Part shown: in pieces, positions 1-64,000 of the stretch
Numbering within the stretch: position 1 is the first letter of the stretch
Layout of the letters: every line of letters begins with the position of its first letter
NCBI GenBank assembly: GCA_049513715.1
Contig: JBEKVV010000001.1
Location: forward strand, 128,001 to 192,000
Source of the DNA: Candidatus Bathyarchaeia archaeon
GTDB taxonomy: Archaea > Thermoproteota > Bathyarchaeia > 40CM-2-53-6
Direction: 5' to 3'
Length of the DNA stretch: 64,000 nt
Position numbers and translations under genes: made by a program
Notes under the pieces: model-generated
Seen by the model: only the letters and a program-made list of their open reading frames with translations
Databases searched by the model: none
What the model was told of the DNA's origin: nothing

Positions 1-171
1 CTACTAATCGCCCTAGTGGCGATCGCCGCGCTCGCGTCGAGGCACAGAAAACCAAGCGGACCAGCGCAAGGAACTCAACAGGGAAAACCCGGAACAAAGT
101 TCTGCACTAATTGCGGAACCCCAAATCCCGCTGGGAATGAATTCTGCGGAAAATGCGGCAAGATACTATGA
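1..171 (+). CDS. 3' end of a membrane protein with C-terminal zinc ribbon (partial)
   Basis: Frame 1 reads LLIALVAIAALASRHRK...KFCTNCGTPNPAGNEFCGKCGKIL*: hydrophobic helix, basic stop-transfer, CxxC-x10-CxxC. Confidence 0.8.
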   Translation, partial: LLIALVAIAALASRHRKPSGPAQGTQQGKPGTKFCTNCGTPNPAGNEFCGKCGKIL

Positions 172-335
172 TCACATTTCTAGCTGTCGTCCTTCTCGAA
201 CCATTGTGATGAGATTAGGTGATGAATAGCATCCCAAAAAAACGCTCAATTGGTTCGAAAGCAGGACGTTCATGGATATCGACTCTAGGACACGCGATCC
301 ACGTTCGTGTGTGCGCGTGTAACTGGAGAGAGAAG

Positions 336-629
336 TCATCTCCGGATGTCTATGACCGCTAACACGAGCAATATGGTCGTAACAATTACGAGGAGAACCA
401 GTAGGCTTCGGTTTCTCTCCCATATGACGAAGTTCGCATTAAGCCGCGTGAAGGGATCGCGTGACTTCAGCATACGAAAGACTACGATCGCCTCTTCTCT
501 CCTGAATACTCCGTTGTCTACTCGAATCTCACCCGTCATGCTCTTTTCGAATCTATGGCGGCCGACCCAGAAAGGATTCGAGTACTTGCTGCTCACCCAC
601 AGATCAAATTCCTCCTGCAGTGATGACAT
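336..629 (-). CDS. Small hypothetical protein with C-terminal TM helix
   Basis: 97-aa ORF starting 8 nt after the UPF0182 stop on the same strand; ends LLVLLVIVTTILLVLAVIDIRR. Confidence 0.65.
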   Translation of the reverse strand: MSSLQEEFDLWVSSKYSNPFWVGRHRFEKSMTGEIRVDNGVFRREEAIVVFRMLKSRDPFTRLNANFVIWERNRSLLVLLVIVTTILLVLAVIDIRR

Positions 630-637
630 ACTTTCAC

Positions 638-3370
638 CTATCTGATTTGGACGTTGATGTAGTAGAGTTTCACAACGCCGCCTGTAGAAACGAGTACTCC
701 GAAGTTGAGGCTGCCGTCCGAGGTAGTCCAGTAGTAGACTTCAGACACGTTGTACTTTTGACAGTAGTTGGCGATGAAACCGTTGACCGTGGCGCTGATG
801 GAGGTCCACTGTGACTCATCTGTGTAGGTAATGTTGGCAATTTGGATTTCGACGTTCGCGCTGATCTTGCTTGGACTGATTAAGGAATATCCCTTGTCGG
901 TGAATAATGAGTTAAGCTTCGTCACACGTTCCGCAGAACCAAGTATGACGGGAGTTCCGCCAGAGATCGCGTAGTATGCTTGCGATGAATCCGCACCAAC
1001 CGCAACTTTGGCGCCGGTCGTGGCGTCGACTACTGCAATAAACGCCATTTTCGTGATTACGGCGTTCTGCACTTGGGTGTTGATGTACACGGGGATGAAG
1101 TAGTAGAGGTGGGTACCGATCAGATACAGCAGGATGTTTCCGAGCCTATAGTTCGGCAGCAGGGTTAGCTGTGTGCGCACGTAATCGTCTGTCTCGACGG
1201 CTTGCAGGGCGGCAGACGGCCCGATAAGTTGAGTCGTCGAGTTGGATATTCTGTAGAGATTCAGCTTGCCAAGTTGGTCGCTTCCGTAAGCTATGAACAT
1301 CCCTGCGAGGTTTTTGCCGGGGGATGATTGATACTCTACCAGCTGTAGCCCTACGAAGTCTGTACGATTTCCGAAAGTCTCAAGGACGTATAGGACTTCT
1401 GTGGATTCTGGTCGCTCGTAGAAATCAGATCCTGATCTCCAAATGAATGGGTCGCTCACGTGATACTGGAAAGCCACATCCAGTTGTCCGGGGTTAGCGT
1501 GGGTTCCAAGCAGATCCTCAGGATAACGCAGTTGGCTAACGAGCCAGTTCGGCGGCGCTTTCCAGGACGAGTAGTATTGCCTGTAGAAGTCGACCAGAAA
1601 ACCGTCTGGTTTCGCAATGACGTAGGGATACATTTGGCCGTCCTCAATATCAACAAGAACCACGCCGAAGAATCGGAGGTAGTTGCTTCCGGAGAATCCA
1701 GAATGGATCGGGTAGTCCGTGTAGACTTGCACGCAGTAATAGATTCGGCTACCGTCTGTGACGAGGTAGCTTGCGCTGTCCGTAGTTAACCCACCGATGA
1801 GTATGTCTTGGACTCTCTGGTAAACGTCGCGATTGTGCAGCATCATGATGTTATCTTGGGGAGGGCTCAAGGCGAAGCCGACTTGGCCTTCTTTCACGAG
1901 GAACCACAAGCTCCGTTGCCAGCCTGACAGCGTATAGTCAGGAGCGCCTGTGTAGGAGGCATTTCCGATCTCCTCGAACCCTTTGACATGAACATAGACA
2001 TCGTCAGTTAGTGCCTCGCCATAATAGATCAAGGGCTCCACTTTGACTCCGAACGCGCTCGGTACTGAAACGTAATCGCCTGTGTGGCTGTCGATTACGA
2101 TTATTCTGGCGGCATGAGTGTAGATCAAGTGATGGCTAATCCAGTCGTCGGTTGGGTAGTTGATTGTTGTGGGGGCAGCCCAGTACTCGTGGCCGTTAAG
2201 GTAGATTATCTGCGACGCGCTGAGCTGCATCCAATTGACGCCTATTTGATTTATCATCTTCGTGTACGATGCATCGTGATCCCACTGCCGTACAAGTGAG
2301 ACGATTGTGCTAGTGTTCCCTGCGGGAACACTCGAGAGAGGCTCCGTCACGACATTCTGGATACCTGCCGCCCATCGCGTTACCTCGATTTCCTTATTCG
2401 TCATGGGTTTCCATTCATAGTCGGTCCAGTTGTTGTTCCAGTTGAGCGAGTAGCCTACGACGAAGCTTACGTTCACGATGAGTATGCCGAGTAGGAGCAA
2501 GGCGACGAGGTATACGATCCATCGTTTTCGACGTGCCATGCCTATTGTTCGTCGAATGACTCCGAACTGAAAGGAGGCCGCGATGACCAGGAAGCTGACG
2601 AAGACTGTGATTGCGATCAGATAGTTGTTGGGTGTCGCAATGTTCATGACCCAGTAGGGGGCACCGACGATCGCCACCAGCACAACTAGAGCGAGAATGA
2701 GGAATAGATCTCTCGTCCAGGCATTCGTCTTGATTCGAGCGAAATCGCGGACGAGCATCAGAATGAGTCTGAGGACCGCCACTGATACGACCGCTGTGAC
2801 TATCTCGAAGATGAGGCGGTACTGAACCTCCATAGTGGGCATCAAGGCAACAAGCTCAGCTCCTGACGCAGGAGCCAGCGGGAGCTGAAGAACCCTCAGG
2901 ACCTGGCCCCAGTTACCCACCCCACTTTGCAGCATCGTGATCACGACCGTCAGATTGCCAAGGCCCGGTATTCCGTTCGCCCCGGCAATCATCGAGAATG
3001 CCAACCCCCACTTAACTACCTGCCAAAGAAGCCACGCAGCCTTGCCAGGGCCGAGCGAGACCGCCTCCTGCTCACCTCTGACTCGCGCGAAGGCTCCTCC
3101 GAGCGCTGAAAGCCCCTCGAAGAGATGGCTCCTCCTAGGAAATGGATTGATGAAGAGAAGTGCGAGAACACCGGCGACGATAAAGGTGTTATTGTGATAG
3201 AAGTTTATCGCGAACCAGTCGAGGCCTGCCTTGGAGGCATACATGGATTGGAGAACGATCCAGTTCAAATAAATTGACAGTCCATAAACGATCACACCGA
3301 CGAAAACTAGCGCTGCAATACTCCAGCCAATCAATCCGAAAAGACGAGGAGATGGCCCAGATCGTTCCAT
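638..3370 (-). CDS. UPF0182 (COG1615) family membrane protein
   Basis: 910 aa; N-terminal multi-TM region; family-like motifs WISHHLIYTH, IYYGE, YLRFFGVVLVDIEDG, LRYPEDL, YHVSDP, GNILLY...YFIPVY. Confidence 0.85.
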   Translation of the reverse strand: MERSGPSPRLFGLIGWSIAALVFVGVIVYGLSIYLNWIVLQSMYASKAGLDWFAINFYHNNTFIVAGVLALLFINPFPRRSHLFEGLSALGGAFARVRGEQEAVSLGPGKAAWLLWQVVKWGLAFSMIAGANGIPGLGNLTVVITMLQSGVGNWGQVLRVLQLPLAPASGAELVALMPTMEVQYRLIFEIVTAVVSVAVLRLILMLVRDFARIKTNAWTRDLFLILALVVLVAIVGAPYWVMNIATPNNYLIAITVFVSFLVIAASFQFGVIRRTIGMARRKRWIVYLVALLLLGILIVNVSFVVGYSLNWNNNWTDYEWKPMTNKEIEVTRWAAGIQNVVTEPLSSVPAGNTSTIVSLVRQWDHDASYTKMINQIGVNWMQLSASQIIYLNGHEYWAAPTTINYPTDDWISHHLIYTHAARIIVIDSHTGDYVSVPSAFGVKVEPLIYYGEALTDDVYVHVKGFEEIGNASYTGAPDYTLSGWQRSLWFLVKEGQVGFALSPPQDNIMMLHNRDVYQRVQDILIGGLTTDSASYLVTDGSRIYYCVQVYTDYPIHSGFSGSNYLRFFGVVLVDIEDGQMYPYVIAKPDGFLVDFYRQYYSSWKAPPNWLVSQLRYPEDLLGTHANPGQLDVAFQYHVSDPFIWRSGSDFYERPESTEVLYVLETFGNRTDFVGLQLVEYQSSPGKNLAGMFIAYGSDQLGKLNLYRISNSTTQLIGPSAALQAVETDDYVRTQLTLLPNYRLGNILLYLIGTHLYYFIPVYINTQVQNAVITKMAFIAVVDATTGAKVAVGADSSQAYYAISGGTPVILGSAERVTKLNSLFTDKGYSLISPSKISANVEIQIANITYTDESQWTSISATVNGFIANYCQKYNVSEVYYWTTSDGSLNFGVLVSTGGVVKLYYINVQIR

Positions 3371-3577
3371 GGATTCGAATCGCGAATGGAACTAGCAGAA
3401 CACCACTATATCAACTAGGAGCTTCTCCGATTATGTAGGAAACGGCATGGATTATCGGCAGCGGAAATTCCTGGTCGAGTGACAGTAACCCTCCCCCCAC
3501 CGGCCATCGGCCCGGGATTGTTAGATCGTAGCAACGTTCAAGTGTGTGGTTTGGCAGTGCTCAATTGTTGAATCCAT

Positions 3578-4048
3578 ATGACTGTTGACATCAAAGTAAA
3601 ACAGGTTCCAAGTTACACGGTAGCATCCCTCATGCACTACGGACCCCACGGTGCGAACATTTTCCGAACTGAATTTGATTATCTGGCGAAGTGGGCGAAG
3701 AGGAATAAACTGCGAACCGGAAAGTGGATCATGCGTTGGATTGACGAGTCCGGAAGCAAGCCTGCCAGTAAGGTTCGTTCTGAAGCATGTTTGGAGATCA
3801 AGGGAAAAGCAAGAACAGATGGTAAGATAAGGATCAAGAAATTTCCAAGGCACACCGTCGTTAGCGTGATTTTTGATCCAGAAAAAGTCTCCCCACGTTT
3901 GGTTTATTCAGGGATCTACGGATGGTTAAGGTACAGTGACTTCGAGGCCACCGACAGCCCCCCAAGAGAAGTCTACGCAGGAAACCCATGGACGAACTCC
4001 CGTGCATGGGCGAACGCGGAGGTTCAGGTACCGATCAGAAAAAGATGA
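3578..4048 (+). CDS. GyrI-like small-molecule-binding domain protein
   Basis: IKVKQVPSYTVASLMHYGP start; YSGIYGWL...PPREVY...EVQVPI end, typical of the GyrI/BmrR effector fold. Confidence 0.8.
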   Translation: MTVDIKVKQVPSYTVASLMHYGPHGANIFRTEFDYLAKWAKRNKLRTGKWIMRWIDESGSKPASKVRSEACLEIKGKARTDGKIRIKKFPRHTVVSVIFDPEKVSPRLVYSGIYGWLRYSDFEATDSPPREVYAGNPWTNSRAWANAEVQVPIRKR

Positions 4049-4159
4049 TTCGGCGCGCCTTCTTGAGTCGACAGAGTCCCAAATCACTTTTGCCTTTAAC
4101 ACTCGCCCATGTTTTCTCATGATTGAGATTTCGCCTTTGCAGATGCGAAGGTGACTTTG

Positions 4160-4942
4160 TTACCCGTGGAATAGCCCCGCCAGATACATCAAATAGAATC
4201 CTGCTAGTGACGCCACAACGTAGGGCAAGTTTTCACGTTGGCGAACGAAGTTTGGAATCAGCTTGTACTCGATGTAGATGGCTGCTGCGCCGCCTAAGGC
4301 AAAGAAGAACGTGGAGTTAACCGGTGTTACGAGGGCAATCAGCGATCCAAGAACAGTTGGAATTCCTCCGAGAGCTCCCAGAATCACGACGCGATGGGCT
4401 CTTGATTTTGTGACCGCCGCGAATACACCGATGACGAAACCTTCCAGGACTTTGTGGAACACATAGGCGATCCCAGGCAACAAACCGCCAATAGCCTGAA
4501 TCATATCCGGGGCTGTAGACATAAGCGAACCAATCTCGATTCCTTCGCCCATAGCATGGAAGCCCATTCCTAGGGCCACAAGGATAGCCACGCCGAAAGA
4601 GATCCCCGTCAGGGTCTCATTGTTCTCCCGCGATGTGGCATGGATAGATGATTTTGGCAATAGTCGTTCGAGTCCAAAGAGAAGCAGCAAACTCGTTGTG
4701 AACAGTACTACCAATAATCCTTGTGCGATTCCGCCTGCAAATCCTTGGTTAATATCTAGGAGTACCGCGTCGTTCATTACGTCAAGAAAGAACCAGAAGA
4801 TGATGCCCGAGGAGACTGCCATTAGGATTCGGAACCTGCTGGAAGCGTCCTTCGCTATAGCGAAAGGTAAGAAGAGCCCGACAAAGAGTGGAACAAATGT
4901 GGCAGCGGCGCCACTGGCTAAGTTCGCCAGGACACTCGGCAT
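4160..4942 (-). CDS. ZIP-like metal transporter
   Basis: Multi-TM; GMGFHAMGEGIEIG and FHKVLEGF resemble the ZIP TM4/TM5 metal motifs; ATG at 4942 preferred as start. Confidence 0.7.
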   Translation of the reverse strand: MPSVLANLASGAAATFVPLFVGLFLPFAIAKDASSRFRILMAVSSGIIFWFFLDVMNDAVLLDINQGFAGGIAQGLLVVLFTTSLLLLFGLERLLPKSSIHATSRENNETLTGISFGVAILVALGMGFHAMGEGIEIGSLMSTAPDMIQAIGGLLPGIAYVFHKVLEGFVIGVFAAVTKSRAHRVVILGALGGIPTVLGSLIALVTPVNSTFFFALGGAAAIYIEYKLIPNFVRQRENLPYVVASLAGFYLMYLAGLFHG

Positions 4943-5147
4943 TAGAGAATCACGGCCCAAATGAAATGCAATGAGAATTTAGTTTTGTTGGTACCCTTCT
5001 GCTAGCCCACTGCACATTAGGCCTTCTTCACTCTTGAGCGGTAAAGTGCGCTGTTTGCTCAATGAAGGAACCTTATACTTCTGGAATTTTGTGATTGCGA
5101 AGACGAAGACTTCCAATAGTGTTCGCCCGGGTTCAGCTGCTTTCTTA

Positions 5148-5600
5148 TCAGGTAACTATCAGCTGCCCGCTCTGCATGTACGAGTGCACAGGGCACAGTA
5201 TGTTGCAATATATCGTGAAGGTTCCAACCTGATCCGCAACGAAAGAGATGCGTAGTGATTCATGAGGCATCAGTGCCGCTCCGGCATCAAAGTAATGTTG
5301 TACGGCGAATCCATGGGGTGAGTAGTCATCTTGGTTGCATACGAGGAACTTGACCATGTCGCCGAGGTGGACTCTTACTACTGGCCAGGGGTCGTTGGGT
5401 GCGTTCCGAAGGTGGCCGACGCTATCGTTGAATCCCTGGAGGTCAGCAATGATGAGAACGTAGCCTGAAGGTCTCACGCAGGACGTTGTCTTTGTTTCGA
5501 GTGGCTGACTCGGGGGCGTACTCAAGTAAGGCCAGTAATAACTTACAGTGACCCCTATCAGGAGCGCAGCCACAATCCCGACCGCGACCAGTTTATTCGT
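5148..5600 (-). CDS. Membrane-anchored cupredoxin (CuA-like) protein; start uncertain
   Basis: N-terminal TM; VHLGDMVKF, HGFAV, GTFTIYCNILCPVHSYMQSGQLIV. Confidence 0.8.
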   Translation of the reverse strand, partial: TNKLVAVGIVAALLIGVTVSYYWPYLSTPPSQPLETKTTSCVRPSGYVLIIADLQGFNDSVGHLRNAPNDPWPVVRVHLGDMVKFLVCNQDDYSPHGFAVQHYFDAGAALMPHESLRISFVADQVGTFTIYCNILCPVHSYMQSGQLIVT

Positions 5601-5789
5601 GAGACATGGCCTCGCATCGTTTTCTGCGTCCGCTATATTTCTCCTTATTGAACAAGAGACAAAGACATTGTGAATTCTCGCAAAACCCTTGACCACAGCG
5701 ATTTGGGTGTGTTTTAGGAACCAGTCCAACGTTGCAGACTGTTCCAAAAATTCTTAACCAATCGCACAAGAGTCTCCTGGAGAAAGCCC

Positions 5790-6251
5790 ATGAGCGTAGC
5801 GAAGTATCTTGTTTACTTTACGGGTCTATCTACGTACGCACTGATCGTCTGGGGTGGGTACGTTACCCTTGGTGGATATGGCTTGGGATGCGGCACCTAT
5901 TGGCCAACATGCAATGGAGCAATCTTCCCAACATTAGATTGGCCAACGTTTGTGGAATACGTTCACAGATTACTTACGATACTGACAGGAATTCCGTTGC
6001 TGGCCAGCACTGTAGCAGTGTGGAGGCTCCGGCCGCGGCCTGCTGGGCCATCGAGATCCTTGGTTCTTGCAATAGTCCTGCTCATTGTCCAAAGCTTGCT
6101 CGGCGGAGATGTTGTGGTTACCGAGCTTGAACCAGTAATCACAACGGCACATCTGGCCTTTGCGACCGCTGTCTTTGCAGCCGTAGTCCTAGCTTGCGCT
6201 CTAATCTACTCGTGGGAGAGGTCGACCTCATTGGGGAAGGAAGCACAGTAG
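5790..6251 (+). CDS. ctaA: Half-size heme A synthase (COX15/CtaA family)
   Basis: GLGCGTYWPTCNG, EYVHR and AHLAFA motifs; 4 TM helices, as in short archaeal CtaA. Confidence 0.8.
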   Translation: MSVAKYLVYFTGLSTYALIVWGGYVTLGGYGLGCGTYWPTCNGAIFPTLDWPTFVEYVHRLLTILTGIPLLASTVAVWRLRPRPAGPSRSLVLAIVLLIVQSLLGGDVVVTELEPVITTAHLAFATAVFAAVVLACALIYSWERSTSLGKEAQ

Positions 6252-6448
6252 AATCGCACTTTTAGACCGACATCATTGCATGGTTTGCCGATTAAGGTCA
6301 GAAATAAGCTGACTCTGTAATCAGTTACTCAATCTTCTTGGTTTGCAATTCTCATGCTCTCGGAGAGGGCTATTTTGACGTTGCCTGGGGTTCGGTTTTC
6401 CGTTCAGGTATCCTTCTCACCAAGTTTAGGTCGAATCTCGTGCTTGCT

Positions 6449-7711
6449 TCAAGTCGCGTGCGATGTTGTAATCATCGTGGTTAGTTTGGCAGCTGAGGCT
6501 AGACAAAGTGCCGAAATGATGAACGTCACATAATACCCGAAGTAAAATGAAGTGAACCCTGAGATGAATGAGCCGAGCATTGTGGCGAAGCCCACTAGCG
6601 CGCTGTAGACGCCCAATGCAGAGCCTTGGTTACCGTGCCCAAGTGTATTGAAAACCATAACGTTCGAAGCCGCATAGTAGGCGGCGTACGCCACACCTGC
6701 GGCAAGCGGATACAAGAGAAGGGCTGACCCAAGGTAGAAGATACCCGTGAGAACGTACACCGATAAACCGAACAGTCCGTAGCAAATCGCTCGCAAGATG
6801 AGCCCACCCACGGCTGCTTGTTTGAGGCTCCTTCTTTCGATGTAAGGGCCCATGTACCGGAAGGAGACGGTTTGAACAGCCATCCCCACCAGAGAGACTA
6901 GGAAGATTTGACTCTTCGAGACGCCGACCTTATACAAAGATGGAACCATAGACGTGTTGAAGATTCCACTTGCAAGGTAGAACATGAGGATTGAGAGATA
7001 CAGAACCTGAGTGTCCCTCGTCAACTCATACCTGAGGCCTTTGAAGACTCGTCGGAAGTCCATAATCCTAGGAACCTTCAGGAAAAACAGCGGCAGGACC
7101 AGAAGCCTCTCGTAGAAGCTCCTCCTGACCAGCACCATGATGCTCCGTTCAAAGGGAATGCCCACCTCCTTGATCATGACTACCGAAAGGGCAGCCGAAA
7201 GAACGCATAGATCAGCAAGTGGCAAGACGATCAAATGTAATGGAATGAAATCACCCCACGCAACGCCAAGCACCAACCCAATTGTCACACCAACACTTGA
7301 CACCATAGAAAACTCAGAGAATCCTACCGCCCAGTTGGACTTCGGCTTGGTCTCCATGATTAGCAAGTTCAGGGGAGTTGCCGCTGCGGATGAGAAAAGT
7401 GAGAAGGCCGCGTACAAAAGGTCCACGCCGTAAAGCGACCTTGTGAAGAGGAATGTTGCGAGTGTTCCAGCCACAGCCAAATAGCTTGCAACTATGATTG
7501 GTTTCCTTCTCGGGAGTTTGTCGGTTGCGAATCCCCAGATCATCGCGGCTGGGATGCTCACCGCGTTGAATAGTGTCACGGCAAGCGCGATATCAATAAC
7601 GGTCCCGTGAAGTTCTAGGATGTACAATTGGACGAATGTACTGACAGGGCCAAGTGCGACGTTGAATGGCAGAACTGAGTAGATCCAGTTGGACTGTTGT
7701 TGCTTGGCCAT
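6449..7711 (-). CDS. MFS transporter
   Basis: About 12 TM; WGFATDKLPRRKP motif A; ATG at 7711. Confidence 0.85.
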   Translation of the reverse strand: MAKQQQSNWIYSVLPFNVALGPVSTFVQLYILELHGTVIDIALAVTLFNAVSIPAAMIWGFATDKLPRRKPIIVASYLAVAGTLATFLFTRSLYGVDLLYAAFSLFSSAAATPLNLLIMETKPKSNWAVGFSEFSMVSSVGVTIGLVLGVAWGDFIPLHLIVLPLADLCVLSAALSVVMIKEVGIPFERSIMVLVRRSFYERLLVLPLFFLKVPRIMDFRRVFKGLRYELTRDTQVLYLSILMFYLASGIFNTSMVPSLYKVGVSKSQIFLVSLVGMAVQTVSFRYMGPYIERRSLKQAAVGGLILRAICYGLFGLSVYVLTGIFYLGSALLLYPLAAGVAYAAYYAASNVMVFNTLGHGNQGSALGVYSALVGFATMLGSFISGFTSFYFGYYVTFIISALCLASAAKLTTMITTSHAT

Positions 7712-7928
7712 GGTTCCTTGCCATCCGAGAAGGCAGATGAGTGGCACGGCTTGGACAGGGGTCTTAAGTATCCTTCGCCGTGTTCAGGAAAATTATCTGG
7801 ACGCGCAATTTGCAGAGCGTCACATGCAATTCGAAAATCGGGTACGGAGTCGAAAATCGAATGTACTGGACGAATCATTCATGACATTTTTTTAAGCTCG
7901 GTTCCGCACTAGCTTTCGGGAGTACCAA

Positions 7929-9497
7929 ATGTCAGCTTCAACTGCACAAAACGAACGGAACAAGTCGGTGCACTTGAATAAGTCGAGATTGGCAGTTTGT
8001 TTAGTTGCCTTGACACTAATCCTTACCGCTTCTTGCCTTGTGCTCATCCCCACAGGGTTCGTCGTAGGGACGCCGACAAAGATTCAGCATCTAATCTTCA
8101 TCATTCAAGAGAACCATTCATTCGACAATTATTTCGGAACCTACCCAGGTGCGAATGGGTTCACTCCTGGACTTGCGATTCCGATCAATCCAGCCCAGGC
8201 TGGCTCGCAATACGTGGCACCCTACCACTTGAACGTCGCCCAACCCATTATGATCGTGGGAGACGAATTACCCCCGGGAGTATCCGACCCCGATCAACTC
8301 GATTCGGGCGACAGCAGTGGCGTTTCGCCCTTCCCGTTCAATAATGAATCAATTGGGGGAGACTTGAGCCACGCGTGGAAGGTGGCACACATGGCTTATG
8401 ATAACGGCAAAATGGATGGCTTCATCGCGGCGGAGAAAAGCACCCTAACCATGGGATATTATGATCGCGCCGATATCCCGTACTACTGGGGCTACGCTGA
8501 CCGCTATGTGCTGGATGACGACTTCTTCTCATCTCAGATGGGCCCAAGCTTCCCGAACCACTTGTACATCGCCTCAGGCACAAGCGGCCCTGTAACCAAC
8601 CTCAACTACCGGTGGATACTCAATGGTCACGTGGTCGACAACCCGGCTGCGGGGTTCAACTGGCAGGGCGTTTCCCTGGATTGGTCGACCCTAGCCGAAG
8701 AGATGAGCAATTCGAATGTCCCCTGGGCATGGTACGACGGAGAAGTGAAGCCGCTCAGATCCACTATCTGGGACGTCTTACCACTTTTCACGTACTTCCA
8801 GAACCACCCAGACCAGTTAAACGAGCACGTCCAGAACGCGCAACGCTTCATCGATGCTATCCAGAACGCGCAGTTGCCAGCCGTTTCATGGATAATACCT
8901 GGTAGCTGGGTGCCCCCAACCTACCCGATCGTATGCAAGCATCAAGTTGGGGGTTCCCCGAGCGAACACCCCCCTGCACGAAGCGACTGTGGAATGGACT
9001 ACGTTGCTTACCTGGTCAATCAGGTGATGCAAAGTCAGTATTGGCAGTCGTCGGCGATCATCATAACCTGGGACGATTACGGTGGCTTCTACGACCATGT
9101 TCCTCCGCCACAGATTGATGCTTTCGGTGAAGGATTCCGGGTTCCAACTTTAGTGGTCTCCCCTTGGGCGAAGCATGGCTTCATTGATCACACCCAATAT
9201 GAGTTCGCGTCATTCCTCAAACTGGCAGAGGTTAACTTCAATATACCCGGCCTAGGAACGAGAGATGTGGGCGCGAGTGACATGATGAATTCGTTTGACT
9301 TCAATCAGCCCCCCCAACCAACCTTGATCGAACCGGCAAACTTCGTAGGCCCAGCACAATCGTCCGCGACAACTACCACAGCGGCAGTCCCTGAGATGCC
9401 TTCAGGTGTGTTGTACGCGTTGGTGGTTGCCGTTGTCGCAACGGCTGTCGTAACCGCAACTGTTGTTACGCGCCTCAGAAATAAGCCAGCCCATTAG
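7929..9497 (+). CDS. Secreted phosphoesterase (phospholipase C/AcpA family) with C-terminal anchor
   Basis: QENHSFDNYFG, GPSFPNH, SEHPP, TWDDYGGFYDHV, GFRVP; signal peptide and C-terminal TM. Confidence 0.92.
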   Translation: MSASTAQNERNKSVHLNKSRLAVCLVALTLILTASCLVLIPTGFVVGTPTKIQHLIFIIQENHSFDNYFGTYPGANGFTPGLAIPINPAQAGSQYVAPYHLNVAQPIMIVGDELPPGVSDPDQLDSGDSSGVSPFPFNNESIGGDLSHAWKVAHMAYDNGKMDGFIAAEKSTLTMGYYDRADIPYYWGYADRYVLDDDFFSSQMGPSFPNHLYIASGTSGPVTNLNYRWILNGHVVDNPAAGFNWQGVSLDWSTLAEEMSNSNVPWAWYDGEVKPLRSTIWDVLPLFTYFQNHPDQLNEHVQNAQRFIDAIQNAQLPAVSWIIPGSWVPPTYPIVCKHQVGGSPSEHPPARSDCGMDYVAYLVNQVMQSQYWQSSAIIITWDDYGGFYDHVPPPQIDAFGEGFRVPTLVVSPWAKHGFIDHTQYEFASFLKLAEVNFNIPGLGTRDVGASDMMNSFDFNQPPQPTLIEPANFVGPAQSSATTTTAAVPEMPSGVLYALVVAVVATAVVTATVVTRLRNKPAH

Positions 9498-9518
9498 CAA
9501 TATTGGCTAGGTGTGAGA

Positions 9519-9674
9519 TTGGTCGAATCAGTCGACATGTACTGCGAGAAGTGTAGGACGAACACTAAGCACAAGCTGGCTTGGGACAGAAAGAAACCGA
9601 TGCTTGGAAAGCGTTACCGGTTGGCTACGTGCACGCGTTGTGGCCACGAAACAAAATACTTCAAGAGATGGTAA
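9519..9674 (+). CDS. 51-aa basic zinc-ribbon protein (not in ORF track)
   Basis: GGTGTGAG then TTG; MVESVDMYCEKCRTNTKHKLAWDRKKPMLGKRYRLATCTRCGHETKYFKRW*. Confidence 0.75.
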   Translation: MVESVDMYCEKCRTNTKHKLAWDRKKPMLGKRYRLATCTRCGHETKYFKRW

Positions 9675-9689
9675 AGCCTTCGTGTGGCG

Positions 9690-10439
9690 TCATTTGAGGC
9701 GCCCAAATGTCCACGTTCCGATTCCAATCATCACAATCGCAAAAGCCGCGAGGACTGCGAAGTTAAATGGCATCGATAGCTGGGACGTGCCCAGTAGCAA
9801 GCCCCTGAGCCCATCCACCGCATACGTTACTGGGTCGAGGAATGTGATGATGCGCAAATAGCTTGGTAAGTTGTTGAGTGGGAAAAGGGCTCCACTGAAA
9901 AAGAACATCGGGAAAACAAGAAAACTTATGATCAGCTGGAAGCCCTCGACGCTCTCCATGTTTGAGCCTATGATCAGGCCAAGGCTCACTAGCGAGGCTG
10001 CAAGAGTGAACATGAAGATGAATGCGAGTACTACGTTCAAGATTGAATAACTAATGCCCAACACGACCCCGAGCGCCAGCATCGCACAGGCTTGAATCAA
10101 CGCATCTATGGTTCCCCCAACCATCTTCCCCGCGAAGATAGTTGTTCGCGAAAGCGGCGCAACCAAAACCTCCTTGAAGAAATCAATCTTCTTGTCCCAA
10201 ACAATGTACAGCCCAAAGAAAACCGAGGAGAACAGAATCGTCATTGCCAAGATTCCGGGGAAAATGAACACTTGATAGTTCACGCCCCCAAGGGACACGG
10301 CAGACCCTAAACCGCCGCCGAAAACAACTATCCAAAGTAACGGTGTGAACAGGGATGAGACGATGCGGGATTTCTCGCGAGTGAAAACTTTGATTTCTCG
10401 GTACCACAGGGCGTAGAATCCTTCAAGCTCACCCATCAA
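9690..10439 (-). CDS. ABC-2 type exporter permease (DrrB-like)
   Basis: LWYREIKVF, FIFPGIL, FFSGALFP, PVTYAVDGLR. Confidence 0.92.
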   Translation of the reverse strand: MMGELEGFYALWYREIKVFTREKSRIVSSLFTPLLWIVVFGGGLGSAVSLGGVNYQVFIFPGILAMTILFSSVFFGLYIVWDKKIDFFKEVLVAPLSRTTIFAGKMVGGTIDALIQACAMLALGVVLGISYSILNVVLAFIFMFTLAASLVSLGLIIGSNMESVEGFQLIISFLVFPMFFFSGALFPLNNLPSYLRIITFLDPVTYAVDGLRGLLLGTSQLSMPFNFAVLAAFAIVMIGIGTWTFGRLK

Positions 10440-11416
10440 TGTCCACTCCTTACTCGTGCAATTCGCTCAAAGACTCCGCCTTCACCAGATTCTTCGCGTA
10501 TCTCTTGGCCGGTATAATACAGGAAAACATCGTTTAGTGTGGGCGTCCGAACTTCAACCGAATCAACTTCCCCGATCAAACTGAGTATTTCCTGCAAATG
10601 CGAAGCAGCATTCTGCACCGTAAGAAGCAGCCGGCTTCCGGATTGGTCGATGGAAACGACGTAGGATAGGTCCTTGATCCTATCGAGTTTCGGGTCCTTC
10701 GCTCTGAGCTTGATGATTTCTCCACCGACCTTCGCTTTCAGCGCTGAGGGTTTGTCCAGAGCCACAATCTTCCCGTGGTCAATTATGGCAACGCGGTTGC
10801 AAAGTCTATCCGCCTCATCCATATAGTGCGTGGTTATGATGACTGTGACCTTCTCGGATTTCACGAGGTTCTCTATGTACTGCCAGATGTGTTCCCGGGT
10901 TTGCGGGTCAAGGCCCAGGGTTGGTTCATCTAAATAGAGGATTCTGGGGTTGTGCAGGAGTCCGCGGGCCAGCTCCAACCGTCTGCGCATTCCACCGGAA
11001 TATTTCTTGACCTGGTCGTTGGCCCTGTCCTCAAGGTCGACCAACTTCAGAACTTTCTGCATCCTTTCGCTTCGCTGATTCCTGGGAACCCCGAACATCA
11101 AGGCGTGCAAGTAGAGATTTTCCCGACCCGTTAGCACATCGTCACTGCTCGGGTCTTGGAACACTATGCCGATAGAGTGGCGCACGTTGCCAGGTTGAGT
11201 GACAATGTCGAACCCATTAACGCGGGCACCCCCAGATGTAGGTTTCAGAAGCGTAGCCAACATCGAAAGCGTCGTTGTCTTCCCTGCGCCGTTCGGTCCA
11301 AGCAGGCCGAAGATTTCGCCTTCCTCAATCTTCAGGTTCAGGTTGTCGACAGCGAGGAGGTTGCCATAACGCTTTGTCAGATGATCTGTTTCAACTGCGC
11401 TTGTCAGGTCGGGCAA
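10436..11416 (-). CDS. ABC exporter ATP-binding subunit (DrrA-like)
   Basis: GPNGAGKTT, YSGGM, LYLDEPT, TTHYMDEA; overlaps the permease start. Confidence 0.95.
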   Translation of the reverse strand: MPDLTSAVETDHLTKRYGNLLAVDNLNLKIEEGEIFGLLGPNGAGKTTTLSMLATLLKPTSGGARVNGFDIVTQPGNVRHSIGIVFQDPSSDDVLTGRENLYLHALMFGVPRNQRSERMQKVLKLVDLEDRANDQVKKYSGGMRRRLELARGLLHNPRILYLDEPTLGLDPQTREHIWQYIENLVKSEKVTVIITTHYMDEADRLCNRVAIIDHGKIVALDKPSALKAKVGGEIIKLRAKDPKLDRIKDLSYVVSIDQSGSRLLLTVQNAASHLQEILSLIGEVDSVEVRTPTLNDVFLYYTGQEIREESGEGGVFERIARVRSGH

Positions 11417-11506
11417 CCTTCTTCATGCTATTAATCAAGGAGACCAGACCAAAATCCGACTTAAAATGACTGGCTTCGTTGTGGTATTCGGATGGTCGGG
11501 GTCATT

Positions 11507-12628
11507 TTAGCGAGTTTCAATTGGCCGGACTGTTCGGTCCCGTGGTCCCGAATACTCCGTTGAAGGTCGAATCAACCGGTTATTGGTCACCTGTTCGATG
11601 ACGTGTGCCGTCCAACCCGTGGTTCGACTTGATGCAAACGAAGGCGTAAACATGTCAACGGGCAATCCAATTGAGTGCATCACAACACACGAATAGAACT
11701 CAACGTTCGTGTTGGCGTGGTCAGGGTTCTTCTTGCGCAGCAGCTCCAAGCCAGTCTGTTCAACTTGCTGCGCCAGCTGGAACAGATTTTTGTCAGCGAT
11801 CTTGCTGGCCAGATCACGTAGGATGACGGCCCTTGGGTCCATTGTTCGGTAGACTCTGTGCCCGAACCCCATCAACCGTTTGCCTTGGCTTAATTGCGCA
11901 CTCATCCATTCCTCCGCGTTCTCTGGCTTACCAATCTCCTCCAACATCTCCAAAACCGGCCCTGGTGCGCCGCCGTGAAGTGGCCCCTTTAACGCTCCAA
12001 TGGCAGCCGTCACTGCGGAATATATGTCAGACCAAGTTGACGCCACGACCCTCGCAGTGAAGGTTGATGCGTTCATGCCGTGGTCCGAGAGGGTAATGAG
12101 GTAAGTGTTCATTGCGTCAGCCTTCACTTTCTCAGGCTCCTTCCCAGTCATCATGTACAGGTAATTTGCAGCATGTCCCAAGTCAGAGCGTGGGGGCACT
12201 GGCTTCTGGCCTTGTCGTAGTCGGTAAAACGACGTGACGATTGTCGGAATCTTAGCGGTCAGCGCAATGGCTTGGGGAACGTCTGGTTTCTCGAGTGGCC
12301 GTCCAACGCCGAGGGCTGAGACGACGGTTCGAAGTATGTCAAGCGGGCTCGACTCTTTGGGGAAGCTTCGCATTAGTGAAATCGTCGATTCAGGAATCGA
12401 ACGCGCATCACTGAGCTGGTTCTTCAGCTCCTCTAACTGGGAGCTGGTTGGGAGTTCCCCCTTCCAGAGTAAGTGTGCGACTTCCTCGAAGGTTGTGTGG
12501 GAGGCTAAGTCGTGAATATCATACCCTCGGAAAATCAGGCGCCCAGCATTTCCGTCAATCAAACAAATGCTGCTGGTGTCTATTACAACGCCTTCAAGGC
12601 CTTTAGCGATGGTTTTCGGATGGGACAT
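11507..12628 (-). CDS. gltA: Citrate synthase / methylcitrate synthase
   Basis: GLEGV, DHGMNASTF, GPLHGGA, MGFGHRVY, DPRA, NVEFY, LIRP. Confidence 0.93.
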   Translation of the reverse strand: MSHPKTIAKGLEGVVIDTSSICLIDGNAGRLIFRGYDIHDLASHTTFEEVAHLLWKGELPTSSQLEELKNQLSDARSIPESTISLMRSFPKESSPLDILRTVVSALGVGRPLEKPDVPQAIALTAKIPTIVTSFYRLRQGQKPVPPRSDLGHAANYLYMMTGKEPEKVKADAMNTYLITLSDHGMNASTFTARVVASTWSDIYSAVTAAIGALKGPLHGGAPGPVLEMLEEIGKPENAEEWMSAQLSQGKRLMGFGHRVYRTMDPRAVILRDLASKIADKNLFQLAQQVEQTGLELLRKKNPDHANTNVEFYSCVVMHSIGLPVDMFTPSFASSRTTGWTAHVIEQVTNNRLIRPSTEYSGPRDRTVRPIETR

Positions 12629-12656
12629 GGGTCAAGAGCGACCTGCTACTTCCTTA

Positions 12657-13902
12657 TTACTGAATCTCATAACTGATTGAACCTTCCCTCTGAACATTCT
12701 GACCGCGAAGTGGATGACGTAGCCGGTAATAGAGGGCCAAACCTACGGAGATGGCAGCGTAGATCGGGCTCAGAAGCCAGGGCAGGTAAGGGTTACCGGT
12801 AATTTGCCAAAATCGTTCCACCAAGCAATGGCGAAGCATCACCGCCGAGGCCTAAGAAGAGGCTGAAGACTCCCACATACATGCCCCGCTCAGCTTCAGG
12901 AGCAATCTCAGTAACTAGTACAGACGCTATTGGGAAGAACATGTTCTCCCCGATCGTCATCAGGATTACCGACACCAGCAACCATTCAAAGGTCGGGGCA
13001 ATTCCTATGCTGGTAATTCCAGTAGCCAAAATTACGACCCCCAAAATGTAGCCGGTTTGTTTTGGCAACCTGTCCAAGTACGCGGATGTTGGAAACTGTA
13101 GGGCGACGACGGTGACTCCGGAGACTGAGAAAAGTGCCCCTAGTTGAAATGCTGTCAAACCTCTAACTTGAGTCGCGAAGATTGGGAGCAGTGAATAGAA
13201 CTGCGAGTAGAACAGCATACTGAAGAGAGATGCGACACAGAGAACCAGTAGGTCCTTGTTCTTCAGCACACTGATTCTTGGTAGGGCTGGTTTCTCAAGG
13301 TCTGAACGCCTTGACTCCGGAACCAGGGTTATGAAGAGAATGAATGCAACTAGGCCAAGGACTGCGGATAGGATGAAGAGGCTATGGAAACCTTGGGTCG
13401 CGAGAAGGAAGCCGCCCACAAGTGGGGCCACAATCCAGGCCGCGTTTCCTACTATGCGGCTGACTCCGTACGCGGTATTGCGCTTGCTCTCCTCAACCTG
13501 GTCTGCGATGATTGTGGTTTGTGACGTGCGCGCGGCTGAGTCCATTAATCCGGATAGTGAGATGATCGGGAGAGCCTGGGCGAAGTTGATGATTCTTGTG
13601 AGGGCGGCCGGGACTACTGTTGCGCTCAGGTTGCCGAAGGCATAGATCTTCTTCCTACCCACCCTGTCCACAAGCCAACCCATCGCGAAGACCGAGAATG
13701 TTCCCAGCAGGCCGCTCACGAAGTATAGGAATGAGACAGCGCCGACCGAGATACCAAGTTCCTTGTTTAGGAAAACTGACAGGAATGGGCCAAGCATGGT
13801 GGAGGCTAAGCCTGTGACGGCGACGTTAGCCATCAGGAACCAGAAGTATTTGACCCTGGGAACGTTCGCAAGGAACTTCCGAGGGGTAGCTTGGGTTTCC
13901 GT
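12657..13902 (-). CDS. MFS transporter with a 1-nt frameshift near the 3' end; start uncertain
   Basis: GWLVDRVGRK motif. The last TM (WQITGNPYLPWLLSPIYAAISVGLALY) is in another frame after the A4 run at 12809-12812. The frame is open upstream of ATG 13833. Confidence 0.8.
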
Positions 13903-13999
13903 TTCACTCCACCTGGTGCAACATAAGTGAATTCAGAACAGAAATGTTGTGCAATGATTCTTAAACAGGTCGCCAGCATTACACTGCGGGCAACAAACT

Positions 14000-15019
14000 A
14001 TGACCTACGAGAGCGCCGGGCGTGAATCAGGAGTCGTTCAACTGAAGGAAGGAGACCAGGTGAGAGTAAACGACGACGCCATCTTGGCACCGGACGCAGT
14101 GCGCGGAGAAATCGGAACGATAACGAAGATCAACCGCTTCCTAAGTGAAGCGCAAACCTCAGACGATCGAATCGTAGTCGACAGGTACCAACAACTCGTG
14201 AAGCATCCACGTGAGACTGAAATCCTCGGGTTCGCTCTGCAAGTCCATTTTCCAAGGATCGGGGACTCGCTCCTAGTAGCCTCGAACGAAGTAACTCTCC
14301 TCTCCAAGTTCCATGAAAGGATCAAAGGACTGGAGGATAGGCTTGTTAGCCATCTGACGAATCCCCAGCAGTTCTCCGTGCTGCGCGATGGGGGTTTGGA
14401 TGTACCATTCGTCAACCAGAACTTTGATGCGCCCTTCTTCGGAGACCTTGTAAGGTATGTTTTGAGGCCTAAGTTGGGTCGAGGTTCTACGAAGGTTCTC
14501 TCCCCTGAATCCTCAGGGCCCCCGCTTGCAGCCGTCTACGCGAGTATGGCCGGATTGAGTTTCGTTCGGGCCGTGAAGGTTACCGATAAGACGCGGCCTC
14601 AGGTCCCTGGATCATGGCGCGGGACGGTTCTGGGAGATGTGGAGGTTCCATCAGCCACCAAGAAAACCACACACTTCTTCGCCATCCCGCAAGGCGCCCT
14701 AACCAGCGATGACAACGTCATCATTTTCGACGACGTAGGCTTCACGGGCAGAACCCGCAAAGCATGCATCCAACTAATCGAAAAGGCTGGCGCAAAAGTC
14801 TCATCAATCGTCAACGTGGTCGAGAAATCGTATGGTGAACCTCGAACCTTACAGGTAGATTCAAGAGCCATCCTAGGCATCACGGGCTTCGAGCCAGAAA
14901 ATGAGAAAACCTGCAAAATCACCGTCAATGAACTCTTACTGGAAGGTTTGACTCCGCCGCGAATAATCTCCGGCGTCAAGTACGAGCCTGAAAGATCTCT
15001 GAAGACGATTCGGAGTTGA
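14000..15019 (+). CDS. Purine phosphoribosyltransferase-family protein with N-terminal extra domain
   Basis: PESSGPPLA and the PRPP loop VIIFDDVGFTGRT; VVEK. Confidence 0.8.
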   Translation: MTYESAGRESGVVQLKEGDQVRVNDDAILAPDAVRGEIGTITKINRFLSEAQTSDDRIVVDRYQQLVKHPRETEILGFALQVHFPRIGDSLLVASNEVTLLSKFHERIKGLEDRLVSHLTNPQQFSVLRDGGLDVPFVNQNFDAPFFGDLVRYVLRPKLGRGSTKVLSPESSGPPLAAVYASMAGLSFVRAVKVTDKTRPQVPGSWRGTVLGDVEVPSATKKTTHFFAIPQGALTSDDNVIIFDDVGFTGRTRKACIQLIEKAGAKVSSIVNVVEKSYGEPRTLQVDSRAILGITGFEPENEKTCKITVNELLLEGLTPPRIISGVKYEPERSLKTIRS

Positions 15020-15043
15020 CCAACGGACCAAAGGAATCTACGA

Positions 15044-15709
15044 TTGCAGATAGACTTCTGTGAATTCCCCGACGATTTACTCTACGACCTCGAGGCCAAC
15101 GTATGGATAAAGGTCAACCAGAAAGGTGGAGTAACTCTCGGAATAACGAGCGTTCATGCAGCCCTCGCTGGCAGACTGAACCAAGTCAAACTCAAGGCTG
15201 TAGGAGAATCCGTGGCAAAAGGGAAGAATGTCGGCACCATCGAGAGCGTCAAATACTTCGGGGCAGTCCGGACTCCGGTGTCTGGTAGAATAACCGAAAC
15301 AAACCTTGATCTTCAGAAGCGGGCGAAACTCGCCAACGACGCGCCATATACGGCCGGATGGTTCGTAACAATTGAGCCGACCAATCTGTCAGAGGAGATT
15401 ACATCTCTAAGCAAGGTGCAAGATGTCGAAGAACGCATTCGGTCAATGATCAGAGAGGTTCGTGTTAGGTGTTTCAAAGCTTACCCGGACTATGATATGT
15501 GGGAGATAGGGGTTGAGTGCGCCGCGGTACTGGTCAGGTTGAATGATCTGATTGAGCGTTGTGCAATAGGTGATGTTATTCACGTTGTGTCCGATGACCC
15601 GACGGCAGATATCGAGGTGGAACGCTGGGCATATGATACGGGGCAGTTGGTGTTAGAATCGAGAAAAGACGGGAAGCTAATGCACTTCATCGTCCGAAGA
15701 GTGAAGTGA
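15044..15709 (+). CDS. GcvH/lipoyl-carrier domain fused to a TusA/SirA-like domain
   Basis: GTIESVK lipoyl-Lys motif and NDAPYTAGW, then GVECAAVL...GDVIHVVSDDP...WAYDTG...FIVRR. Confidence 0.85.
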   Translation: MQIDFCEFPDDLLYDLEANVWIKVNQKGGVTLGITSVHAALAGRLNQVKLKAVGESVAKGKNVGTIESVKYFGAVRTPVSGRITETNLDLQKRAKLANDAPYTAGWFVTIEPTNLSEEITSLSKVQDVEERIRSMIREVRVRCFKAYPDYDMWEIGVECAAVLVRLNDLIERCAIGDVIHVVSDDPTADIEVERWAYDTGQLVLESRKDGKLMHFIVRRVK

Positions 15710-15735
15710 AACGTGCGGGAATCTGGGTCTTGATT

Positions 15736-16581
15736 TTAGGGTTTCTCAATGGGGTTCCGGATCATGTTACCCCATTCAGTCCATGAGCCATCGTAGTTCT
15801 TGACGTTCGGGTACCCGAGTAAGTATTTCAACACGAACCACGTGAACGATGACCGCTCACCGATTCTGCAGTACGTGATCACTTCTTTGTTGGCGGTGAC
15901 ACCCTTGCTCTCGTATAGTTTGGCAAGGTCTTCTACTGATTTGAACGTCCCGTCCTCCTTGACGGCTTGCGACCATGGTATGTTGACAGCGCCTGGGATG
16001 TGTCCGCCGCGTTGCGCGTGTTCGTTCGGGTACTCGGGGGGCGCCGTTATTTCCCCAGTAAACTCAGCTGGGCTCCGCACATCAACCAGCACCTTGTCAC
16101 TTTTCTTCAGTGAACTCTTAACATAATCCAAGTATGTCCGGACCTGTTCGTTCGCGCCCGCGGTCTTGAAAGTTGTTTTGGGGTAATTCGGAATCTCCTT
16201 CGTAACTTCTCGGTCCTCCGCAAGCCATTTCTTGCGGCCCCCGTTCATCAACACAGTTTTCTCGGCACCATAGTACTTAAGAATCCAGTATGCGAATGCT
16301 GCGAACCAGTTGTTGAAGTCCCCATACAACACGAGAGTTGTTTGATTAGTGGCTCCTGCATTGCTGAGTAGTTGTTCCAGCTGCTCTTTGCTGACCAAGT
16401 CGCGTGCGGTTGGATCATTCAAGTCTTTCCTCCAATCCAGCAGCACAGCGCCGGGAACATGGCCCAAGTTGTAGTTTGCCGTTGGGTCGTAGTCTACCTC
16501 CGCCACACGTACCGAGCTATCTTTCAGATGTTGGCTAACCCAATTCGTGTCAACGACGGCTTCTGGATGCTTGTAGGACAT
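15736..16581 (-). CDS. Tandem-domain rhodanese (thiosulfate sulfurtransferase)
   Basis: GHVPGA, GHIPGA, active site YCRIGERSS, YDGSWTEW. Confidence 0.95.
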   Translation of the reverse strand: MSYKHPEAVVDTNWVSQHLKDSSVRVAEVDYDPTANYNLGHVPGAVLLDWRKDLNDPTARDLVSKEQLEQLLSNAGATNQTTLVLYGDFNNWFAAFAYWILKYYGAEKTVLMNGGRKKWLAEDREVTKEIPNYPKTTFKTAGANEQVRTYLDYVKSSLKKSDKVLVDVRSPAEFTGEITAPPEYPNEHAQRGGHIPGAVNIPWSQAVKEDGTFKSVEDLAKLYESKGVTANKEVITYCRIGERSSFTWFVLKYLLGYPNVKNYDGSWTEWGNMIRNPIEKP

Positions 16582-16727
16582 GAGAATCGAGCTTGATATG
16601 ACCTATGACATATTTAAGCGCCTCAACTACCCCATAAACCCAGCCTAGTGCCTCAGCGAGGCTTCCCTAATCCACTCCTAGCGCTTTATTGGATCGCCAA
16701 TTCGCGCCGAGATGTATGCGACTAGTC

Positions 16728-16738
16728 AAAGTTTAAAT
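16728..16738 (+). promoter_or_regulatory. Putative BRE/TATA box upstream of guaB
   Basis: AAAGTTTAAAT about 135 nt upstream of the guaB ATG. Confidence 0.45.
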
Positions 16739-16871
16739 TGGAAAGTTCAGCTGTCGCGCAGTATCGGGCACGTTCTTGACGCCCGGTGAATCAGAGATTT
16801 CCTCCGGATCTGCAACCGCCTGCAAGAAACGTCAAGCTCCAGTCCCACACTCACAAAGTTGGTCTTAGATT

Positions 16872-18326
16872 ATGGCTTATGAGAAAATTATTGACGGCCT
16901 CACCTTTGACGACGTACTTCTGGTCCCAAAGAAATCTACTGTTCGATCCAGAAAGGATGTTCTAACCACTACCAATCTCTCGCGCCGAATTGAACTCAAG
17001 GTACCCATCATCAGCGCGCCAATGGACACTGTAACCGAGCATGCGATGGCAATTACGATGGCCCGGGTCGGAGGCATCGGAATCATTCATCGATTCATGA
17101 GCACCGAACAGCAGGTCGAAGAAGTGCTGAAGGTGAAGAGGTCTGAAAGTATCGTGATCGAGCAGCCCTATACTCTGAGCGGCGACCAGAGGCTGAAAGA
17201 AGCAAAACGGCAGATGTCCCAATATGGCGTATCGGGGCTTCTGGTATTGGATAATGAGGGAAGGCTACAGGGTATCCTAACCGAGCGCGACATCCTTTTC
17301 GAAAGGGATCCAGAGAAGAAAGTCTCCGAAATCATGACAGGCTACAATGACTTGGTTACAGCGTCGGCCGACGTGAGCCTCCAAGAGGCACAGCAGATTC
17401 TCCACAAACACAAGCTCGAGAAACTCCCGTTGATTGACAAAGACCGCAGGCTGCGTGGACTGATTACTACTCGGGATATAATGAATCTCGAGCAGTACCC
17501 AAACTCCTCGAAGGATGGGAAGGGGCGACTGATGGTTGGGGCCGCGGTCGGCGTCAAATCAGGCTACTTGGGGAGGGCAAAGGCGTTGCATGATGCAGGG
17601 GCTGATGTACTGGTTCTTGATGTGGCACACGCTCACTCGGACATTACCCTCGAGGCGATTCGCTCAATCAAGAAAACCATCCCGAAGGCTGAATTGATCG
17701 CGGGAAATGTTGCAACCAAGGAGGGCACTGAAGACTTAATCGCGGCTGGAGCGGACGCAGTGAAAGTTGGGATTGGCTCAGGGTCGATATGCATCACCCG
17801 AATCGTGACGGGTGCCGGCGTTCCGCAGCTAACAGCACTCATGGAGTGCACGAAGGTCGCCGAAAAGAACGGCGTTCCATTAATCGCAGACGGTGGGGTC
17901 CGAAACTCTGGTGACATCACCAAAGCCATCGCAGCTGGCTCCTCCACCGTGATGGTGGGGAGCTTACTCGCTGGAACCGAGCAGAGCCCTGGAATTACTG
18001 TGATGAGGGAGGGTAGGAAATACAAACTTGTCCGAGGAATGGCATCGGTGGCCGCGTCATACGACAGGACAACTCGTGAATCGGACCAAGGTGAAGACGA
18101 CAGCGCCGTCGGCTTGCTCGATTACGTACCAGAAGGAGTAGAGGCCTTCGTTCCCTACAAAGGCAACGCCTCAGAGCTGCTAGCTCAGCTCGTTGGTGGG
18201 TTGAAATCGGGTATGAGTTATTGCGGGGCCACCGAACTGTCGAAAATGCGCGGCAAAGGAACCTTCATCAAAATCTCCCAAGCTGGTCTAAAGGAAAGCT
18301 ATCCCCACGACGTAGAAGTAATGTAA
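16872..18326 (+). CDS. guaB: IMP dehydrogenase with CBS pair
   Basis: LTFDDVLL, SAPMDTVTE, KVGIGSGSICITR, IADGG, RGMAS, PEGVE. Confidence 0.97.
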   Translation: MAYEKIIDGLTFDDVLLVPKKSTVRSRKDVLTTTNLSRRIELKVPIISAPMDTVTEHAMAITMARVGGIGIIHRFMSTEQQVEEVLKVKRSESIVIEQPYTLSGDQRLKEAKRQMSQYGVSGLLVLDNEGRLQGILTERDILFERDPEKKVSEIMTGYNDLVTASADVSLQEAQQILHKHKLEKLPLIDKDRRLRGLITTRDIMNLEQYPNSSKDGKGRLMVGAAVGVKSGYLGRAKALHDAGADVLVLDVAHAHSDITLEAIRSIKKTIPKAELIAGNVATKEGTEDLIAAGADAVKVGIGSGSICITRIVTGAGVPQLTALMECTKVAEKNGVPLIADGGVRNSGDITKAIAAGSSTVMVGSLLAGTEQSPGITVMREGRKYKLVRGMASVAASYDRTTRESDQGEDDSAVGLLDYVPEGVEAFVPYKGNASELLAQLVGGLKSGMSYCGATELSKMRGKGTFIKISQAGLKESYPHDVEVM

Positions 18327-18354
18327 CCGTACGACTCTCGACAACACTCCAACC

Positions 18355-18876
18355 TTGCGAATCTTCACTATCGGCCACTCCACCAGATCCATGGAAGAGT
18401 TTACAAAGATACTTCTCAGCTTCGAAATCAAAATCCTGGTTGACGTCCGCAGCTTTCCGAGTTCATTCACCAATCCTCAATTCAACACCGACGTGATAGG
18501 AACGGTGCTAGAGCGGCATGGAATTCAATACATTTGGCTGCAGAGATTGGGCGGCCGAAGAAGGGGATTCGGGAAGGAATCCAGGAACACATGTTGGAAG
18601 AATAAGTCGTTCAGAAACTACGCCGACTACATGGAAACCGAGCCTTTCCGAGAAGGCATCGATAAGCTATTGCATCTGGCCGGCACAAAAACTGTGGCAA
18701 TTATGTGCGCCGAATCCCTGTACTGGCGCTGCCACCGCTCAATGATTGCCGACTACCTGAAATCGATTGGAGTCCAAATCACGCACATATTCGACGAAAA
18801 GCACACGCAAGAACACGAGTATACACAATGTGCAATGATCGTAGATGGTAAGCTAACCTACCACAAAGAACCTTAA
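18355..18876 (+). CDS. DUF488 family protein
   Basis: IFTIGHSTRS, LVDVRSFP, LGGRR, MCAESLYWRCHR. Confidence 0.9.
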   Translation: MRIFTIGHSTRSMEEFTKILLSFEIKILVDVRSFPSSFTNPQFNTDVIGTVLERHGIQYIWLQRLGGRRRGFGKESRNTCWKNKSFRNYADYMETEPFREGIDKLLHLAGTKTVAIMCAESLYWRCHRSMIADYLKSIGVQITHIFDEKHTQEHEYTQCAMIVDGKLTYHKEP

Positions 18877-18942
18877 CGACCGGATTCGGCCGGAACTAAG
18901 ACAATGATCGCCCGCGTATGTTCCAGCCAACAACAGTCTCAA

Positions 18943-19533
18943 TTAGGAATTTATTCGGGCGAGGTCCGTGGCTAGGGTTTCATAGGAAAGCTCTCCAGCC
19001 TGGTAGGTAGAAGCAAAATCCCCGTTCTTACCGACGATGAAGAACGTGGGTGTAGCGCTTACGCCGTACAGGTTGAAGACAGAGTTGGATGAGTCGTATA
19101 CATAGGTCCAGGTGCTATGGTAGGTTTGTATGAAATTCGCAGCATCGTTCGCCGATTCCCCGTTCCATGCTCCAGAAACCGACAAGAAGGCCACATTCTG
19201 TTGTCCGAATTGACTGTACAGTCTATCCAGAATGGGTGCCATGTTCTGGCAGTGTGAACATGAAGGAACCATGAATTCCAAAAGCACAACTTTTCCCCGG
19301 AACGACGAGAGTGAAACTTTCTGACCCGTCAAACCGGATGGCCCAACGACGGGCAATGTGAAGTCGGGGGCCGTGTTGGATCGGGTGGTGGTTGTGACTG
19401 GTGGTGGCTGTGAGAAAGAGTAGACCGCCCACACGATGACCAGCAAGACGATCACGAGGATGACCTTTTCTACCCAGCTGGAGCCTTTCTTCTTTTTGAC
19501 GGGCTTTGAGTGAGTTGGCATGATACGTTTCAC
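18943..19533 (-). CDS. Membrane-anchored TlpA/ResA-like thiol-disulfide oxidoreductase
   Basis: TM, APDFTL, GKVVLLEF, CSHC, ATPTF. Confidence 0.88.
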   Translation of the reverse strand: MKRIMPTHSKPVKKKKGSSWVEKVILVIVLLVIVWAVYSFSQPPPVTTTTRSNTAPDFTLPVVGPSGLTGQKVSLSSFRGKVVLLEFMVPSCSHCQNMAPILDRLYSQFGQQNVAFLSVSGAWNGESANDAANFIQTYHSTWTYVYDSSNSVFNLYGVSATPTFFIVGKNGDFASTYQAGELSYETLATDLARINS

Positions 19534-19665
19534 TAGCAGGCATGACTTCTAATGGTTTCTTAGCGTTTTGGTCTATACAAAAAGTAGTTCTCATTCACCA
19601 GGCTGTCAGTCTATGGTTTGAACCATGGCTCCATGGCGTTGGAAAATCGTTGACAGTACGGCGCC

Positions 19666-19992
19666 CTATGGAATATCGATCATTAGGTCGTTTCCTTCGA
19701 CCTTGACCTTGTAGGCCTTCTCAGGCTGAATGCTGTCTGAGCTGTCGCCATCAGGTCCAACAAGCACTCGCCCTGTCGTGACGTCAAATTGGGCCTCGTG
19801 CTCTGGACAAGTGAGCACGTTCTCTTTCAATGTCCCTTCGGAGAGATTACCCTCTTCGTGCGTGCACCAATTATCCATCGCATAGAATTCTCCATCAACA
19901 TTAGCGACGACGAACTCCTTCCCGGCGACCTTAACGAGTTTCAAAGTTCCCACGGAGACGTCCAACTTGTTGCACGCCTTGACCAGAGGCAT
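19666..19992 (-). CDS. Rieske [2Fe-2S] ferredoxin
   Basis: CTH...CPEH ligand motifs; FDVTTG. Confidence 0.92.
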   Translation of the reverse strand: MPLVKACNKLDVSVGTLKLVKVAGKEFVVANVDGEFYAMDNWCTHEEGNLSEGTLKENVLTCPEHEAQFDVTTGRVLVGPDGDSSDSIQPEKAYKVKVEGNDLMIDIP

Positions 19993-20038
19993 GAGGGCAT
20001 CAGCGTTTCAGACACTTTTCATTGGTTTAAGCTCTTCG

Positions 20039-21889
20039 TCAGCTACCACCCAAATGCTCGTTCTTCGATTGCCTAAGTTTCGCGTTCAGTATGGGAACGA
20101 CTTCGGCATAATCGCCTACAATTCCGTAATCGCAGCTCTTGAAGATGGGCGCGTTCGGGTCGTTGTTGATTCCCACGATCAGTTTTGCTCGGCCAATGCC
20201 TACCATGTGGTTGAATGCACCCCTAATCCCAACCGCGAGGTACAACTTAGGCCCCACAGACCGCCCGGTCAACCCTACTTGAAGTTGACGTGGAAGCCAA
20301 CCTAAGTCGACGACCTTACGTGTTGTGGCTATGGGCGTGTCGAGAATTTCAGCCAACTCGTTGATGACCTTGAAATTCTCGGGCCCTCCGATTCCTGCAC
20401 CGACGGCGACAATCGCGTCGGCGTTGTCCATCCTTAACGCATCGCGGTCGGCCTCGAACCTCTCTTCCACAACTCGCGAGAGCGGTTTGATTCTTGAGGG
20501 GCGGAACTCAACAACCTCGCCCCTTCGGGATGGGTTTTGGATGGTAGGCGTAAGCATACCTGGGCGCACGGTGGCAAGTTGGGGGCTCGTCCTGCTGAGA
20601 ATGGGGGCGACGATATTTCCGCCGAAGGCTGGTTTAAGCTGAACCAATTGTTGCTGCTCATTCAGCTTCAAATCGATGCAATCACTGGTCATCCCAAGGC
20701 CGAGCTTCGCTGCAACCCTCGGCACGAAATCTCTTCCGAACGAAGTTGAGGCGGCCACGACGGCGTACGGCCTGTACTTTTCAATAGTTTCGGCTAAGGC
20801 GTCGGCATATGCGTCGCTGGAGTAAACTGACAGTTGCTCGTGATTTACATTGTAGACCCTGTCAGCGCCATGAGCAATAAGGTCCATCATCTGGGCTTTC
20901 GATGCTACACCTAAGACGACTGCGCAGAGTTCACTCTTCAATTCGGCTGCTAATTCTATGCCTCGCCCCAAAAGCTCGTACGTTACGCTTCTAATTTGCT
21001 TCTGAGCGATTTCCGCGACGACCCAAATCGCTTTACTCCCGGATATAATTCGGTGGGCTTGAGGCTCGATCCCTCTTTCCTCGACATCTTTCCAGCCAGA
21101 AAAAAGCCCGTGGGGCGTGAGTCTCTCGACGAGCCTTGCGACCTTGTCTTCTGTCGTGGAGCCTTCAATGATTTCGCATTTTCTTTTGGTCTCGATGGAG
21201 TAGATTTCGCTGACTGAAGTGGGAGATCCGATGAACCCAAAGAATGATGCGTCCGGGCTTAGTTCAGACGAAGTCATAACCTCGTAGGGTTTCGATTTCG
21301 CGGCTTCTAAATCCTCAGGAGTGGCACGGCTTGGTTTGATCAGTCTTTCCGCAGTTGTTAGCAAAAGAGGGAGTGATGTTTCCACACGTTGAAAACCGTA
21401 ATCCGTTTCAGCTTCAACAATCACCTGGTCCAACGAATCTGGCAATTCCACCTTGGTGGCTGCGCTCACGTGCGGTATTCCCAGGAATTGGGCGACCTCG
21501 GGGCCCACGTGCCCGGTCTCAGCATCAACGCTGTATTTCCCACAGAGAACCAAGTCAAATGGCCTTTCCTTCTCGATGGCCATCGCAAGCGCACGAGAAG
21601 TAGCCAATGTGTCCGATCCAGCAAACGCCCTGTCTAACAAGTGAAGGGCCCTGTCTGCGCCCATCGCAAGCGCTTCCATCAAAGCTTCCTTTGCTTGCGG
21701 CGGACCCATAGTCATGACAACAACCTCCCCGCCGTGTTTCTTCTTAGCTTCAACAGCGAAGGTTATTGCTCGCCTGTCAAACGGGTTGATTTCGTTACGG
21801 ACCCCTTCTCGAATCAGAGTCTTCTTCACGTTGTCAAATCTGAGCTCCGAAACCTCGGGAACCTGTTTGATGCAGACCATAATCTTCAT
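20039..21889 (-). CDS. etfBA: Fused electron transfer flavoprotein beta-alpha
   Basis: Beta part: VCIKQVP, GSDTLATS, GKYSVDAETG. Alpha part: QVGLTG, GIRGAFNHMVG, INNDPNAPIF. Confidence 0.93.
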   Translation of the reverse strand: MKIMVCIKQVPEVSELRFDNVKKTLIREGVRNEINPFDRRAITFAVEAKKKHGGEVVVMTMGPPQAKEALMEALAMGADRALHLLDRAFAGSDTLATSRALAMAIEKERPFDLVLCGKYSVDAETGHVGPEVAQFLGIPHVSAATKVELPDSLDQVIVEAETDYGFQRVETSLPLLLTTAERLIKPSRATPEDLEAAKSKPYEVMTSSELSPDASFFGFIGSPTSVSEIYSIETKRKCEIIEGSTTEDKVARLVERLTPHGLFSGWKDVEERGIEPQAHRIISGSKAIWVVAEIAQKQIRSVTYELLGRGIELAAELKSELCAVVLGVASKAQMMDLIAHGADRVYNVNHEQLSVYSSDAYADALAETIEKYRPYAVVAASTSFGRDFVPRVAAKLGLGMTSDCIDLKLNEQQQLVQLKPAFGGNIVAPILSRTSPQLATVRPGMLTPTIQNPSRRGEVVEFRPSRIKPLSRVVEERFEADRDALRMDNADAIVAVGAGIGGPENFKVINELAEILDTPIATTRKVVDLGWLPRQLQVGLTGRSVGPKLYLAVGIRGAFNHMVGIGRAKLIVGINNDPNAPIFKSCDYGIVGDYAEVVPILNAKLRQSKNEHLGGS

Positions 21890-22053
21890 GGCAGGTTCAA
21901 TCCTACCTGGTTAGTTGTTAAGCCTGCCCTCATTGTGTTGCAGTTTCATGCGGGAGAATCTTGGTAGAAAAGCGGAACATTCTCCAAGTGTTACTTTTGC
22001 TCCAAGCCGTGTTAAATACCCAAAATAGAACACTCGTGCTTGAGGAAACTGCA

Positions 22054-22251
22054 ATGGGGGTCTACTTCCTGAGGGACTTAGGCCAAATCGAGAGAGTCGA
22101 CTTCCAATGTTTGTTTTGTGAGGTCTCTTTGGAGTCGAGGCAGATGCTGAACCGGCATTATCTGGCGGAACATGCGGCGGCATTCACGGAGGAGGAGCTC
22201 ACTCTGGCCCGTTCCAGGCGCGCCCAGCTCTCGGACTCACAATTTCCCTAG
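22054..22251 (+). CDS. Small C2H2 zinc-finger protein
   Basis: FQCLFC-x12-HYLAEH; GAGGA upstream of ATG 22054. Confidence 0.65.
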   Translation: MGVYFLRDLGQIERVDFQCLFCEVSLESRQMLNRHYLAEHAAAFTEEELTLARSRRAQLSDSQFP

Positions 22252-22289
22252 AGCAGGTTCAAGGCTCAATTTACAAGGGTGCTTCTGCG

Positions 22290-22706
22290 TCAGCCGATTT
22301 TTTTACCTGTGTTTGGGCCGTACGTGAGCGACTGAACCTCTTCGATCTTGATGCTGACGACCGCCTTCGGTTTGAAGCCTAAGCTCTCCAGTTGGGTGGC
22401 TGCTTGGCCGAAGAGTGGGCCAAATGTCTCAAGCGTGGCCTTTCCCTTCATCCTGTACCCGATGACCGTTTTCGGGTCGAAGAAGACAACAGTCACATCC
22501 GGGGTCTTCTTGAGCACATCTCCCAACGTTTGCGAAAACACGTCCGTGAACTCCAAATGCTCATCATCCCTTATGCGAAAGTGCTTAGGTGACCCGTTCG
22601 GTGTACCGTCGCTTCGGAGTGAAGCTAGGACGCCGACTGAGCCGCGATACTCTTCATCATTCCGTTCTTTGATGAAACTCTTCACTTCGTCTGTGAGCAC
22701 AACCAT
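22290..22706 (-). CDS. Pyridoxamine 5'-phosphate oxidase-like FMN-binding protein
   Basis: LASLRSDGTPNGSPK, PDVTV, GYRMKGKA split-barrel pattern. Confidence 0.85.
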   Translation of the reverse strand: MVVLTDEVKSFIKERNDEEYRGSVGVLASLRSDGTPNGSPKHFRIRDDEHLEFTDVFSQTLGDVLKKTPDVTVVFFDPKTVIGYRMKGKATLETFGPLFGQAATQLESLGFKPKAVVSIKIEEVQSLTYGPNTGKKIG

Positions 22707-22893
22707 CTACCTCGATTACCGACAAGAAGTTAATGCGGGTAACCGCGGCCGAGCGCGCTTATGAACTTAACGAATTCACTGGTTGAACACTGGTCCTTCA
22801 GTGTACTCTTGATCGCCAGATCTGACCTCAGCAAGTGACTTCAACGCATGTCTTAACCGCAAAGTGAACCACTAGGCGTAATTGGTGAGGCCA

Positions 22894-23037
22894 ATGCACT
22901 GCAGCTATCCAAGCATGTACTACCCACTGTTCGGATACTGGGCGTATCAATACCCATCGTACGGGTATTGTGGTTGCTACAGTTACCCGGCTTACCTCTA
23001 CCCCTGGTTCGGGTACTGTTACCCGTACTGGTGTTGA
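22894..23037 (+). CDS. 47-aa Tyr/Pro/Cys/Trp-rich microprotein (not in ORF track)
   Basis: SD GGTGAGG 3 nt before ATG; MHCSYPSMYYPLFGYWAYQYPSYGYCGCYSYPAYLYPWFGYCYPYWC*. Confidence 0.7.
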   Translation: MHCSYPSMYYPLFGYWAYQYPSYGYCGCYSYPAYLYPWFGYCYPYWC

Positions 23038-23325
23038 CCACACATCGCCCCAGCCACACTCCCCTCTATTTTTGGGAAAAATCCAATAACGCACACATCT
23101 TTCTCATGTGAAATTGCGAGGCGTGAAGTGAAAGAGTGAAGAACGGAATCTACGTTTCCGCACAAATACGCCGCCAACTTCGACCATCAAGCACTGGTCC
23201 TCGGAATAGCCAGAGCATATGCTCAGCGCGGTATCGCTGTGAAATCTGAAACAACCTTTCCCGGAGGAAAACAAGCGGACTTAGGGTTTAATTACGCGTT
23301 ACTTTCTTTCATGAACTAGGTTCTT

Positions 23326-23892
23326 ATGCAACAGCCCGCCACGTTGCAGGCAAAACTTGCGGACAGCATCGGAATCCTGCGGCGAAAGTATCCTTCGTTC
23401 GAGGAGGCTATCAACTCTTATACCAGCCAATATGGCGAGGGCTCGGTGAAGGTTTATGAGCCGTTCAAGATTAGCGACACAATTGACCCGGCCATAATAA
23501 TCCTCGGGCGAACGACTCAGCTTTTCTACAAGAACTCCAAGCGTGAATTGAGCGGGGGCTTGGACTCGGTCATCGTGGAAAGTGGGAATGCATACATACT
23601 CGGAAGGCGGGAACCGCCCGACTCCAAGCTAGTCGTCTGGTCAACTGATGGCGAAGTCGAAATTGCAGAGTACGATATCAGAGCCATGATCATACCGTCA
23701 AGGATTCATGCCGCAATTTTCGGCTTGGAGAACAATGATGTGGTCTTCGCGGACCTCGGGAGTTCCTCAGGCTCGATCCTTGCTGGAGAAACCTCCAAAC
23801 CGAAACCATTCATCTACTTGTACGGCCCGCCGCACATCGACGTGCATCATGTTACGATACCACCAAAGTATGCTTACCCCAAGCGCGCCTGA
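23326..23892 (+). CDS. FHA-domain protein
   Basis: ILGR, SRIHA and FADLGSSSGS match the FHA GR / SxxH / DLxSxNG motifs. Confidence 0.7.
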   Translation: MQQPATLQAKLADSIGILRRKYPSFEEAINSYTSQYGEGSVKVYEPFKISDTIDPAIIILGRTTQLFYKNSKRELSGGLDSVIVESGNAYILGRREPPDSKLVVWSTDGEVEIAEYDIRAMIIPSRIHAAIFGLENNDVVFADLGSSSGSILAGETSKPKPFIYLYGPPHIDVHHVTIPPKYAYPKRA

Positions 23893-23959
23893 CTGCAATT
23901 AACAGGTCAGGCTTTGTAGGGAAAGCCTAATTTTCAGCTTCGGCATGCGATGAAGGTGA

Positions 23960-24060
23960 AGGTACCGGGGGAGCTGGGGTGACCCGGCTGAGAGGACGGC
24001 TAAGGTTGCCGTCGACCCCTGAGAACCTGATCCGGGTAATGCCGGCGTAGGGAGTGTCCA
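23960..24060 (+). ncRNA. TPP riboswitch aptamer
   Basis: GGGGGAGC...GCTGAGA...GACCC...AACCTGATCCGGGTAATGCCGGCGTAGGGAG matches the THI-box consensus; lies upstream of thiT. Confidence 0.95.
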
Positions 24061-24163
24061 AAATGGTAACACGCAAAGGAATCTGTTCCGGGTACGACTC
24101 TGAAAGAGTACAATCCACCGTCCCTGGTAACCTTCTGCAAACCAATGGAGGTGAAATTGGACG

Positions 24164-24685
24164 GTGAAAATTCCAACCAGAATCCTGACAGAAACAATCG
24201 CTATGGTCGCACTGGCAGGGGTTCTTCACTTCATTTCCGGATTCATTCCTTTCTTGGCAATGCCCCAAGGCGGGAGGGTTACTCTTGCTGCCATGGTTCC
24301 AGTTCTGTTCGTTGCCATTAGAAGAGGCCCACGTGTCGGGATTTTGGCAGGTATCGCTTTCGGGTTGGTAGTCCTTGTGCTCGAACCTTTCATTTACCAT
24401 CCGGTCCAAGTCCTACTTGACTACCCACTAGCTTTCGGTGCACTCGGCCTCGCCGGCTTTTTCCGCAAGTTGCCGGTACTTGGGGTCGCAGTCGGAATCA
24501 GCGGTCGATTTATCTGCCATTTTGTCTCAGGGCTCGTCTTCTTTGCATCATATGCACCTGCCGGAATGGATCCTGCGGTGTACTCGGCAATTTACAACGC
24601 TTGGTATCTCATTCCAGAACTGATCATAAGCGCGGCCGTAATATCCGTACTTCAGAAACGGAAGATACTGCAACTCTACATGTAA
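24164..24685 (+). CDS. thiT: ECF-type thiamine transporter S component
   Basis: MPQGG, HPVQVLLDYPLAFG, RFICHFVSG, YSAIYN; SD GGAGGTGA at 24147-24154. Confidence 0.93.
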   Translation: MKIPTRILTETIAMVALAGVLHFISGFIPFLAMPQGGRVTLAAMVPVLFVAIRRGPRVGILAGIAFGLVVLVLEPFIYHPVQVLLDYPLAFGALGLAGFFRKLPVLGVAVGISGRFICHFVSGLVFFASYAPAGMDPAVYSAIYNAWYLIPELIISAAVISVLQKRKILQLYM

Positions 24686-24795
24686 AGCGGGCTTGAGGAA
24701 TCTCAGCCCGCTTCTCTCTCCCACCTTTGATGAATGTTGTTCAATGGCTTATTTGATACGTTAATGGATTGATGAAAGTGAACGGGGCTCTGAGA

Positions 24796-25857
24796 ATGGG
24801 CGAAAAACAGAAATTCGGTAAGCCTAGTCGCGACTACTTGCGTAACGTGATTTTTCGGCGACTCGGAGCCCGACGAAGAGACATAATTGTCGGCCCAAGG
24901 TTCGGGGTCGACAACGCCGTTCTGAGAATTGCGCGGGGTAAGGTGCTGGTTGCAACCACTGATCCCGTCTCCTTCATACCGGGCCTGCGCGCGCAGGAAT
25001 CTGCTTGGCTCTCTGTGAACCTGATCGCTTCGGACTTGACTACAAGTGGATTCGCGCCGCAGTTCGGGATCTTTGATTTCAACCTTCCACCGCAAATGAC
25101 GGATGTTGCCTTCGAGTCTTACTGGAAGGCGCTTCACACAGAATGCGTCCGCTTAGGCGTGGCAATTGTGGGAGGGCATACTGGTCGATATCCTGGGTGT
25201 GATTATTCCGTAATCGGAGGCGGGGTCTTGTATGCCATGGGCCCGGAAACATGTTACCTAACCTCGGCTATGGCGCGACCGGGGGACGATATTGTTCTCA
25301 CGAAAGGAGTGGCCGTCGAGACAACCGCGGTGCTTGCGTCCGCTTTCCCTAAGACTGTCAGAAAGGCGATTGGCCCAACATTATTTCAGAACGCTCGCCG
25401 ATACTTGAGGAAGGTCAGCACCGTGAAGGACGCGCTAACTGCGGCATCGATTGGGGTTCATGGAGATGGTGTGACTGCGATGCACGATGCGACCGAAGGA
25501 GGAGTGGTTGCGGCCGTCGTTGAACTGGTAACCGCATCCAATCTAGGTGCGGAGCTCGATTTCTCTAGCGTTTCAATTTCACCCGAAACAGATGAGTTGT
25601 GTAGGTTCTTTCAGATCGACCCTTGGGCGTCACTAAGCGAGGGCAGCCTCATCATAGCATGCGGCCCCAGTAAGACCAATCGACTCCTCAACAAATTGCG
25701 CACGAAAGGGATAGGCTCAGACGTTATCGGGCACACGACATCGAGAGGTAAGTCCGTATTTGCTGCAACAGGAAAGCGGCGCAGCCGTGTCCTGTATCCC
25801 AGAGCTGACCCGTACTGGAAAGTGTACTGGAAGGGGATCGAGAAGGGGTGGCAATGA
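24796..25857 (+). CDS. AIR synthase-related (PurM/HypE/ThiL superfamily) protein
   Basis: GVDNAV, TTDP, VGGHTG, ARPGD, MHDATEGG, SEGSL. Confidence 0.88.
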   Translation: MGEKQKFGKPSRDYLRNVIFRRLGARRRDIIVGPRFGVDNAVLRIARGKVLVATTDPVSFIPGLRAQESAWLSVNLIASDLTTSGFAPQFGIFDFNLPPQMTDVAFESYWKALHTECVRLGVAIVGGHTGRYPGCDYSVIGGGVLYAMGPETCYLTSAMARPGDDIVLTKGVAVETTAVLASAFPKTVRKAIGPTLFQNARRYLRKVSTVKDALTAASIGVHGDGVTAMHDATEGGVVAAVVELVTASNLGAELDFSSVSISPETDELCRFFQIDPWASLSEGSLIIACGPSKTNRLLNKLRTKGIGSDVIGHTTSRGKSVFAATGKRRSRVLYPRADPYWKVYWKGIEKGWQ

Positions 25858-25876
25858 ACCCCAGCAGTCTTCCTTA

Positions 25877-26167
25877 CTAATCGTTTGACCTGAAATTCAG
25901 ATAGCCAATTTTGCCGATGCAGTTTCTGCACCAGAACTGGTTCCGCTCTGGTGAATATTCTGCGTACGCATCGACGACAACATTTCCACAACTCCAGCAA
26001 CGGAGGAGAAGCATCCGCTTCATTCTGTGGAACTTGAGCTCCTTCTGGTGTTCTTGCCAGGCGGTGTCCCCGTACTCGCAGACGGAGTTGCAGATCTCGC
26101 AGAAGTAGAAACTACCCATTACCGCCAGTTCGCGGGACTGGAATGCAAGGTCAGGAGATTGTGACAT
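25877..26167 (-). CDS. Small Cys-rich zinc-binding protein
   Basis: CEIC...H...H, CWSC and CRNC motifs. Confidence 0.6.
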   Translation of the reverse strand: MSQSPDLAFQSRELAVMGSFYFCEICNSVCEYGDTAWQEHQKELKFHRMKRMLLLRCWSCGNVVVDAYAEYSPERNQFWCRNCIGKIGYLNFRSND

Positions 26168-26261
26168 GTGTTATCAACTGGAGATGCGATTTCCGAGCAC
26201 TGGAATGGCGGTCGTAAATATGCTTTCGGTTTAACCTATGAAATACGCCTCATGCAGTCCC

Positions 26262-27149
26262 TTAGGCTGGCTTGCAAAAGTCCAACAAGTACTCAAATGT
26301 AGTTCCCATTGTTATGTAATTTGAAGGCCACCCGAAGATTCCAACGCGGTTGACAATGTTCGTTCTATCCCAAATTATCGTGTTCCGAAACTCATAACCC
26401 GCTTCGGTCAAAGCTCGATGAACATGTATGTGAATCGGTATCCTTCGGCCATGCTTTCCGTCCCTCCACCACATGTCTGGGACATTGATGACCGCGTGGC
26501 CTCTCGGTCTCAGAACTGTCAGAAGCTTTTCGTAGATTAAGTGTAATTCCCGAGAATAATCATCGATTGCCAATGTTCCCAAGTCTCTGGGGTCTTGGCT
26601 ATACTGTTCTACGTTCAAGTATTGCTTGTTTTCTCTAAGGTTTCCTCTCCGGCTCTTGTTTAGCCTGGGCCGATTTAGAAGGTTAGCGTAGGGTGGCGAG
26701 GTAAAGATCAAGCTGATGGAATCGGGGGCTAGGCAGTTGAGTATGTTACGTGCGTCATCGCAGACCACAATCTGCCGTGTTTCACGCTTCCCGCTGAGTT
26801 CGTTAAGACGTGCTTTTGCGATTTCACAGTAACCCTCATTGAGGTCAAGCCCCACGGCGTTTCGCTCCAAGTCGCTGCAAGCAATTAACGTCGTTCCGAT
26901 TCCATTGAAGGGGTCCAGCACCAATTCCCCTTTGTGAGTGAAAAGCTCCACGACTCTCTTTGCTAGCGCTATCGGCATTACGGCGGGATGCTTCTCCTTG
27001 TCCCTAACGTCACGTTTTTCGTAGAAGACTCGCCACACGCCAATCTGCGCTTTAATCCAGTCCTTTGCATTCATACAGTTGATGTGCCCGTCCGGGCATT
27101 TGCAGAGCCTGTGGCCGGATATTGAAAGGCGGTTCTCTGATCCCAGCAA
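26262..27149 (-). CDS. N4-C/N6-A DNA methyltransferase (orphan)
   Basis: HPAVMP, motif I VLDPFNGIGTT, then motif IV TSPPY. Confidence 0.88.
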   Translation of the reverse strand: MLGSENRLSISGHRLCKCPDGHINCMNAKDWIKAQIGVWRVFYEKRDVRDKEKHPAVMPIALAKRVVELFTHKGELVLDPFNGIGTTLIACSDLERNAVGLDLNEGYCEIAKARLNELSGKRETRQIVVCDDARNILNCLAPDSISLIFTSPPYANLLNRPRLNKSRRGNLRENKQYLNVEQYSQDPRDLGTLAIDDYSRELHLIYEKLLTVLRPRGHAVINVPDMWWRDGKHGRRIPIHIHVHRALTEAGYEFRNTIIWDRTNIVNRVGIFGWPSNYITMGTTFEYLLDFCKPA

Positions 27150-27617
27150 TCACAATTCACGCATCCCTTGCTGTGCGCTGCCGTTTGCACTCCAAGCGAT
27201 GACTTTGCTTGGTTTGATTTTGATGATGGGGCGTGTTTCCAACCTCATCTTAAGATATTGGCGGTACTTGCATCGCAAAAGCGAGATAGCCCGCGCGTGT
27301 TCTTCGCCTACGCGAATCACCTCTGCGAATCCATGCACGATAACGTAATGTAGCTTGTCCCAGTCTTCAGAGTAGTAATCAGCGATCAAAGAAACCTTGG
27401 GGTTCTCTTCTATGTTCAGAATTCGTCGGAGGCCGCCCGGGTCAGTGCGTTTTGGTTTTTCGTCGATTGGAGTGTATATTATCTCGTTGTCATACGCGAA
27501 ACAAATCGGCACGACGTAAGGTGTGCCCCCCTTTGTTGCGGTCGCAAGGTGAACTATCCTGGACCGCTTCAGTAACTTTCGAGCCCAGGGCTTTTCCACG
27601 TGCGGCGTTCGATGCAA
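27150..27617 (-). CDS. PPOX-class probable F420-dependent oxidoreductase (Rv0121-like)
   Basis: HLAT, VVPICFA, IDEKPK, RRILNIEENP, DYYSEDWDKL. Confidence 0.88.
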   Translation of the reverse strand: MHRTPHVEKPWARKLLKRSRIVHLATATKGGTPYVVPICFAYDNEIIYTPIDEKPKRTDPGGLRRILNIEENPKVSLIADYYSEDWDKLHYVIVHGFAEVIRVGEEHARAISLLRCKYRQYLKMRLETRPIIKIKPSKVIAWSANGSAQQGMREL

Positions 27618-27661
27618 AGCTCTTATTCCCACAGAACTATGACGTTAGATTTGAGTTAACT

Positions 27662-28060
27662 TTGCCTGTTTTCTTTACGCCTGAACAGGCGAGGGAGTTC
27701 CTGCCTGAGGTCCGGCAGACCGTTCAGCGCATAATCGCCATCAAAAAGGAGGCGGACGGCAAAACCGACGATGATGCGATTGCTGAGGCTATGGGACAGC
27801 TCGCGAAAGGAATTCAGAAACTCGAGGAACTCGGATGCGTTCTCAAGGACATGAATAGTGGTTTAATTGACTTCCCGGCCGTGAGGCTTGGAACGCGGGT
27901 TTGGCTTTGTTGGAAACTGGGCGAGGATGATGTGACCTTCTGGCATGAGCTGCACGAGGGGTACGCTGGAAGGAAACTGGTGGACGAGAAAGAATTCTAT
28001 CCTGATGATGTGGCAATCAAATCATTGACGGGTGAGGCTGTCACGAAACCTCACTCGTAG
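27662..28060 (+). CDS. DUF2203 family protein
   Basis: FTPEQAREFLP, KDMNSGLIDFP, LCWKLGE, WH...GYAGR; TTG start. Confidence 0.9.
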   Translation: MPVFFTPEQAREFLPEVRQTVQRIIAIKKEADGKTDDDAIAEAMGQLAKGIQKLEELGCVLKDMNSGLIDFPAVRLGTRVWLCWKLGEDDVTFWHELHEGYAGRKLVDEKEFYPDDVAIKSLTGEAVTKPHS

Positions 28061-28639
28061 GACCTGCAGCTCCTCAAAGAAGAGCGGCCGTTTAGCCACT
28101 GGCGAGAACTCGAATTCCGAATACTCCTGAAGAAGTGACGGAATGTCGTTCACGCTACTCACAAGCATGAGGGCTGTTCCATCCTTTTTCAGATGACTGG
28201 GTAGTTCGAGCAGGAATCTTCGGATTACATCAGCCCCCATGAGGCCTCCATCAATCGCTCGATCTTTCACAGTCACACTGGGAAGATAGGGTGGGTTGAA
28301 CAGCACGAGGTCAAATGATTCACATACATTTGAGAAAAGGTCGGATTTAGTGGTGTCCAAATCAACCCCCAAACTCTTGGCTACCTCACGGGCGTGCTGC
28401 AATGCGATGCCGTCGATGTCAGATAGAGTGACCAAGGCACCTTGTAAGGCGCAGTACAATCCCAATACCCCAGAACCAGTCCCAAGGTCGAGCACGTTCT
28501 TCCCTGCTAGGTTGCCGGTGGGGATGGCGCTTACCATCAGGAAGCTGTCGTCACTTGGTGCATACACTTCTCCGGGTGGGTTACCGATTGCCTGAAGGAC
28601 CCTTTTCAGAATCTCAGATTCTTTTGTGGACTCCTGCAT
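28022..28639 (-). CDS. HemK2/MTQ2-type protein glutamine methyltransferase
   Basis: VYAPSDDSFL, LDLGTGSG, FNPPYLP, FFEEL. Confidence 0.9.
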   Translation of the reverse strand: MQESTKESEILKRVLQAIGNPPGEVYAPSDDSFLMVSAIPTGNLAGKNVLDLGTGSGVLGLYCALQGALVTLSDIDGIALQHAREVAKSLGVDLDTTKSDLFSNVCESFDLVLFNPPYLPSVTVKDRAIDGGLMGADVIRRFLLELPSHLKKDGTALMLVSSVNDIPSLLQEYSEFEFSPVAKRPLFFEELQVLRVRFRDSLTRQ

Positions 28640-28668
28640 GCTCTTCTTCTCTTAGGTCGGCTCTGTAG

Positions 28669-29283
28669 TCATGGTTCTGCCATAAATCGAATGAATTCTT
28701 CTTTGGTTCGCTTTTTCAACGTGTAGTTGTTCGACCGTTCGTAACCTATGGTGGAAGAGGGCTTGTTTCCGTAATCGTGGCCGGGGTATACCTTGACTGA
28801 ATCTGGCAGGGATAGGATTTTGTTGAATAGGCTGTCATACATATCTCCGGCATTTCCGCCGGTGAGATCGGTTCGTCCGCATTCACCCACGAAGAGAATA
28901 TCTCCAGTGAGCAATTTTCCGTTGATGAGGAGGCAGACGTGGTCGGGGCAGTGGCCAGGTGTGTGAAGCACATTGACCTTCAAGGATCCGACATTGAATG
29001 TGTCAGCGTCCTTGACACCAACGTCCTTCGGCACGGGGGATTTCTCGTGTGCAATGACTTTTGCGCCAGTACGCTGTGCTACTACATTGTTTCCTTGAGT
29101 GTGGTCGCTGTGTGAATGGGTGTTGATCACGTAGACGACTTTCAGCCCCAAGTCATCGCACAATTTGAGTAGCTTGTCAACGTCCCACGCGGGGTCTACT
29201 AAGGCCGCATCCTTTGTTTTTTCGTCCCCAATTATGTAAGAGAAGTTTTGGAAGGTGCCAACCGGAACCTGTTTGAATATCAT
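28669..29283 (-). CDS. MBL-fold hydrolase (glyoxalase II / persulfide dioxygenase-like)
   Basis: THSHSDH, HTPGH, TGDILF, CGRTD, PGHDY. Confidence 0.9.
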   Translation of the reverse strand: MIFKQVPVGTFQNFSYIIGDEKTKDAALVDPAWDVDKLLKLCDDLGLKVVYVINTHSHSDHTQGNNVVAQRTGAKVIAHEKSPVPKDVGVKDADTFNVGSLKVNVLHTPGHCPDHVCLLINGKLLTGDILFVGECGRTDLTGGNAGDMYDSLFNKILSLPDSVKVYPGHDYGNKPSSTIGYERSNNYTLKKRTKEEFIRFMAEP

Positions 29284-29339
29284 AGGTGGCTGCTAGGGGA
29301 ATCAGCCAGCTTTAATCGGTTTCGATTGCACCATTCAAT

Positions 29340-29711
29340 TTGAGGGACAGTGAGATTGTGGTCGAGCTGATTGTTCTCGAACCTGATTTGTTCTTTTCAT
29401 CTAGGATTGAGAGCATTTCCGCGAAACTTGGAATTGAAATCCGGATTCTGACAAGCCTGCAAGATCTTCGAGCAGCTCTGAGTGTTGAAGCGCCCAAGGT
29501 TCTGGTGGTCAATTTAGACGCATTGGCGGCGGAACTAGAAACCCTGGGGAAGTTGACTGATAAGAAGTCGTTCAAAATCGTGGGTTACTACTCTCATGTG
29601 AATGCCAAGTTGGCTGAGGAGGCTAGGAAGTTTGGGGCTGACTTGGTTCTTCCACGAAGCGCTTTTGCCAACAGAATCCAGGATGTGTTGTCTGGGCTAA
29701 TGTCGGGCTGA
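29340..29711 (+). CDS. Degenerate receiver-like domain protein
   Basis: DLFFSSRI...LVVNL...GYYSHV...A.K.GAD.V.PRS, a CheY-like fold with Asn at the phospho-Asp position. Confidence 0.65.
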   Translation: MRDSEIVVELIVLEPDLFFSSRIESISAKLGIEIRILTSLQDLRAALSVEAPKVLVVNLDALAAELETLGKLTDKKSFKIVGYYSHVNAKLAEEARKFGADLVLPRSAFANRIQDVLSGLMSG

Positions 29712-29712
29712 A

Positions 29713-30555
29713 TCAGGCCGCTAGCTCTTTCGCTTTGCGGAGGTCACGCAGTTCGTCTCCATTTTCGTCTATTGGAGTTTCCATTATGAAGGGTAGGTTT
29801 CGGATCTCTTCATGTTTGAAGAGAGCTTTGAACCCATTCTCGCCGATGTATCCCAACCCTATGTGCTCGTGCCTGTCGCGCCCTGAACCTTGTGGCCCTT
29901 TCGAATCGTTCAGGTGGACCACTTTTAGCATCTCGATCCCCAGAACCGCATCGAACCTACTGAATGTATCGTCAACTCCATGGGGGGTTCGGAGGTCGTA
30001 GCCTGCAGCAAAGGCATGTGCGGTATCAAAACAAACGCCCACTCTGTTCTTCTCTTCGATTCCGTTGATGATTCGTTTGATTTCCTCAAAAGTGGAGCCC
30101 ATGCTGTTCTTCGTCCCAGCAGTGTTCTCCAAGAGCAACATTGCTTCACCACGGTCGGCGGACAGAACCGTGTTGATTGCGGCAGTGAGCTTCTCAAGGC
30201 CCATCTCTGCTCCTCTGCCAAGGTGGCTACCTAGGTGTGTGACGATGTACGGTATTCCAAGGGTTGCACAACGGTCGAACTCGGCTGAAAGCGATTTGAG
30301 TGATTTGTTGTAGATGGGTTTGTTTGGGCTTGAGAGGTTGGGCAGGTAGGGCATATGTGTCACAACTGGGCTGAGCCCGTACGATTCACTCTTCCGCCTG
30401 AACTCTTTCACCTCATCTGTGCCTAGCTTGCTGAATTTCCACCCTCTAGGGTTTCGTGTGAACATCTGGAAGCATTCACAGCCCAATTCACGCGCGCGGT
30501 CGAATGCTTGGTCTTTGGTTCCGGAGATTGAAACGTGCACACCTAGCTTGACCAA
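29713..30555 (-). CDS. nfo: Endonuclease IV
   Basis: GVHVSISG, HMPYLPNL, ENTAG, CFDTAHAFAAGYD, HLNDSK, DRHEHIG, METP; TTG start at 30555. Confidence 0.96.
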   Translation of the reverse strand: MVKLGVHVSISGTKDQAFDRARELGCECFQMFTRNPRGWKFSKLGTDEVKEFRRKSESYGLSPVVTHMPYLPNLSSPNKPIYNKSLKSLSAEFDRCATLGIPYIVTHLGSHLGRGAEMGLEKLTAAINTVLSADRGEAMLLLENTAGTKNSMGSTFEEIKRIINGIEEKNRVGVCFDTAHAFAAGYDLRTPHGVDDTFSRFDAVLGIEMLKVVHLNDSKGPQGSGRDRHEHIGLGYIGENGFKALFKHEEIRNLPFIMETPIDENGDELRDLRKAKELAA

Positions 30556-30712
30556 GTGAAACCGCACCTCGTGGAGAAGTGATTGAACTAGCTGATTGTT
30601 TGAATAAAAAAGATGTTCCAGAGTATCATTCCACTTTGCTTTCACTCACAATTGCATCGGGTTCTCTTGTCGGAAAGGTTGATATGATAACGGACCTGCA
30701 CCGTGCAGCGAT

Positions 30713-30850
30713 GGCCGCCGTAGCGTAGAGGAGTCCAACAACTCCACGAAACTTGGTAGCGTACAGACCATAAATGGGTACAAGGCTGTGGACCCTGCGG
30801 GGTGGGTTCAAAGCGCCCTCAAAAACGGCGTGAAACTCCCACCGGCGGCC
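30713..30850 (+). tRNA. tRNA-His(GTG) with three BHB introns (15/16, 29/30, 59/60)
   Basis: Removing 30729-30751, 30767-30783 and 30813-30836 gives G GCCGCCG TA GCGT AGCTTGGTA GCGT A CAGGG CTGTGGA CCCTG CGGG GTGGG TTCAAAT CCCAC CGGCGGC C. G-1:C73 is encoded, CCA is not. Confidence 0.9.
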
Positions 30851-30931
30851 CTCAAATTCCGGATGATTTTTCTGGCACTTGAACTCTAGAGATTGCAGTC
30901 TGTACGGATGGGATGTACAATCATAGATCAA

Positions 30932-31153
30932 ATGCAGCGTCGGACGGGACCGGGTTCGTGCGAAGTGTGTGGAAAACGCCCTGCAACTAGGAAAGCCAAA
31001 TTCACGGCGCAGTCCCTTGAATCGGCAGCGACCATGCCATTCGATGAGGAGGCTATGGTTGAAACGAATTTCGAGAAGAGGTTGTGTGAAGAATGTCTGG
31101 TGGCTCTGGGGAAAGCGAAGAATGTTTCAAATCTCGTTTCTGAACGGCTGTAG
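30932..31153 (+). CDS. Small zinc-finger protein
   Basis: CEVCGKRPAT...RLCEEC. Confidence 0.7.
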   Translation: MQRRTGPGSCEVCGKRPATRKAKFTAQSLESAATMPFDEEAMVETNFEKRLCEECLVALGKAKNVSNLVSERL

Positions 31154-31271
31154 ATTGCTGGAGTTTTCGTTGTGCGGTCTTGGGGTAGGATAACGAAAAC
31201 TGAGCTGCAACCTTTTTCGGTGCTATAGCTGGTAAGGGTTAAAGGTTCGAGCGAACGGGGTTAGGGGAAGT

Positions 31272-31388
31272 GGGCCGGTAGTTCAGCCTGGTATGCCAGA
31301 TCCTTACTGGGCCAAAGAATGTCCGGTTTGCAAGTTCTTACACCAAGAGTCCGGAAGGTCGCGGGTCCAAATCCCGCCCGGTCCACCA
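31272..31388 (+). tRNA. tRNA-Ala(TGC) with two BHB introns (21/22, 37/38)
   Basis: GGGCCGG/CCGGTCC acceptor with G3:U70; introns 31295-31316 and 31333-31349; mature anticodon loop TTTGCAT; CCA encoded. Confidence 0.9.
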
Positions 31389-31484
31389 AAAACCGCTTTG
31401 GCGCCTTGGGTCTATCGTGAAGCTGTGTTAAGGACTAGGCAACAGAAACCGCCTGACAGATCACTCGATTTCCGGCGGGAGGCA

Positions 31485-32090
31485 TTATTCCAGCGGCTTA
31501 TCGAATTGTGCTGTGCTTACTTTCTTGCGAGTCTCAGCCACCAGAGCCATGACAGTTGGTAGCTTGATTTTTTCGAGTTTCGAGAGTATGTCTTCAACTA
31601 TGCGTGCTCGTCGAACCTGTTCATTTCCAAGTGAATATTCTTCGTACGCCCAGAGCAGAGCTTCGATTTTGTCGGCTGCCTTGACGATGCTGGATTCCGT
31701 ATTTTCCATGTCGGCTGTGGCTTTTCTGATCTTGACATATTCGTGGGCAAGCTCCTCGGGAAGCCCTCCCATGAGGTTTTCGAACCATTCCATTGCGCGA
31801 GCATCCAACACCCCCGCGAAGGATGTATCCTGGTGTTTGAATGGGTGGTGAATATCTCCAGTTCTAGCTTCTTCTGCGTCGTGTAGCAAAGCCATTCTCA
31901 GTAGTCTTTCAACATTGACTTGGTTCCCATTCCTAATTTCGAGGTCTGCGAGAATCATTGCATAGAGAGCGGTGAAGTATGAATGCTGAGCTACATCTTC
32001 GCGGATATGGCACTTGTAGACGCTGAATCTTCCCACCGTCATTAGAGACCTTATTGCCAGCAGGAAATCAAGGACTTCTAGATCGACCAA
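31485..32090 (-). CDS. HD-domain 5'-deoxynucleotidase (YfbR-like)
   Basis: EDVAQHS, ALLHDAEEARTGD, VKAADKIE. Confidence 0.9.
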   Translation of the reverse strand: MVDLEVLDFLLAIRSLMTVGRFSVYKCHIREDVAQHSYFTALYAMILADLEIRNGNQVNVERLLRMALLHDAEEARTGDIHHPFKHQDTSFAGVLDARAMEWFENLMGGLPEELAHEYVKIRKATADMENTESSIVKAADKIEALLWAYEEYSLGNEQVRRARIVEDILSKLEKIKLPTVMALVAETRKKVSTAQFDKPLE

Positions 32091-32283
32091 TTCCTTTCAG
32101 AGGTCTCAAGCACTCATTGGATATTCAGGTTTTCGAATTGACCTATGAGCCGAAGTGTCAAGATTAGAATTGGATGAGCTAGCTGTTTCGGAGAATAACA
32201 GATGGCCGGAAAGACAAAGCTGCAATAGGCTGAACAGCAGCCGCTCGTCGGCTCTGTATCTGCGGTTCCCAAAAATGGGAGGT

Positions 32284-32436
32284 TTAGAGAACGGCTGGTG
32301 GAGGATTAGAGTATAATACTGGCACCGGGAACCTGTATGTGACGTAGTTCAGAGGGAAGTAGACTATAGGTAGCTGGTTGGGTGGCTGAAGTTCTACGGG
32401 CGTGTAGACTGGTCTAGCGAAATACACGTATGACAT
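32284..32436 (-). CDS. 50-aa Pro/Val/Tyr-rich microprotein (not in ORF track)
   Basis: MSYVYFARPVYTPVELQPPNQLPIVYFPLNYVTYRFPVPVLYSNPPPAVL*; start context AGAAATGTCATAC is identical to that at 45361. Confidence 0.65.
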   Translation of the reverse strand: MSYVYFARPVYTPVELQPPNQLPIVYFPLNYVTYRFPVPVLYSNPPPAVL

Positions 32437-32676
32437 TTCTAACACTATTCGCATTTAAGCCCAGTTTACTCGTGATAAAGGTTGTGCGAGCCGCACCATC
32501 CTTCGTGCCTTTTTCATCTTGAGCTTGCAGCTATAAATCAACACGTGGCTGTCAACGGGTTTTGACTTGCGGATGCATGTTTAATGTTGGTTGTCAAAGG
32601 CAAACCATCGCGTATAGGCGGATTTTTGCTTACCCCGAATGCGGCAACCGTTATGTGATTCGTAGACGGACCCTTA

Positions 32677-33645
32677 ATGTTCACTGAGGATTCAAGAATG
32701 GAAACCGTACCAGGCCTAATGCCGGCTCCAATGGTTGTAAGTGACAGATCTAAGCCAGTCGTGATTAGGCCGCCAGAAGTGAGCTCAGCTCATGATTTCG
32801 CCATGATCGCCTACATCCTGACGTTAATTCTCACTGTTCCGTGGCTCCTCATACTTGGAGTAATTGGGTACTATGGTGCCTTGAACGCCCTCTACCTGTA
32901 TGGTTATGGGGCTCCATACTTCCTGCCCCCGACTGTGCCATCATCAATCATAGGGATACCGCTCATCGGGCCATTCATCGCATTTCTCGTCTTCGTCCTC
33001 ACTCCCTCGTACATTACATACTTGGGCCTAGGAATCGGTGGCCTACTAATCCTCCTAATCTTCTTGCTCATCGTCTACTTCACCACCGTACGCAACATAA
33101 ACCGGGGCCGCTACGAGAGGGCCCGCAATGCCTCACTCTTCTGGGGCGTACTGTTCCTGCTACCCGCCTTCTTCGTCATATTCTCGCCAGTACTCACCGG
33201 AAGCATCGTAGGAATACTTCCAGCGTTCTTCTTCCTGCTAGCGTGGGGAAAACTCAGTGAAGTCATCGCGAAGTACGGGCCGGTCGCGGTTCTAGGTGAA
33301 GCTGTTCCAGGAGCCCCATTCGCGGGCCCACCAGGGCCACCGCCTCCACCAATGGGACTTCCAATGCCTCCACCGATGGGTGGACCGATGGGTGGACCCA
33401 TGGGTGGACCCATGGGTGGACCGATGGGAGCGCCAATGACTGCACCAATGGGAGGACCGATGCCCGCAGGTTCGATGCCACTCGGCGGACCAATGTCAGG
33501 AGGTCCCGCACCTATGCAACCCTCTCAACCGGCGGGTGCACCTTCAAGGATTCCACTGTGCCCGACCTGCGGCAAAGACCTCTACTACGCCGCTAACCAT
33601 AGACGCTGGTATTGCCAGACCTGCGATAACCCAGGCAACCGCTAA
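32677..33645 (+). CDS. Membrane protein with Pro/Met/Gly-rich tail and C-terminal zinc ribbon
   Basis: Several TM helices, PMGG repeats, CPTCG...WYCQTC. Confidence 0.85.
   Translation: MFTEDSRMETVPGLMPAPMVVSDRSKPVVIRPPEVSSAHDFAMIAYILTLILTVPWLLILGVIGYYGALNALYLYGYGAPYFLPPTVPSSIIGIPLIGPFIAFLVFVLTPSYITYLGLGIGGLLILLIFLLIVYFTTVRNINRGRYERARNASLFWGVLFLLPAFFVIFSPVLTGSIVGILPAFFFLLAWGKLSEVIAKYGPVAVLGEAVPGAPFAGPPGPPPPPMGLPMPPPMGGPMGGPMGGPMGGPMGAPMTAPMGGPMPAGSMPLGGPMSGGPAPMQPSQPAGAPSRIPLCPTCGKDLYYAANHRRWYCQTCDNPGNR
33373..33429 (+). repeat. 12-nt coding tandem repeat CC(G/C)ATGGGTGGA (PMGG), 4 copies plus a partial
   Basis: Directly visible; degenerate copies continue to about 33500. Confidence 0.9.
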
Positions 33646-33655
33646 ACCAGAACGT

Positions 33656-34507
33656 CTATCCAAACTCCCTCAATTGCTTGACACGGCCCAAGTAGGTTCC
33701 ATCGAGCAAGTGAACCTCAGCGTTATCCATGTCCACAGCCCCGGACCGAATCAAGGGTCCCAAACCTTCACTGGCATGAGCCTCTTCCATTCTTTTCGAG
33801 TTAACCGGCCGGCCTCCCAAGAAATCGTTGAAGGGCGGAACAAAGACACACCGCGAAACCTTGAGTTTCACATGAAAGTTCTCCTCTAACTGCTTTTCCA
33901 GGTCTCCCTTCGTCCTAATGCCCGCAGCTTTCAAAGTTCCCCGAAGTAGCTTTTTCGCGTCACAAGGTGCCATTACCCATGCAGGTTTCGTTAACCTGTA
34001 ACCCAAAGCATCACGCAATGTCACGGCAGGATGAAGATGGCCGAGAATTGCGGTTTCACACCCAAGTATTTCAGGCGATGGCCAAGCGTGGCCATGCAAC
34101 AACCCAAACCTACCCCAAAGTGCGATCCCCGTTGGCGAAAGTAACTCGACTTTCGACGGAGTTAACGGTTCTAGATTGCCGTCATGATTTCCAACGAGGA
34201 TCTGAACAGAGGGAACGAGTTTCACCAGGACTTCAAAGAACTCTGGAACATCTCGCCACTCCTCGAGCTCAGCCCCCGTGACGCTGTGTTTGACATCTCC
34301 TAGCATTATGAGGCGTGTGGGATGTTCTTTCTCGATTATTGCCTTGAGCCTCTGGAGCATCTTGGAGGTTTGCGAGGGAACATGAATCCCCTGCTGAGCC
34401 AATGAAACCTCCCAACCAATGTGAAGATCACCGACAACAACGACTCTCTCAGACCCTTTCCGCAGAAGCAGTGCGGGCTCAGAGCCAATTGGCTTGAGAG
34501 AACTCAA
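33656..34507 (-). CDS. Metallophosphoesterase (COG1407-like)
   Basis: GDLHIG, LGDVKH, GNHDG, HGH, GHLHP, PPFN. TTG 34507 is preferred because 34546-34558 looks like the tRNA-Gln promoter. Confidence 0.9.
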   Translation of the reverse strand: MSSLKPIGSEPALLLRKGSERVVVVGDLHIGWEVSLAQQGIHVPSQTSKMLQRLKAIIEKEHPTRLIMLGDVKHSVTGAELEEWRDVPEFFEVLVKLVPSVQILVGNHDGNLEPLTPSKVELLSPTGIALWGRFGLLHGHAWPSPEILGCETAILGHLHPAVTLRDALGYRLTKPAWVMAPCDAKKLLRGTLKAAGIRTKGDLEKQLEENFHVKLKVSRCVFVPPFNDFLGGRPVNSKRMEEAHASEGLGPLIRSGAVDMDNAEVHLLDGTYLGRVKQLREFG

Positions 34508-34586
34508 TTGAATTATCCTGCGAACATATGATCCGGTCTCAGACAAAAGGTTAGATAGCACTCGCGGTTTTCCACAATGACGTTGT

Positions 34587-34700
34587 AGCCCGGTGGTGTA
34601 GTGGACAGTTCAAACCCGCAGAAGCATAGAGGGCTTTGGACCCTCCGACGGGAGTTCGAATGGCATTGAAGAATGCCCGAAGGTCTCCCCCGGGCTACCA
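34587..34700 (+). tRNA. tRNA-Gln(TTG) with two BHB introns (D-loop 20a/20b, 59/60)
   Basis: AGCCCGG/CCGGGCT acceptor; GAGGG CTTTGGA CCCTC; introns 34607-34621 and 34661-34683; CCA encoded. Confidence 0.92.
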
Positions 34701-34702
34701 AC

Positions 34703-35020
34703 CTACTTCATCTTCAATTCTATGCCAACAGTTCGCTTGATGAGTTGCGCTAGAACATCGGCTTGCGCTTTCGCCCCACCCTTTGCAGGGATGGAGACTA
34801 CAAGCGGGAACTCTTTCTTGGTCCGTTCCAAGACTGGCTGAATCCACTCGAACACTGGCTCAGTGACCATGACAAGCGAGATCGTCTCATCCGAATGCAC
34901 TCTCCTAAACACTCTCTCCGCATCCTCCCGGTCTTTAACTGCGTAGCTATTCTTTATCCCGGTCACCTTGAAATATGCCGACGTAGCCCGATCGGAAATC
35001 AGCGCGATCCTTCCCGAAAT
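34703..35020 (-). CDS. atpF: A/V-type ATP synthase subunit F
   Basis: RIALISDRATSAYFKVTG...PLVVSIP...LIKRTVGIEL; homology extends upstream of the track GTG to an ATT at 35020. Confidence 0.85.
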   Translation of the reverse strand: MSGRIALISDRATSAYFKVTGIKNSYAVKDREDAERVFRRVHSDETISLVMVTEPVFEWIQPVLERTKKEFPLVVSIPAKGGAKAQADVLAQLIKRTVGIELKMK

Positions 35021-35053
35021 TCCTCACACTCCACTATAGCGTCCATGGGCAGA

Positions 35054-35521
35054 TTAGAATTGTCGCAGCACATCCTCACGTTCCATGATGTGCCCACAAT
35101 AGTGGCACCGTAAACGTATCGGTTCCTTCTGGTCCACGCCGAACTGTGGTTCAACAGGTTCTCTGGAATTTGATATACATGCAATGTTATCGCACTTCAA
35201 AATTCCTCTGATGTCGGGCGGAAGTTGCACAACCTTTTTCGAGACCACGCCGTAGTTTCTGATTATGTTGATTGTCGCATTTGGAGCAATCAAGGCGATT
35301 TTGTCGACCTCACCGGGCTTGAGCTCCCGATTCTGAATCTTCACAATATCCTTGTGCTGTTGCCGTTTGCTTTCCACATTCATAGCCACGCTCACAACCT
35401 CGCCGTCCTTGCCGTCGATGCCAAGGATCTTCAATACATCTAACGCGAACCCAGAGGTAATATGGTCGATGACGGAACCGTCTTCAATTTTCTTCACGTA
35501 CAGTTCTTGGCGCGCCTGCAA
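35054..35521 (-). CDS. pyrI: Aspartate carbamoyltransferase regulatory chain
   Basis: GSVIDHI, KDIVKI, APNATINII, CDNIACISN, RCHYC. Confidence 0.96.
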   Translation of the reverse strand: MQARQELYVKKIEDGSVIDHITSGFALDVLKILGIDGKDGEVVSVAMNVESKRQQHKDIVKIQNRELKPGEVDKIALIAPNATINIIRNYGVVSKKVVQLPPDIRGILKCDNIACISNSREPVEPQFGVDQKEPIRLRCHYCGHIMEREDVLRQF

Positions 35522-35592
35522 CGCTAGTCAGTTGATTAAGCCTCCCAAGAGTTATTTAACCATGAAAACCAACAAGAGGCTGGCGCTGACAC

Positions 35593-36513
35593 GTGGATTT
35601 CGCTGGGCGTGACATCGTTTCAATAAAGGATTTTTCACGTGAGGAAATTGACTTCGTTCTTCAGATGACAGATGTGGTTGAGCCTATGGCCAAGAACGGA
35701 TCGCACGGGCTCGACGGCAAGATTATGGCCACGCTATTCTTTGAGCCAAGCACCCGCACTAGGTTGAGCTTCGAATCCGCGATGTACCGCTACGGTGGCA
35801 AATGCTTGGGATTCGCGGAACCGAAGGTCGCCTCAGTTCAGAAGGGCGAAAACCTAGCGGACACGGTTCGAGTCGTGGAGAGCTATGCGGACGTTCTTGT
35901 TATTCGGCATCAGCTGGAAGGAGCCGCGCGTCTTGCGGCCGAATTCGCTTCCATACCCGTGATTAATGCAGGCACGGGTGCTGAGGAGCATCCGACACAG
36001 GCCATGCTCGACCTCTACACGATGCGTAAGGAATTTGGCAAGATTGATGGGTTGAACGTGGTTTTGGCCGGCGATCTGAGATACGGTCGCACGGTTCACT
36101 CGCTTGCATATGCACTCTCATTGTACGACATCAACCTGTACTTGGTTTCGCCTTCTATTCTTCGTATGAGGAAGGAGGTCCTTGAAGAAGTACAAGGTCG
36201 AATCAAGATTGAGGAGTTAGAGGACCTTTCGAAAGTCATGTCAAAGGCCGATGTCATCTATATGACCCGGATTCAGAAGGAACGGTTCGGGTCGCTGGAA
36301 GACTATGAGAAAGTCCGTGGGTCTTACCGGCTGACGGCTGAGGATTTGACGGTCGCGAAGCCAAACATGATCGTGATGCACCCGCTGCCTAGGGTTGACG
36401 AAATCGCGGATAGCGTGGACGGAACGCCCCATGCAAAATACTTCAAGCAAGTCTGGTATGGGTTGCTTGTCAGAATGAGCCTCATTGGATTAGTGTTGGG
36501 CGCCCTGAGCTAA
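35593..36513 (+). CDS. pyrB: Aspartate carbamoyltransferase catalytic chain
   Basis: FFEPSTRTRLSF, HPTQ, GDLRYGRTVHS, TRIQKER, MHPLPR. Confidence 0.97.
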   Translation: MDFAGRDIVSIKDFSREEIDFVLQMTDVVEPMAKNGSHGLDGKIMATLFFEPSTRTRLSFESAMYRYGGKCLGFAEPKVASVQKGENLADTVRVVESYADVLVIRHQLEGAARLAAEFASIPVINAGTGAEEHPTQAMLDLYTMRKEFGKIDGLNVVLAGDLRYGRTVHSLAYALSLYDINLYLVSPSILRMRKEVLEEVQGRIKIEELEDLSKVMSKADVIYMTRIQKERFGSLEDYEKVRGSYRLTAEDLTVAKPNMIVMHPLPRVDEIADSVDGTPHAKYFKQVWYGLLVRMSLIGLVLGALS

Positions 36514-36577
36514 GCGGATGTGTTACCTAAGGTAACGCTTATATGACGATCTCCGCCACCATGTTCCAGGATTAGGG

Positions 36578-37336
36578 ATGCGACTCGAAATTCAACCTGC
36601 ATCGCGAAAACGTCGAGTCCTGCCCATGCACGTCGTCAACTACACTGCTTTTCGCGTAGACTTCAAAACCAAGAATGAAGAGAGCGAACTACATCTATTG
36701 GAAAAGTTCCACGCCGCGAGAGTTCTATCTCGAGGCGGCGATGTAGATACTTATGTGGAACCCATACTCTACGACCCTGAAGAGCATTCGAGAAGACTGC
36801 TGACTGCGGACCTAGTAGGTATTCAGGAGGACAACCTCACCGCTGTCTTCTGCGAAACATCACCGCCGGACGAGGCATTGATGAAGGATTTGGAGGTTGT
36901 CGACGGTGCTGAGAATTCCAAAGCGGTCGTGGTTTATCCATTCAGAGTTGATGCTGAACCTATCGATTCAAAGTTCCCTGGCGCCATTGAAAGCGGCAAG
37001 GTAGTGATTGAGCACCTGAATTGGCGCGACCGCGGATTGGAGAAGGCGTTCCGCCAAGCATTGGAACTAATGGACCTTCTGTGCAACGAAACTCGCGTGA
37101 AGATGCTGCTCTCCCTCTTGGAGCACCCACAGGGGAAGAAGCATTTCAGGGAAGACATCAATCCTAAGCTGATCTACGAGAACGTCCCACTCCTGAGAAC
37201 ACACAACATGATAGATGAGCTGTCCGACGACCTGTACGGACTAACGCCGATCGGCACGACGATTCTAGGAGAGTACCTAGCTTTCGTCGAGAAAGTGCGA
37301 GACCTTCTGGAGAAGGGAGACAAGGAAGAAGAGTAA
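36578..37336 (+). CDS. Hypothetical protein: nuclease-like N-terminal domain plus C-terminal winged HTH
   Basis: TADLVG...AVFCET resembles PD-(D/E)xK strands; NETRVKML...YGLTPIG is a wHTH wing. Confidence 0.6.
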   Translation: MRLEIQPASRKRRVLPMHVVNYTAFRVDFKTKNEESELHLLEKFHAARVLSRGGDVDTYVEPILYDPEEHSRRLLTADLVGIQEDNLTAVFCETSPPDEALMKDLEVVDGAENSKAVVVYPFRVDAEPIDSKFPGAIESGKVVIEHLNWRDRGLEKAFRQALELMDLLCNETRVKMLLSLLEHPQGKKHFREDINPKLIYENVPLLRTHNMIDELSDDLYGLTPIGTTILGEYLAFVEKVRDLLEKGDKEEE

Positions 37337-37342
37337 ACGTAG

Positions 37343-37840
37343 GTGGTTCGTTTGAATACGATAGCTGAAGGCCTAGACAAATGTGAGAACTTTGTAGACG
37401 TATTCGAACTCGTCAAGAAGACTGCTGAGAGATCATTGGGTCAACGCCGGGCAGGTCTCATGCTCTACTTGGCCAGACTGCCGAGACACATTGGAGCGTT
37501 CCATACGATGGGGACGAATGGGATTGTGATGAACAGAAACACGTTGGACATAGTCACTCACGGCGCGCGTTCGCTGAGGGAAATCAACTCCTATGTCTAC
37601 TCGATCTTGCTTCACGAGTACCTGCACTCACTTGGGTACGTGGAAGAAAGTGATGTTCGAAAGCTAGTATACGATGTCTCACTCGACGCCTTCGGCCCAG
37701 AGCATCCAGCTACACAAATCGCCTCGAAAGGCCCAAGCGCGGTGTTCCCGGACATTGTTCTAAATGAGTCGCCGACGCAGGACCCTGAAATCGAAGTGAT
37801 CCCTGACTTAGAGGGAAGTAGCCACAGATACATCAGCTAG
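37343..37840 (+). CDS. Zincin-like (HExxH) conserved archaeal protein
   Basis: LLHEYLHSLG...E. Confidence 0.75.
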   Translation: MVRLNTIAEGLDKCENFVDVFELVKKTAERSLGQRRAGLMLYLARLPRHIGAFHTMGTNGIVMNRNTLDIVTHGARSLREINSYVYSILLHEYLHSLGYVEESDVRKLVYDVSLDAFGPEHPATQIASKGPSAVFPDIVLNESPTQDPEIEVIPDLEGSSHRYIS

Positions 37841-37846
37841 CAGAAA

Positions 37847-40120
37847 CTAGCTGGCGAGCGTGTACTCTATTCTCTTGTCCGCGCTCCGCCTCTTTGACTC
37901 GGGCCAAAGATTGAAGGGGAGGAGCCCGTAGGACGCACGGCCAATGTAGGTCAGTTTGTCAGACCCGCATTTGCCGCATTTCGGACCTGTACCCCGGTCG
38001 GTGTTGCCGCAGGCAGTACAAGCGGAGTAGTTCGACGTGTAAGTCAGGAACTTGCAGCCTGCTTGAAAGGCCGCCTCAGTAGTCTTCAGTAAACCCGAGC
38101 CCGAAGAATCTGGCGCCGTACAAATTACGCTCAAATGTCCACCTGGTGTCGCTGATTGGAATTTCGATTCAATTCTTAGCCTAATCTCAATGGGCACCTT
38201 AGCTGTGAGTGGAACGGTGGGCATATCCGTATAGTGAAACAAACCCCGTGACCCATCAGCTACAATTACTGCTCTACCATACTCTTCGATGTCCAATTCA
38301 GCAAGCCGTCCCACAGCTTCATCTCCTGGCCGCTGCGAAACGCGAATTCTCATGTCCGCTTCTTCCGAAGCATCTTTGACGAGCTTCGATGATTCCTCCA
38401 GAATCCTCAAACCGAAATCCACTGCAATCTTGTCCCGATCTATCCTCTGCCCTGTGTGAGCCTCCACCGCCTCGCTAATACCGATCAGAGACAGATTGTA
38501 GGAAGCATTCTTCTCGTAAAAGTAAGGAGCCGAGGAGCTTCCACCTGCCAGCAGAGGCAGCAGTGGCTGCTTGAGCCGTTCGCCGACAAACCTCTTCTTT
38601 GCTTTGAAGCCCTCCACACTTAATGAGATCGATTCCTTGAGTAATGCAAGGAACTTCTCATCGCTCTTTTTTGAGTTGTAAGCAATCCGTGGAAGGTTGA
38701 GGAAGATCGTATCCATGCTCCCCGTTCTAATGCAGTCCGCGTCCCAGTGGCCAGTCCAGTCGTCAGAAATCCTTAGCCCTGTCGCGGAGTAGCTGCTCTT
38801 CTCCCCGTCGCCGATTAGCTCAAAGTAGGGAACACTCCTTGAAGCTGCGAGCTCATGTGCTTTTTCCAAAATCTTCCTAGTTTTCGGGTCGTCTAGCTCC
38901 TTGTGTCTGATTCTTATGATCAGGTGGGGCTGGATTGGCGGCCTAGCCTCAGACACTGTTCGGAAGGCTTCAACGGTTGCCTCGGCCAGCCTGAAGCTCT
39001 CATCTTGGAAATCTGCGTAATGGCCGCTAACTTTTCCTCCGGGCCCAATCGCTTCCTCTTGTGAGAGGAATTCTGGCATTTCTAGGTCAATGGTGAACGA
39101 GGTACCTGATTGTGGGCTGCCTGAGGTAATGTCTCTTCTAATTGATGTGAGAAAATAGGTTAGTGCCTTCGTCGTATCATCCAATTTCCTTCCTCGAACG
39201 TACGGGGCAAGGAATGTGTTGAGATATTCGAGCGTTTGTTCACCGGAGACTTCTCCCGAACCCATGTCGAGCACTTGTCTCACCAGAGTCAAAGCTCCCT
39301 CGAATGTTTCTGGAGGCTCTGTTCCTGGAAGGCTATTGCGTAAGAAATAGCGAAGGTCATGGACGATTTCGTTTGGTTTGAGTATCCAATTCTCTAGGTT
39401 TGCGATGTGTATCGATCCTGATAGGTGTGCGTCAGCCAGCTTATGGGGTAAGCAATTCAGCAAGACATACTCGGAGAGCACGGATTTAGCGGAAGAACGA
39501 TGAACGAAGTCCGCACTTAACTGGCTATCGCCCGCATTTCGAATAAGCTGAGCGACATCATAGACGGGCATGCCGAGCCTCGTGAGTTTGTGGCGATACT
39601 CCTCCAGCCTCTTCTCGATGAGGATGGCGTTTACGAATTCGCGAATCAAAGGCGCTGTCAAGTACACAGTCCTCAACCTAATGAGGCGGTCCTCTGCTTC
39701 CGCGGCAATTTCATCAGCAATTTCCTGCGGGACACCTGCCTCCACCACAAGGGATTTGGCGATCTTGTTGCGGTGAAATTCCTCTATCGCGAGTCTGGAT
39801 GTACGAACGTAGAGTTTACCGCGCTTCACGTTCACATATTCGTCCATGTCTCTTGCGAATGAGACGATCATTCGGCCGAGTTCAGTCAGCTCGTACTTCT
39901 TTGTCTTCTTATCCAGCGTGACCAAGCCAGTGCTTGTTAGACTTCGAAGATGGTAGACGAATTTGCCAGCGTCGCGGACAGGGTCGAGCTTCAGTTGAAA
40001 CATTATTTCTGTATACTGGAGTGAGCCCTTGATCGAAAGCAGTCGCAATATTTGTAGTCGAACGGGCGCCGACGCGGCGTCAAAGATGCTGGCACCGACT
40101 CTCTCCGATGAACGTTGCAA
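37847..40120 (-). CDS. ArsR-type HTH + ATP-cone + class III ribonucleotide reductase (NrdD)-like protein, catalytic residues absent
   Basis: RLQILRLL...YHLRSL...YELTELG (wHTH); VRTS...EEFHRNKI...TAPLIRE (ATP cone); DAHLSGSIHI, LNLPR, TPGGH, CTAC...CGKC (NrdD body). Confidence 0.88.
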   Translation of the reverse strand: MQRSSERVGASIFDAASAPVRLQILRLLSIKGSLQYTEIMFQLKLDPVRDAGKFVYHLRSLTSTGLVTLDKKTKKYELTELGRMIVSFARDMDEYVNVKRGKLYVRTSRLAIEEFHRNKIAKSLVVEAGVPQEIADEIAAEAEDRLIRLRTVYLTAPLIREFVNAILIEKRLEEYRHKLTRLGMPVYDVAQLIRNAGDSQLSADFVHRSSAKSVLSEYVLLNCLPHKLADAHLSGSIHIANLENWILKPNEIVHDLRYFLRNSLPGTEPPETFEGALTLVRQVLDMGSGEVSGEQTLEYLNTFLAPYVRGRKLDDTTKALTYFLTSIRRDITSGSPQSGTSFTIDLEMPEFLSQEEAIGPGGKVSGHYADFQDESFRLAEATVEAFRTVSEARPPIQPHLIIRIRHKELDDPKTRKILEKAHELAASRSVPYFELIGDGEKSSYSATGLRISDDWTGHWDADCIRTGSMDTIFLNLPRIAYNSKKSDEKFLALLKESISLSVEGFKAKKRFVGERLKQPLLPLLAGGSSSAPYFYEKNASYNLSLIGISEAVEAHTGQRIDRDKIAVDFGLRILEESSKLVKDASEEADMRIRVSQRPGDEAVGRLAELDIEEYGRAVIVADGSRGLFHYTDMPTVPLTAKVPIEIRLRIESKFQSATPGGHLSVICTAPDSSGSGLLKTTEAAFQAGCKFLTYTSNYSACTACGNTDRGTGPKCGKCGSDKLTYIGRASYGLLPFNLWPESKRRSADKRIEYTLAS

Positions 40121-40265
40121 CTCAATACCGCCTAGAAGGTGAATTACAAGTACTATAGGCATGGGGTTATGTTTAAAAAATTGTAGTTGCGTGCATCTCG
40201 ACAGATTACGTACAGTTTATTTGAGATTAATCAAGCCGTGGCGCCGTCGACAGCCGAGAGTGGAG

Positions 40266-40792
40266 ATGAAGAACTTGGGCGAATTGCGCATGAACGAAGC
40301 CGATTACGCGAAACTCGCAGAGCTAGAAGACGCCTTCGAAAGGAAGGACCTTGAATACTTCAAGACTTTCCTAGGAAAATCGAGTGGTCTTCCCTTGCTG
40401 TTGCGTGTTCACTCTGTCTGCATGTTAGAGCACATGGGAAACGAAGACATTGTGAAGGCACTTGGTCAGGTCTTGAGAGATGACCCTAGCCCACTAACAA
40501 GGCATGAAGCAGCCTTCACCCCGGCCAGCTAGGTTTCCGCTCAGCCGTACCAGCACTTGTTGAAGCAATGCTCGAGGACGAGAGCCCCATTGTACGGCAT
40601 GAGTCGGCGGTAGCCCTAAGCTCGATTGGGGCAGAAGATGCGCTCCCTGAACTGGAACGAGCAATCAACGATAAGAACGAGGATGTCAGCAACTCTGCTC
40701 TTATTGCCTCCGAATATTTGACCTATCTGAGTCGAAAACGTGATAGTGTCAGCAAAGTCGGAGCGACCTTGAAACCTAAGATTCGCCTATAG
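40266..40792 (+). pseudogene. HEAT-repeat protein resembling half of deoxyhypusine hydroxylase; 1-nt frameshift (real or sequencing error)
   Basis: RHEAAFT continues as GQLGFRSAVPALVEAMLEDESPIVRHESAVALSSIG if one base is added at 40519-40522. Confidence 0.75.
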
Positions 40793-40875
40793 TAAGGAAT
40801 CTGCTGCGCGTCGGTATGAGGCACTGGCCGCGATCGCGGAAGGATTTAAGGAAGTGGATGTTTCCTTGGGGATTA

Positions 40876-41046
40876 GGGGCGGTGGTCCAGACCGCGAGTC
40901 AACCCGCGTGGGGACAACTTGGTCTAAGATAGCGCGAGACGCCTTAAAACCGGTCTCGGGGCCAGTTGCCTGAAACGGCGAGCACACCGGTGATCGAGGG
41001 TTCAAAATGATCGCAAACGATCATGACAATCCCTCCCGCCCCACCA
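40876..41046 (+). tRNA. tRNA-Pro(CGG) with four BHB introns (15/16, 25/26, 37/38, 59/60)
   Basis: Removing 40891-40917, 40931-40948, 40961-40984 and 41007-41029 gives a 79-nt cloverleaf: GGGGCGG TG GTCC AGCTTGGTCTA AGAT A CCGGT CTCGGGC ACCGG TGATC GAGGG TTCAAAT CCCTC CCGCCCC A CCA. Confidence 0.9.
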
Positions 41047-41103
41047 ATATGATGAGAACAAAGCCAAGATGGACGGCCTCCTTAATGGTGAACCTCAAGC
41101 TGA

Positions 41104-42093
41104 ATGGGCTCTGAGGGAAATGCGGGGATGCAAATGAGGCTTCGAACGGTCACTGCTCTATTTGGATTGATTTTCATCGTCACGCAAGCAACAGCGCAAC
41201 CTCACATTTACGCTCAAATCGTTGATCCGCAACTGCAAAGCCGTCTCTCAAGACTTGAAGATTTCCTAGTGAATCAATTCAATGCCACAGTCGGATTAGT
41301 CAGGGAATCACCTGACCATTCAATCAGTCGAGACTACTGGCTCCTGTCAGATAATTTAATCGCCATGCATGTCTTAGCGAAAGATCACCCAGAGATCGCG
41401 GTAAGAATCAATCAGACTATGCAGAAATTCGGAATATTCACCGACGGCCTACACGAAGCACTATTCGGAGCTGCCATACCGCTGCTCCCATACACGCCAA
41501 TAGTCAAGGTGGCCGAAAATGATTCATACCTTGTGAAAGTTGAGGTCAGAAGCAATGAGACGGGGAAGCTGCAACCGGACTGGACCGAATACGCTGACCT
41601 CTCAATCTACGCTGCGCTGAGCGCTCACAATACGGGCAACGATCAGCTCGCAATCTACTATTTCAACCGAGCCTTACAGATGTGGAATGGCGCGGGACTA
41701 TGGGACCGCCCAACACAGGAAGACGGATTCTATACGACGAGTAAACTCGCGTTGCTCATGTACGCGGCTGACATGCTGAATCAAACAATTCCCTACAGGA
41801 CCACGCTTGAAGACCATATTTGGCTATTCCAAAGGGAGGATGGCGGCATACGGTCGCACTACTTGGGTAATTTGACTTCGAACAGGGAAGCGAACAGTGA
41901 AACCGCTGGCCTAGGCCTCTTAGCCTATCAATACAAAATCCAGAAGGACATTCTCCAAGCAAACAGACAGGCGCAGATAATCGCAGAACAGCAAGCAGCA
42001 GCCAGAACGCAACTCATAGAGACCATAATCATAGCCGCAGTCGCTGCACTCGTTTTGGGGCTGATGCTTCTCAGGAAGATGAAAGCTCGATGA
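41104..42093 (+). CDS. Secreted, C-terminally anchored protein, possibly alpha/alpha-toroid
   Basis: Signal peptide, YWLLSDN, EYADL, WNGAG, FQREDGG, NSETA, C-terminal TM plus basic tail. Confidence 0.7.
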   Translation: MGSEGNAGMQMRLRTVTALFGLIFIVTQATAQPHIYAQIVDPQLQSRLSRLEDFLVNQFNATVGLVRESPDHSISRDYWLLSDNLIAMHVLAKDHPEIAVRINQTMQKFGIFTDGLHEALFGAAIPLLPYTPIVKVAENDSYLVKVEVRSNETGKLQPDWTEYADLSIYAALSAHNTGNDQLAIYYFNRALQMWNGAGLWDRPTQEDGFYTTSKLALLMYAADMLNQTIPYRTTLEDHIWLFQREDGGIRSHYLGNLTSNREANSETAGLGLLAYQYKIQKDILQANRQAQIIAEQQAAARTQLIETIIIAAVAALVLGLMLLRKMKAR

Positions 42094-42329
42094 GATGGAA
42101 ACTTTCCATTCTGAGTCTTGCGGCTGCTGGAATAGGAAAACGACAGTAATGAAATCGCTCAGAAACGAGCCGATTTGCGAGCAACTCACCGCACCTATGC
42201 GGTGGGGTTCTCCCGCCCCATCAAAATAAGACGTATCTGCTTTGAAAGTCACCAATAGTCTTGAGTCGGAATAAACCTCATTCTAGTTTGAGCAACCCAA
42301 TTCACCTCGAACACCCAACCGGAGAATGG

Positions 42330-43085
42330 TCATTCCTCGTATCCCGCATGCATGAACGCATGCGGTGCACCAAAAGATGGAATGAAAACATCCTCGAATC
42401 TTATATTCGAGAGGAGCTGCCTACTCGCACTATCCACGAGGCTCTTCTCTCGTTGACTGTGAGCAAGCCCAACTGATGACCCAATGTATTGACTGCAGCG
42501 GCCGCTGCATTTTTCCTTGATGTCAGAATATGCTCGTTTCAATGGATTTGAATTGCGCTTAATCCAAAACGGCCGCTCAGTAAGGTCGATGATCGCCGCG
42601 TCGAACTCCTCGTTAACGGAATGAAGGTATTCGAAAGCATCGCCGATCACGATTCTGACTCTGGAGTCTTTGAACGCTCGGTTTACTCCTTTGATGTACT
42701 TCCGGCAACATTCAACAACCATTGGGTCGATCTCAATGACGGTGACGTGCTCAACTGAAGAAGATTCAAGCAATGCCTGCACTGTCTGACCGCTTCCACC
42801 TCCAAGCACGACAACACGGGCAACCTGATTTCTCTTAGCAGTACCACAGAGGGCTTCATTGAAGATACGTGAATCATAGGCGGTATGCTGAACATTACCG
42901 TCGAGGAACAACATCCTACCGTAGGAATCATTGTCGATTATGTCTATTTTCTGATATTTCGAACGTTCCGAGAAACAGAATCTCTTGGCATGATACGCGA
43001 GATGTAATCCAGGATAAGGTTGGTACACAATGTACTCGGATTTGTCAAAGCACACCTTGCGTCCGCTAATTGACATATGCTTCAC
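42330..43085 (-). CDS. speE: Spermidine synthase-like aminopropyltransferase
   Basis: SKYQKI, YGRMLFLDG, VLGGGSG, EIDP, GDAFEY, IIDLTE, IPSFG. Confidence 0.8.
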   Translation of the reverse strand: MKHMSISGRKVCFDKSEYIVYQPYPGLHLAYHAKRFCFSERSKYQKIDIIDNDSYGRMLFLDGNVQHTAYDSRIFNEALCGTAKRNQVARVVVLGGGSGQTVQALLESSSVEHVTVIEIDPMVVECCRKYIKGVNRAFKDSRVRIVIGDAFEYLHSVNEEFDAAIIDLTERPFWIKRNSNPLKRAYSDIKEKCSGRCSQYIGSSVGLAHSQREKSLVDSASRQLLSNIRFEDVFIPSFGAPHAFMHAGYEE

Positions 43086-43136
43086 TGAATGGGAAGAAAA
43101 TAATCTATATTAGACCTCTGTCGTGCATTTCAGGTA

Positions 43137-43922
43137 ATGAATCGTCCACTCTATAGCCAGCTCGTTGCTTACTATGAACTCGTCGAAGGCCGGGACTGGA
43201 AGAGTGAGGTCAACCTCATTGGTTCTGTTTTGACGAATTACGGGTCAGAATCTGTAGTTGATCTGGGGTGCGGAACTGGATACCATGTGAGAGCCTTAAC
43301 GAAGCTAGGATTCGAGGCAACTGGGATTGATATCTCGAAACAAAACATCCAGTTCGCCAGAAAGAGAGCAAAAGAGGAAAACATTCGCCCGAGCTTTGTT
43401 GACGGTAGCTACTACAAATTTCGCCCCGGTCGTGTTTTTGACGCGGCTCTCTGTTTGAACTGGTCTATCCCCGTAAGGGACGATGAAGTGAAACGGTTTC
43501 TTGATAATACGTACCACTTGCTTCGCCCCGGAGGATTGCTGATTTTCGACTTTGAGAAGGTCTCGGAAATTGTCTGGAGCGACGTTGGAAAGGCAATCAC
43601 GGAGTCATGGGATCAGCCAGGTAAGCTGATTGTAAGAGTTTCAGTTGGACATATAGCCTCAAAAGTACTATGTTCAAAGGACGTTTACCTGATCTACTGG
43701 AAGTCTTCCGAACCGACGCTGCCGGATGAGAGGTCAAGATATGAAGTTGTCAGGCAGAGCAAACGTGTTCAGATATATGTCGACAATTCCTGTGTGCGGT
43801 TCTTTTCGATGCCAGAGATAAGAGACTTCGCACGACTTTCTGGGTTCAAGACGATAGCTAATTTCGTTCTTCCGAGGAATAAGTACAAGCGGACCTATTC
43901 TGTCCTCAAGAAAGTTACCTAG
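43137..43922 (+). CDS. Class I SAM-dependent methyltransferase
   Basis: VDLGCGTG, GIDIS, LRPGGLLIFD. Confidence 0.9.
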   Translation: MNRPLYSQLVAYYELVEGRDWKSEVNLIGSVLTNYGSESVVDLGCGTGYHVRALTKLGFEATGIDISKQNIQFARKRAKEENIRPSFVDGSYYKFRPGRVFDAALCLNWSIPVRDDEVKRFLDNTYHLLRPGGLLIFDFEKVSEIVWSDVGKAITESWDQPGKLIVRVSVGHIASKVLCSKDVYLIYWKSSEPTLPDERSRYEVVRQSKRVQIYVDNSCVRFFSMPEIRDFARLSGFKTIANFVLPRNKYKRTYSVLKKVT

Positions 43923-43991
43923 GTGACGTTGCACATTCTGGATCCGTGAGTGTCTGGACTGGTTGGGCGTGCAGGCTTGGTCCCGTTTGTT

Positions 43992-44645
43992 CTACCTGAA
44001 TCTCGTTCCGCATCTGTCGCAGAAGCTAGCATAGTACGCTAGTGGTGCTCCGCAGGTTGGGCACGAACCAAAGGCCCCGGGTTGTTGGAAGGGCACTTGC
44101 TGTGGTTGCGGGTAGTAGGGTTGTGGTGCAGGTTGCGGAAAAGCTGTGGGTGGGTAGGCAGCTGGCGGGTATGGGGGCGAGGCAGGAGGATACATTGGTA
44201 CGCCTGGTCGTGCTATTAGGGGAGGTCCAACGGGTCGCCCGAAGAAAGCTCGCACATTGGCCGTGCTGAGGTAGGCGAGAATCAGCCCGTAGAAGATTAT
44301 CGGGATGACGTTGGCAAGGCTACCGAAAATCAACCCCACGATTGCGATTATGAGGCCGATAATTGAGATTATCATTGTAGCTGTCCACGCCCACGGCCGC
44401 CCGGTCCAGAGCCCGTAAGCCAACACGAATGAGATGAATCCGAACGCGAAATAGGCTATGGCTAGAGGAATCAGAAAGAAAGCGAAGGCCGCTGAGAACC
44501 CCATGCCAACAAATGATAGGGCGAACGCGTAAACCGCCAAAAGAATGATACCGATCAATATGTCAATGAAACCAACAAGGATCTGCAGTACTGTCAGAAT
44601 CGTAACGCCAGGCAGCCTTGGAGGCCGGAACATGACTGGGATCAT
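43992..44645 (-). CDS. Membrane protein with Pro/Tyr/Gln-rich tail and zinc ribbon
   Basis: 4 TM (GLWTGRPWAW), YPPASPPYPP..., CPTCG...FCDRCG. Confidence 0.85.
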   Translation of the reverse strand: MIPVMFRPPRLPGVTILTVLQILVGFIDILIGIILLAVYAFALSFVGMGFSAAFAFFLIPLAIAYFAFGFISFVLAYGLWTGRPWAWTATMIISIIGLIIAIVGLIFGSLANVIPIIFYGLILAYLSTANVRAFFGRPVGPPLIARPGVPMYPPASPPYPPAAYPPTAFPQPAPQPYYPQPQQVPFQQPGAFGSCPTCGAPLAYYASFCDRCGTRFR

Positions 44646-44728
44646 CGGGCTACTCCTCGGATTTTCTATCTTGCTTCAGGGTGTTAAGAAACCTTCGAAT
44701 AGATACGTGCTTGGTCGGTATTGGTCGT

Positions 44729-44880
44729 TGGTAGCGGGGGGTGGATGTTCGGGCGTTCTTGTGGCCTTTCGAACCACCGTTTGAGGAGCCTTCGCGGCTC
44801 AATCTCAGGGTTTCTCGCCAGGATATGAGCCCTCCGCACTGAAGGGTTCTGCGGGTTAAACCTGGCTACCCCACCCCGCT
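44729..44880 (-). tRNA. Initiator tRNA-Met(CAT) with four BHB introns (29/30, 37/38, 47/48, 59/60)
   Basis: Removing 44832-44848, 44812-44823, 44780-44801 and 44746-44767 gives AGCGGGG TG GGGT AGCCAGGTTTA ACCC G CAGGG CTCATAA CCCTG AGATC GGTGG TTCGAAT CCACC CCCCGCT A CCA; A1:U72 and three G-C anticodon-stem pairs. Confidence 0.92.
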
Positions 44881-45364
44881 ACGTTTTGGAACCCGCAGAG
44901 ATTGTTGCCGAGCTACAGGCTTGTTGCCACGCTAGATAAGTTTGTTTCGTAAGCGCACGAGAAAGGAATCGGCAGTTCATCCAAACTGTAAGCTGAACCG
45001 CGACCGAGCCTTGGACCGTTTGTCAATTTTCTCAAAGGCCATCCAGTGGGAGTGTACCACGCGCTTCGCTTCGCGGGACAAAGAGTTCGGCTGCTATGAT
45101 TCTTCGCCTCATGGAACGTTGAGTGAAGACTTTCCTGATTTCCCAAGAATTCTTTCCGTTATCGTTTGTGGAGGCCTCTGCAAACTACCGCAGTTGGAGA
45201 ATTTTCCAGCCGGTCTCTGCCGCGGTCGCTCTGCGGAATCTTTTACACTCTCTTGACAACTTTCCTGGTGTAGATGTATGCCTTTGCTGTAAATAAGTTA
45301 ATACTTGCGCAATGGGTACGGGAAGCCTTATTCATCTTGTTTCATGCGTTTCCCCAGATCAGAA

Positions 45365-45592
45365 ATGTCATACATCGTCGTACCTAGACCACCGGTCCCA
45401 TACACTTGCTACGTACCGCAACAATGCGTTGCACCACAACCACCTGAGGTATACTATCAGCCGCCGCCACAAGCCTACTGTGCTGTTCCGCCTCCCGTTG
45501 CCTACGCATACCAACCACCCCCCGTAGTATACAGTTACCAACCACCCGGACAAATCGTCTACACACACTCACCGCCGGTCAGAGTGCAATAG
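45365..45592 (+). CDS. 75-aa Pro/Val/Tyr/Gln-rich microprotein
   Basis: MSYIVVPRPPVPYTCYVPQQ...; repeated YQPP(P); followed by a strong hairpin. Confidence 0.7.
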   Translation: MSYIVVPRPPVPYTCYVPQQCVAPQPPEVYYQPPPQAYCAVPPPVAYAYQPPPVVYSYQPPGQIVYTHSPPVRVQ

Positions 45593-45640
45593 CGCGTTTC
45601 CTCCTAAGGTAGGAGGAGCGCGTACCATCCTTTCATTTGG
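45592..45640 (+). terminator. GC-rich hairpin after the microprotein stop
   Basis: GCGCGT-T-TCCTCCTA AGG TAGGAGGA-GCGCGT, followed by a pyrimidine-rich stretch; lies between convergent genes. Confidence 0.55.
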
Positions 45641-45679
45641 AGATTGGATACTTCGCGTATTCCCGGCGAGGATCCCTGC

Positions 45680-47005
45680 TTACGGCTTATGCCATATCCC
45701 TGAGGGTGGTTTGCCGCTCCAGTTCTTTTCGTGGCCGTACCTGTGCAAAGGTTTAGTCAAATGCCTGTGCGCCTTAGGTGTGGGAATATAAATTCCCGGT
45801 TGTAACGTTCTCCGTTGCCGAATGATTCGCTTCACGGCTTTGGGTTCTTTCAGATGGCATTTTTCACATCTGAACCCTTGCTTTTTCCCTGCCGATTTCA
45901 TGTGCTTGCCGCACCGTGAGCAGACGGGGTTTTCGATTTTGAGTTGTTCCGTTAGGCGGTCGACTCTAATCTTCTCCAGATTGACATTCAATGGCTGGTC
46001 GCTTTCGTTATTTCTCACTCCACCAAAAACTGTCACCTCGTCCCCTGCAATCAATTGTGCAATGATATTGCAGAGTCTGCCCGTCGGTTCGAATGCGGCA
46101 CACTGTATCGTCCCTTCATCGTAGTCTAGTGAAAAGAACACGTGCCCCCCACGAATCCTGTGAGGGTGTTTAGCTAAGACACCGTGCAGAATGATAGGAC
46201 GGTTTGGTTTAACTGTTGGGTGAATTGGGGTTTGAAGAAAGTGGTTTTCAGTTCCATGGTTTGTACGAAAGATGACCCACCGTTCCACGGGTTCTCTGAT
46301 TTTCAGTATTCGGAATGCGCGTTTGACGGCCTCTGGGTTTTCACCCCGCAAACCCAACAGAACGGGGTCAGGCCCGTGGGGTGTGATAAGCACTCGCTTG
46401 TTCTCTACGTCATAGTTGTTGAATGTTTCAGGGGATGTGAGGCGGTCCATTTTGCGGACTGATTTTTCGTCAACAAGCCTCCGCGTCCCCCAGTTCTTTC
46501 TGTCACGGTATGCCACAAGTTCGTAAGTGTGGTCGCCTGCAAGGGTTTGTCCAACGGCGGCCAGGGCTCCAATGAGGCCCAAGCTGGTTCCATATGCTGC
46601 AGCCTCCGCTCCGGATGACTTGAGGCAAATCATGGCATCGCGGCCGGTTAGGACATCCCACAACGCTCTCCGAGAAAGTTGCTTTATCGTGGCCGACGGT
46701 TCGCCTTTGACGAAGACTGCCGCAGGGTCCGTGCCTGGGTGGCCGAAATGGCTGTTGCGCTCAATTTCCTCGAGGACGGCTTCCAGGATTGGGTTGTAGA
46801 AGTGGCTCGGGATTTCAAGCCGCAGAGCTACGGCGGCGTTTCCCCGCGTCTTGTAAGGGATGTTGGGATTTAGGCGAATGATGTTGGGATAATCCGTGAA
46901 CTTGATTCCCATGTCCGAGAGCTTTTCGACCAAGCAGGCTGCAATGTAAGTGGTGCAGCCCCCCTTCGTCGAGTCTGTATCATCTATTCCTATGTTTAGT
47001 TGCAC
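45680..47005 (-). CDS. tiaS: tRNA(Ile2) agmatinylcytidine synthase
   Basis: GIDDTDS, GGCTTY, RLNPNIPYKTRGN, PHGPDPVL, GGHVFF, AAFEPTG, Zn ribbon, RHLTKP. Confidence 0.96.
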   Translation of the reverse strand: MQLNIGIDDTDSTKGGCTTYIAACLVEKLSDMGIKFTDYPNIIRLNPNIPYKTRGNAAVALRLEIPSHFYNPILEAVLEEIERNSHFGHPGTDPAAVFVKGEPSATIKQLSRRALWDVLTGRDAMICLKSSGAEAAAYGTSLGLIGALAAVGQTLAGDHTYELVAYRDRKNWGTRRLVDEKSVRKMDRLTSPETFNNYDVENKRVLITPHGPDPVLLGLRGENPEAVKRAFRILKIREPVERWVIFRTNHGTENHFLQTPIHPTVKPNRPIILHGVLAKHPHRIRGGHVFFSLDYDEGTIQCAAFEPTGRLCNIIAQLIAGDEVTVFGGVRNNESDQPLNVNLEKIRVDRLTEQLKIENPVCSRCGKHMKSAGKKQGFRCEKCHLKEPKAVKRIIRQRRTLQPGIYIPTPKAHRHLTKPLHRYGHEKNWSGKPPSGIWHKP

Positions 47006-47065
47006 AATTCTAGCCCAGTCGGCATTATCCTCGGCGAACCGACCAGTGCAAGTGGACTAAAGGGG

Positions 47066-47302
47066 TTAAGTTCCTTCCACGACAATCATCGTAAGGGTGG
47101 AGCGAACCTTGTCGAGCCTGCGGATCTTCCATGTCACAATTTCCTTCAGCTTGTCCATCGAGTCAGCTTCAACTTTTGCTACTATGTCGTAGACGCCGTA
47201 AACAACGTATGATTCCTTGACATTGCTGATCTTGCGTAGTTCGCCAGCTACTTCGTCCTCCGAGCCTATCTCTGCGTTTATCAGGACAACGGCTAATGGC
47301 AT
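47066..47302 (-). CDS. Stand-alone Lrp/AsnC ligand-binding domain protein
   Basis: VYGVYDIVAKVE...IRRLDKVRSTLTMI. Confidence 0.9.
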   Translation of the reverse strand: MPLAVVLINAEIGSEDEVAGELRKISNVKESYVVYGVYDIVAKVEADSMDKLKEIVTWKIRRLDKVRSTLTMIVVEGT

Positions 47303-47588
47303 TGGAAAGCCTCGACGTAAACCCATGTGCTTCGGGTAGTGCTAAAAAGATTTGCCTGCCTAGTTTTTCTGGTTGGGTCTTCGTGGTCTGGGTGAGTGCT
47401 GGTTGCGGTAGCCTGTGTTTTCTATGATTTCCCAGTGGCCTCCGGCCCTGTCTGAAGGAGCTGCCCCAAAAGCAGACCCGGCACGCCACCCGCACCCGAA
47501 AGTTAGAACTTCGAGGTCGTCCTGTGATTAGTTCTTTACTCGATAAAGGGCGTATTTCCACAGTTCTCTGGAACAGGAAGGTAGTGCG

Positions 47589-48290
47589 ATGAGATTGATT
47601 GGGTTAGTAGGTGGCACTGGCTGGGTTTCAACCGTTGAGTATTATCGCATTATGAATGAGGAGGTTAATCGTCGGCTTGGTGGGCTGCAATCTGCCTGGT
47701 GCGTTCTGTACTCATTCAATTATGCTGTAATTCATAAGTTGAATGAATCGTTCGATGCGGAAGGTCAAGGCACGTTGATGGTTGACGTAGCAAAAAAGTT
47801 GACCAGCATTGGTGCAGAGGGTATCATGCTCTGCGCTAACACTCTACATCAGTTCGCTGAGCGGGTAGAGAAGGAGATTTCTGTACCTTTGATTCACATC
47901 GCGACTGCCACAGCCAAGGAAATCAAGAAGCAGAATATCTCAACTGTTGGACTGCTGGGTACCAAATACACGATGGAGATGGATTTCTACAAGAACAGGC
48001 TGAACCGGGAAGGCATTGGAGTCCTTATTCCGAATGCTGACGAGAGAGAGTATATTCACAGTAAGGAAGTTAACGAGCTTCTCAAAGGCGTTTTCACGGA
48101 CGAGAGTAGAGCCGGATTCTTGAAGATCATGAATCGTCTTCATTCGGAAGGCGCTGAAGGCGTTATTTTGGGTTGCACCGAATTTCCACTACTTATCAGA
48201 TCGCAGGATACGACACTGCCTCTGTTCAATACATTGCGTATCCATGCTTTGGCAGGTGTAGATTTCGCTCTAGGGAACAATCATTCTTAG
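47589..48290 (+). CDS. Aspartate/glutamate racemase family protein
   Basis: IGLVGGTGWVSTVEYY, CANT, GLLGT, LGCTE. Confidence 0.93.
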   Translation: MRLIGLVGGTGWVSTVEYYRIMNEEVNRRLGGLQSAWCVLYSFNYAVIHKLNESFDAEGQGTLMVDVAKKLTSIGAEGIMLCANTLHQFAERVEKEISVPLIHIATATAKEIKKQNISTVGLLGTKYTMEMDFYKNRLNREGIGVLIPNADEREYIHSKEVNELLKGVFTDESRAGFLKIMNRLHSEGAEGVILGCTEFPLLIRSQDTTLPLFNTLRIHALAGVDFALGNNHS

Positions 48291-48508
48291 ATCCGTCTAA
48301 CAGCATTTCCAATCCAACAGTATGGATCTACAAATCTTTGAAGGGTGTGGTGGGTTCAGTGGTGATTCAGACGGACACTGGCGGATCCCAACTAATCTAG
48401 GCTCAGATATACGTGGCTACCCTAGACACGCCGCGAAAGCTGGACAGAAACGACTCTGCAAAAAGACTTGCCTAACGAGAAGTCGGACATGAAAAATGAT
48501 AGGAGCGG

Positions 48509-48811
48509 TTATTCGCCTTGCAGCAGCGGCTCATCTTCAACGTCGACAGCCTCGTCAATCACGGTGACTTTATCCACGGCCCAAAACCGCGATAATGGGC
48601 TTGATTCGAGGGCGCGTCGGATCTCTGCAGTCAGCTCGCCAGCCGGTAACTCATGCTGATCTGAGTCGACAACCAAAGTCACAAGGGCAACTCGAGGCAA
48701 GTTAGACACCGGCGCAAGTATGGCGTTATTGTCATTTACGGCTTTGCTTCCTCTACTACGAAATTCAGAGCAATTCCTTATGTTATGGTGGCCGGCATAT
48801 CCGGACATCAC
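48509..48811 (-). CDS. Small hypothetical protein; start uncertain
   Basis: C-terminal 60 aa have a protein-like beta-alpha-beta pattern (RVALVTLVV...EIRRALE...VDKVTVID). Confidence 0.45.
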   Translation of the reverse strand: MMSGYAGHHNIRNCSEFRSRGSKAVNDNNAILAPVSNLPRVALVTLVVDSDQHELPAGELTAEIRRALESSPLSRFWAVDKVTVIDEAVDVEDEPLLQGE

Positions 48812-48937
48812 TGCTCACGAACATTACAGCGTCACCTCGGCTCAGGGTACAGTTTTGCCGCACCAAATTCAACCGTTACTGCTCAAAACCCACAACCTTT
48901 ACCAGCCCCCTAAACTGACACAGCGGGGCAAGCTTCT

Positions 48938-50473
48938 TTGCTACGCCGCAGCGCAACCCTAACCTCTCTTGACATAGCGATACTCGACATGAACTCCGAG
49001 TACCTGGGCGTTTCGACACTTCAACTGATGGAGAACGCTGGGTGCGCGGTGGCGGACGAGATTATATCTCGATTCGGGAGGGGGAGTTCTGTTGTTGTTT
49101 ACGGCGCCACAGGCAAGAACGGCGGCGACGGGATGGTCGCCGCGAGACACCTGGCTGCGCAGGACTTCAAGGTAACCTTCCGACTTGTAGGCAACAGTGC
49201 CCTAATCTCCGACGACATTGTCTCGCGCAACTGGCTAGCTCTCAGGTCCATGTCCTCAACAGTCAAAATTGAGGAATACCATGACTCTTCAAACGTACCC
49301 AAATGTGAATCGGATGTGGTTGTTGATGCACTGCTTGGCACAGGTGCTAAGGGGAGACTTCGCCAACCGATCCTCAAGGGGGTCGAAGCTATCAACAGCA
49401 GCGCGGGCTTCAAGGTCGCAGTCGACGTTCCATCCGGAGTTGATTCCGACACAGGCGAAGTGCTAGGCGAGGCCGTGCGTGCAAACCTCACCGTGACTCT
49501 ACATGCCATGAAGAACGGGTTGTTGAGGGCGAAAGAGTTCTGTGGCGAAATCAAAGTTGCTGATATTGGGATTCCGCCGGAAGCAGCGCTGATAGCTGGG
49601 CCGGGAGATGTCGCAGCTGTTGCCATCCGCCGACTTCCGGAGGCACATAAAGGACAGTTCGGCCGCCTGCTAGTCATTGGAGGAAGCGAAATCTTCACGG
49701 GAGCGCCGTCCCTTGTCGCCCTCGCGGCCTACAGAACGGGCACTGACCTAGTCTTCATTGCAGCTCCAGAGAACACTGCAAACATAATTGCGTCAATTTC
49801 CCCAAATCTAATCACAATCAAACTCCCAGGTCCGAACCTGGCGATTTCACATTTCAGACTTCTGCGCGAACAGTTGGAGAATGCAAGCACCATTGCAATT
49901 GGGCCTGGGCTAGGATTAGCGAAGCCAACGATTTCGGCAGTCAGGAAAATCGTGGGTTACGCGTATCAAGCAAAGAAACCGCTCCTGCTGGACGCTGACG
50001 GTTTGAAAGCTCTCGGCGTCATAAGAAAGCAAATCTTCCTCCCCACAACCGTCGTGACGCCCCATGGAGGCGAATTCCAAGCCATAACCGGCAAAGCCGC
50101 ATCACGAGACCTGAACACTCGCTCAAAAGAAGTGAGGGAGTTCGCGGCAAGAAGTGGGGCTATCGTGCTGCTGAAGGGACACACTGACATAATCTCTGAT
50201 GGTGACCGCTTGAAATTGAACAACACCGGAAACCCAGGCATGACGGTGGGAGGAACCGGAGACGTCCTCTCCGGCATTGTTGCCGGTCTAATGGCGCAAG
50301 GCGTTGACCCGTTCAGGGCGGCTGTCGCAGGCGCCTTTGTAAACGGGGCAGCAGGAGACATCGCTGCCGACGTGCTCGGGTACCATTTGACCCCAACTGA
50401 TCTCCTAGAACACATCCCTAAGGTGTTTAACGACCCGATGAGCTACAAAGTCATTCGTGAGAAACGACTGTGA
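48938..50473 (+). CDS. nnr: Bifunctional NAD(P)H-hydrate epimerase/dehydratase
   Basis: LMENAG, GKNGGDG, DALLGTG, DVPSG, HKGQFG, GPGLG, TPHGGEF, GGTGDVL. Confidence 0.95.
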   Translation: MLRRSATLTSLDIAILDMNSEYLGVSTLQLMENAGCAVADEIISRFGRGSSVVVYGATGKNGGDGMVAARHLAAQDFKVTFRLVGNSALISDDIVSRNWLALRSMSSTVKIEEYHDSSNVPKCESDVVVDALLGTGAKGRLRQPILKGVEAINSSAGFKVAVDVPSGVDSDTGEVLGEAVRANLTVTLHAMKNGLLRAKEFCGEIKVADIGIPPEAALIAGPGDVAAVAIRRLPEAHKGQFGRLLVIGGSEIFTGAPSLVALAAYRTGTDLVFIAAPENTANIIASISPNLITIKLPGPNLAISHFRLLREQLENASTIAIGPGLGLAKPTISAVRKIVGYAYQAKKPLLLDADGLKALGVIRKQIFLPTTVVTPHGGEFQAITGKAASRDLNTRSKEVREFAARSGAIVLLKGHTDIISDGDRLKLNNTGNPGMTVGGTGDVLSGIVAGLMAQGVDPFRAAVAGAFVNGAAGDIAADVLGYHLTPTDLLEHIPKVFNDPMSYKVIREKRL

Positions 50474-51019
50474 ATGTATTCCGGGTCAACCTTGCAAGAC
50501 GAATCGGGTGTCAACAAGCCGAAAGTGTACGTGCTTCTTCTAAAACAGGATGACCCGCGAAAATGCACAGCCTCTAAACTCGTCAGATTGAAACTAGCAA
50601 CGCCCCTACACCGACTTCGCCAAGTCCCACGTAGGTCATTGGTCCTCGACCCCACAGCTTCAAGGGTTCTCCTTCGGAGCGATACAGCCGCCTGTATGAG
50701 CTACGGGATAGTGGTCGTTGACTGTTCTTGGGAGAAGGCAGACAGAGTCTTCGCGATCCGTCTGCCCGGTCAGGGGAGGCGGCTCCCTACCTTGCTGGCA
50801 GCAAATCCGGTGAATTACGGGAAGCCGCACAAACTCTCGTCCGTCGAGGCCTTGGCGGCCTCACTTTACATAACAGGGTTCAAAGAAATGGCGGCAAAGT
50901 TACTCGCATCGTTCAAGTGGGGAGGAACTTTCCTGACATTGAATCATCAACCCCTCGAAGCTTACTCTTCAGTTGACACGCCTGAGGAAATGTTCCACGC
51001 TGAAGCTCAATTCTTCTAA
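50474..51019 (+). CDS. tsr3: SSU rRNA aminocarboxypropyltransferase
   Basis: DDPRKCTA, DCSW, RRLPTLLAANPVNYG, LSSVEA, FKWG..FL.LN. Confidence 0.95.
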   Translation: MYSGSTLQDESGVNKPKVYVLLLKQDDPRKCTASKLVRLKLATPLHRLRQVPRRSLVLDPTASRVLLRSDTAACMSYGIVVVDCSWEKADRVFAIRLPGQGRRLPTLLAANPVNYGKPHKLSSVEALAASLYITGFKEMAAKLLASFKWGGTFLTLNHQPLEAYSSVDTPEEMFHAEAQFF

Positions 51020-51167
51020 ACTGATTCTCCTTCCGCCGGGGAGCCTATGTGGGAATACACATTGATACTTCGGCTCAATTCTGTCAGTGATTTTGCGTGG
51101 CACATACAGTGACATCCAAATCTGGTCAGATGTCGCAACGGTCAACCCTTGCCTCAAGTGAATATGC

Positions 51168-51485
51168 TCATGGCGGAGAATGCTGTTCGAGTTTTGCACA
51201 CAGCCTCCTCGCTATAGTTCTTTCAATGGTCTTGCCACTTTTGCCGAATGTGCGTTCAAGAACCAGGAGGAAGTCATTCAGGCGCCCGGGTATTTCGGTC
51301 CTTGTCATGTAGTAGTGCGATTCAATGTGATCGTAGAATGCGTCCCTAACCCGCTGCCCCAGGAGGTCAACTAAGACTTCATCTAGTGACTCCAGGAACA
51401 GATAATTGATGCTTTTTCCATCGAAACTCGTAACCTTGATGGAAAAAAGGTCTCGAAGTAAAGGAACCGTTTTCTGTTCGTTCAA
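51168..51485 (-). CDS. DUF3227/NitrOD5-like small helical protein
   Basis: ESLDEVL..LLG...IP.RL..F...LE..FG.SG..IE..I.R.L; paralogous to 61616 and 62350. Confidence 0.7.
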   Translation of the reverse strand: MNEQKTVPLLRDLFSIKVTSFDGKSINYLFLESLDEVLVDLLGQRVRDAFYDHIESHYYMTRTEIPGRLNDFLLVLERTFGKSGKTIERTIARRLCAKLEQHSPP

Positions 51486-51551
51486 ACTCAGATTTGTCCT
51501 CCCGTAGGCGTTTTGAGGCCAATTCGCGCATCAGAATCTAAGTTGCAGCTT

Positions 51552-52436
51552 TCACCCAAGTCTGGCAATGCTGACTCCCCTTTTTTCGTAAACCAGTTGA
51601 TTGTTGAATAGGCCTCTTAGGCTGGCAACGTCCTTCGGATCGTGAGCAGACGGATTGAAGAGGAAGAGCGCGGTTATGCGTGGGTCGTTTAGGGTCTGAA
51701 GCGAGTCCTTAGCAAACTTGTACATGCCTTTGTACGCGTTTGTCTCGGATTGTTCCGCTAAAGCAAGGTCGGTGAGGCTATCAAAGACGAGGCTTATTGG
51801 TCCTCGAGAATACTCGTTTAACGTTTTTTGGAAGCCGTTGTCGACGTCGACATTAATGATGTGAATTTCATTGTCGTCCTGAAGGGCTTGACGAACACTG
51901 CTTCCTGTCTGGGTTGTTACGATAACCGTATCTCCGAGGAAGGCGCATTCCAAGGCGAAATCTCTGACTACTCTACCGTAATCCGTCCTGGGATCAATCT
52001 CAAGGAGAATCTTCTTGCCCAAAAGCCTGCTGTGTTCAATCCCCAATTGCCTCGAGAACTTCCAACTCCTAGTTTCGTTTAGGCATCTTCTCGTCTCTGT
52101 CAACAATCCGGAGTTGGTGAATGGTTTAGTGAGGTGCGCCTCCGCTCCCGCTTCCGTGCTCAACTCTCTATCGACGTTTCGGCCAAGGGCGCTTAGTACG
52201 ATGACGGGGACGTTTTTGGTTTTAGACTGAGATTTGAGGATCTTGCAGACCTCTAACCCACTCTTTCCGGGCATGAGAAGATCAAGTAGAACGAGGTCTG
52301 GAATTTCGACTTCGGCGAGATTGAGCGCCTCATCCCCTCCGAATGCTGTGAGGACTTGGAATCCTTCTGTCTCCAAGATCAGCTTCAGCAAATTGACAAT
52401 GTCGGATTCGTCGTCGACAACGAGTATCTTATCCAT
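51552..52436 (-). CDS. Response regulator: REC plus inactive KaiC-like (DUF835-like) output domain
   Basis: ILVVDDE, LLDLLMP, LSA, TKPF; C-terminal LVFDSLTDL...LRGLFNN with no Walker A. Confidence 0.85.
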   Translation of the reverse strand: MDKILVVDDESDIVNLLKLILETEGFQVLTAFGGDEALNLAEVEIPDLVLLDLLMPGKSGLEVCKILKSQSKTKNVPVIVLSALGRNVDRELSTEAGAEAHLTKPFTNSGLLTETRRCLNETRSWKFSRQLGIEHSRLLGKKILLEIDPRTDYGRVVRDFALECAFLGDTVIVTTQTGSSVRQALQDDNEIHIINVDVDNGFQKTLNEYSRGPISLVFDSLTDLALAEQSETNAYKGMYKFAKDSLQTLNDPRITALFLFNPSAHDPKDVASLRGLFNNQLVYEKRGVSIARLG

Positions 52437-53694
52437 GGACTTTCATCCACTCCTCTTTTTGCTTTGGCAAGGTAAACGCGAAAGTAGCTCCTCTTCCTCT
52501 ACCCGGTGAAGTGACCCAAATCCTCCCGTTGTGAGCTTCAACGATTTGTTTTGTTAGACTCAGACCCAGACCTGTGCCGCTAAAATAAGTTGACTTCTCG
52601 ATCACCGCGAAGGGCTCAAAAACACGTTCGAAATCCTTCTCATCTAGCCCAATTCCAGTGTCTACGATGTAAACTGTTATTGTGCCATCTTCTCCTTCTT
52701 CAGCGCGAACACTGATTTCTCCTTTTTCTGGTGTGAACTTGGTTGCGTTATTTAGGAGATTGATCAGTGCTCCGATCAACCTCAGTCGATCACCCTTGAT
52801 AGGGAAATCGCTTGGTGGGAATTCAAAGTGAATCACCTGATTTTTCTCTTTGACCAACGGTTGCATTTCTTCAATGCATTGCAGTAGTATTTCTCGCAGA
52901 CTGAAGGTCTCAATCTTTAGCTCAAATCGTCCAGCTTCGATGCGCTGGATGTCCAGAAGGTCTTCTGTTAGCGCGAGTACTCGATCCGTGTTACGGCGTA
53001 CGATCTCAACTTTCGATTTGATACCGTCGGGTAGAATTGGCTCCTTTGTTAAGATGTAATCAACGTAGCCTTTGATGGATACAAGAGGAGTTCTGAGTTC
53101 ATGCGTAAAGGCTGAGATGAATCGGTCCTTCATGGTCTCAAGTCTTTTGTGCTCAGTAATTCCCCGCACAATGGCGTTGATTCCATGAGTTTCTACCATA
53201 ACGCCGTCTATGTGTGCGATGGTCCCGTCTGGATTTAGAACTGCCTTGGGATAATCCCGCACCCAAGCAGTGCCACCGTTTCTTTGGCGTAGTTCGGATT
53301 CAGCAAACACGCTACCGCTACGAAGCTTTTCGAGGTGTTCTTCACGGTCGTTCTTATTTTCGTAGATCTCGTTCAAATTGACATTCTTAAGATTCTGTAC
53401 GTCCTCGTAACCGAGAATTTCTGCGAGTTTTTTGTTTGCCTCAAGAATCTTCCCATCAAAGGTGGCCCGATAGATTCCGACCGGCAAGCCGTCGAGCAAA
53501 GAGACGTAGTTTTCATTGTGTTTTCTCAATCTCTCAATCATTCCTTTCTCAATTGTCGAAGTCTTAGAGAGGATGACACTGCACGCCACGAAGACCGCAA
53601 GGATGGCAAATACTGTGAGATCAACCCTTGCGTATATTGCCCAGATAGTCAGAACACCAATGGCTAAGACTATTAGCGAACGGGGATTCAGCAA
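52429..53694 (-). CDS. Membrane PAS-domain histidine kinase
   Basis: 2 TM, PAS, HELRTPL, NLLNNATKF, DTGIG, GTGLGL; overlaps the response regulator. Confidence 0.95.
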   Translation of the reverse strand: MLNPRSLIVLAIGVLTIWAIYARVDLTVFAILAVFVACSVILSKTSTIEKGMIERLRKHNENYVSLLDGLPVGIYRATFDGKILEANKKLAEILGYEDVQNLKNVNLNEIYENKNDREEHLEKLRSGSVFAESELRQRNGGTAWVRDYPKAVLNPDGTIAHIDGVMVETHGINAIVRGITEHKRLETMKDRFISAFTHELRTPLVSIKGYVDYILTKEPILPDGIKSKVEIVRRNTDRVLALTEDLLDIQRIEAGRFELKIETFSLREILLQCIEEMQPLVKEKNQVIHFEFPPSDFPIKGDRLRLIGALINLLNNATKFTPEKGEISVRAEEGEDGTITVYIVDTGIGLDEKDFERVFEPFAVIEKSTYFSGTGLGLSLTKQIVEAHNGRIWVTSPGRGRGATFAFTLPKQKEEWMKVHG

Positions 53695-53787
53695 AAGCGT
53701 CTCACACTCCGCTGACCATACACCTGTCTTTTCAAACTGGGTTTGAGAGAGTACATCGAGATTTCTTCCATCACTTGATCTATCTTG

Positions 53788-53943
53788 CTACTTTGCTAGG
53801 TGAGCATCAGTTTGAGATGAGTGTCTGTTGTAGGTGTTGATGAGCTTGCAGATTATGCCATCGTAGGTCTCGCCTTTTTTTCCCAAATCATCAAGTTTTC
53901 GCTTTGTTTCATTTCTAACCTGAATCGTCTTAGTCTCGCTCAA
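53788..53943 (-). CDS. 51-aa ribbon-helix-helix-like protein (not in ORF track)
   Basis: MSETKTIQVRNETKRKLDDLGKKGETYDGIICKLI... Confidence 0.8.
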   Translation of the reverse strand: MSETKTIQVRNETKRKLDDLGKKGETYDGIICKLINTYNRHSSQTDAHLAK

Positions 53944-54237
53944 ACCTGCTACCTGTGACTATAGCCGCTGCAGTTGCTGTAAATTGTGCTGTTACTACTC
54001 TGAGAAACGTACAGTGACATGTTCGGCATGAGTTCAGTAGACTTGGCTCTATGTGAATGAGGGATTTCGCGTCACCATTAGGGTCACAAATGGGAACACG
54101 ATTTCAGATGATCTCGTATGTGTTGAAGGCATTGGGCGCGAAGTAATTGCTACTGGGTTGTTACTGTTGCTGTTCCTTGGGGGTAACAGCGGGAATTAGA
54201 GGCCACGCGTGGTACCTGTTACGATTGTAGAGGGACA

Positions 54238-54408
54238 TTGGACCAGATCAAGACCATCCAAGTTAAGGACGAGACGAAACGTAAACTCGTCAAGCTTGGA
54301 AGTAAAGGCGATACATACGACGACATAATCCGCAAACTCATTCACAGTCATCTGAGATTGACAAAGCTGATTCAGCGACCAGGGAACACGCTTGATCCTT
54401 GGAAGTAA
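54238..54408 (+). CDS. 56-aa ribbon-helix-helix-like protein, paralog of 53788-53943 (not in ORF track)
   Basis: MDQIKTIQVKDETKRKLVKLGSKGDTYDDIIRKLI... Confidence 0.8.
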   Translation: MDQIKTIQVKDETKRKLVKLGSKGDTYDDIIRKLIHSHLRLTKLIQRPGNTLDPWK

Positions 54409-54512
54409 GGGATGATTTATGTCAGCACGTTCAGGCCTCGATTCTACGAAGCTTCAAGGTTGAACACCTATTGGTAGTTTCCACAAAACTAGAAAATTCC
54501 AGCCTAGGTAAA

Positions 54513-54785
54513 ATGAACCTTATTAGGGAACCTGGGATAAATTACGTGTGCGCAGAATGTGGTGCCTTGCTCTATCACAGTGGGAATGACGGAGCCTACG
54601 AGGGTGGGGCAGTGAGCTTTCCCTCCAAGCGACCAGCCGAGGTCGCAAACAGACTCTTACAGTGCCCTCAATGCGGCCACAAACTCAATTCTGACCCAGA
54701 TCCGGATTCTATTCGAATTAACAGGAAGATCCCTAGACCATCAGCGTCTTGTGGAACCGGAATGCTAGAAGGACCCCAGGTCTAA
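54513..54785 (+). CDS. Small zinc-ribbon protein
   Basis: YVCAECG...CPQCGHKL. Confidence 0.65.
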   Translation: MNLIREPGINYVCAECGALLYHSGNDGAYEGGAVSFPSKRPAEVANRLLQCPQCGHKLNSDPDPDSIRINRKIPRPSASCGTGMLEGPQV

Positions 54786-56413
54786 ACTCGCATATTTCGA
54801 AGCAGTAACTCCGCTTGGCGTTCTGCGAGCTTCCAGACGAGAGCGAAAACCAAGACTCCTACGACGTAAGTCAGGATCACGTATTGGTACTTTATCGTAC
54901 CAACTAATAGGATCGAAAGGAGGACAGGGGCAGCCGTGAAAATAACCAATACTGTTCCAATCAAGGATCCGAAAACAGATCCCCACACACTCACGTAGCG
55001 GCTCCGAATAGTTTCTCGAAAGTCAGCGAACCTAGCGCCGAAATATAGTCCAAGTGCTGATTCATCGAGAACGGTGATTGTCGCGAGCATGAACAAGACA
55101 ACCCCGTGGCCAGAAATAACCCTGATGAATTCCCCCATGACAGCTAGTAGGGCTAGGCTGAAGACTAGCCCAACGAGAATAGTCAATATCAGTTTTGGCT
55201 TCAATAATCGCCGTGGTTCTATCGGTGCGAGGTAGAGGTTCACTACGGCGGAGCCTTCTTGGCCGATGCTGGTCATCGAAATTAAGCCACAAACGGCCGC
55301 GATAGGTATCAGATAGAGCGGAACCGTAGCCAGCAATTGTGGGCGTTCCGGAAAATAGGTTCCGCTAAGAGGAATCAAAGAGACGCCCATTGATACGATG
55401 AAAAGAATTGGTAGAGCTAAGAATCTAGCCATCTCTTGCCGGCGCACAAGAGAACGTAAGTCCTTCCGTAAGATTGCGGCTTCAACGGAACCCAATCCCG
55501 GCAAACCGATTCCTATACGACTCAGTACGTTTGGTTTGGTGGCAAGCCTGACGGAGAATGGAACGGGAGTCCAATATCGCCCTCGGCAAATTGCGTCGAA
55601 ACTGAAAAGAACCAAGGCGAATGCCAACGAAAGTACACCGAAGATTAGAGCTGCCGAGGTTCTGCCTTCATGAACCTCAATGGCAGTCAAGGAAGGCCAA
55701 ACGACTGGTAGGAACCAGGCAGCCTCCACTGCCTGTGTTATGCTCTGAAATAGGTAAACGATAATCCTGCCGCTGAAAAGTGCCTCAAAGAACACCAGAA
55801 CTGCAATGGTTAAGGCTAGTCGAAGGAAGATTCCGGACTGTCCACTATTCCTGTAAAAACTGCGAGAAATTCGGTTCGCAAATGTTCGCAAAAGGTCAAC
55901 GACCGAAGCCCCAATTGCCAACGAGATCACTGACATAATCGCTGCCGCTAGCCAAGACCCGATTAATCCCAGTTCCACGGCAGGGCCGAAAGTCAACCCG
56001 AGAAAGAAAGCGGGAAGGAACGAGTAAGTGTACGACAAAGACATCGTGGAAGCTGCAGCATACTCTGATGGCGAGACGGGTAACCAGGAGACTAGGTCAG
56101 TGTTGGCTGCCTGAATTGGCTGACTTACCTCAGCGCCAATTCCGAACAGAATCACTGAAGAGGCAGTTGCCAGTGGGATACCAGTAAGAGCTTCAGCCTC
56201 CATGCCTGTCAAAGTCATATGAATGGTGTCAGTTGGAATTCTGGACAACATGAAATAGCTCACAAATGCGAGTAGACTGAACAGTGCAATATCCAAAACT
56301 AAGATTATCTGAGGGTTTCCTGTTACTCGGGCGGGAAGTTTATGGTGTTGATACCCGCGAATTTGAGATTTCGTTAGAACCACTGCAACCTTGTACGTGG
56401 ATGTAAGGTTCAA
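54782..56413 (-). CDS. Putative ABC exporter permease (multi-TM)
   Basis: Two TM bundles; LPVSP, AILRKDLRSLVR, GQEG...LYLAP; no adjacent ATPase. Confidence 0.8.
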   Translation of the reverse strand: MNLTSTYKVAVVLTKSQIRGYQHHKLPARVTGNPQIILVLDIALFSLLAFVSYFMLSRIPTDTIHMTLTGMEAEALTGIPLATASSVILFGIGAEVSQPIQAANTDLVSWLPVSPSEYAAASTMSLSYTYSFLPAFFLGLTFGPAVELGLIGSWLAAAIMSVISLAIGASVVDLLRTFANRISRSFYRNSGQSGIFLRLALTIAVLVFFEALFSGRIIVYLFQSITQAVEAAWFLPVVWPSLTAIEVHEGRTSAALIFGVLSLAFALVLFSFDAICRGRYWTPVPFSVRLATKPNVLSRIGIGLPGLGSVEAAILRKDLRSLVRRQEMARFLALPILFIVSMGVSLIPLSGTYFPERPQLLATVPLYLIPIAAVCGLISMTSIGQEGSAVVNLYLAPIEPRRLLKPKLILTILVGLVFSLALLAVMGEFIRVISGHGVVLFMLATITVLDESALGLYFGARFADFRETIRSRYVSVWGSVFGSLIGTVLVIFTAAPVLLSILLVGTIKYQYVILTYVVGVLVFALVWKLAERQAELLLRNMRV

Positions 56414-56642
56414 TGCTTATTCCCCATGCAGGATCCTCGCTTCCTACGGCTTTCTCCTTCAACCACCTATGCAATCGGCCCAGGGTCAATAGCTTGGGTT
56501 AATCTCAGATTCTGATAGAGCTAAGCTGTAACTGTTCCTCAACGTTTCGGGTGACAAACCCAAGTAAACAGCGACTAGGTCTTGAGTATTTGCCAGAGGG
56601 AAGGCGTAGTACGGATGCTTAATCGAATTTCTGGAGCCATTC

Positions 56643-56954
56643 GTGCCTTCACTTCGACACAAGTACGGTTACCCCATTTGCTGCGTCGTCAACTACTCAT
56701 TGGATTCCTTCCTTGGGATTCCTTCCGGCTTGAGTAGAGGAGAAACCCACGCTACCGTTCTCTTCGCTGCCGAGCTGCAAAGGACCGGCTCAGTTACCCT
56801 GAGGAATATTCAGATGGAAGAATACGTTGCACACGGCACAATCATAATGCAATCTGTGCCCGTTGGCAAGAGCCTTGTTCGTTCCATTCAGGTTCAGAAA
56901 ATGCGGGAGAGTGACTCTGACCGCATGTGCAGTGACATGAACAGTGCAATGTGA
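56643..56954 (+). pseudogene. KaiC/RAD55-like ATPase C-terminal remnant
   Basis: MEEYVAHGTIIM...RSIQVQKMR matches the KaiC-family C-terminal strands; no Walker A. Confidence 0.65.
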
Positions 56955-57011
56955 ACGCAAGACTTGAAAAGAGGCCGAGCCAAACATGTACTTCGGAAAT
57001 GTGAGGATCGT

Positions 57012-57623
57012 ATGCACCGGTTCAGCAGGAGAGGCATTGCCCCCGTTGTTGCCGCACTGCTGATCGTAGTTGTATCTGTGGCCGCGATAATTCTGCTCTA
57101 CATTTTCGCCTCCGGACTTCTAGCAAGCGGTTTCTCAGCCAACGCGAGCGGAGTGCAACTAACCATTCTTCCGACATACTTGTATTCGAAGGATGCCGAC
57201 GTTGGAGTGGCATATGACCGAGCCAACTTCACAGTCATTGTGTCGAACAACGCCCCCGAGGCTCAGGTAGTCCTTGTGAATGTCACCACCCCACGAGGCC
57301 AAGTGGCGCAGAGCACACCGTTACCGCTAAGGTCTGGTGAGTCTAGGACGCTGTTCGTCTCCCAGGTCCTCAACGCAACCTCGCCTGTGGGAGTATGGTC
57401 AGTGAAAGTGACTGTTGGTGGGGCAGAGATAGGCAAATATTCGTTTGATGTTAAGCTTAACCGAGACGAGGCTGATTTCGCAACGAGACAATCGTTGGAT
57501 CAGCGTTTCTTCAGATACCTGCTATTCGGGACTCTTGGAGTTGCGGTATTCGCCATAATGCTCTCAATGGCAACCTTACTGCGCCCAAGAGTGGTTTGGA
57601 GCTGGGAGAAGGCCAAGACGTAG
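57012..57623 (+). CDS. Type IV pilin/archaellin-like N-terminus, beta-rich domain and C-terminal TM
   Basis: SRRG/IAPVVAALLIVVVSVAAIILLY class III signal peptide. Confidence 0.8.
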   Translation: MHRFSRRGIAPVVAALLIVVVSVAAIILLYIFASGLLASGFSANASGVQLTILPTYLYSKDADVGVAYDRANFTVIVSNNAPEAQVVLVNVTTPRGQVAQSTPLPLRSGESRTLFVSQVLNATSPVGVWSVKVTVGGAEIGKYSFDVKLNRDEADFATRQSLDQRFFRYLLFGTLGVAVFAIMLSMATLLRPRVVWSWEKAKT

Positions 57624-57787
57624 CCGCGTATTCTCAGGGAAGAGCTGTCTGAATCACAACACAACTACAGCTTAATCGCCGTAGTGAATGCCATCATCAG
57701 TTGATTCTGTTATCGGGGTCGCTGCGTCTGCGTGACGCCTGCCTTAACTTTACTGCTTTACATCTTTACTTTGGCGACTGCCCTCCC

Positions 57788-57952
57788 ATGAAAGTGATAG
57801 GTGATTCACGGCTTTCGAGGAAATATCAGGCCACGGTGCCGAGTTACGTCAGGGACTTGCTGAGGCTTGGTGCTGGCGACCTAATCGTGTTCGTTGAGAG
57901 AGAGAAGGGTGAGGTCGTACTGAAGAAAGGGGAGCTCCGAATCAAGGACTAA
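57788..57952 (+). CDS. AbrB/MazE-type DNA-binding protein
   Basis: SRLSRKYQATVPSYVRDLLRLGAGDLIVF. Confidence 0.88.
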   Translation: MKVIGDSRLSRKYQATVPSYVRDLLRLGAGDLIVFVEREKGEVVLKKGELRIKD

Positions 57953-57983
57953 TGATCCGCCCCCTGAAAAGAAATGATTTGAA

Positions 57984-59396
57984 ATGATTGATGACACTCA
58001 GACCGAAAAGAAGCAACACCATCTCAGCGTAGAGAGCCTGATCGGTTCTGGTGTCAAGGCGGTTTCCATCAAAGGACTCCCCGGAGCTGGAAAAACCACT
58101 CTAGTACTCGAGCTGATCAAGAAAGCTGCTGGCGGATTGTATGTTTCAACGAGAGTCTCCGAACCGATGTTGATAAAGCAGCATACCCAATTTCAGTCTC
58201 TCATCGAAAATGGAGAATTGTACACGTTCCAACCAAAGCCTGAAAACCTAATCTATGGAGGTCAGCAAGTCACTTCAACTTTGGGAAAGGGCGCCTTCCG
58301 AATTGCTGAGAAGGTCATGGAAACCGCGCAAAGTCTAACCAAGCATCTCATAGTTCTGGATTCATGGGATGCGTTTGCAAGGGAGCTAGATGAGAAGGAG
58401 CGGTTGAGAGTTGAGAGGTCCCTAGTCGGAATGGTTGAAACCAACCAATCCAAGATTGTGTTCGTTAGCGAAGGCCCAGAGCTGAATCCCCTCGATTATC
58501 TGGTTGATGCGATCGTTGAGCTACGCGATGAAGAACATGAAGGAAGAAGAATCAGAACCATGGAGTGGAGGAAGCTTCGCGGAACCGAAATTCCCCAGAA
58601 GAAATACCTGTTCACTCTTGCAGACGGAAGGTTCACCATATGTCAAAGAGCAGCGATCGAACTTCCGAAAAGCATTGCACCTCAGATGTTCAAACCAGTT
58701 CCGCATTCGAATGAACATTACTCAACAGGGAGCGAGGAACTGGATCAACTGTTGGGGGGAGGATTGCGAAGAGGATTGATGCTCCTATTCGAAACTGGCA
58801 ACACAGTCGGCCCCAACATCTACGTTCCGTTGGCGGCAGCCATACGATGCAACTTCCTTGCTCAAGGAGGCTGCAGTGTGAGTCTACCGACTGGGGGGAT
58901 AACCCCGGAGATGCTTCGAGACAGTATCGCGCCACACTTGGGCAAGAAAATCCTGGACCGGGGATTGAGGATAGGACGGTTCGAGAAGGGCGCGGAAGAA
59001 CCATGCTTCTTCATTTTGGAAGGGGCGTCTCTGGAGCACGACTTCGAAACTTTCTGGCAAAAGGTTGACGAGGTAAAAGGCGAATCGCATCGGCCTTGCT
59101 ACATCTCAATACCGATGGATATCATGGAATACACCTACGGCCAACATAACATATTGAGGCTCATGATGAAAGCGTTACAGCATGTTCGAGACAATGGAGA
59201 TGTCATGTTCCTCGTCGTAAAATCGGGGAGCCAGCTGAAGAAGCAACTCTCTGACATCTGTGACACACATTTAATGATCGATGAGGTGGATGGGACCTCA
59301 GTACTATACCTAGTGAAACCGCCCACCCAACTAATGTACTTGAATTACGACTACTCTGAAGGATTCCCAAGAGTCGACCTCAAACTCATCGTGTAG
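57984..59396 (+). CDS. Double-domain KaiC/GvpD-like P-loop ATPase
   Basis: GLPGAGKTT, LDSWDA, LDYLVD, KLRG; second degenerate domain begins STGSEELDQLLGGGLRRG. Confidence 0.85.
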   Translation: MIDDTQTEKKQHHLSVESLIGSGVKAVSIKGLPGAGKTTLVLELIKKAAGGLYVSTRVSEPMLIKQHTQFQSLIENGELYTFQPKPENLIYGGQQVTSTLGKGAFRIAEKVMETAQSLTKHLIVLDSWDAFARELDEKERLRVERSLVGMVETNQSKIVFVSEGPELNPLDYLVDAIVELRDEEHEGRRIRTMEWRKLRGTEIPQKKYLFTLADGRFTICQRAAIELPKSIAPQMFKPVPHSNEHYSTGSEELDQLLGGGLRRGLMLLFETGNTVGPNIYVPLAAAIRCNFLAQGGCSVSLPTGGITPEMLRDSIAPHLGKKILDRGLRIGRFEKGAEEPCFFILEGASLEHDFETFWQKVDEVKGESHRPCYISIPMDIMEYTYGQHNILRLMMKALQHVRDNGDVMFLVVKSGSQLKKQLSDICDTHLMIDEVDGTSVLYLVKPPTQLMYLNYDYSEGFPRVDLKLIV

Positions 59397-59644
59397 CCGT
59401 CCGATTCTCTGCCTGAACTCCCCAAGTTTTCGGGGTTTCTCTACCATTTCACCCAGTACGTGTTCAAGTGAATTCGGCTTACATGAATCTTCAAGTAGCA
59501 GAACAAGTTTTCGCGTAATCGGCAATGATGGAAATACTACTGTACTGATCCGCACCTGTAGCAGAATTTGTCGCCACGTGCGAGGTTTGCACCACAGCGA
59601 AGACATTGAATTCCGTTTGCAACTTCAGTCTTGCTCAATTGGTT

Positions 59645-60652
59645 TCATCTTTTTGGAGTATTCCTCTTCATTCTCAAAAACTCAAGTAGAGCCGCAATTA
59701 GACTCAGAATTATGATCGGAACCAAAACTAGGTAACTCTGTTTATCGGTAATCACGAATCCAGCAGTCTCGGTCGTGGTCAAGGTCGATGTCGTTACGAT
59801 TACTAAGGAGCGGGAAGTGGAAGTCGTGCTGAATGAGTTTGAAATTGAGGAAGTGGATGTGGTCGTTGTAGTTGCTGCTGTCAGGGAGGGGATGGACGCA
59901 ATGAGTTCCACATCATCCCAGTACATGGATTGCCTGTCATTTCCTCCGTAGAGGAGAAATTCTAAGGCAATCTTGATCGGTATTGGTTGTGTGCCCTGGA
60001 AGACGTTGGCGAATGCTGCTGAGTCGAAATATGAACGAATATCGGCGCCAACGTCGGCCTCCAACAGACACCAAGGAGTGCAGTTCTTAGGAGGCAACGA
60101 GATGGATTTCATTTTCAGTGTACTAGAAAGAACTGTTTGCGGCGATATGACAGCGTAATAGTTCAACTTGAGATTCCCCGCCTCAATTCGAATTCTCGTC
60201 GCCACCAGGTACGTATTGGTTTGGAGCAAATACCACGCCTGAACCCTCAACCCACGCAGATTAGAGACCGTGGCTGATTGGCTTACGCCTTCGATGGTAG
60301 GCGTTGAAGCGCTTGCTCCAGCTCGCGGAGCGAGGCCAATGATTAGGGCTGCAGACCCCGAGTGCACAGTTGTGCTTGAGCGTGCAATGGAGCCTCCAGT
60401 TCCTCGTATTTCGCTCCAACCAGCTAGACCTGACTCGAAGCCACCGTTCTGCAGCAGTGGCAGGTCAGTCGATAATTGCTGTGACTGCATAGGTTGAACT
60501 GAATAGTTTTCTTGAGATGGGACGGTTATGCCTCGGCTCGCGTACCCGCAGACCACGACTGAAGTAGAAAGACATAGGACTAGTATGAGAATCACTGCAG
60601 GGCGCGCGCGGGAGAGCCCAGACATACTTGCCCCAGCATTTTGCCAAGACAA
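59645..60652 (-). CDS. Secreted CBM-like beta-sandwich protein with Ser/Thr linker and C-terminal TM
   Basis: LLQNGGFESGLAGW, VHSGS, YWDDVEL, Thr/Ser tract, TM plus basic tail. Confidence 0.75.
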   Translation of the reverse strand: MSWQNAGASMSGLSRARPAVILILVLCLSTSVVVCGYASRGITVPSQENYSVQPMQSQQLSTDLPLLQNGGFESGLAGWSEIRGTGGSIARSSTTVHSGSAALIIGLAPRAGASASTPTIEGVSQSATVSNLRGLRVQAWYLLQTNTYLVATRIRIEAGNLKLNYYAVISPQTVLSSTLKMKSISLPPKNCTPWCLLEADVGADIRSYFDSAAFANVFQGTQPIPIKIALEFLLYGGNDRQSMYWDDVELIASIPSLTAATTTTTSTSSISNSFSTTSTSRSLVIVTTSTLTTTETAGFVITDKQSYLVLVPIIILSLIAALLEFLRMKRNTPKR

Positions 60653-60800
60653 ACTTGCTGGAGGCTTTTAGATGTTCTTTCCCCTAATTTCAAGCGGTCC
60701 CTTCCTTCGACCAGGCTTTTGCGAGGATTTGATTGAGCAATAATCGCGGTCCAAAGTATAATATCTACATAGAGCTGATCCTCTACCCGTAGACTTTGAG

Positions 60801-61520
60801 ATGTGGCCGCAGACGTTGAGGTTAACCGAGCAGCTTCTTGCTGTTCACGATGGAATACGTGAAGTCTTGATCTTGGAGGAGAAAGGCGGCCTTTTCGTTG
60901 TAGCTGAGCAGGCGACTAGAGACAAAGGCGGATTTCTTTCGAGCAGGATCAATGAGACAAACGGCAGACTCAGTCCCGCGCTCATTCTTGGGGCGGCGGC
61001 GCAGATGACTAAGCTCCCAGATTCATTGAGGCTTGTAGGAATCTTGTACGATAACGTGGGCGTCATGCTCGCCTATTTTGACGAGGATAAATTACTGGCG
61101 ATAAGCACAGAACCCTCGATCTTCTTCAACGCGATGCAAACGGTGAACGATGCACTTCCCGGCTTCATTAAAGAACTTCAAATCGGAAGAAGCACCTTTG
61201 GCGCCGTAAGATCGGTTGTGGACGCTGGTGAGATTGCGCGAACTTACGTCGCGAGGACAACTCGGTCCTCACGGGTCTTCATCAATGAAGTCGTGTACCG
61301 CGGAGCAGATCATACGTGGCAAGTTCAAGGCTCATACCGATCTTCGCGAATGACTCCGTCGAAGGGGTTCCAACTCGAAGTGGACGGGGATGCCGGTGCC
61401 ATCGTGGGCTTCGGCTCGTCTTCACGATCCATAATGCTCCTTGCTCTTGAGCTTGCGGCTCTCTTTGGAGCTCTGGGGCTTCTTGCCTGGTGGCTCTTTT
61501 CGAATCTGCTGGCGCGTTAG
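60801..61520 (+). CDS. Hypothetical protein: roadblock-like N-domain, PepSY-like domain and C-terminal TM
   Basis: GIREVLILEEKG...VGILYDNV...LAIST; WQVQG...LEVDGDAGAIVG. Confidence 0.6.
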   Translation: MWPQTLRLTEQLLAVHDGIREVLILEEKGGLFVVAEQATRDKGGFLSSRINETNGRLSPALILGAAAQMTKLPDSLRLVGILYDNVGVMLAYFDEDKLLAISTEPSIFFNAMQTVNDALPGFIKELQIGRSTFGAVRSVVDAGEIARTYVARTTRSSRVFINEVVYRGADHTWQVQGSYRSSRMTPSKGFQLEVDGDAGAIVGFGSSSRSIMLLALELAALFGALGLLAWWLFSNLLAR

Positions 61521-61615
61521 CCTTCTTACCAGGTGAGCCTCGGCTCCTACGACTGATTACCTTGCACTTCTGTCCGGACCAGTTCTAACTAATATTCAGC
61601 CGACCGTTTTCGTCT

Positions 61616-61987
61616 TCAGATTCGTTCGAGAATTCTGGCCCGCATTAGCTCAACGTAATTCGGGTACGTAAAGTCGGACATCTCTTCGAGTTTCCATCCA
61701 AGCTTGGTGAAGGCCCTTCGCAGAACGGCTTTCGCAATTGTGTTGCCCGCTTTTCCGAACGTGACTTCTAGCGCGGCCAGGAACCTGTCTTGGTGCAATG
61801 GAATATCGTTTCGGGCGAGGGAGAGAGACCTCAACCAAGTTTCGTAGACTGCCCTCACTACTTTGGCTCCTAGAAGCTCAGTTAGGACTTCGTCTAAGCA
61901 TTCAAGAAACATAGCGTCAAACGCTTTCGATCTCATATGAGCGGGTGAATCTTCGGTAACAGCGGAAATAGCGAGAATCTTGTCCAA
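61616..61987 (-). CDS. DUF3227/NitrOD5-like protein
   Basis: ECLDEVLTELLG...DIP...F...LEVTFGKAGNTI...KLG...Y..YV. Confidence 0.75.
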   Translation of the reverse strand: MDKILAISAVTEDSPAHMRSKAFDAMFLECLDEVLTELLGAKVVRAVYETWLRSLSLARNDIPLHQDRFLAALEVTFGKAGNTIAKAVLRRAFTKLGWKLEEMSDFTYPNYVELMRARILERI

Positions 61988-62349
61988 AGGAGGTAGCCCC
62001 CGGATGAGAGCCGACTGCCGAGGGCTAGATATAAGGCCATTAAGGAATTACACAATCTCTCCTTAGAAATGTCTAAACTTTTCAAGTCTCGCAAGAGCGC
62101 GATTGCTGCATTTCTGTGGTTCTACATGTGTTCCACTTACGCAGCCCTAACGCAAGAAAAAGAGAAGGAAGGGAGGGCTGAGAAACGCGCCATAAATTGC
62201 CTGTCCTGAACAGCCACAATCGGTCTCCCCATGCCTTTTCCACAGAACTTGCAAATGCGTATCCCGGATCCCAAGTGTGAACTTCGGGACCTAGATCGAG
62301 TGGATGCTGGGTTAACTGCTCGTTGCCCTGCTGCTGGGCGCCGTTCCAT

Positions 62350-62841
62350 CTAACCGGAAATGTGGAAGCCCTGTTGTTCCCTCTCGCTTAGTTTGATTAA
62401 TGCTAGCTCAACGTATCTTGACAATGCAGTGTTTGGGGTCTCGATGAATTCAAGCGAAAGTTTTAGGTAGAGTTTTCTCGCGATGGCTGTCTCAATCGTT
62501 CCGTGGTCTTTACCGAACATTTTGTTCAGCGTTATGTAGAAAGTGGATAGGCGCTGCGGTAACTTGTCGAATGTGACATCACGTTCCAGCATCCGAAACG
62601 CCGATTCCGCCGAATCCTTACCAAGAGCATCTTCAATCGCCTCTCGCACAGATTCGACCAAGAGTCGGTCGAAGTCTTCCTTCAGAGGTATTCTCTCGCT
62701 TTTAGGCTGAAAACTTGGGGCCGCGGATTTCAGCTTGTTTCTGGCGTTCTGTACGTAGTCTGTGAGTTGGTAATCGTCGTTCCTTTGATATTCGAGGCCG
62801 CACCTACAGTCGTTATGCGAGTCTAGAGAAATCGTCATATG
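62350..62841 (-). CDS. DUF3227/NitrOD5-like protein; start uncertain
   Basis: FDRLLVESVREAIEDALG...LPQRLSTF...MFG...IETAIARKLY.KL. Confidence 0.65.
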   Translation of the reverse strand, partial: HMTISLDSHNDCRCGLEYQRNDDYQLTDYVQNARNKLKSAAPSFQPKSERIPLKEDFDRLLVESVREAIEDALGKDSAESAFRMLERDVTFDKLPQRLSTFYITLNKMFGKDHGTIETAIARKLYLKLSLEFIETPNTALSRYVELALIKLSEREQQGFHISG

Positions 62842-62844
62842 CAT

Positions 62845-62955
62845 TCTGTGGCCGGTGTACAACACTGTGATTTTCCTTTGAGCTCTGTCAATTTCATATA
62901 TTGCCCTGTAGTCCTCACCTCTCAAGCGCTGTCATCCTACGAATTTCCCTTTCAA
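62845..62955 (-). pseudogene. RelE/ParE toxin remnant
   Basis: LKGKFVG*QRLRGEDYRAIYEIDRAQRKITVLYTGHR, with an in-frame TGA at 62932-62934. Confidence 0.7.
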
Positions 62956-63011
62956 ATATCACAAAGGCGGCAGCGTACAACTGCTGTTTCTGCTGGATGG
63001 CTCAGAACTCG

Positions 63012-63371
63012 CTAGTAGACGGCAGCCAACTTGTATTTCTTGCAGGTGCAAATCTTGCAGGATCCGTTATTGTCGTGGAGGTGTTTCGGATGTTGGCATG
63101 CGCAATGTTCGACAGGGCCTCTGATTTGCTCCGTTTCATCCTCGAGTTCTTCTTCTATCTCCAAATCTGGTGATATGGGGTTGTTTGCTTCATATGTTAT
63201 GATGTACACTGCCGTAATGCCGGCCTCGAGGGCGACTTTTACATCGAGTATCTTAGCTCCCTTCGCCTGAAGTTCTTTCATGACATCGTTGATTCGTTTG
63301 GTGTCCTCTGATTCATCGAATCGCCTCACAGCCCTAAAAGTGAGCACCTGAACGAAGACCGGCATGACCAC
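63012..63371 (-). CDS. Hypothetical protein with acidic linker and C-terminal Cys/His cluster
   Basis: CACQHPKHLHDNNGSCKICTCKKY. Confidence 0.7.
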   Translation of the reverse strand: MVMPVFVQVLTFRAVRRFDESEDTKRINDVMKELQAKGAKILDVKVALEAGITAVYIITYEANNPISPDLEIEEELEDETEQIRGPVEHCACQHPKHLHDNNGSCKICTCKKYKLAAVY

Positions 63372-63583
63372 TAATCTCCTGTCTTCGTCAACTCCGTTCC
63401 GATGGTAGCGTAAAGCAAATCGTTAGAGTCATTCTTTCCTTTCCTTTTCAAGGTTGACCTTCACCTTTTCGTAGTTTGATGTTCGCCTCTTCAGCATATT
63501 CAAGAAGCGTTCGGCCGGGGTCATCAAGATGCGTTAAGTCAAGTTTGGTATAGAACTTTTTCGCAATTGCTCTACCGTTAGCC

Positions 63584-63859
63584 TTGGAGCTAGGAGGACC
63601 AAACGTGCTCTCCAATGTTGAGAATGCCGTTCGTCATGAGTGTTGGTGGGGTTGGCTTGTCTTTCTGTTATCGCATAGCGTGGCTCGTGTTGCGGCCGTA
63701 GCTCTGGACGCTGCCTATCCTGTCCTGGACGGTTTCTTGATTATGTTGTCGGTTATGATACTCGTGTTCTTTCGAAGCAGATTCTACTTGTGGGGATATG
63801 TCAGCTTCGGCCTCGGTTTCAGTATGCTAACCAAACCTGAGGCATTCTGGCGGGATTAG
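63584..63859 (+). other. Possible membrane-protein fragment
   Basis: LDAAYPVLD plus hydrophobic segments resemble a sensor TM fragment; no convincing full gene. Confidence 0.3.
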
Positions 63860-64000
63860 GACAAAACCAGGCACATTGCAAAAATCTTAGTACATACCCA
63901 TAGAAGACCATGAGGAAGCAGTTCGTCACTTCCTTGAAGGATGAATTAAACCCGATCCAAGTGGAAAACTGCCTCGAGAATATCATATCAAGCCTAGGTC

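What the first reader, a model, noticed from the sequence alone, without database searches (positions are those of the whole stretch)
30713..44880. Extreme tRNA intron load: 15 BHB introns in five tRNA genes
Seen: every tRNA found here is multiply interrupted (His 3, Ala 2, Gln 2, Pro 4, iMet 4) by introns of 12-27 nt. Each has a 4-nt central helix and 3-nt bulges, and cutting after the second bulge base restores a cloverleaf. Positions recur: 59/60 in four genes, 37/38 in three, 15/16 and 29/30 in two each. Known: archaeal EndA splices BHB motifs, relaxed motifs at non-canonical sites need (alpha-beta)2 or epsilon2 enzymes, and multi-intron tRNAs are best known from Thermoproteales with up to three introns as far as I recall. 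Inference: this lineage has a very permissive splicing system and ongoing intron gain, perhaps shielding tRNA genes from integrating elements. Standard tRNA callers may miss these genes.
Basis: partly seen in the sequence, partly recalled or inferred. Interest (0 to 1): 0.9.

Follow-up and report, generated by a model that had tools for sequence, protein, structure and literature searches.

The report
Archaeal tRNA genes with four introns
Five real transfer-RNA genes of an uncultured peat archaeon (Bathyarchaeia) are cut by 15 tiny introns, up to four per gene, which is more than the published maximum of three and explains why standard tRNA finders miss most tRNA genes of this lineage.

Summary
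Window 30713-44880 carries tRNA-His (3 introns), Ala (2), Gln (2), Pro-CGG (4) and initiator Met (4; on the minus strand), with 15 introns of 12-27 nt. Removing them in silico gives cloverleafs that ARAGORN calls with the stated anticodons (5 of 5, against 0 of 5 unspliced). Rfam finds only Ala.

Relatives give the strongest support. Exons are almost invariant and introns variable. BHB helices keep pairing through compensatory changes. For 12 of 15 introns some relative has that exact site uninterrupted, including two fully intronless tRNA-Gln genes (Rfam 59-60 bits).

The genome encodes a catalytic alpha and a His-less beta EndA subunit, with the Crenarchaea-specific-loop lysine, plus RtcB. 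I found no intronless copies of the five tRNAs.

My partial census of the genome resolves 29 tRNA genes with 68 introns. Seven genes have four introns and one has none. The published limits I found are "up to three" per gene and 71 introns in 46 genes.

The mechanism is the known BHB/EndA one, so this is an extreme new member of a known kind. No RNA data exist. Intron turnover is shown, but neither its direction nor the "shielding" idea is. Earlier notes of this scan already recorded three-intron tRNA genes elsewhere in this genome.

The parts
30713..30850 (+). tRNA-His(GTG) gene. G-1 at 30713, position 1 at 30714, position 72 at 30849, discriminator C at 30850. No encoded CCA. Three introns.
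30729..30751 (+). His intron 1, 23 nt, D-loop 15/16. Relaxed HBh' motif (central helix 3 of 4 pairs, inner helix 5 bp). The border could slide.
   Evidence: relatives L114, L115 and L120 have 4 of 4 pairs at this site
30767..30783 (+). His intron 2, 17 nt, 29/30. Strict BHB (4,5,3).
   Evidence: site uninterrupted in L128, L132 and L134
30813..30836 (+). His intron 3, 24 nt, T-loop 59/60. Strict BHB (4,6,4).
   Evidence: site uninterrupted in G013 (L126)
31272..31388 (+). tRNA-Ala(TGC) gene with G3:U70. Discriminator at 31385, encoded CCA at 31386-31388. Two introns.
31295..31316 (+). Ala intron 1, 22 nt, junction of D-loop and D-stem (about 21/22). Relaxed motif (4,0,4).
31333..31349 (+). Ala intron 2, 17 nt, canonical 37/38. 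Strict BHB (4,5,2).
34587..34700 (+). tRNA-Gln(TTG) gene. Discriminator A at 34697, encoded CCA at 34698-34700. Two introns.
34607..34621 (+). Gln intron 1, 15 nt, 3' part of the D-loop. Relaxed motif (4,0,2). The border is fixed by intronless orthologues.
   Evidence: (L157, L158)
34661..34683 (+). Gln intron 2, 23 nt, 59/60. Strict BHB (4,5,6).
40876..41046 (+). tRNA-Pro(CGG) gene. Discriminator A at 41043, encoded CCA at 41044-41046. Four introns.
40891..40917 (+). Pro intron 1, 27 nt, 15/16. Motif (4,1,5).
   Evidence: site uninterrupted in L042, L046, L047, L048 and L052
40931..40948 (+). Pro intron 2, 18 nt, 25/26. Relaxed motif (4,0,3).
   Evidence: site uninterrupted in the same five relatives
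40961..40984 (+). Pro intron 3, 24 nt, 37/38. Strict BHB (4,6,2).
   Evidence: site uninterrupted in L045
41007..41029 (+). Pro intron 4, 23 nt, 59/60. Motif (3,5,6).
   Evidence: site uninterrupted in L045
44729..44880 (-). Initiator tRNA-Met(CAT) gene on the minus strand. A1 at 44880, U72 at 44733, discriminator A at 44732, encoded CCA at 44731-44729. A1:U72 and three G-C pairs at the base of the anticodon stem. Four introns.
44832..44848 (-). iMet intron 1, 17 nt, 29/30. Motif (4,1,2).
   Evidence: site uninterrupted in L096 and L098
44812..44823 (-). iMet intron 2, 12 nt, 37/38. Relaxed hBH motif (3,4,1).
   Evidence: site uninterrupted in L099
44780..44801 (-). iMet intron 3, 22 nt, variable loop 47/48. 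Strict BHB (4,2,5).
   Evidence: site uninterrupted in L102 and L103
44746..44767 (-). iMet intron 4, 22 nt, 59/60. Strict BHB (4,5,3).
   Evidence: site uninterrupted in L102 and L103

Best explanation
These are five functional, single-copy tRNA genes of a peat-soil Bathyarchaeia archaeon, each interrupted by two to four short archaeal-type introns.

Inferred pathway: each gene is transcribed as one precursor. At every intron the flanking exon bases and the intron fold into a bulge-helix-bulge motif or a relaxed form of it (HBh' or hBH). The heterotetrameric (alpha-beta)2 splicing endonuclease cuts after the second base of each 3-nt bulge. Its catalytic subunit carries the lysine-bearing 'Crenarchaea-specific loop' known to allow relaxed motifs at any position. 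RtcB then joins the exons.

The motifs form independently of one another, so no fixed order of removal is required.

The heavy load is a trait of the lineage, strongest in this family and order. Intron content turns over between relatives.

Shown here: gene structure, motif, conservation pattern, and presence of the enzymes. Inferred: the splicing itself, since no RNA data exist.
For: 1. Spliced products are canonical tRNAs.
- ARAGORN of 5 with the right anticodon and 0 of 5 unspliced.
- Identity marks are present: G-1 in His, G3:U70 in Ala, A1:U72 plus three G-C pairs in iMet.

2. This is not chance. There were 0 hits at score 28 or more in six shuffled windows, against 4 hits at 31-32 in the real window.

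3. Motifs.
- 12 of 15 introns have a 4-bp central helix and 7 of 15 are strict hBHBh'.
- The ViennaRNA minimum-energy fold of the iMet precursor draws the BHB of introns 3 and 4 unaided (my reading of the dot-bracket string). Z-scores are -2.6 (iMet) and -3.7 (Pro).

4. Relatives.
- Invariant columns: 324 of 374 in exons against 82 of 306 in introns, summed over five alignments of 15-28 distinct sequences. 12 of 15 introns show a helix pair with changes on both sides.
- All 19 full-length genus sequences of tRNA-Pro keep insertions at all four sites, with indels confined to the intron loops.
- The mature iMet sequence is identical in 8 genes that carry 3 or 4 introns.
- 12 of 15 intron sites are uninterrupted in at least one relative, with the exon sequence running on as predicted.
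- tRNA-Gln is intronless in G031 and G039, scores 59.9 and 59.3 bits in Rfam, and differs from the predicted spliced product at 3 positions, two of them a compensating pair (my reading).

5. Co-occurring strains in four peat/wetland DNA runs: 18 of 19 substitutions and 11 of 11 indels on these genes fall inside predicted introns.

6. No contiguous copy of any of the five mature sequences exists elsewhere in the genome.

7. Enzymes.
- Two EndA paralogues are present.
- Alpha gives E 2.5e-41 to A. pernix 3P1Z_B. The His that is mutated in 3AJV and the lysine aligned to K44 are both conserved (K44 is named in PMC5829648).
- Beta lacks the His.
- RtcB scores 578 bits.
Against: - No RNA evidence: no RNA run holds this DNA. 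Splice junctions, circular introns and mature tRNAs are therefore unobserved.
- Eight of 15 motifs are relaxed, and three central helices have a mismatch.
- The borders of the D-loop introns of His and Ala are not unique.
- Three introns (His 15/16 and both Ala introns) have no intron-free orthologue among those examined.
- The finder that defined introns in relatives is my own, untested against tRNAscan-SE or SPLITS. It failed on many loci: 17 of 30 for iMet, 5 of 28 for His, 7 of 30 for Gln, 5 of 30 for Ala.
- EndA specificity is inferred from alignment only.
Confidence: 0.9

Rival explanations
1. The loci are decaying tRNA pseudogenes or mobile-element scars with random insertions. They are not spliced, and the working tRNAs lie elsewhere or in unassembled DNA.
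For: Standard tools do not recognise four of the five. The genome has many tRNA-derived fragments (earlier notes). It is a MAG with 8.8% estimated contamination.
Against: - Exons are nearly invariant over 15-28 relatives while the inserts vary and keep BHB pairing.
- No other copy of the five mature sequences exists in a 99.4%-complete genome.
- iMet and His are indispensable single isoacceptors.
- The same interrupted genes occur in about 20 genomes of the genus.
Confidence: 0.03
2. The genes are real and spliced, but some of the relaxed 'introns' are wrongly delimited. The count or positions then differ from 15: one longer insert may have been read as two, or the borders may be shifted.
For: Alternative borders score equally for the D-loop introns of His and Gln. 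Eight motifs are relaxed.
Against: - Twelve of 15 sites are pinned by relatives in which that site is continuous.
- Every gene needs exactly this number of excisions to restore a 73-76 nt cloverleaf.
- Shifts of a few bases do not change the count.
Confidence: 0.1
3. Assembly or binning artefact: chimeric contigs or strain mixtures created the insertions.
For: Assembly graphs break at these tRNA genes in the public runs (table 8).
Against: The 10-kb stretch is held at word share 1.00 in 24 runs of 23 studies. Long contigs cross the genes. Orthologues in independent assemblies have the same structure.
Confidence: 0.01

Closest known systems
Multi-intron tRNA genes of Thermoproteales (Pyrobaculum, Thermofilum, Caldivirga). 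Sources: Sugahara 2007/2008 as cited in PMC4033280; tRNAscan-SE 2.0 paper PMC8450103.
   Same: Short BHB or relaxed-BHB introns at canonical and many non-canonical positions. Several introns per gene. An (alpha-beta)2 EndA with the specific loop. Most tRNA genes of the genome are affected.
   Different: - The published maximum is three introns per gene, and the record is 71 introns in 46 genes (P. calidifontis), with a Thermoproteales mean of 0.84 per gene (passages).
- Here seven genes have four introns, and 29 resolved genes carry 68 introns, or 2.3 per gene.
- The host is a peat/wetland Bathyarchaeia, not a hyperthermophile.
Non-canonical tRNA introns of Thaumarchaeota and Aigarchaeota, including the Caldiarchaeum subterraneum model of tRNA gene disruption (PMC3293823, seen as a search listing and abstract only; PMC8450103 passages).
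   Same: TACK-lineage archaea with (alpha-beta)2 EndA and non-canonical introns. Population-level differences in intron content. A proposed link with mobile elements.
   Different: The loads described there are far lower. I found no report of four-intron genes.
Disrupted nuclear tRNA genes of the red alga Cyanidioschyzon merolae (PMC3728597, passages).
   Same: Ectopic and multiple BHB introns in the D-arm, at 37/38 and in the T-loop. Stepwise removal was shown there by RT-PCR.
   Different: It is a eukaryote. The maximum is three introns per gene: 27 intron-containing genes, three of them with three introns. Permuted genes are also present there; I found none here.

Membership tests
Archaeal EndA-spliced (BHB) tRNA introns | Exon-intron boundaries fold into hBHBh' or a relaxed HBh'/hBH motif: two 3-nt bulges separated by a 4-bp helix. 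| tested here: met
   12 of 15 have 4 of 4 central pairs and 3 of 15 have 3 of 4. Seven are strict and eight relaxed. All have at least one outer helix of 2 bp or more. Pairing is kept in relatives, with two-sided changes in 12 of 15.
Archaeal EndA-spliced (BHB) tRNA introns | Cutting after the second bulge base and joining the exons restores a canonical cloverleaf. | tested here: met
   ARAGORN of 5 in the window and 29 of 29 in the genome census. Intron-free orthologous sites exist for 12 of 15 introns. Intronless Gln orthologues score 59-60 bits in Rfam.
Archaeal EndA-spliced (BHB) tRNA introns | The genome encodes a splicing endonuclease able to cut relaxed motifs, and an RNA ligase. | tested here: met
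   Alpha and beta EndA. RtcB.
Archaeal EndA-spliced (BHB) tRNA introns | The introns are actually removed from the RNA (junctions, circular introns). | not testable with these tools
   No RNA run is listed for this DNA.
(alpha-beta)2 heterotetrameric EndA with the Crenarchaea-specific loop (L1) | Two separate subunit genes, each with the N-terminal and catalytic-type domains. | tested here: met
   Proteins of 186 aa and 192 aa, both matching PF02778 and PF01974.
(alpha-beta)2 heterotetrameric EndA with the Crenarchaea-specific loop (L1) | Alpha keeps the Tyr-His-Lys catalytic residues. Beta is non-catalytic. | tested here: met
   Alpha aligns through the Tyr, the GIDHAPF His (Ala in the 3AJV mutant) and the VRK Lys. 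In beta the His column is a gap or non-His in the alignment to 5X89 (triad named in PMC5829648).
(alpha-beta)2 heterotetrameric EndA with the Crenarchaea-specific loop (L1) | An inserted loop with a conserved lysine (A. pernix K44) that confers broad substrate specificity. | tested here: met
   K39 of the alpha subunit aligns with K44 of 3P1Z_B, without a gap in the loop beyond one residue (my residue count). The function of the lysine is taken from PMC6379350 passages.
(alpha-beta)2 heterotetrameric EndA with the Crenarchaea-specific loop (L1) | The subunits assemble as a heterotetramer and cut relaxed BHB motifs. | not tested
   No complex prediction or assay was run.

The most novel reading that the evidence does not exclude
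One order of Bathyarchaeia, and this family above all, holds the densest tRNA-intron load of any known organism: more than two introns per gene and at least seven four-intron genes in one genome. The load is kept in flux by mobile cassettes that insert into tRNA genes and swap intron-bearing gene halves for intron-free ones. tRNA introns and tRNA-targeting elements would then be in an arms race that can be read directly from natural peat populations.
Probability: 0.3. Interest if true: 0.75.

Novelty: new member of a known kind. Interest (0 to 1): 0.6.

Why it matters
1. It raises the known ceiling for tRNA gene fragmentation by introns from three to four per gene, and from about 1.5 to more than 2 per gene across a genome. 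It also moves the phenomenon from hyperthermophilic Thermoproteales to abundant mesophilic soil and peat archaea.

2. It has a practical cost. The Rfam model sees only 15-18 tRNAs in a 99%-complete genome, and 10-20 in all 15 genomes of the family. tRNA counts used to grade MAG quality, and codon or decoding inferences for these archaea, will therefore be wrong unless intron-aware callers are used.

3. The many relatives with 0 to 4 introns in the same gene give a natural series for studying how BHB introns are gained and lost, and what a loop-bearing (alpha-beta)2 EndA can tolerate.

Tried and rejected
- RNA evidence: the look-up of sequencing runs listed no RNA holder, so splicing could not be observed.
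- DNA contigs: I looked for intron-less alleles. The only joint was 40905 to 40978, skipping 72 bases, in one contig of depth 5.5 with a side of 30. It does not match any intron border and is left unexplained.
They also built false 'tRNAs' of score 27-29 with 4-5 jumps from ordinary sequence. I therefore accepted only scores of 30 or more.
- I dropped six parses with a long variable arm on a class-I or unknown anticodon: AAA C1:340146-340373, AGC C3:44658-44785, CCC C2:478445-478666, CGG C4:150379-150585, GGG C4:128274-128445, and the 3-intron parse of Lys-TTT.
- The census is partial.
  - The strict pass took at most 4 introns and no long variable arms.
  - The CCA-anchored pass covered only the 25.6% of the genome outside ORFs of 150 aa or more. 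It timed out on 11 strand-chunks.
They include two Met-CAT genes and a Ser-TGA gene that show inserts by eye.
- I looked for sequence similarity between the four 59/60 introns as a sign of intron transposition. By eye they share only the constrained central-helix bases.
- Rfam did not report the one-intron iMet orthologues L102 and L103 or the one-intron Gln L155 at gathering score.
- The 314-aa ORF of the G013 cassette gave no Pfam family and no PDB relative. Its homing-endonuclease nature rests only on two LAGLIDADG-like motifs that I recognise from memory.
- Complex prediction, structure prediction and the large protein searches were not used.

Full report
**What is there**

ARAGORN finds no tRNA in the window. 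Rfam finds one, at 31272-31385, with two large insertions. I wrote a cloverleaf matcher that may jump over a candidate intron only where the sequence can form the archaeal splicing motif. The rules are:
- The four exon bases before the 5' bulge pair with four intron bases before the 3' bulge.
- Each 3-nt bulge is cut after its second base.
- At least one outer helix is present.

The matcher recovers these genes:
- tRNA-His(GTG), 30713-30850, 3 introns.
- tRNA-Ala(TGC), 31272-31385, 2 introns.
- tRNA-Pro(CGG), 40876-41043, 4 introns.
- Initiator tRNA-Met, 4 introns, on the minus strand, 44880 down to 44732.

These score 31-32 of 32. tRNA-Gln(TTG), 34587-34697, with 2 introns, needed looser motif rules. 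The total is 15 introns of 12-27 nt.

ARAGORN calls all five in-silico spliced products with the expected anticodons and none of the unspliced genes. Six dinucleotide shuffles of the window gave nothing at score 28 or more. In the real genome, scores of 28-29 were noise and scores of 30 or more were plausible tRNAs.

**Quality of the motifs**

Twelve of 15 introns have a full 4-bp central helix and three have one mismatch. Seven are strict hBHBh' motifs. The rest lack one outer helix, which makes them the relaxed HBh'/hBH classes. Removing the other introns changes the motif score of only two, each by one outer pair. The motifs can therefore form independently.

An unconstrained ViennaRNA fold of the iMet precursor draws the BHB of introns 3 and 4 (my reading of the dot-bracket string). 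Both the iMet and the Pro precursor fold better than shuffles, with z-scores of -2.6 and -3.7.

**Comparative evidence**

The EndA alpha gene's 28 nearest loci in public genomes are titled Candidatus Bathyarchaeia or Bathyarchaeota MAGs in 26 cases, mostly from peat and soil projects. The other two look mis-binned. The DNA itself is held in 24 peat and wetland metagenome runs.

I searched the five genes in 40 relatives and parsed the loci with the same finder.

- **Pro(CGG).** All 19 full-length genus sequences keep insertions at all four sites, and the indels sit in the intron loops. Of 11 partial loci outside the genus, 7 were resolved.
  - Five have only the 37/38 and 59/60 introns.
  - One (G024) has only the two D-arm introns.
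  - One is a four-intron Pro(GGG).
- **iMet.** 13 of 30 loci were resolved. Relatives carry 4, 3, 2 or 1 introns, and the joined exon sequence is identical in 8 of them.
- **His.** 23 of 28 loci were resolved. Most have 3 introns. Within the genus G013 and G001 have 2 and G015 has 4.
- **Gln.** 23 of 30 loci were resolved, with 0 to 3 introns. The two intronless genes (G031, G039) score 59.9 and 59.3 bits in Rfam, and they fix the D-loop border.
- **Ala.** 25 of 30 loci were resolved, all with the same two introns.

In sum, 12 of the 15 intron sites are seen uninterrupted in some relative, with the exon sequence continuing as predicted.

Over the five alignments, 324 of 374 exon columns are invariant against 82 of 306 intron columns. 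Twelve of 15 introns show at least one helix pair changed on both sides.

Strain variants in four DNA runs put 18 of 19 substitutions and 11 of 11 indels inside predicted introns. The single exception turns a G-U pair of the Ala D-stem into G-C.

No contiguous copy of any of the five mature sequences lies elsewhere in the genome.

**The enzymes**

The genome has two EndA paralogues, each with both Pfam domains.

The 186-aa protein matches the catalytic subunit of the A. pernix heterotetramer (3P1Z_B, E 2.5e-41). It keeps the His that is replaced in the 3AJV mutant, and it has a lysine aligned to K44 of the Crenarchaea-specific loop. According to the passages I read, that lysine confers the ability to cut relaxed motifs (PMC6379350; PMC5829648).

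The 192-aa protein lacks the catalytic His. RtcB is present at 578 bits.

This is the (alpha-beta)2 type. I saw no epsilon2 enzyme.

**Genome-wide load**

Rfam sees 18 tRNAs at gathering score in a genome rated 99.4% complete.

My census combined three searches: a strict pass over the whole genome, a follow-up at weak Rfam hits, and a CCA-anchored pass outside long ORFs. It resolves 29 tRNA genes, and ARAGORN confirms all 29 after in-silico splicing. They carry 68 introns, distributed as follows:

| Introns per gene | Genes |
|---|---|
| 0 | 1 |
| 1 | 7 |
| 2 | 9 |
| 3 | 5 |
| 4 | 7 |

The four-intron genes are Pro-CGG, Pro-GGG, iMet, Glu-CTC, Gln-CTG, Lys-TTT and Leu-CAG. Fifty-three of the 68 introns are non-canonical.

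About 17 expected tRNAs remain unresolved, so 68 is a lower bound. It also rests on a home-made tool.

As a rough proxy for the spread of the trait, I counted Rfam-detectable tRNAs in genomes at least 90% complete. At most 37 candidates were scored per genome.
- This family: 10-20 in all 15 genomes.
- Other families of the order: 13-27 in 21 genomes.
- Other orders of the class: 25 or more in 71 of 85 genomes.

**Comparison with what is known**

[quoted passage not shown] It also states that P. calidifontis has the most, 71 in 46 genes, and that Thermoproteales average 0.84 per gene (PMC8450103 passages). Fujishima and Kanai 2014 give "a maximum of three introns" (PMC4033280 passages). C. merolae also stops at three (PMC3728597 passages).

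Six full-text searches found no paper on tRNA introns in Bathyarchaeia and none reporting a four-intron tRNA gene. The one paper that matched Bathyarchaeota only lists the phylum in a footnote. I could not run tRNAscan-SE or look into GtRNAdb, so an uncatalogued prior record cannot be excluded.

The mechanism is the known one. What is new is the degree and the host lineage.

A permissive enzyme is supported by inference. Turnover of introns is shown; its direction is not.

For shielding I have only a side observation. In G013 the tRNA-His gene lacks the 59/60 intron. It is followed by a 314-aa antisense ORF and then by a displaced old 3' part that still carries that intron. A 32%-identical ORF exists in this genome.

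It shows that mobile DNA both targets these genes and changes their intron content. It is not evidence that introns protect.

Earlier notes of the scan had already recorded three-intron Gly, Asn and Tyr genes in this genome. My census agrees for Gly-CCC and Asn-GTT.

Noticed in passing
window 23957-24071 (+): TPP riboswitch, Rfam RF00059, 68.5 bits against a gathering score of 54.3. I did not look at the gene it controls, nor at how usual this is in Bathyarchaeia.
   Followed up: no
L126 (G013:C9) 1506-1620, 1627-2571 (-), about 2625-2676: In a relative of the same genus, tRNA-His lacks the 59/60 intron. It is followed at once by a 314-aa antisense ORF with no Pfam or PDB relative, then by a displaced tRNA-His 3' fragment that still carries a 59/60 intron. 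This looks like a mobile cassette that brought a replacement intron-free 3' half. G015 (L127/L137) also has a second partial His 3' copy about 1 kb away.
   Followed up: partly
G000 C4:140877-141578 (-): A 282-aa open frame 32% identical to the G013 cassette ORF (E 5.9e-29).
   Followed up: no
G000 C4:149703-149724, C4:150376-150394, C5:206499-206519, C3:166055-166075, C3:181344-181364, C3:427306-427325, C2:373502-373522: Seven 19-22 nt exact copies of the spliced (intron-free) T-arm and 3' acceptor part of tRNA-His (positions 49/50 to 67-70). At least one lies inside another tRNA gene (Pro-GGG at C2:373349-373525). The others may be the tRNA-tail repeats or attachment sites described in earlier notes.
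   Followed up: no
window 31386-31388, 34698-34700, 41044-41046, 44729-44731: Four of the five genes encode the 3' CCA; His does not. Most other tRNA genes of the genome that I looked at also encode it.
   Followed up: partly
window 30680-30689, 31239-31244, 34551-34557, 40845-40849: A/T-rich TATA-like boxes lie 24-36 nt upstream of His, Ala, Gln and Pro, read by eye. None is obvious upstream of iMet. Not tested against chance.
   Followed up: no
window 40905 to 40978: One low-depth contig (5.5x, run X20) joins these two points and skips 72 bases, from inside Pro intron 1 to inside intron 3. It fits no predicted splice border. It may come from another strain or a paralogue.
   Followed up: no
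L043 (G036:C16) and L127 (G015:C35): Four-intron tRNA genes also occur in relatives: Pro(GGG) in another family of the order, and His(GTG) with an extra 44/45 intron in the same genus.
   Followed up: partly

Follow-up and report, generated by a model that had tools for sequence, protein, structure and literature searches.

The locus described here raises the question of what an archaeal protein with the fold of an anaerobic (class III) ribonucleotide reductase, NrdD, may be doing when it carries a DNA-binding domain and has other residues in place of those that perform radical chemistry. Its gene lies in the window, the whole stretch of 64,000 nucleotides. An earlier note on this DNA had proposed either a pseudo-enzyme that controls DNA binding or a regulatory partner of an active NrdD, and the computational analyses reported below were used to weigh these readings together with further alternatives.

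Domains and catalytic residues of the predicted protein

The longest open reading frame at this position (37847..40162, reverse strand) encodes 771 aa from its first ATG at 40162. Judging from sequence comparison, the TTG at 40120, which the earlier note had assumed, is likely to be the start of a 757-aa protein, considering that relatives without the upstream ATG (L049/L050) conserve both this TTG and a GGAGG/GGCGG ahead of it and that 757-aa homologues exist. Residue numbers follow the 771-aa frame throughout. The coding sequence and its parts are the following:

37847..40120, reverse strand: coding sequence for winged helix-turn-helix, ATP-cone and predicted dead NrdD, 757 aa from the TTG at 40120, stop codon included
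39860..40090, reverse strand: winged helix-turn-helix, residues 25-101, DUF7347 (Pfam)
39584..39811, reverse strand: variant ATP-cone, residues 118-193
37862..39517, reverse strand: NrdD-like ten-stranded barrel core and C-terminal domain, residues 216-767, PF13597 (NRDD), E 3.3e-62
39368..39376, reverse strand: PNE in place of the P-N-C of the second active-site cysteine, residues 263-265
38771..38782, reverse strand: finger-loop tip TGLR in place of (M/C)GCR, residues 461-464
37967..38020, reverse strand: intact Cys4 zinc site, CTAC and CGKC, residues C715, C718, C729 and C732
37925..37939, reverse strand: RASYG in place of the glycyl-radical motif R(I/V)xGY, residues 742-746

The winged helix, NrdD barrel and intact zinc site that had been described from the sequence were recovered by Pfam searches, the AF2 model and alignment, and the ATP-cone was seen as a variant with a borderline profile score. 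The winged helix matched DUF7347 with 34.2 bits (cut-off 27.6), while the ArsR-type HTH_5 match was weak (E 0.0027; 18 bits against a cut-off of 22) and HTH_metalloreg reached 22.1 bits against 55. In the AF2 model (pLDDT 92.4) this domain has the topology helix-helix-helix-strand-strand, with RDAGKFVYHLRSL as the putative recognition helix, and the family consensus contains DAGKFxYHLR. The NrdD fold, a ten-stranded barrel with a finger loop, was indicated alike by the PF13597 match, the model and Foldseek, whose top matches were all NrdD proteins (P. copri, S. thermophilus, T. maritima and T4; E 1e-20 to 1e-28 over about 550-650 residues, TM 0.72-0.77 on the target). The structures compared were those of T4 (1h78/1hk8), T. 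maritima (4coi/4u3e), P. copri (8p23/8p2s) and S. thermophilus (9d3x). Several barrel motifs common to active NrdDs are retained, namely AHxxGxIH, NLPR, GLxEA, RLAxLD and GGH.

The cone, modelled as a beta-hairpin with four helices, lies close to the detection limit of its profile (PF03477, cut-off 25.8), with 21.5 bits for residues 118-189 by hmmscan and 25.7 to 26.1 bits in a six-frame search of the genome, and relatives with the VRTS form reach up to 70 bits. Its VRTSR aligns with VIKRD of the S. thermophilus NrdD cone, canonical cones having V-x-K-R-D, so that T121-S122 occupies the position of the Lys-Arg after the first strand. In canonical cones these two residues are phosphate ligands, and because they are replaced here the binding of ATP or dATP by this cone is not assured. 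The VRTS form also occurs in active NrdDs of the nearest clade, and other cone residues are nearly invariant among 90 family representatives (V119 in 90, R120 in 88, F129 in 89 and I134 in 90).

The substitutions that the earlier note had read in the three catalytic motifs were found where it had placed them, and alignment with the T4 and T. maritima enzymes put Glu, Leu and Tyr at the two cysteine positions and the glycine position. E265 falls under T4 Cys79 and L463 under T4 Cys290, the thiyl-radical cysteine; RASYG lies under RIVGY of T. maritima, which therefore places Tyr745 at the radical glycine and Gly746 one residue off. The same losses were consistent across homologues: in motif searches of the aligned segments, R[IVL]xGY was retained in none of 209 winged-helix members and a GCR-like finger in one. 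Among the 90 representatives, the second-cysteine position is variable (T, E, S, N or D), and conservation of cysteines is limited to the four zinc ligands. The zinc cysteines are present in 68-69 of them and the region is absent from the other 21-22, with zero substitutions. Moreover, the NCBIfam equivalog for NrdD (TIGR02487) scored 236.8 bits, below its cut-off of 326.35, compared with 553.1 bits for the true NrdD of the relative G044.

The genome is 99.4% complete. The absence of the activase NrdG, previously noted for the surroundings of the gene, extended to the entire genome, where the best profile scores were 47.5 bits for TIGR02495 (cut-off 131.15) and 27.3 bits for TIGR02491 (cut-off 126.1). 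Genome searches also yielded no second NrdD and no match to NrdR (TIGR00244), and the profile search found only two ATP-cones in all. A separate active reductase was sought and found, the class II B12-dependent NrdJ on contig C6 (664 bits, cut-off 400). Taken together, these sequence features indicate that the protein is a catalytically dead homologue of class III reductases. A regulatory partnership with an active NrdD, the second reading of the earlier note, is excluded for this genome because it holds no other NrdD.

Neighbouring genes and promoter elements

The neighbouring genes bear on two possible sets of targets, pyrimidine and nucleoside-salvage genes on the one hand and reductase genes on the other. 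The features that bear on this are:

35054..35521, reverse strand: pyrI, aspartate carbamoyltransferase regulatory chain, divergent from pyrB
35593..36513, forward strand: pyrB, aspartate carbamoyltransferase catalytic chain, conserved convergent neighbour
40170..40189, reverse strand: promoter element CAACTACAATTTTTTAAACA, ending about 50 nt upstream of the TTG start

A nucleotide-sensing transcription factor acting mainly on pyrB, pyrI and nucleoside uptake, and not on reductase genes, would fit the finding that pyrB recurs most often beside the gene (18 of 21 loci), followed by pyrI (11 of 21), and that two loci without pyrB contain a PnrA-type nucleoside ABC transporter and a nucleoside phosphorylase. 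However, pyrB is convergent and therefore neither co-transcribed with the dead gene nor under a common promoter, the own-promoter matrix matched nothing in the pyrB-pyrI spacer (4.4 and -0.7 bits), and the elements held in common were found at reductase promoters instead. We consider it unlikely that pyrimidine or nucleoside-salvage genes are the main targets. A 5'-deoxynucleotidase was also seen among the neighbours, and the presence of all these nucleotide genes speaks for a regulator of reductase genes as well.

The dead gene adjoins working reductase genes in several lineages. In G044, G052, G039 and G220 the dead gene is followed immediately, on its own strand, by a true class III nrdD, and in G080 a class II gene adjoins it divergently. 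Among five genomes sampled from other families, three had no adjoining reductase gene.

The promoter of the dead gene itself (positions 40121-40265 of the window) has a highly conserved element, of TTTTAAA type in 44 of 49 loci. Here CAACTACAATTTTTTAAACA is probably the BRE/TATA region, as its sequence suggests, and possibly includes an operator. It scored 31.1 bits with the own-promoter matrix, ranking first among 5.59 million genome positions (the next best reached 17.4 bits), and in G220, which belongs to another order, the element reached 27.9 bits. Additionally, TTTTTTAAAC occurs once in the genome, and TACAATWTTTTAWAC occurs exactly twice, in this promoter and in that of nrdJ. The nrdJ promoter (contig C6, about 102790-102900) contains TATACAATTCTGTCGAAAAC and TACAAT repeats, and a matrix built only from the own-gene promoters of other genomes ranked it seventh of 5.59 million positions, an apparent specificity that is inflated by the scarcity of AT-rich words outside the promoters of this genome. 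Among class II promoters, 13 of 28 matched with p<0.01, mostly in close kin. The intergenic region between the class II gene and the dead gene in G080 had no matrix match (best 0.6 bits). Further targets were sought among the other high-scoring matrix matches of this genome and none was found; these were located within coding sequence or preceded genes that are unrelated or unnamed. The genes behind the rejected matches include an amino-acid permease, an FAD oxidoreductase, a GNAT-like protein, a tRNA intron endonuclease and hypotheticals.

Besides, a 20-nt element, TATACA-N4-TGTCKAAAAC, here called the RNR box, precedes class II genes in two genera and class III genes in a third. Allowing up to one mismatch, TATACANNNNTGTCKAAAAC gave 24 matches in 61 genomes against 4 for a reversed control, and 21 of the 24 were at reductase promoters (18 class II, 3 class III nrdD), typically one per genome. 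The strict box was seen in only 3 of 19 genera. Searches of two f7 genomes (G050 and G056), which use class III, gave no match to it, and neither did the intergenic region of G080. Three matches were set aside: that in G014 (contig C3) is a duplicated nrdJ promoter and leader before a 10-codon ORF, and those in G013 (C5) and G015 (C50) precede genes without a clear Pfam match. In the latter stretch Pfam matched only an InlB B-repeat domain, which belongs to a 767-aa ORF lying farther downstream in G015. The left flank of the RNR box resembles the own-promoter element of the dead gene, and it is only this left, TATA-like flank that the own promoter and the reductase promoters have in common. 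We infer from these patterns that the RNR box is a candidate binding site of the dead-NrdD protein.

Spread and selection of the family

The gene was present in 58 of 61 related genomes, including 27 of 27 high-quality ones, and the family in 277 of 401 genomes sampled across the phylum. In a quick tree, the 81 winged-helix forms grouped with P0189 in one clade (SH-like support 100), which argues for a single origin of the winged-helix forms. P0189 falls within the clade although no winged helix was detected in it. The stops flagged in G001, G011, G041 and G049 precede the true start, so the 757-aa frames there are intact; G004 and G006 have frameshifted copies, and that of G017 is in pieces. 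A 1668-aa open frame in G039 (L062) was rejected as an artefact, a P-type ATPase read through into the gene beside a run of N.

Strong purifying selection was confirmed in all domains, with dN/dS of 0.03-0.11 overall, lowest in the ATP-cone (0.00-0.02), followed by the winged helix (0.02-0.07) and the barrel with the C-terminal domain (0.04-0.15). The constraint on the barrel is one of the observations that would also be expected if the protein served an active reductase as a non-catalytic subunit or as an allosteric partner, for instance sequestering or modulating NrdJ or NrdD, with the winged helix used for protein contacts or a side role; reductases work as oligomers under ATP-cone regulation, and in related genomes the dead gene is accompanied by an enzyme of class II or of class III. 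Yet this genome has no NrdD to pair with, and its class II NrdJ has another variant of the fold. The winged helix belongs to the most constrained parts of the protein, with a recognition helix that is conserved family-wide, and about half of the representatives (43-48 of 90) have lost the stretch with the glycyl-radical motif and keep the winged helix. A partner role thus appears improbable. That the protein is still an enzyme on nucleotides, through non-radical chemistry or a radical recruited in another way, seems highly improbable, since the retained barrel motifs and intact zinc site that speak for it suit fold and nucleotide binding as well as catalysis, whereas there is no conserved cysteine beyond the zinc ligands, no glycine motif in any of the 209 winged-helix members, many of the family lacking the stretch altogether, and no activase in the genome.

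A candidate regulator of reductase genes and its known counterparts

All computational tests that the earlier note had suggested, together with the adjacency to reductase genes and the promoter element in common, support the first proposal of the earlier note, a pseudo-enzyme that would control DNA binding. On balance, we regard it as fairly probable that the gene encodes a nucleotide-sensing transcription factor that derives from a class III reductase, has lost catalysis and targets reductase genes. The protein would dimerise like NrdD, and its ATP-cone, perhaps together with relic substrate and specificity sites of the barrel, would bind ATP, dATP or dNTPs. A nucleotide-dependent change of conformation or oligomeric state could then position two winged helices on promoter DNA at reductase genes (here the class II nrdJ of contig C6) and probably at its own promoter, so that reductase transcription would follow the dNTP pool, a role which in bacteria is that of NrdR. 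The broader proposal of an archaeal master regulator of dNTP supply is advanced more tentatively, with chances that we put slightly below even. According to it, the dead reductase would read the ATP/dATP (perhaps dNTP) pool through its inherited sites, and its winged helix would bind the RNR box at the class II or class III promoters of its host and its own promoter, making it a functional analogue of NrdR, with an independent origin in the very enzyme under its control.

If true, an enzyme would here clearly have become the sensor of its own pathway. The family provides a widespread and strongly conserved, putatively DNA-binding protein derived from a reductase and tied to reductase genes by position and promoter elements, and the RNR box offers a concrete DNA probe for binding experiments. 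Sources label it "anaerobic ribonucleoside-triphosphate reductase", so that reconstructions of metabolism could assign an anaerobic reductase to archaea that are aerobic or have only class II and do not possess one. No description of HTH-fused or inactive NrdD homologues was found in the largely open-access literature covered, and we could not find this type of regulator described for archaea.

Compared with class III NrdD, the dead protein has the same fold and the same Cys4 zinc site, with an N-terminal variant of the ATP-cone that lies near the profile cut-off, and its nearest active relatives are archaeal NrdDs with a VRTS-type cone. It differs from them in having no thiyl cysteine, second cysteine, radical glycine or genomic activase, and in carrying a winged helix where related active enzymes have their first ATP-cone. 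Dead NrdD-like proteins without a winged helix (for example P0201, P0229, P0179, P0190 and P0218) show the same loss of cysteines and glycine. Among them, P0201 was sister to the winged-helix clade in the quick tree (SH-like support 99), and proteins of its type differ in having a second ATP-cone instead of the winged helix, and thus no obvious DNA-binding part.

NrdR is a bacterial repressor specific for ribonucleotide reductase genes, composed of a Zn-ribbon and an ATP-cone, and acts through boxes in front of reductase genes and in many cases of its own gene. According to PMC9110341 it is rare in archaea. The logic proposed here is the same, with a DNA-binding module and an ATP-cone, but the DNA-binding domain is unrelated (a winged helix and not a Zn-ribbon), the protein has about 750 aa against about 150 for NrdR and carries a whole dead reductase barrel, its cone is without the canonical Lys-Arg, and the protein does not match TIGR00244. 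Another parallel is offered by enzyme-derived transcription factors such as NrtR, a Nudix-related regulator of NAD genes (PMC2330246), in which an enzyme fold serves as effector-binding domain, is fused to a winged-helix DNA-binding domain and is routinely annotated as an enzyme. NrtR belongs to another enzyme fold and pathway, whereas the putative sensor described here would consist of a large scaffold taken over from a radical enzyme, including as many as three of its nucleotide sites.

Domain architecture, active-site residues and predicted structure

The dead gene, an open reading frame joining a winged helix, an ATP-cone and a barrel resembling class III (anaerobic) ribonucleotide reductase (NrdD), was defined by the start codon conserved among its relatives. 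Those lacking an upstream ATG share a conserved TTG start with GGAGG or GGCGG ahead of it, and the TTG at 40120 was therefore taken as the real start (757 aa), in agreement with the gene coordinates of the earlier note; residue numbers refer to the 771-aa frame.

37847-40162, minus strand: longest ORF of the dead gene, 771 aa
residues 25-101: archaeal winged helix DUF7347 (Pfam 34.2 bits, cut-off 27.6)
residues 118-189: ATP-cone (Pfam 21.5 bits, just below the 25.8-bit cut-off)
residues 216-767: NRDD domain (Pfam, E 3.3e-62)
40170-40189, minus strand: own-promoter 20-mer CAACTACAATTTTTTAAACA, ending about 50 nt before the start

The ATP-cone stretch scored 25.7 to 26.1 bits in the six-frame genome search. 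Against the NCBIfam NrdD equivalog the dead protein reached 236.8 bits (cut-off 326.35), and a true NrdD of a relative 553.1 bits. In the alignment to solved NrdDs, every motif was found where the earlier note had placed it: N264-E265 lies under N78-C79 of T4, TGL463R under MGC290R of T4, and RASYG under RIVGY of T. maritima, with Tyr745 at the position of the radical glycine and Gly746 one residue out of register. Both cysteines and the radical glycine are thus replaced, as had been claimed, and the four zinc cysteines are all kept.

The AlphaFold2 model, built from a 94-sequence alignment (mean pLDDT 92.4, pTM 0.83), bears out the NrdD fold anticipated by the earlier note, and places a winged-helix topology first, then a beta-hairpin with four helices, which is the ATP-cone topology, and then the barrel. 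The top Foldseek matches in the PDB were all class III reductases (P. copri 8p2s, S. thermophilus 9dca, T. maritima 4coi/4u3e and T4 1hk8; E 1e-28 to 1e-20, TM-scores on the target 0.64 to 0.77), followed at only about 1e-9 by other glycyl-radical enzymes and class I reductase.

Family, distribution and selection

A word-indexed search gave, among the matches listed, 120 homologues with 53-100% identity to the dead protein, most of them with the winged helix plus NRDD architecture and, where named, called anaerobic ribonucleoside-triphosphate reductase of Bathyarchaeia; an exhaustive search of 50%-identity representatives gave 1764 relatives at E<=0.001. The dead protein, the 120 listed homologues and the best 150 of the 1764 representatives (271 proteins) were classified by winged-helix and cone profiles and by motif searches in aligned segments. 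Loss of the cysteines and glycine, for which the earlier note had proposed a survey, was consistent among homologs: R[IVL]xGY near the C-terminus was found in 0/209 proteins with a winged helix and one cone, a GCR-like finger in one (P0135), and some cysteine around the PNE segment in 13, never at the equivalent position, while 195 had none of the three. Among the 62 proteins lacking a winged helix, 14 carried all three signatures, and many of the rest were fragments or contained inteins. P0135 (711 aa, from the search giving 1764 relatives) has the finger SSGCR without the second cysteine or the glycine motif, and may be an evolutionary intermediate.

Among 90 winged-helix representatives, the only conserved cysteines were the four zinc ones, C237, C477, C681 and C703 of the dead protein not being conserved, and the glycyl-radical stretch was entirely absent in 43-48. 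The cone was the best-kept part (V119 in 90/90, R120 in 88, S122 in 83, E127 in 85, F129 in 89 and I134 in 90). Where the canonical cone has V-x-K-R-D, the family aligns VRTS(R/K), a form common to the nearest active archaeal NrdDs and therefore inherited rather than a sign of decay. In a FastTree phylogeny of the cone-plus-barrel columns, 81 winged-helix proteins formed one clade (SH-like support 100), which also held P0189, a protein with no winged helix detected. Further dead forms carry two ATP-cones and no winged helix; one of them, P0201, was sister to the clade (support 99), with the active enzymes outside. This suggests that catalysis was lost first, with the winged helix later taking the place of the first cone, an order that is tentative because the tree method is quick and its root provisional.

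Of the 61 related genomes, 58 contained the dead gene, as did 27/27 of the high-quality ones; copies were frameshifted in G004 and G006 and in pieces in G017. Stops flagged in four other genomes were rejected as gene damage, since they lie upstream of the true start. Across the phylum, the winged-helix-plus-cone part (201 aa) was matched in 277 of 401 sampled genomes, completely in some families (56/56, 24/24 and 17/17), and was not found in other sampled families (0/23, 0/16 and 0/15). Nei-Gojobori dN/dS was calculated on 11 pairs, and in the seven with unsaturated whole-gene dS it was 0.03-0.11 for the whole gene. Values were low in every domain (cone 0.00-0.02, winged helix 0.02-0.07, barrel 0.04-0.15, C-terminal part 0.06-0.13), which shows the purifying selection that the earlier note had proposed to look for.

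Neighbouring genes and the reductases of the genome

In the 21 loci compared, covering up to 8 kb either side of the dead gene, pyrB follows it convergently in 18, and pyrI is present in 11, divergent from pyrB; of the three loci lacking pyrB, two have genes for a nucleoside phosphorylase and a PnrA-type nucleoside ABC transporter instead. Three loci have a YfbR-like 5'-deoxynucleotidase near the dead gene. That the dead protein regulates these pyrimidine or salvage genes is unlikely, and reductase genes are found beside it as well. In G044, G052 and G039 the dead gene is followed directly, on the same strand, by a true class III nrdD with QCCR finger, RPFC and RITGYY. Among five genomes sampled additionally from other families, G220 has a glutaredoxin-like gene and a true nrdD right downstream, G080 has a class II gene divergent from the dead gene about 0.7 kb away, and the remaining three carry reductase genes elsewhere.

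In the window, pyrI (35054-35521, minus strand) and pyrB (35593-36513, plus strand) diverge across a 71-nt spacer without a pyrBI operon, an arrangement recurring in 11/21 loci of the order. The deoxynucleotidase (HD domain; 31485-32090, minus strand) lies 6 kb from the dead gene; the two other such loci (L056 and L066) belong to another family. The G220 glutaredoxin-like gene (locus L110, 3052-3357, plus strand), with a CTRC motif seen by eye, is immediately upstream of nrdD, and its product may be the reductant partner of that enzyme. For two genes between pyrB and the dead gene (36578-37336 and 37343-37840, both plus strand), neither Pfam nor NCBIfam gave a match; the C-terminus of one resembles a winged helix, the other contains an HEYLH motif like that of metalloproteases, and they recur in only 5/21 loci, all in the window's own genus. 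Membrane proteins at 32677-33645 (plus strand) and 43992-44645 (minus strand) contain long Pro/Gly/Met-rich repeats (PMGGPMGGP...) and end in zinc-ribbon-like CxxC...CxxC; apart from a weak zinc-ribbon match, they belong to no Pfam family.

The window's genome, G000 (2.79 Mb, 11 contigs, 99.4% complete, 8.8% contaminated), has no NrdR, and no NrdD activase (NrdG) scored over the curated cut-offs, the best values (47.5 of 131 bits and 27.3 of 126 bits) coming from generic radical-SAM proteins; the absence of NrdG noted near the gene thus extends to the whole genome. The search for a separate active reductase proposed in the earlier note was successful: contig C6 encodes an adenosylcobalamin-dependent class II enzyme, NrdJ (TIGR02504, 664 bits, cut-off 400), with the canonical KRDG in its ATP-cone and an insertion resembling an intein, and the organism thus has a working reductase of another class. 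Its ORF (about 99384-102908, minus strand; locus L099, 3385-6909) has 1174 aa, against about 860 aa for its relatives; about 800 nt interrupt the PF02867 match, and residues 406-703 match an intein-type NCBIfam model. It probably contains an intein. Class II was found in 53 of the 61 related genomes, and six of the eight without it belong to families f7 and f9 (0/3 each), all six having a second NrdD-like match, confirmed in f9 as a true NrdD. The dead protein is therefore found alongside reductases of either class. As a non-DNA partner of an active reductase it is still less probable than as a pyrimidine regulator: the dead gene is the sole NRDD match in G000, where the partnership with an active NrdD raised in the earlier note does not apply. 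A cryptic enzyme is very improbable.

Promoter elements and a putative shared regulator

Among 49 own-gene loci from the order, 44 have a TTTTAAA-type element at a comparable distance ahead of the start; the remaining five include two with runs of N and a truncated one. The consensus sequence reads (A/T)ACT(A/C)(C/T)A(A/G)TTTTTTAAAC, and G220, of another order, also has the element (27.9 bits). TTTTTTAAAC occurs once in the 2.79-Mb genome, and when a weight matrix was derived exclusively from the own-gene promoters of other genomes, the G000 own promoter ranked first of 5.59 million positions (31.1 bits, next best 17.4) and the nrdJ promoter seventh (13.0 bits). TACAATWTTTTAWAC occurs exactly twice in G000, in the dead-gene and nrdJ promoters; since this pattern was derived from those two sites, the matrix rank is the fairer figure, and specificity is partly compositional because AT-rich words are scarce in G000 outside promoters. 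AT-rich hexamers are strongly depleted across the genome and cluster ahead of genes: among 5.6 million positions, TTTAAA is present 164 times vs about 1360 expected at equal base frequencies, with 6.5-fold enrichment upstream, and TTTTTAAA only 8 times. The matrix also matched 13 of 28 class II promoters at empirical p<0.01, mostly in one genus, and in every case the site precedes the cone motif by 155-260 nt; G046 (AAACTACAATTTTTTATATA, 21.7 bits) is an independent case.

A 20-nt element before reductase genes, the RNR box, was apparent in the invariant class II promoter block GTACAATATTTTATACAATTCTGTCGAAAACTATTAAAG of at least 11 genomes of the genus, in the class II block GTACACGATTATATACACAATTGTCGAAAACTATTAAA of a second genus and in the class III nrdD promoters of a third (ATTTTATACAGAATTGTCTAAAACTTATATGC). 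The pattern derived from these blocks, TATACANNNNTGTCKAAAAC, with one mismatch allowed, had 24 matches in 21/61 genomes vs 4 for the reversed control. By coordinate comparison, 18 precede the class II PF02867 domain by about 0.9 kb, which places them in the promoter, and three precede class III nrdD by about 100 nt; of these three, one belongs to G058, where nrdD and the dead gene are on different contigs. The remaining three are one duplicated nrdJ promoter and two sites before genes without a clear Pfam match. On G014 contig C3 (about 39040-39400; locus L104, 3540-3900, minus strand), a second near-identical nrdJ promoter block with leader precedes a 10-codon ORF and a 180-aa gene without significant Pfam match, and looks like a duplicated promoter.

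The coding sequences of the two box-bearing classes are only remotely related, and the same box before both points to a regulator common to them. The dead protein is a candidate for this role, a putative identity based on its DNA-binding type together with its positional link to reductase genes, on its origin from a reductase, and on the left flank of the box region, which recurs in its own promoter. Archaeal repressor sites are commonly located in the interval from the TATA box to the transcription start, and if TTTTTTAAAC and ATTTTATAC are TATA boxes, ACA-N4-TGTC of the RNR box would occupy that place.

With the architecture, catalytic-residue loss, selection, distribution, adjacency and promoter elements of the dead gene established, we favour, with moderate confidence, a nucleotide-sensing transcription factor for reductase genes, probably autoregulated, and all computational tests available supported the regulator interpretation of the earlier note. 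The dead protein would dimerise like NrdD, its cone and perhaps also the relic barrel sites would bind nucleotides, and its winged helix would bind DNA; we infer these steps and, likewise, the sign of the regulation. Overall, an enzyme-derived nucleotide-sensing regulator is supported by the sequence analyses, and the promoter elements of the dead gene and the reductase genes are a new result of this study. In the literature searched, outside which most subscription journals lie, no description of an inactive NrdD or of one fused to an HTH was found. NrdR, described by its authors as rare in archaea (PMC9110341), is a functional analogue of the proposed regulator, but differs in having a DNA-binding domain and a size unrelated to those of the dead protein.

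Follow-up and report, generated by a model that had tools for sequence, protein, structure and literature searches.

A conserved and almost certainly functional tRNA-Pro(CGG) gene with four introns in a Bathyarchaeia archaeon

Introduction

Three introns are the maximum per tRNA gene in Thermoproteales, according to a 2014 review (PMC4033280) that covers Sugahara 2007/2008. Higher burdens are described for Asgard archaea, in which introns occur in 92-95% of tRNA genes and over half have several (PMC11291895). For three Asgard families, a 2026 preprint (bioRxiv 10.64898/2026.10.13.758758) reports an average of 2.2 introns per tRNA gene and at most five in any one; it states that splicing has been shown for none of these inserts, and it leaves their route of arrival open. 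The Freyrarchaeaceae stand at 2.42 introns per gene. Outside the archaea, the three introns of the Cyanidioschyzon merolae tRNA-Ile(UAU) are removed in an order that tracks motif stability, as RT-PCR demonstrates (PMC3728597). Our literature search, which covered sources outside subscription journals and most of these as listings, yielded no paper presenting Bathyarchaeia as an intron-rich or multi-intron tRNA lineage.

Here we analyze a tRNA-Pro(CGG) gene interrupted by four introns, located in a window (the whole stretch of DNA that was analyzed) of 64,000 nucleotides. We conclude that the gene is real, conserved, and almost certainly functional. Its four introns are an extreme, above the older-review maximum of three and below both the Asgard five and the genome's own tRNA-Trp. 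A first-pass annotation had implied that four introns are novel and had proposed a literature check for four-intron archaeal tRNAs; the literature does report up to five per gene for Asgard archaea, and the implied novelty falls with it and with the five-intron tRNA-Trp of the same genome.

Gene Anatomy

The gene spans 40876-41046 of the window on the forward strand and comprises five tRNA exons and four inserts in 171 nt:

40845..40850, +, TATA-like box TTTAAG, 31 nt before the mature 5' end, behind a purine-rich element
40876..40890, +, exon 1, tRNA positions 1-15; invariant in 19/19 copies of the genus, single copy in the genome
40891..40917, +, intron 1 at 15/16, 27 nt; HBh' motif, central GTCC/GGAC with 4/4 pairs, five inner pairs
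40918..40930, +, exon 2, positions 16-25; one variable base among 19 copies
40931..40948, +, intron 2 at 25/26, 18 nt; HBh' motif, central TAAG/CTTA with 4/4 pairs, weakest motif of the four
40949..40960, +, exon 3, positions 26-37; anticodon CGG at 40957-40959, G37; invariant in 19/19 copies
40961..40984, +, intron 3 at the canonical 37/38 site, 24 nt; full hBHBh' motif, central CTCG/CGAG with 4/4 pairs
40985..41006, +, exon 4, positions 38-59; one variable base among 19 copies
41007..41029, +, intron 4 at 59/60, 23 nt; central TTCA/TGAC with 3/4 pairs and a U54.C mismatch, strong inner and outer helices
41030..41046, +, exon 5, positions 60-76; discriminator A73, encoded CCA; invariant in 19/19 copies

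The exons sum to 79 nt with CCA encoded (15+13+12+22+17) and the introns to 92 of 171 nt (27+18+24+23; 54%), which confirms the arithmetic of the first-pass annotation on both lengths. We parsed the locus with a beam search that takes only the gene ends and fits a cloverleaf with at most six introns bounded by bulge-helix-bulge (BHB) motifs. This independent parser placed the four-intron solution first, with a score of 97.5 against 82.0 for the next, a five-insert variant, and thereby returned the same sites (15/16, 25/26, 37/38, and 59/60) and helices that had been proposed from inspection. Nor did a better parse with fewer introns emerge, the best three-intron solution scoring 77.1 and destroying the anticodon arm.

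Once the inserts are removed, an invariant-base cloverleaf with anticodon CGG, G37, A73, and CCA is present, and ARAGORN calls the 79-mer tRNA-Pro(cgg) with a score of 124.0, in agreement with the identity first assigned to it. Among 16 forms scored by ARAGORN in intron-free mode, with intron 4 set one base off, only the fully spliced one exceeded 100; the best of the 15 partly spliced forms reached 99.1. The unspliced gene escapes standard tools: ARAGORN found no tRNA in the window and Rfam had no match at the locus. Genomes of this kind are consequently given too few tRNAs and too low a quality grade. Elsewhere in the window, a TPP riboswitch lies at 23957-24071 (+; 68.5 bits).

Other architectures were considered and ruled out. 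A split or permuted tRNA is incompatible with five single-copy exons that are colinear within 171 nt, and a self-splicing group I/II or endonuclease-encoding intron with introns of 18-27 nt and the lack of an Rfam match at the locus.

When intron letters were shuffled with the junctions fixed (200,000 shuffles each, a post hoc null), motifs equal to or better than the observed ones arose at frequencies of 0.002, 0.00006, 0.003, and 0.010 for introns 1-4. The relatives that lack single introns, described below, are stronger evidence than this null.

Conservation within the Genus

In a DNA search of 41 genomes, 18 of the 22 further members of the genus yielded a full-length copy, whereas all matches outside the genus were partial; the remaining 4/22, which are 76-96% complete, gave no hit to the gene. 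With exon anchors, all 19 genus copies parse into the same four introns. An unanchored parser with a narrow beam regained the four-intron parse in 11/19 copies and missed it in 8/19.

Across the 19 copies, only 2 of the 79 columns of the mature tRNA are variable; the introns exist in 15, 16, 17, and 18 distinct sequences, with length variation of 4 to 12 nt. Under the four-motif structure, 95.6% of the cells of the 19-copy alignment pair, versus 44-51% when the partners are slid. Four pairs change on both strands, each within the intron 2 or the intron 4 hairpin, and so back the intron hairpins; the central helices are without such support, and their exon side never varies. The outermost central pair is broken in 8/19 copies at intron 2 and in 13/19 at intron 4, and the motifs of these two introns are therefore often relaxed; all four central pairs form at intron 4 in 6/19 copies. 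The start of intron 3 is conserved, with its third base unpaired in 12/19 copies.

Upstream, TTT[A/T]A is found at -30 to -34 in 19/19 genus copies (2.8% per sequence in shuffles), and this TATA-like box presumably serves as the promoter. The gene directly 5' of the tRNA encodes a HEAT-repeat protein (window 40161-40792, +) and is matched at 15 of 18 other genus loci. It is split over two frames here; in the 14 relatives that match both parts, these share a single frame, and the break may be a frameshift or an assembly error. Beyond it, at 37847-40162 (-), lies a gene whose 771-aa product combines a winged-helix domain and an ATP cone with an NrdD-like body. One genome, G012, holds two four-intron copies (L003 and L117) with differing intron sequences on two contigs, which could reflect a strain mixture or a duplication.

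Splice Motifs and Folding of the Precursor

An inner helix is present at all four introns of this genome, and an outer helix at introns 3 and 4 only; intron 4 counts as a relaxed motif under the rule of the 2026 preprint (bioRxiv 10.64898/2026.10.13.758758). Each central helix lies between two 3-nt bulges, where the cuts would fall. No exon base serves more than one of the four motifs; nested introns are thereby ruled out, and geometry forces no order of removal.

The D-arm needs a more careful statement. With intron 1 in the D-loop and intron 2 directly after base 25, neither strand of the D-stem is interrupted, and the three D-stem pairs are present in the RNAalifold consensus of the 19 unspliced copies. 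The earlier claim that the D-arm folds only after splicing is therefore too strong as worded; the part that stands is that the stem competes with two motifs. From the geometry, the D-stem should be mutually exclusive with the central helices of intron 1 (bases 10-13) and intron 2 (bases 20b-23). It would have to open before either intron could be cut, and a native D-loop would be impossible until intron 1 is out.

In the nearest-neighbor model, the fold with all motifs formed is less stable than the minimum-energy fold by 9-10 kcal/mol in this genome and by 5-16 kcal/mol across the 19 copies, and central-helix probabilities are mostly near zero. A rival helix that pairs bases 8-13 with the exon 3/intron 3 border reaches a probability of at least 0.7 in 13/19 copies. 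The motifs were not recovered when growing prefixes were folded instead (median probabilities of 0.26, 0.09, and 0.00 for introns 1-3). EndA probably captures the motifs from a mixed fold ensemble.

Taken in isolation, the motifs of introns 1-4 have median energies of -13.6, -3.6, -9.6, and -11.9 kcal/mol across the 19 copies, the values for introns 3 and 4 being calculated with the exon stems included; the intron 2 module of this genome stands at -2.6 kcal/mol against its median of -3.6. By this analysis, intron 2 appears the likeliest slow or late splicing step, since its motif is the weakest here and the order of removal in C. merolae tracked motif stability (PMC3728597).

Splicing Enzymes and Proposed Pathway

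Two EndA genes are present in the genome, and the alpha subunit has Tyr, His, and Lys at its active site, which we take to be the catalytic triad. It is nearest to crenarchaeal catalytic subunits (E 3e-41) and, when aligned to 3p1z, 3ajv, and 2cv8, places a lysine of the Crenarchaea-specific loop where Aeropyrum pernix has K44, a residue required for relaxed motifs (PMC3241643; PMC5829648). The second subunit is without the His loop and looks like a non-catalytic structural partner, and the enzyme is predicted to be of the two-subunit (alpha-beta)2 broad-specificity type. RtcB is also encoded.

A whole-genome search returned neither a duplicate of the gene nor a version free of introns: exons 1, 2, 4, and 5 are each unique, and no 16-mer spans a junction. 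Counts for a six-base anticodon pattern and for a nine-base Trp pattern stayed at chance level. CCG makes up 25% of the proline codons in long ORFs.

We are thus highly confident in a single functional tRNA-Pro(CGG) gene whose four introns are spliced by EndA and RtcB to yield a normal 79-nt tRNA. The gene would be transcribed from its own promoter as one precursor; strict or relaxed bulge-helix-bulge motifs would bound the four short introns for cutting by the two-subunit (alpha-beta)2 EndA; and RtcB would join the exons into the 79-nt product.

Closed Junctions in Relatives

A pattern scan of contigs gave 65 loci, 18 of them with the four-intron layout. Every junction of the gene is closed in some relative with identical flanking bases, meaning that the insert is exactly absent from an orthologous gene at each of the four sites. 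The 25/26 junction is uninterrupted in genome G059 and in other families, and the 59/60 intron is absent from the sister genera and from families f6 and f9. Relatives without D-arm introns have the same D-arm, its C13.A22 mismatch included.

The two halves of the gene differ in their distribution. Among copies from seven other families of the order, the 37/38 intron is present in 27/27 and the 59/60 intron in 22 of the 26 with a readable T-loop; the 15/16 insert is absent in 26/27, the one present differing in sequence, and inserts on the 3' side of the D-stem are absent (0/27). The three sister genera show the reverse in their 16 complete copies: the 15/16 intron is present in 16/16 and a second insert near positions 23-25 in 14/16, with the 37/38 and 59/60 introns in 0/16. 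For genus g2, 12 of 20 matches were taken in, and three rows were excluded (a chance match, an assembly-gap copy, and a 5' fragment). The exon-1 pattern matched in 0/10 genomes of genus g15, and with two mismatches allowed, five genomes (g15/G016) gave 24 places, none with the exon-1 sequence of known copies. By eye, intron 1 looks like its counterpart in genus g2, and similar sequences to introns 3 and 4 are seen in families f9 and f7.

Several observations accompany this survey. The titles of the 18 four-intron records comprise 14 Bathyarchaeia or Bathyarchaeota, one 'archaeon', and three bacterial names; records L053, L062, L094, L045, and L035 carry bacterial titles and yet an archaeal intron-bearing tRNA gene, and their titles or bins are probably wrong. 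Family members differ in the position of the D-stem's 3'-side insert, which is found at 23/24, 24/25, or 25/26 (L022, L023, L101, L109, and genus g1), a shift that may reflect sliding or separate gains, and several 22/23 and 23/24 introns have an apparent 4-nt bulge on the 5' side. At G063:C26:29744 (L113), there is a tRNA-Pro 5' half that lacks the 15/16 intron; about 1 kb downstream of it follows a complete gene whose introns differ (L114, 30715), as would be the case for a displaced half.

With kinship taken from labels only, the simplest history would have the two 3' introns old in the order, the D-arm introns arising in the family, and the sister genera losing both 3' introns. We tentatively offer a bolder interpretation, which we consider possible but rather unlikely: the genus is a further independent hotspot of tRNA introns matching the richest Asgard families, and the gene is a mosaic of halves with separate histories. 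The two 3' introns would come from the ancestor of the order, the two D-arm introns would have been gained in the family, and the sister genera would have lost the 3' introns jointly, as replacement of the whole 3' half would give. If true, half-gene replacement is a route by which tRNA introns are gained or lost in blocks, and it bears on the question of intron arrival left open in the 2026 Asgard preprint (bioRxiv 10.64898/2026.10.13.758758).

tRNA Introns across the Genome

By candidate search, parsing, and hand-set ends, we assembled 46 tRNA genes, a full archaeal set that includes tRNA-Pro(CGG). ARAGORN confirmed the expected anticodon for the 46 spliced products, that of Thr(UGU) after hand placement of its second intron; the Thr-UGU and Trp parses were picked by expected anticodon over top score, and several boundaries are approximate. 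The 46 genes hold 111 introns, or 2.4 per gene, with at least one in 45 and at least two in 38. Four introns occur in seven genes (Gln-CUG, Glu-CUC, Leu-CAG, Lys-UUU, initiator Met, Pro-GGG, and Pro-CGG), and introns make up 62% of Leu-CAA and 65% of Trp, compared with 54% of tRNA-Pro(CGG). The five tRNA genes of the window are all interrupted, by 15 introns in total. Besides tRNA-Pro(CGG), the features of interest are:

window 30714-30854, +, tRNA-His, three introns
window 31272-31388, +, tRNA-Ala(UGC), two introns
window 34587-34700, +, tRNA-Gln(UUG), two introns
window 44729-44880, -, initiator tRNA-Met, four introns at 29/30, 37/38, 47/48, and 59/60; 3.7 kb from tRNA-Pro(CGG)
C1:372218-372443, -, tRNA-Trp(CCA), five introns at 10/11, 28/29, 37/38, 45/46, and 59/60, 149 of 226 nt; outside the window
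C3:93967-94108, -, tRNA-Phe, parsed with A at position 53 instead of G
C3:44654-44785, -, tRNA-Arg(UCU), parsed with C33 instead of U33
C4:128581-128724, +, tRNA-Arg(CCU), parsed with C33 instead of U33
C4:144551-144656, +, tRNA-Asp, 30-nt intron at 68/69 in the 3' acceptor strand

The five-intron layout of tRNA-Trp recurs in 15 of the 16 genus loci fetched (L165-L180), the other being cut by a contig end. Many stand-alone tRNA 3' ends, consisting of T-arm and acceptor strand, lie away from tRNA genes on contigs C1-C5. An origin of the four introns as copies of tRNA introns elsewhere in the genome was considered and is unsupported: of four tests, the closest pairing was that of intron 3 with the tRNA-Pro(UGG) intron at 45/46, and 14/300 shuffles matched it.

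Alternative Readings

The rival that deserves most weight would add an obligatory order of splicing set by folding, in which the rival helix and the D-stem mask introns 1-3 until one intron is removed or a protein remodels the RNA. We regard it as rather doubtful, and it refines the best explanation without excluding it. The prediction of the rival helix in 13/19 copies speaks for it, as does the retention of the intron 3 start even where its third base is unpaired (12/19), and the three-intron tRNAs of C. merolae provide a precedent of ordered removal (PMC3728597). The helix is built mostly from invariant exon bases, however, and hence offers no covariation; six copies do not favor it, the same intron 3 start occurs in families f7 and f9, which both lack D-arm introns, and the energy models ignore the enzyme and base modifications.

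Two further readings would deny the fully spliced product altogether. If some insert (likeliest intron 2 or 4) were retained or the gene had decayed, CCG would be read by wobble of tRNA-Pro(UGG). The weak motif of intron 2, the imperfect central helices, and the four of 22 genus genomes where the gene was not found all lean in this direction, and the 2026 preprint states that splicing has been shown for no such Asgard insert (bioRxiv 10.64898/2026.10.13.758758). We nonetheless judge it very improbable: the exons are near-invariant, the introns drift yet keep their hairpins, the promoter motif is kept, any retained insert brings the ARAGORN score below 100, and relatives show exactly the junctions in question in closed form. 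Least credible of all is a wrong parse, with fewer and longer introns or another anticodon, given the gap between the best three-intron solution and ours (77.1 vs 97.5) and given that the D-arm, anticodon loop, and T-loop can be read off unparsed, in identical form, from relatives with one or two introns. A functional gene with all four introns spliced therefore remains our preferred account.

Comparison with Known Systems

The occurrence of the same gene with one, two, three, and four introns in relatives forms a natural ladder on which intron gain, loss, and splicing order can be studied. With 45 of 46 genes interrupted and 2.4 introns per gene, this genome would place a TACK lineage alongside the Asgard families richest in introns, and such a match would weaken the idea of a burden special to the relatives of eukaryotes. 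The gene compares with the closest described systems as follows:

(i) Thermoproteales (PMC4033280) have in common with our locus short introns with BHB or relaxed-BHB motifs at canonical and non-canonical sites. Their introns are cut by an (alpha-beta)2 EndA with a Crenarchaea-specific loop, and the type predicted here is alike. The differences lie in number (four introns in tRNA-Pro(CGG) against a maximum of three) and in sharing, with intron families common to several tRNA genes in Thermoproteales and no clear sharing found here. A further difference is that the motifs of tRNA-Pro(CGG) are not nested.

(ii) Asgard archaea resemble our genome in that most tRNA genes are interrupted, many at non-canonical sites of the D-arm and T-arm and by introns of about 22 nt, and in that standard annotation misses intron-bearing tRNA genes. 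They are a different lineage; the 2.4 introns per gene reported here belong to a single Bathyarchaeia genome, and the stem 'Bathyarch' does not occur in the accessible portion of the preprint (bioRxiv 10.64898/2026.10.13.758758).

(iii) The tRNA-Ile(UAU) of C. merolae (PMC3728597) is similar in layout: its motifs are independent of one another, and they occupy the D-stem, the 37/38 site, and the T-loop. It differs in its eukaryotic enzyme, in having three introns, and in that its splicing was followed by RT-PCR, whereas splicing of the four introns of tRNA-Pro(CGG) is deduced from the gene and its relatives.

Follow-up and report, generated by a model that had tools for sequence, protein, structure and literature searches.

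The window analysed here, a stretch of 64,000 nucleotides from a Candidatus Bathyarchaeia archaeon, carries on its minus strand (positions 44880-44729) a 152-nt tRNA precursor with a typical archaeal initiator 5′ end and a 3′ ACCA. When four segments are cut out by coordinates and the remaining exons are joined, ARAGORN recognizes a 79-nt tRNA-Met(cat) with an encoded CCA and a complete cloverleaf, in which all four stems are full and the anticodon, variable, and T loops measure 7, 5, and 7 nt. The exons measure 32, 8, 10, 12, and 17 nt, the last including the CCA (precursor nt 1-32, 50-57, 70-79, 102-113, and 136-152), and the introns 17, 12, 22, and 22 nt (precursor nt 33-49, 58-69, 80-101, and 114-135), which places the four intron sites at tRNA positions 29/30, 37/38, 47/48, and 59/60. 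The features of the locus are as follows:

44930..44947, minus strand: promoter-like A/T-rich element (AAACAAACTTATCTAGCG), 50-67 nt upstream of position 1
44849..44880, minus strand: exon 1, tRNA positions 1-29; acceptor 5′ strand, D arm, and first three anticodon-stem bases
44832..44848, minus strand: intron 1, 17 nt, at 29/30; relaxed BHB
44824..44831, minus strand: exon 2, 8 nt, positions 30-37; G30, G31, and the anticodon loop with CAT
44812..44823, minus strand: intron 2, 12 nt, at the canonical 37/38 site; relaxed motif
44802..44811, minus strand: exon 3, 10 nt, positions 38-47; anticodon-stem 3′ strand and four variable-loop bases
44780..44801, minus strand: intron 3, 22 nt, at 47/48 in the variable loop; strict hBHBh′ motif
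44768..44779, minus strand: exon 4, 12 nt, positions 48-59; 5′ strand of the T stem and the greater part of the T loop
44746..44767, minus strand: intron 4, 22 nt, at 59/60 in the T loop; strict hBHBh′ motif
44729..44745, minus strand: exon 5, 17 nt, positions 60-76; T-stem and acceptor 3′ strands, discriminator A, and encoded CCA

Archaeal initiator tRNA-Met is set apart by its CAU anticodon, an A1:U72 pair, and three G:C pairs at 29-31:39-41, and the spliced cloverleaf has all of these (CAU, A1:T72 in the DNA, and three G:C pairs at 29-31:39-41). The A1:U72 pair alone does not mark an initiator here, since the tRNA-Gln(UUG) gene in the same window also starts with A and has a T before its ACCA. 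A preliminary description, made from the sequence of the window, had proposed five exons and four introns with internal exons of only 8, 10, and 12 nt; the cloverleaf of the joined exons and the alleles of relatives described below both bear this out. It had also stated that the GGG determinant at 29-31 is created only by splicing, and this is indeed so: exon 1 ends in G29 and exon 2 opens with G30-G31. A heuristic multi-intron solver, run blind to those boundaries, returned the same four introns as its minimal solution. Run on the unspliced window, ARAGORN called no tRNA; at the locus itself there was no match to the Rfam tRNA model, either at its gathering score or at E values up to 10. The sole weak Rfam match near the locus, SOX2OT_exon4 (21.8 bits against a cut-off of 40), was put down to chance. 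The pattern of junctions and motifs goes far beyond chance, and the locus is a real initiator tRNA gene. Because its exons are colinear within 152 nt and occur nowhere else in the genome, it does not have the layout that defines a split or a permuted tRNA gene. Upstream, a near-identical copy of the element AAACAAACTTATCTAGCG aligns in about ten relatives (L005, L010, L013, L014, L015, L018, and L039 among them), embedded in flanking sequence that is different; we infer a putative promoter of the BRE/TATA type.

In the published geometry of the BHB motif, a 4-bp central helix is combined with two 3-nt bulges, in each of which the cut follows the second base, and with an inner helix belonging to the intron and an outer helix belonging to the exon. 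The 47/48 motif follows this geometry closely, with the central helix TGAG/CTCA, the bulges ATT and AAC, a 5-bp inner hairpin (GAGCC-GCGAA-GGCTC), and a 2-bp outer helix; this is the anatomy that the preliminary description had called textbook. The 59/60 motif is likewise strict, having the central helix TTCG/CGAA, the bulges AAA and CAT, a 3-bp inner helix, and the 5-bp T stem as its outer helix. The other two motifs are relaxed. At 29/30 the central helix CCGC/GCGG is flanked by the bulges AGA and AGG, and the inner and outer helices are 2 bp and just 1 bp; at 37/38 three of the four central pairs form (CTCA/CGAG), the 3′ bulge is AAA, the anticodon stem (4-5 bp) serves as the outer helix, and the inner helix is absent or 1 bp long. 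Excision at the bulges restores a canonical cloverleaf, as it does for archaeal BHB introns. Self-splicing introns of group I or group II were also considered and rejected; the introns are merely 12-22 nt long, and Rfam gives no match to an intron family.

We then set the gene beside its counterparts in related genomes. Searching the DNA of 40 relatives plus the window's own genome, 41 in total, located the gene in 31 (once in the own genome), and a scan for the exact 32-nt exon 1, with one genome per species, yielded 41 further stretches; the record titles of these are nearly all “Bathyarchaeota archaeon” or “Bathyarchaeia archaeon,” and the bins come from soil, peat, and sediment. All 61 related loci could be parsed (61/61), and they comprise 42 distinct precursor sequences. 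Exon 1 is the same in all 61 loci, for those of the exact scan by selection. The strings of exons 2 and 3 are matched exactly in 42/42 distinct sequences and exons 4 and 5 fit near-exact patterns, and the introns vary in both sequence and length. The central helices are kept through this variation. Every carrier of the 47/48 intron (33/33) has four of four central pairs, an inner helix of at least 2 bp, and a 2-bp outer helix; a perfect central helix, found in 33/33 real introns, appears in 2.1% of shuffled introns and in 0/33 once the 3′ partner has been shifted by 1-3 nt. The inner helix of this intron shows two to six pair types per position, which are compensatory changes: positions 1, 2, and 4 hold standard pairs throughout, position 3 has two non-standard cells, and more occur further out. 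At 59/60 the central helix is complete in 39/40 carriers and at 29/30 in 21/21, the inner helix reaching at least 2 bp in 10/21 of the latter. The 37/38 carriers have four central pairs in 9/28, three in 18/28, and fewer in 1/28. Across the positions, shuffled introns give a perfect central helix in 1-5% of trials, and sliding the 3′ partner by 1-3 nt leaves 0 perfect central helices at this gene's four positions. Judged by these sequence features, the four segments are EndA-type BHB introns, two of them strict (47/48 and 59/60) and two relaxed (29/30 and 37/38).

The relatives differ in which introns they carry. Among the 42 distinct sequences, the combinations are:

All four introns: 14/42
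All but 47/48: 2/42 (L014 and L015, of the same genus)
All but 37/38: 5/42
All but 29/30: 3/42
47/48 and 59/60 alone: 9/42
37/38 and 47/48 alone: 2/42
37/38 and 59/60 together with a fifth position, 71/72: 7/42

There are thus seven combinations over five intron positions, and an intron-free initiator in 0/42. The 29/30 intron is absent, with straight read-through, in 21/42 and the 37/38 intron in 14/42; the 47/48 intron is precisely absent in the two congeners L014 and L015 and in seven other Bathyarchaeia sequences, all with a plain 5-nt variable loop; and the 59/60 intron is absent in L020 and L050. Since the relatives include alleles without single introns, each junction is seen uninterrupted in nature, at the predicted base.

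Two features of the introns themselves may be recorded here. The 71/72 intron (L031, L038, L041, L045, L047, L048, and L058) is 30 nt long, lies in the acceptor-stem 3′ strand, and has a perfect central helix and a 4-8-bp inner helix; its hosts also have the 37/38 and 59/60 introns and are without 47/48. Intron 2, of 12 nt, is almost invariant in the genus, with CCTGGC present in 15/16 of the distinct sequences that carry both 29/30 and 37/38. This CCTGGC (within window 44812-44823) is fully complementary to GCCAGG of the D loop (44861-44866, minus strand), and the resulting 6-bp helix is part of the predicted lowest-energy fold, where it competes with the 37/38 motif.

Class II tRNAs have variable arms of a length comparable to that of the 47/48 hairpin. 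This, together with the fact that standard finders miss the gene, could be taken to mean that some segment is not an intron at all, the 47/48 hairpin being kept as a long variable arm, or that the locus is a decaying pseudogene. We find such a reading scarcely credible. The plain 5-nt variable loop of L014, L015, and the seven other Bathyarchaeia lies at the exact junction, and a variable arm has no need of the 4-bp helix and two 3-nt bulges that 33/33 carriers keep. A decaying gene would be expected to show the opposite of what the 42 sequences show, namely constant exons and introns that diverge and co-vary; and no other initiator was found in the assembly to take its place.

On this last point, when the organism's own assembly was searched for patterns of an initiator-type acceptor end and of an anticodon arm without interruption, this locus alone matched, and short-word BLAST with the spliced sequence and with each of its halves returned from that assembly just this locus's exons and generic T-loop words. 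The two other CAT tRNAs found in the genome start with G. The locus is the sole initiator tRNA-Met(CAU) gene found, and “only copy” holds for this assembly, a metagenome bin of 2.79 Mb that is 99.4% complete with an estimated contamination of 8.79%; the earlier question of whether the genome has a single initiator is thereby answered for the 2.79 Mb at hand. Contigs from four DNA runs contained no intron-free DNA form of this sequence, and one 45-kb contig spans the locus without differences, although its run may be the window's own source. Of additional note, contigs in 3/4 metagenome runs break inside the tRNA gene at exon boundaries (window 44798-44881), and the loose contig ends hold the initiator of another organism from the same samples, which has the first 30 nt in common and then runs straight into the anticodon arm. 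Conserved exons common to co-occurring species probably fragment assemblies at tRNA genes.

The initiator is far from alone in being interrupted. The Rfam tRNA model finds just 18 tRNAs in the genome, 15 of them longer than 80 nt. Our solver, which uses acceptor-stem and CCA anchors, BHB-filtered jumps, and cloverleaf checks, is heuristic and needs an intact acceptor stem and CCA. It solved 34 genes, 33 of them with at least one intron and with roughly 80 introns between them; these totals are rough, as several solutions are doubtful, being class I tRNAs with long variable arms or having hundreds of alternatives. Four introns each were assigned to Pro(CGG), Gln(CUG), Cys(GCA), and Leu(CAG), and five to Trp(CCA). 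A “Ser(AGA)” solution with four introns was judged doubtful and left out of the multi-intron count. Among the genes solved in this genome, variable-loop introns at 45/46 occur in five, and one at 47/48 occurs in the initiator only. The neighbours within the window, with the tRNA-Trp gene for comparison, are:

Window 23957-24071, plus strand: TPP riboswitch match, 68.5 bits against a cut-off of 54.3 (Rfam)
Window 31272-31388, plus strand: tRNA-Ala(UGC), two introns, in the D loop and at 37/38 (solver)
Window 34587-34700, plus strand: tRNA-Gln(UUG), two introns, in the D loop and at 59/60 (solver)
Window 40876-41046, plus strand: tRNA-Pro(CGG), four introns, in the D loop and at 25/26, 37/38, and 59/60 (solver)
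G000:C1:372218-372443, minus strand: tRNA-Trp(CCA), L090, apparently five introns, at 10/11, 28/29, 37/38, 45/46, and 59/60 (solver)

The tRNA-Pro(CGG) gene, 3.7 kb from the initiator, has conserved exons and varying intron interiors in 19 relatives, and L088, from another genus, is without its 37/38 and 59/60 introns. In tRNA-Trp(CCA), the first intron is absent in L113. The 37/38 intron of the latter gene, 59 nt long, shows an unusual degree of conservation throughout the order. In Haloferax, a box C/D guide RNA resides in the tRNA-Trp intron; at the tRNA-Trp locus here, no guide-RNA family was matched in Rfam.

The genome also has genes for the enzymes that would remove such introns. There are two EndA paralogues, at G000:C1:841621-842127 and G000:C4:134780-135220, each with an N-terminal and a catalytic-fold (C-terminal) domain. 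The 186-aa paralogue passes the cut-off of the endA model (86.6 bits against 59.6), and its best solved relatives are 3p1z_B, 3ajv_B, 2cv8_A, and 2zyz_B (E 2.5e-41 to 8.8e-28), which are labelled just “tRNA-splicing endonuclease” and which we take to be catalytic subunits of crenarchaeal heterotetramers. The 192-aa paralogue falls below the cut-off, has weak matches to “subunit beta” models, and seems to be without a histidine found in the 186-aa protein. An RNA ligase, RtcB, is present at 578 bits. From these matches, the EndA pair fits the two-subunit, crenarchaeal alpha-beta type, with one catalytic-like and one beta-like member. The alpha-beta heterotetramer and the epsilon type are named as the two types of EndA that can cut non-canonical introns (PMC5829648). 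The host would therefore have genes both for an EndA of the broad-specificity type and for an RNA ligase.

How might the four introns be removed? The 47/48 motif takes up nt 40-45 and 49-50, and, as the preliminary description had pointed out, these bases are also needed by the anticodon and T stems that flank the neighbouring motifs: nt 40-45 are the anticodon-stem 3′ strand, and so part of the 37/38 outer helix, and nt 49-50 are the start of the T stem, which is the 59/60 outer helix. Because of this sharing, four full motifs cannot all coexist. We carried out partition-function folding of the bare, unmodified RNA at 37 °C for all 15 combinations of retained introns. In the full precursor, the modelled pair probabilities are 0.87 for 47/48 and 0.88 for 59/60, and in the lowest-energy fold of the whole precursor the 59/60 motif is complete and the core of the 47/48 motif is also formed. 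With the two anticodon-arm introns removed, the modelled probability for 47/48 is 0.10 and the motif costs +1.8 to +1.9 kcal/mol. The model puts the cost of the 29/30 motif at +4.7 to +6.6 kcal/mol and that of the 37/38 motif at +3.2 to +5.1 kcal/mol in every context. The folding model suggests a preference for removing the 47/48 and 59/60 introns first, with no obligatory order. Of the ordered, refolding-dependent splicing proposed earlier, the shared bases are thus real, and the model predicts a preference in place of a strict order; the 47/48 and 59/60 motifs coexist in the modelled full precursor.

We propose that the transcript would be a precursor of about 150 nt plus a leader, from which four BHB introns must go. 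EndA would cut in the 3-nt bulges, and RtcB would join the exons. The strict 47/48 and 59/60 motifs, predicted to be preformed in the lowest-energy fold, would probably be cut first; the relaxed 29/30 and 37/38 motifs would require enzyme-assisted folding and would probably be cut later. As the 47/48 motif and the finished anticodon stem are in competition, the intron at this site should be easier to remove early. Cleavage at 29/30 and 37/38 leans on an assumed broad specificity of the enzyme, because these motifs are relaxed and costly to form in the model.

If the order were obligatory, it could act as a regulatory gate, by which the supply of initiator, and hence translation initiation, depends on the activity of EndA. 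The overlap of the 47/48 motif with the anticodon and T stems is in keeping with this idea, as are the modelled fall of its probability from 0.87 to 0.10 upon removal of both anticodon-arm introns, the single-copy and essential nature of the gene, and an intron 2 that is almost invariant in the genus and whose CCTGGC can pair with the D-loop GCCAGG. However, at +1.9 kcal/mol the energetic penalty is small, and both the 47/48 motif and the 59/60 motif are present in the lowest-energy fold. In the solver's output, four or five introns are also assigned to five further tRNA genes of this genome (two of them checked against relatives), and related organisms manage with two or three of the initiator's introns in various combinations. 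We found nothing pointing to regulation, so that the control point for translation initiation suggested in the preliminary description gains no ground here, and we regard such a gate as improbable.

Taking the evidence together, we consider it highly probable that the locus is a single initiator gene with four protein-spliced BHB introns, the strict ones leaving early, in a lineage whose tRNA genes are fragmented throughout; as part of the same explanation, the four introns would belong to that lineage-wide fragmentation, with individual gain and loss, rather than forming a device specific to the initiator.

Reviews and the tRNAscan-SE 2.0 paper give three introns per tRNA gene as the archaeal maximum (PMC4033280, PMC8450103, PMC3218864), and this initiator lies one intron above that “up to three.” The Thermoproteales (Pyrobaculum, Thermofilum, Caldivirga) also have several introns per gene (PMC4033280, PMC4090602, PMC8450103, and PMC3218864), but the maximum in these sources is three, against four in the initiator described here, and their hosts are hyperthermophilic crenarchaea, whereas ours is an uncultured member of the Bathyarchaeia from peat or wetland metagenomes. 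A list of intron positions in PMC4090602 does not include 47/48, but that list ends in “etc.” Wetland-soil Asgard archaea are described in PMC11291895 as having introns in 92-95% of their tRNA genes, and a 2026 preprint reports up to five introns in one gene with repeated gain and loss (10.64898/2026.10.13.758758). Like the present host, these Asgard archaea come from wetland soil and have introns in nearly all tRNA genes, many of them non-canonical and missed by standard software; they belong, however, to a different phylum, and Bathyarchaeia are mentioned 0 times in PMC11291895 and in preprint 10.64898/2026.10.13.758758. Our literature search for Bathyarchaeia or initiator tRNA together with tRNA introns, in a limited collection, found no title or abstract on tRNA introns in this class.

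Disrupted initiators are known as well. Nanoarchaeum equitans has a split iMet and Thermofilum pendens a permuted one, the halves of the latter joining at 59/60 and a further intron lying at 37/38; in both, as here, a single-copy essential initiator depends on BHB processing (PMC3218864). The gene described in this study differs from these two in being colinear, neither split nor permuted, and in having two further introns, at 29/30 and 47/48. Nor is ordered removal of BHB introns a new idea, having already been published (PMC3728597). In pre-tRNAs with several introns, neighbouring BHB motifs may form stepwise (PMC8450103), and in Cyanidioschyzon merolae, by RT-PCR, a preferred order of BHB removal follows motif stability, with the anticodon-arm intron last (PMC3728597). 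Our folding model predicts a pattern like that of C. merolae, with the difference that the order was measured there and is modelled here; moreover, C. merolae is a eukaryotic red alga, whose nuclear tRNA genes have at most three introns (PMC3728597).

A more far-reaching interpretation would make Bathyarchaeia a third independent hot spot of tRNA fragmentation, beside the Thermoproteales and some Asgard lineages, where tRNA genes would carry roughly two introns or more each, and as many as five. It would add an old, order-wide 47/48 intron, a built-in order in which the variable-loop and T-loop introns leave first and the anticodon-arm introns last, the 47/48 motif competing with the finished anticodon stem, and a supply of initiator sensitive to the endonuclease. 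As a whole, we judge this combination unlikely.

The gene we describe involves no new mechanism; it adds another example to a known kind, in a lineage where nearly all tRNA genes are fragmented. Its notable points are how many introns it has, a micro-exon of 8 nt, an intron at 47/48 that is old and widespread, and the seven intron combinations that occur in nature. Since the standard finders miss most of the tRNA genes, annotation of Bathyarchaeia bins will report a missing initiator and an incomplete tRNA set. Five intron positions in seven combinations, within one essential single-copy gene, provide a natural series for studying the gain and the precise loss of introns, as well as how far a mesophilic two-subunit endonuclease can go in recognizing BHB motifs.
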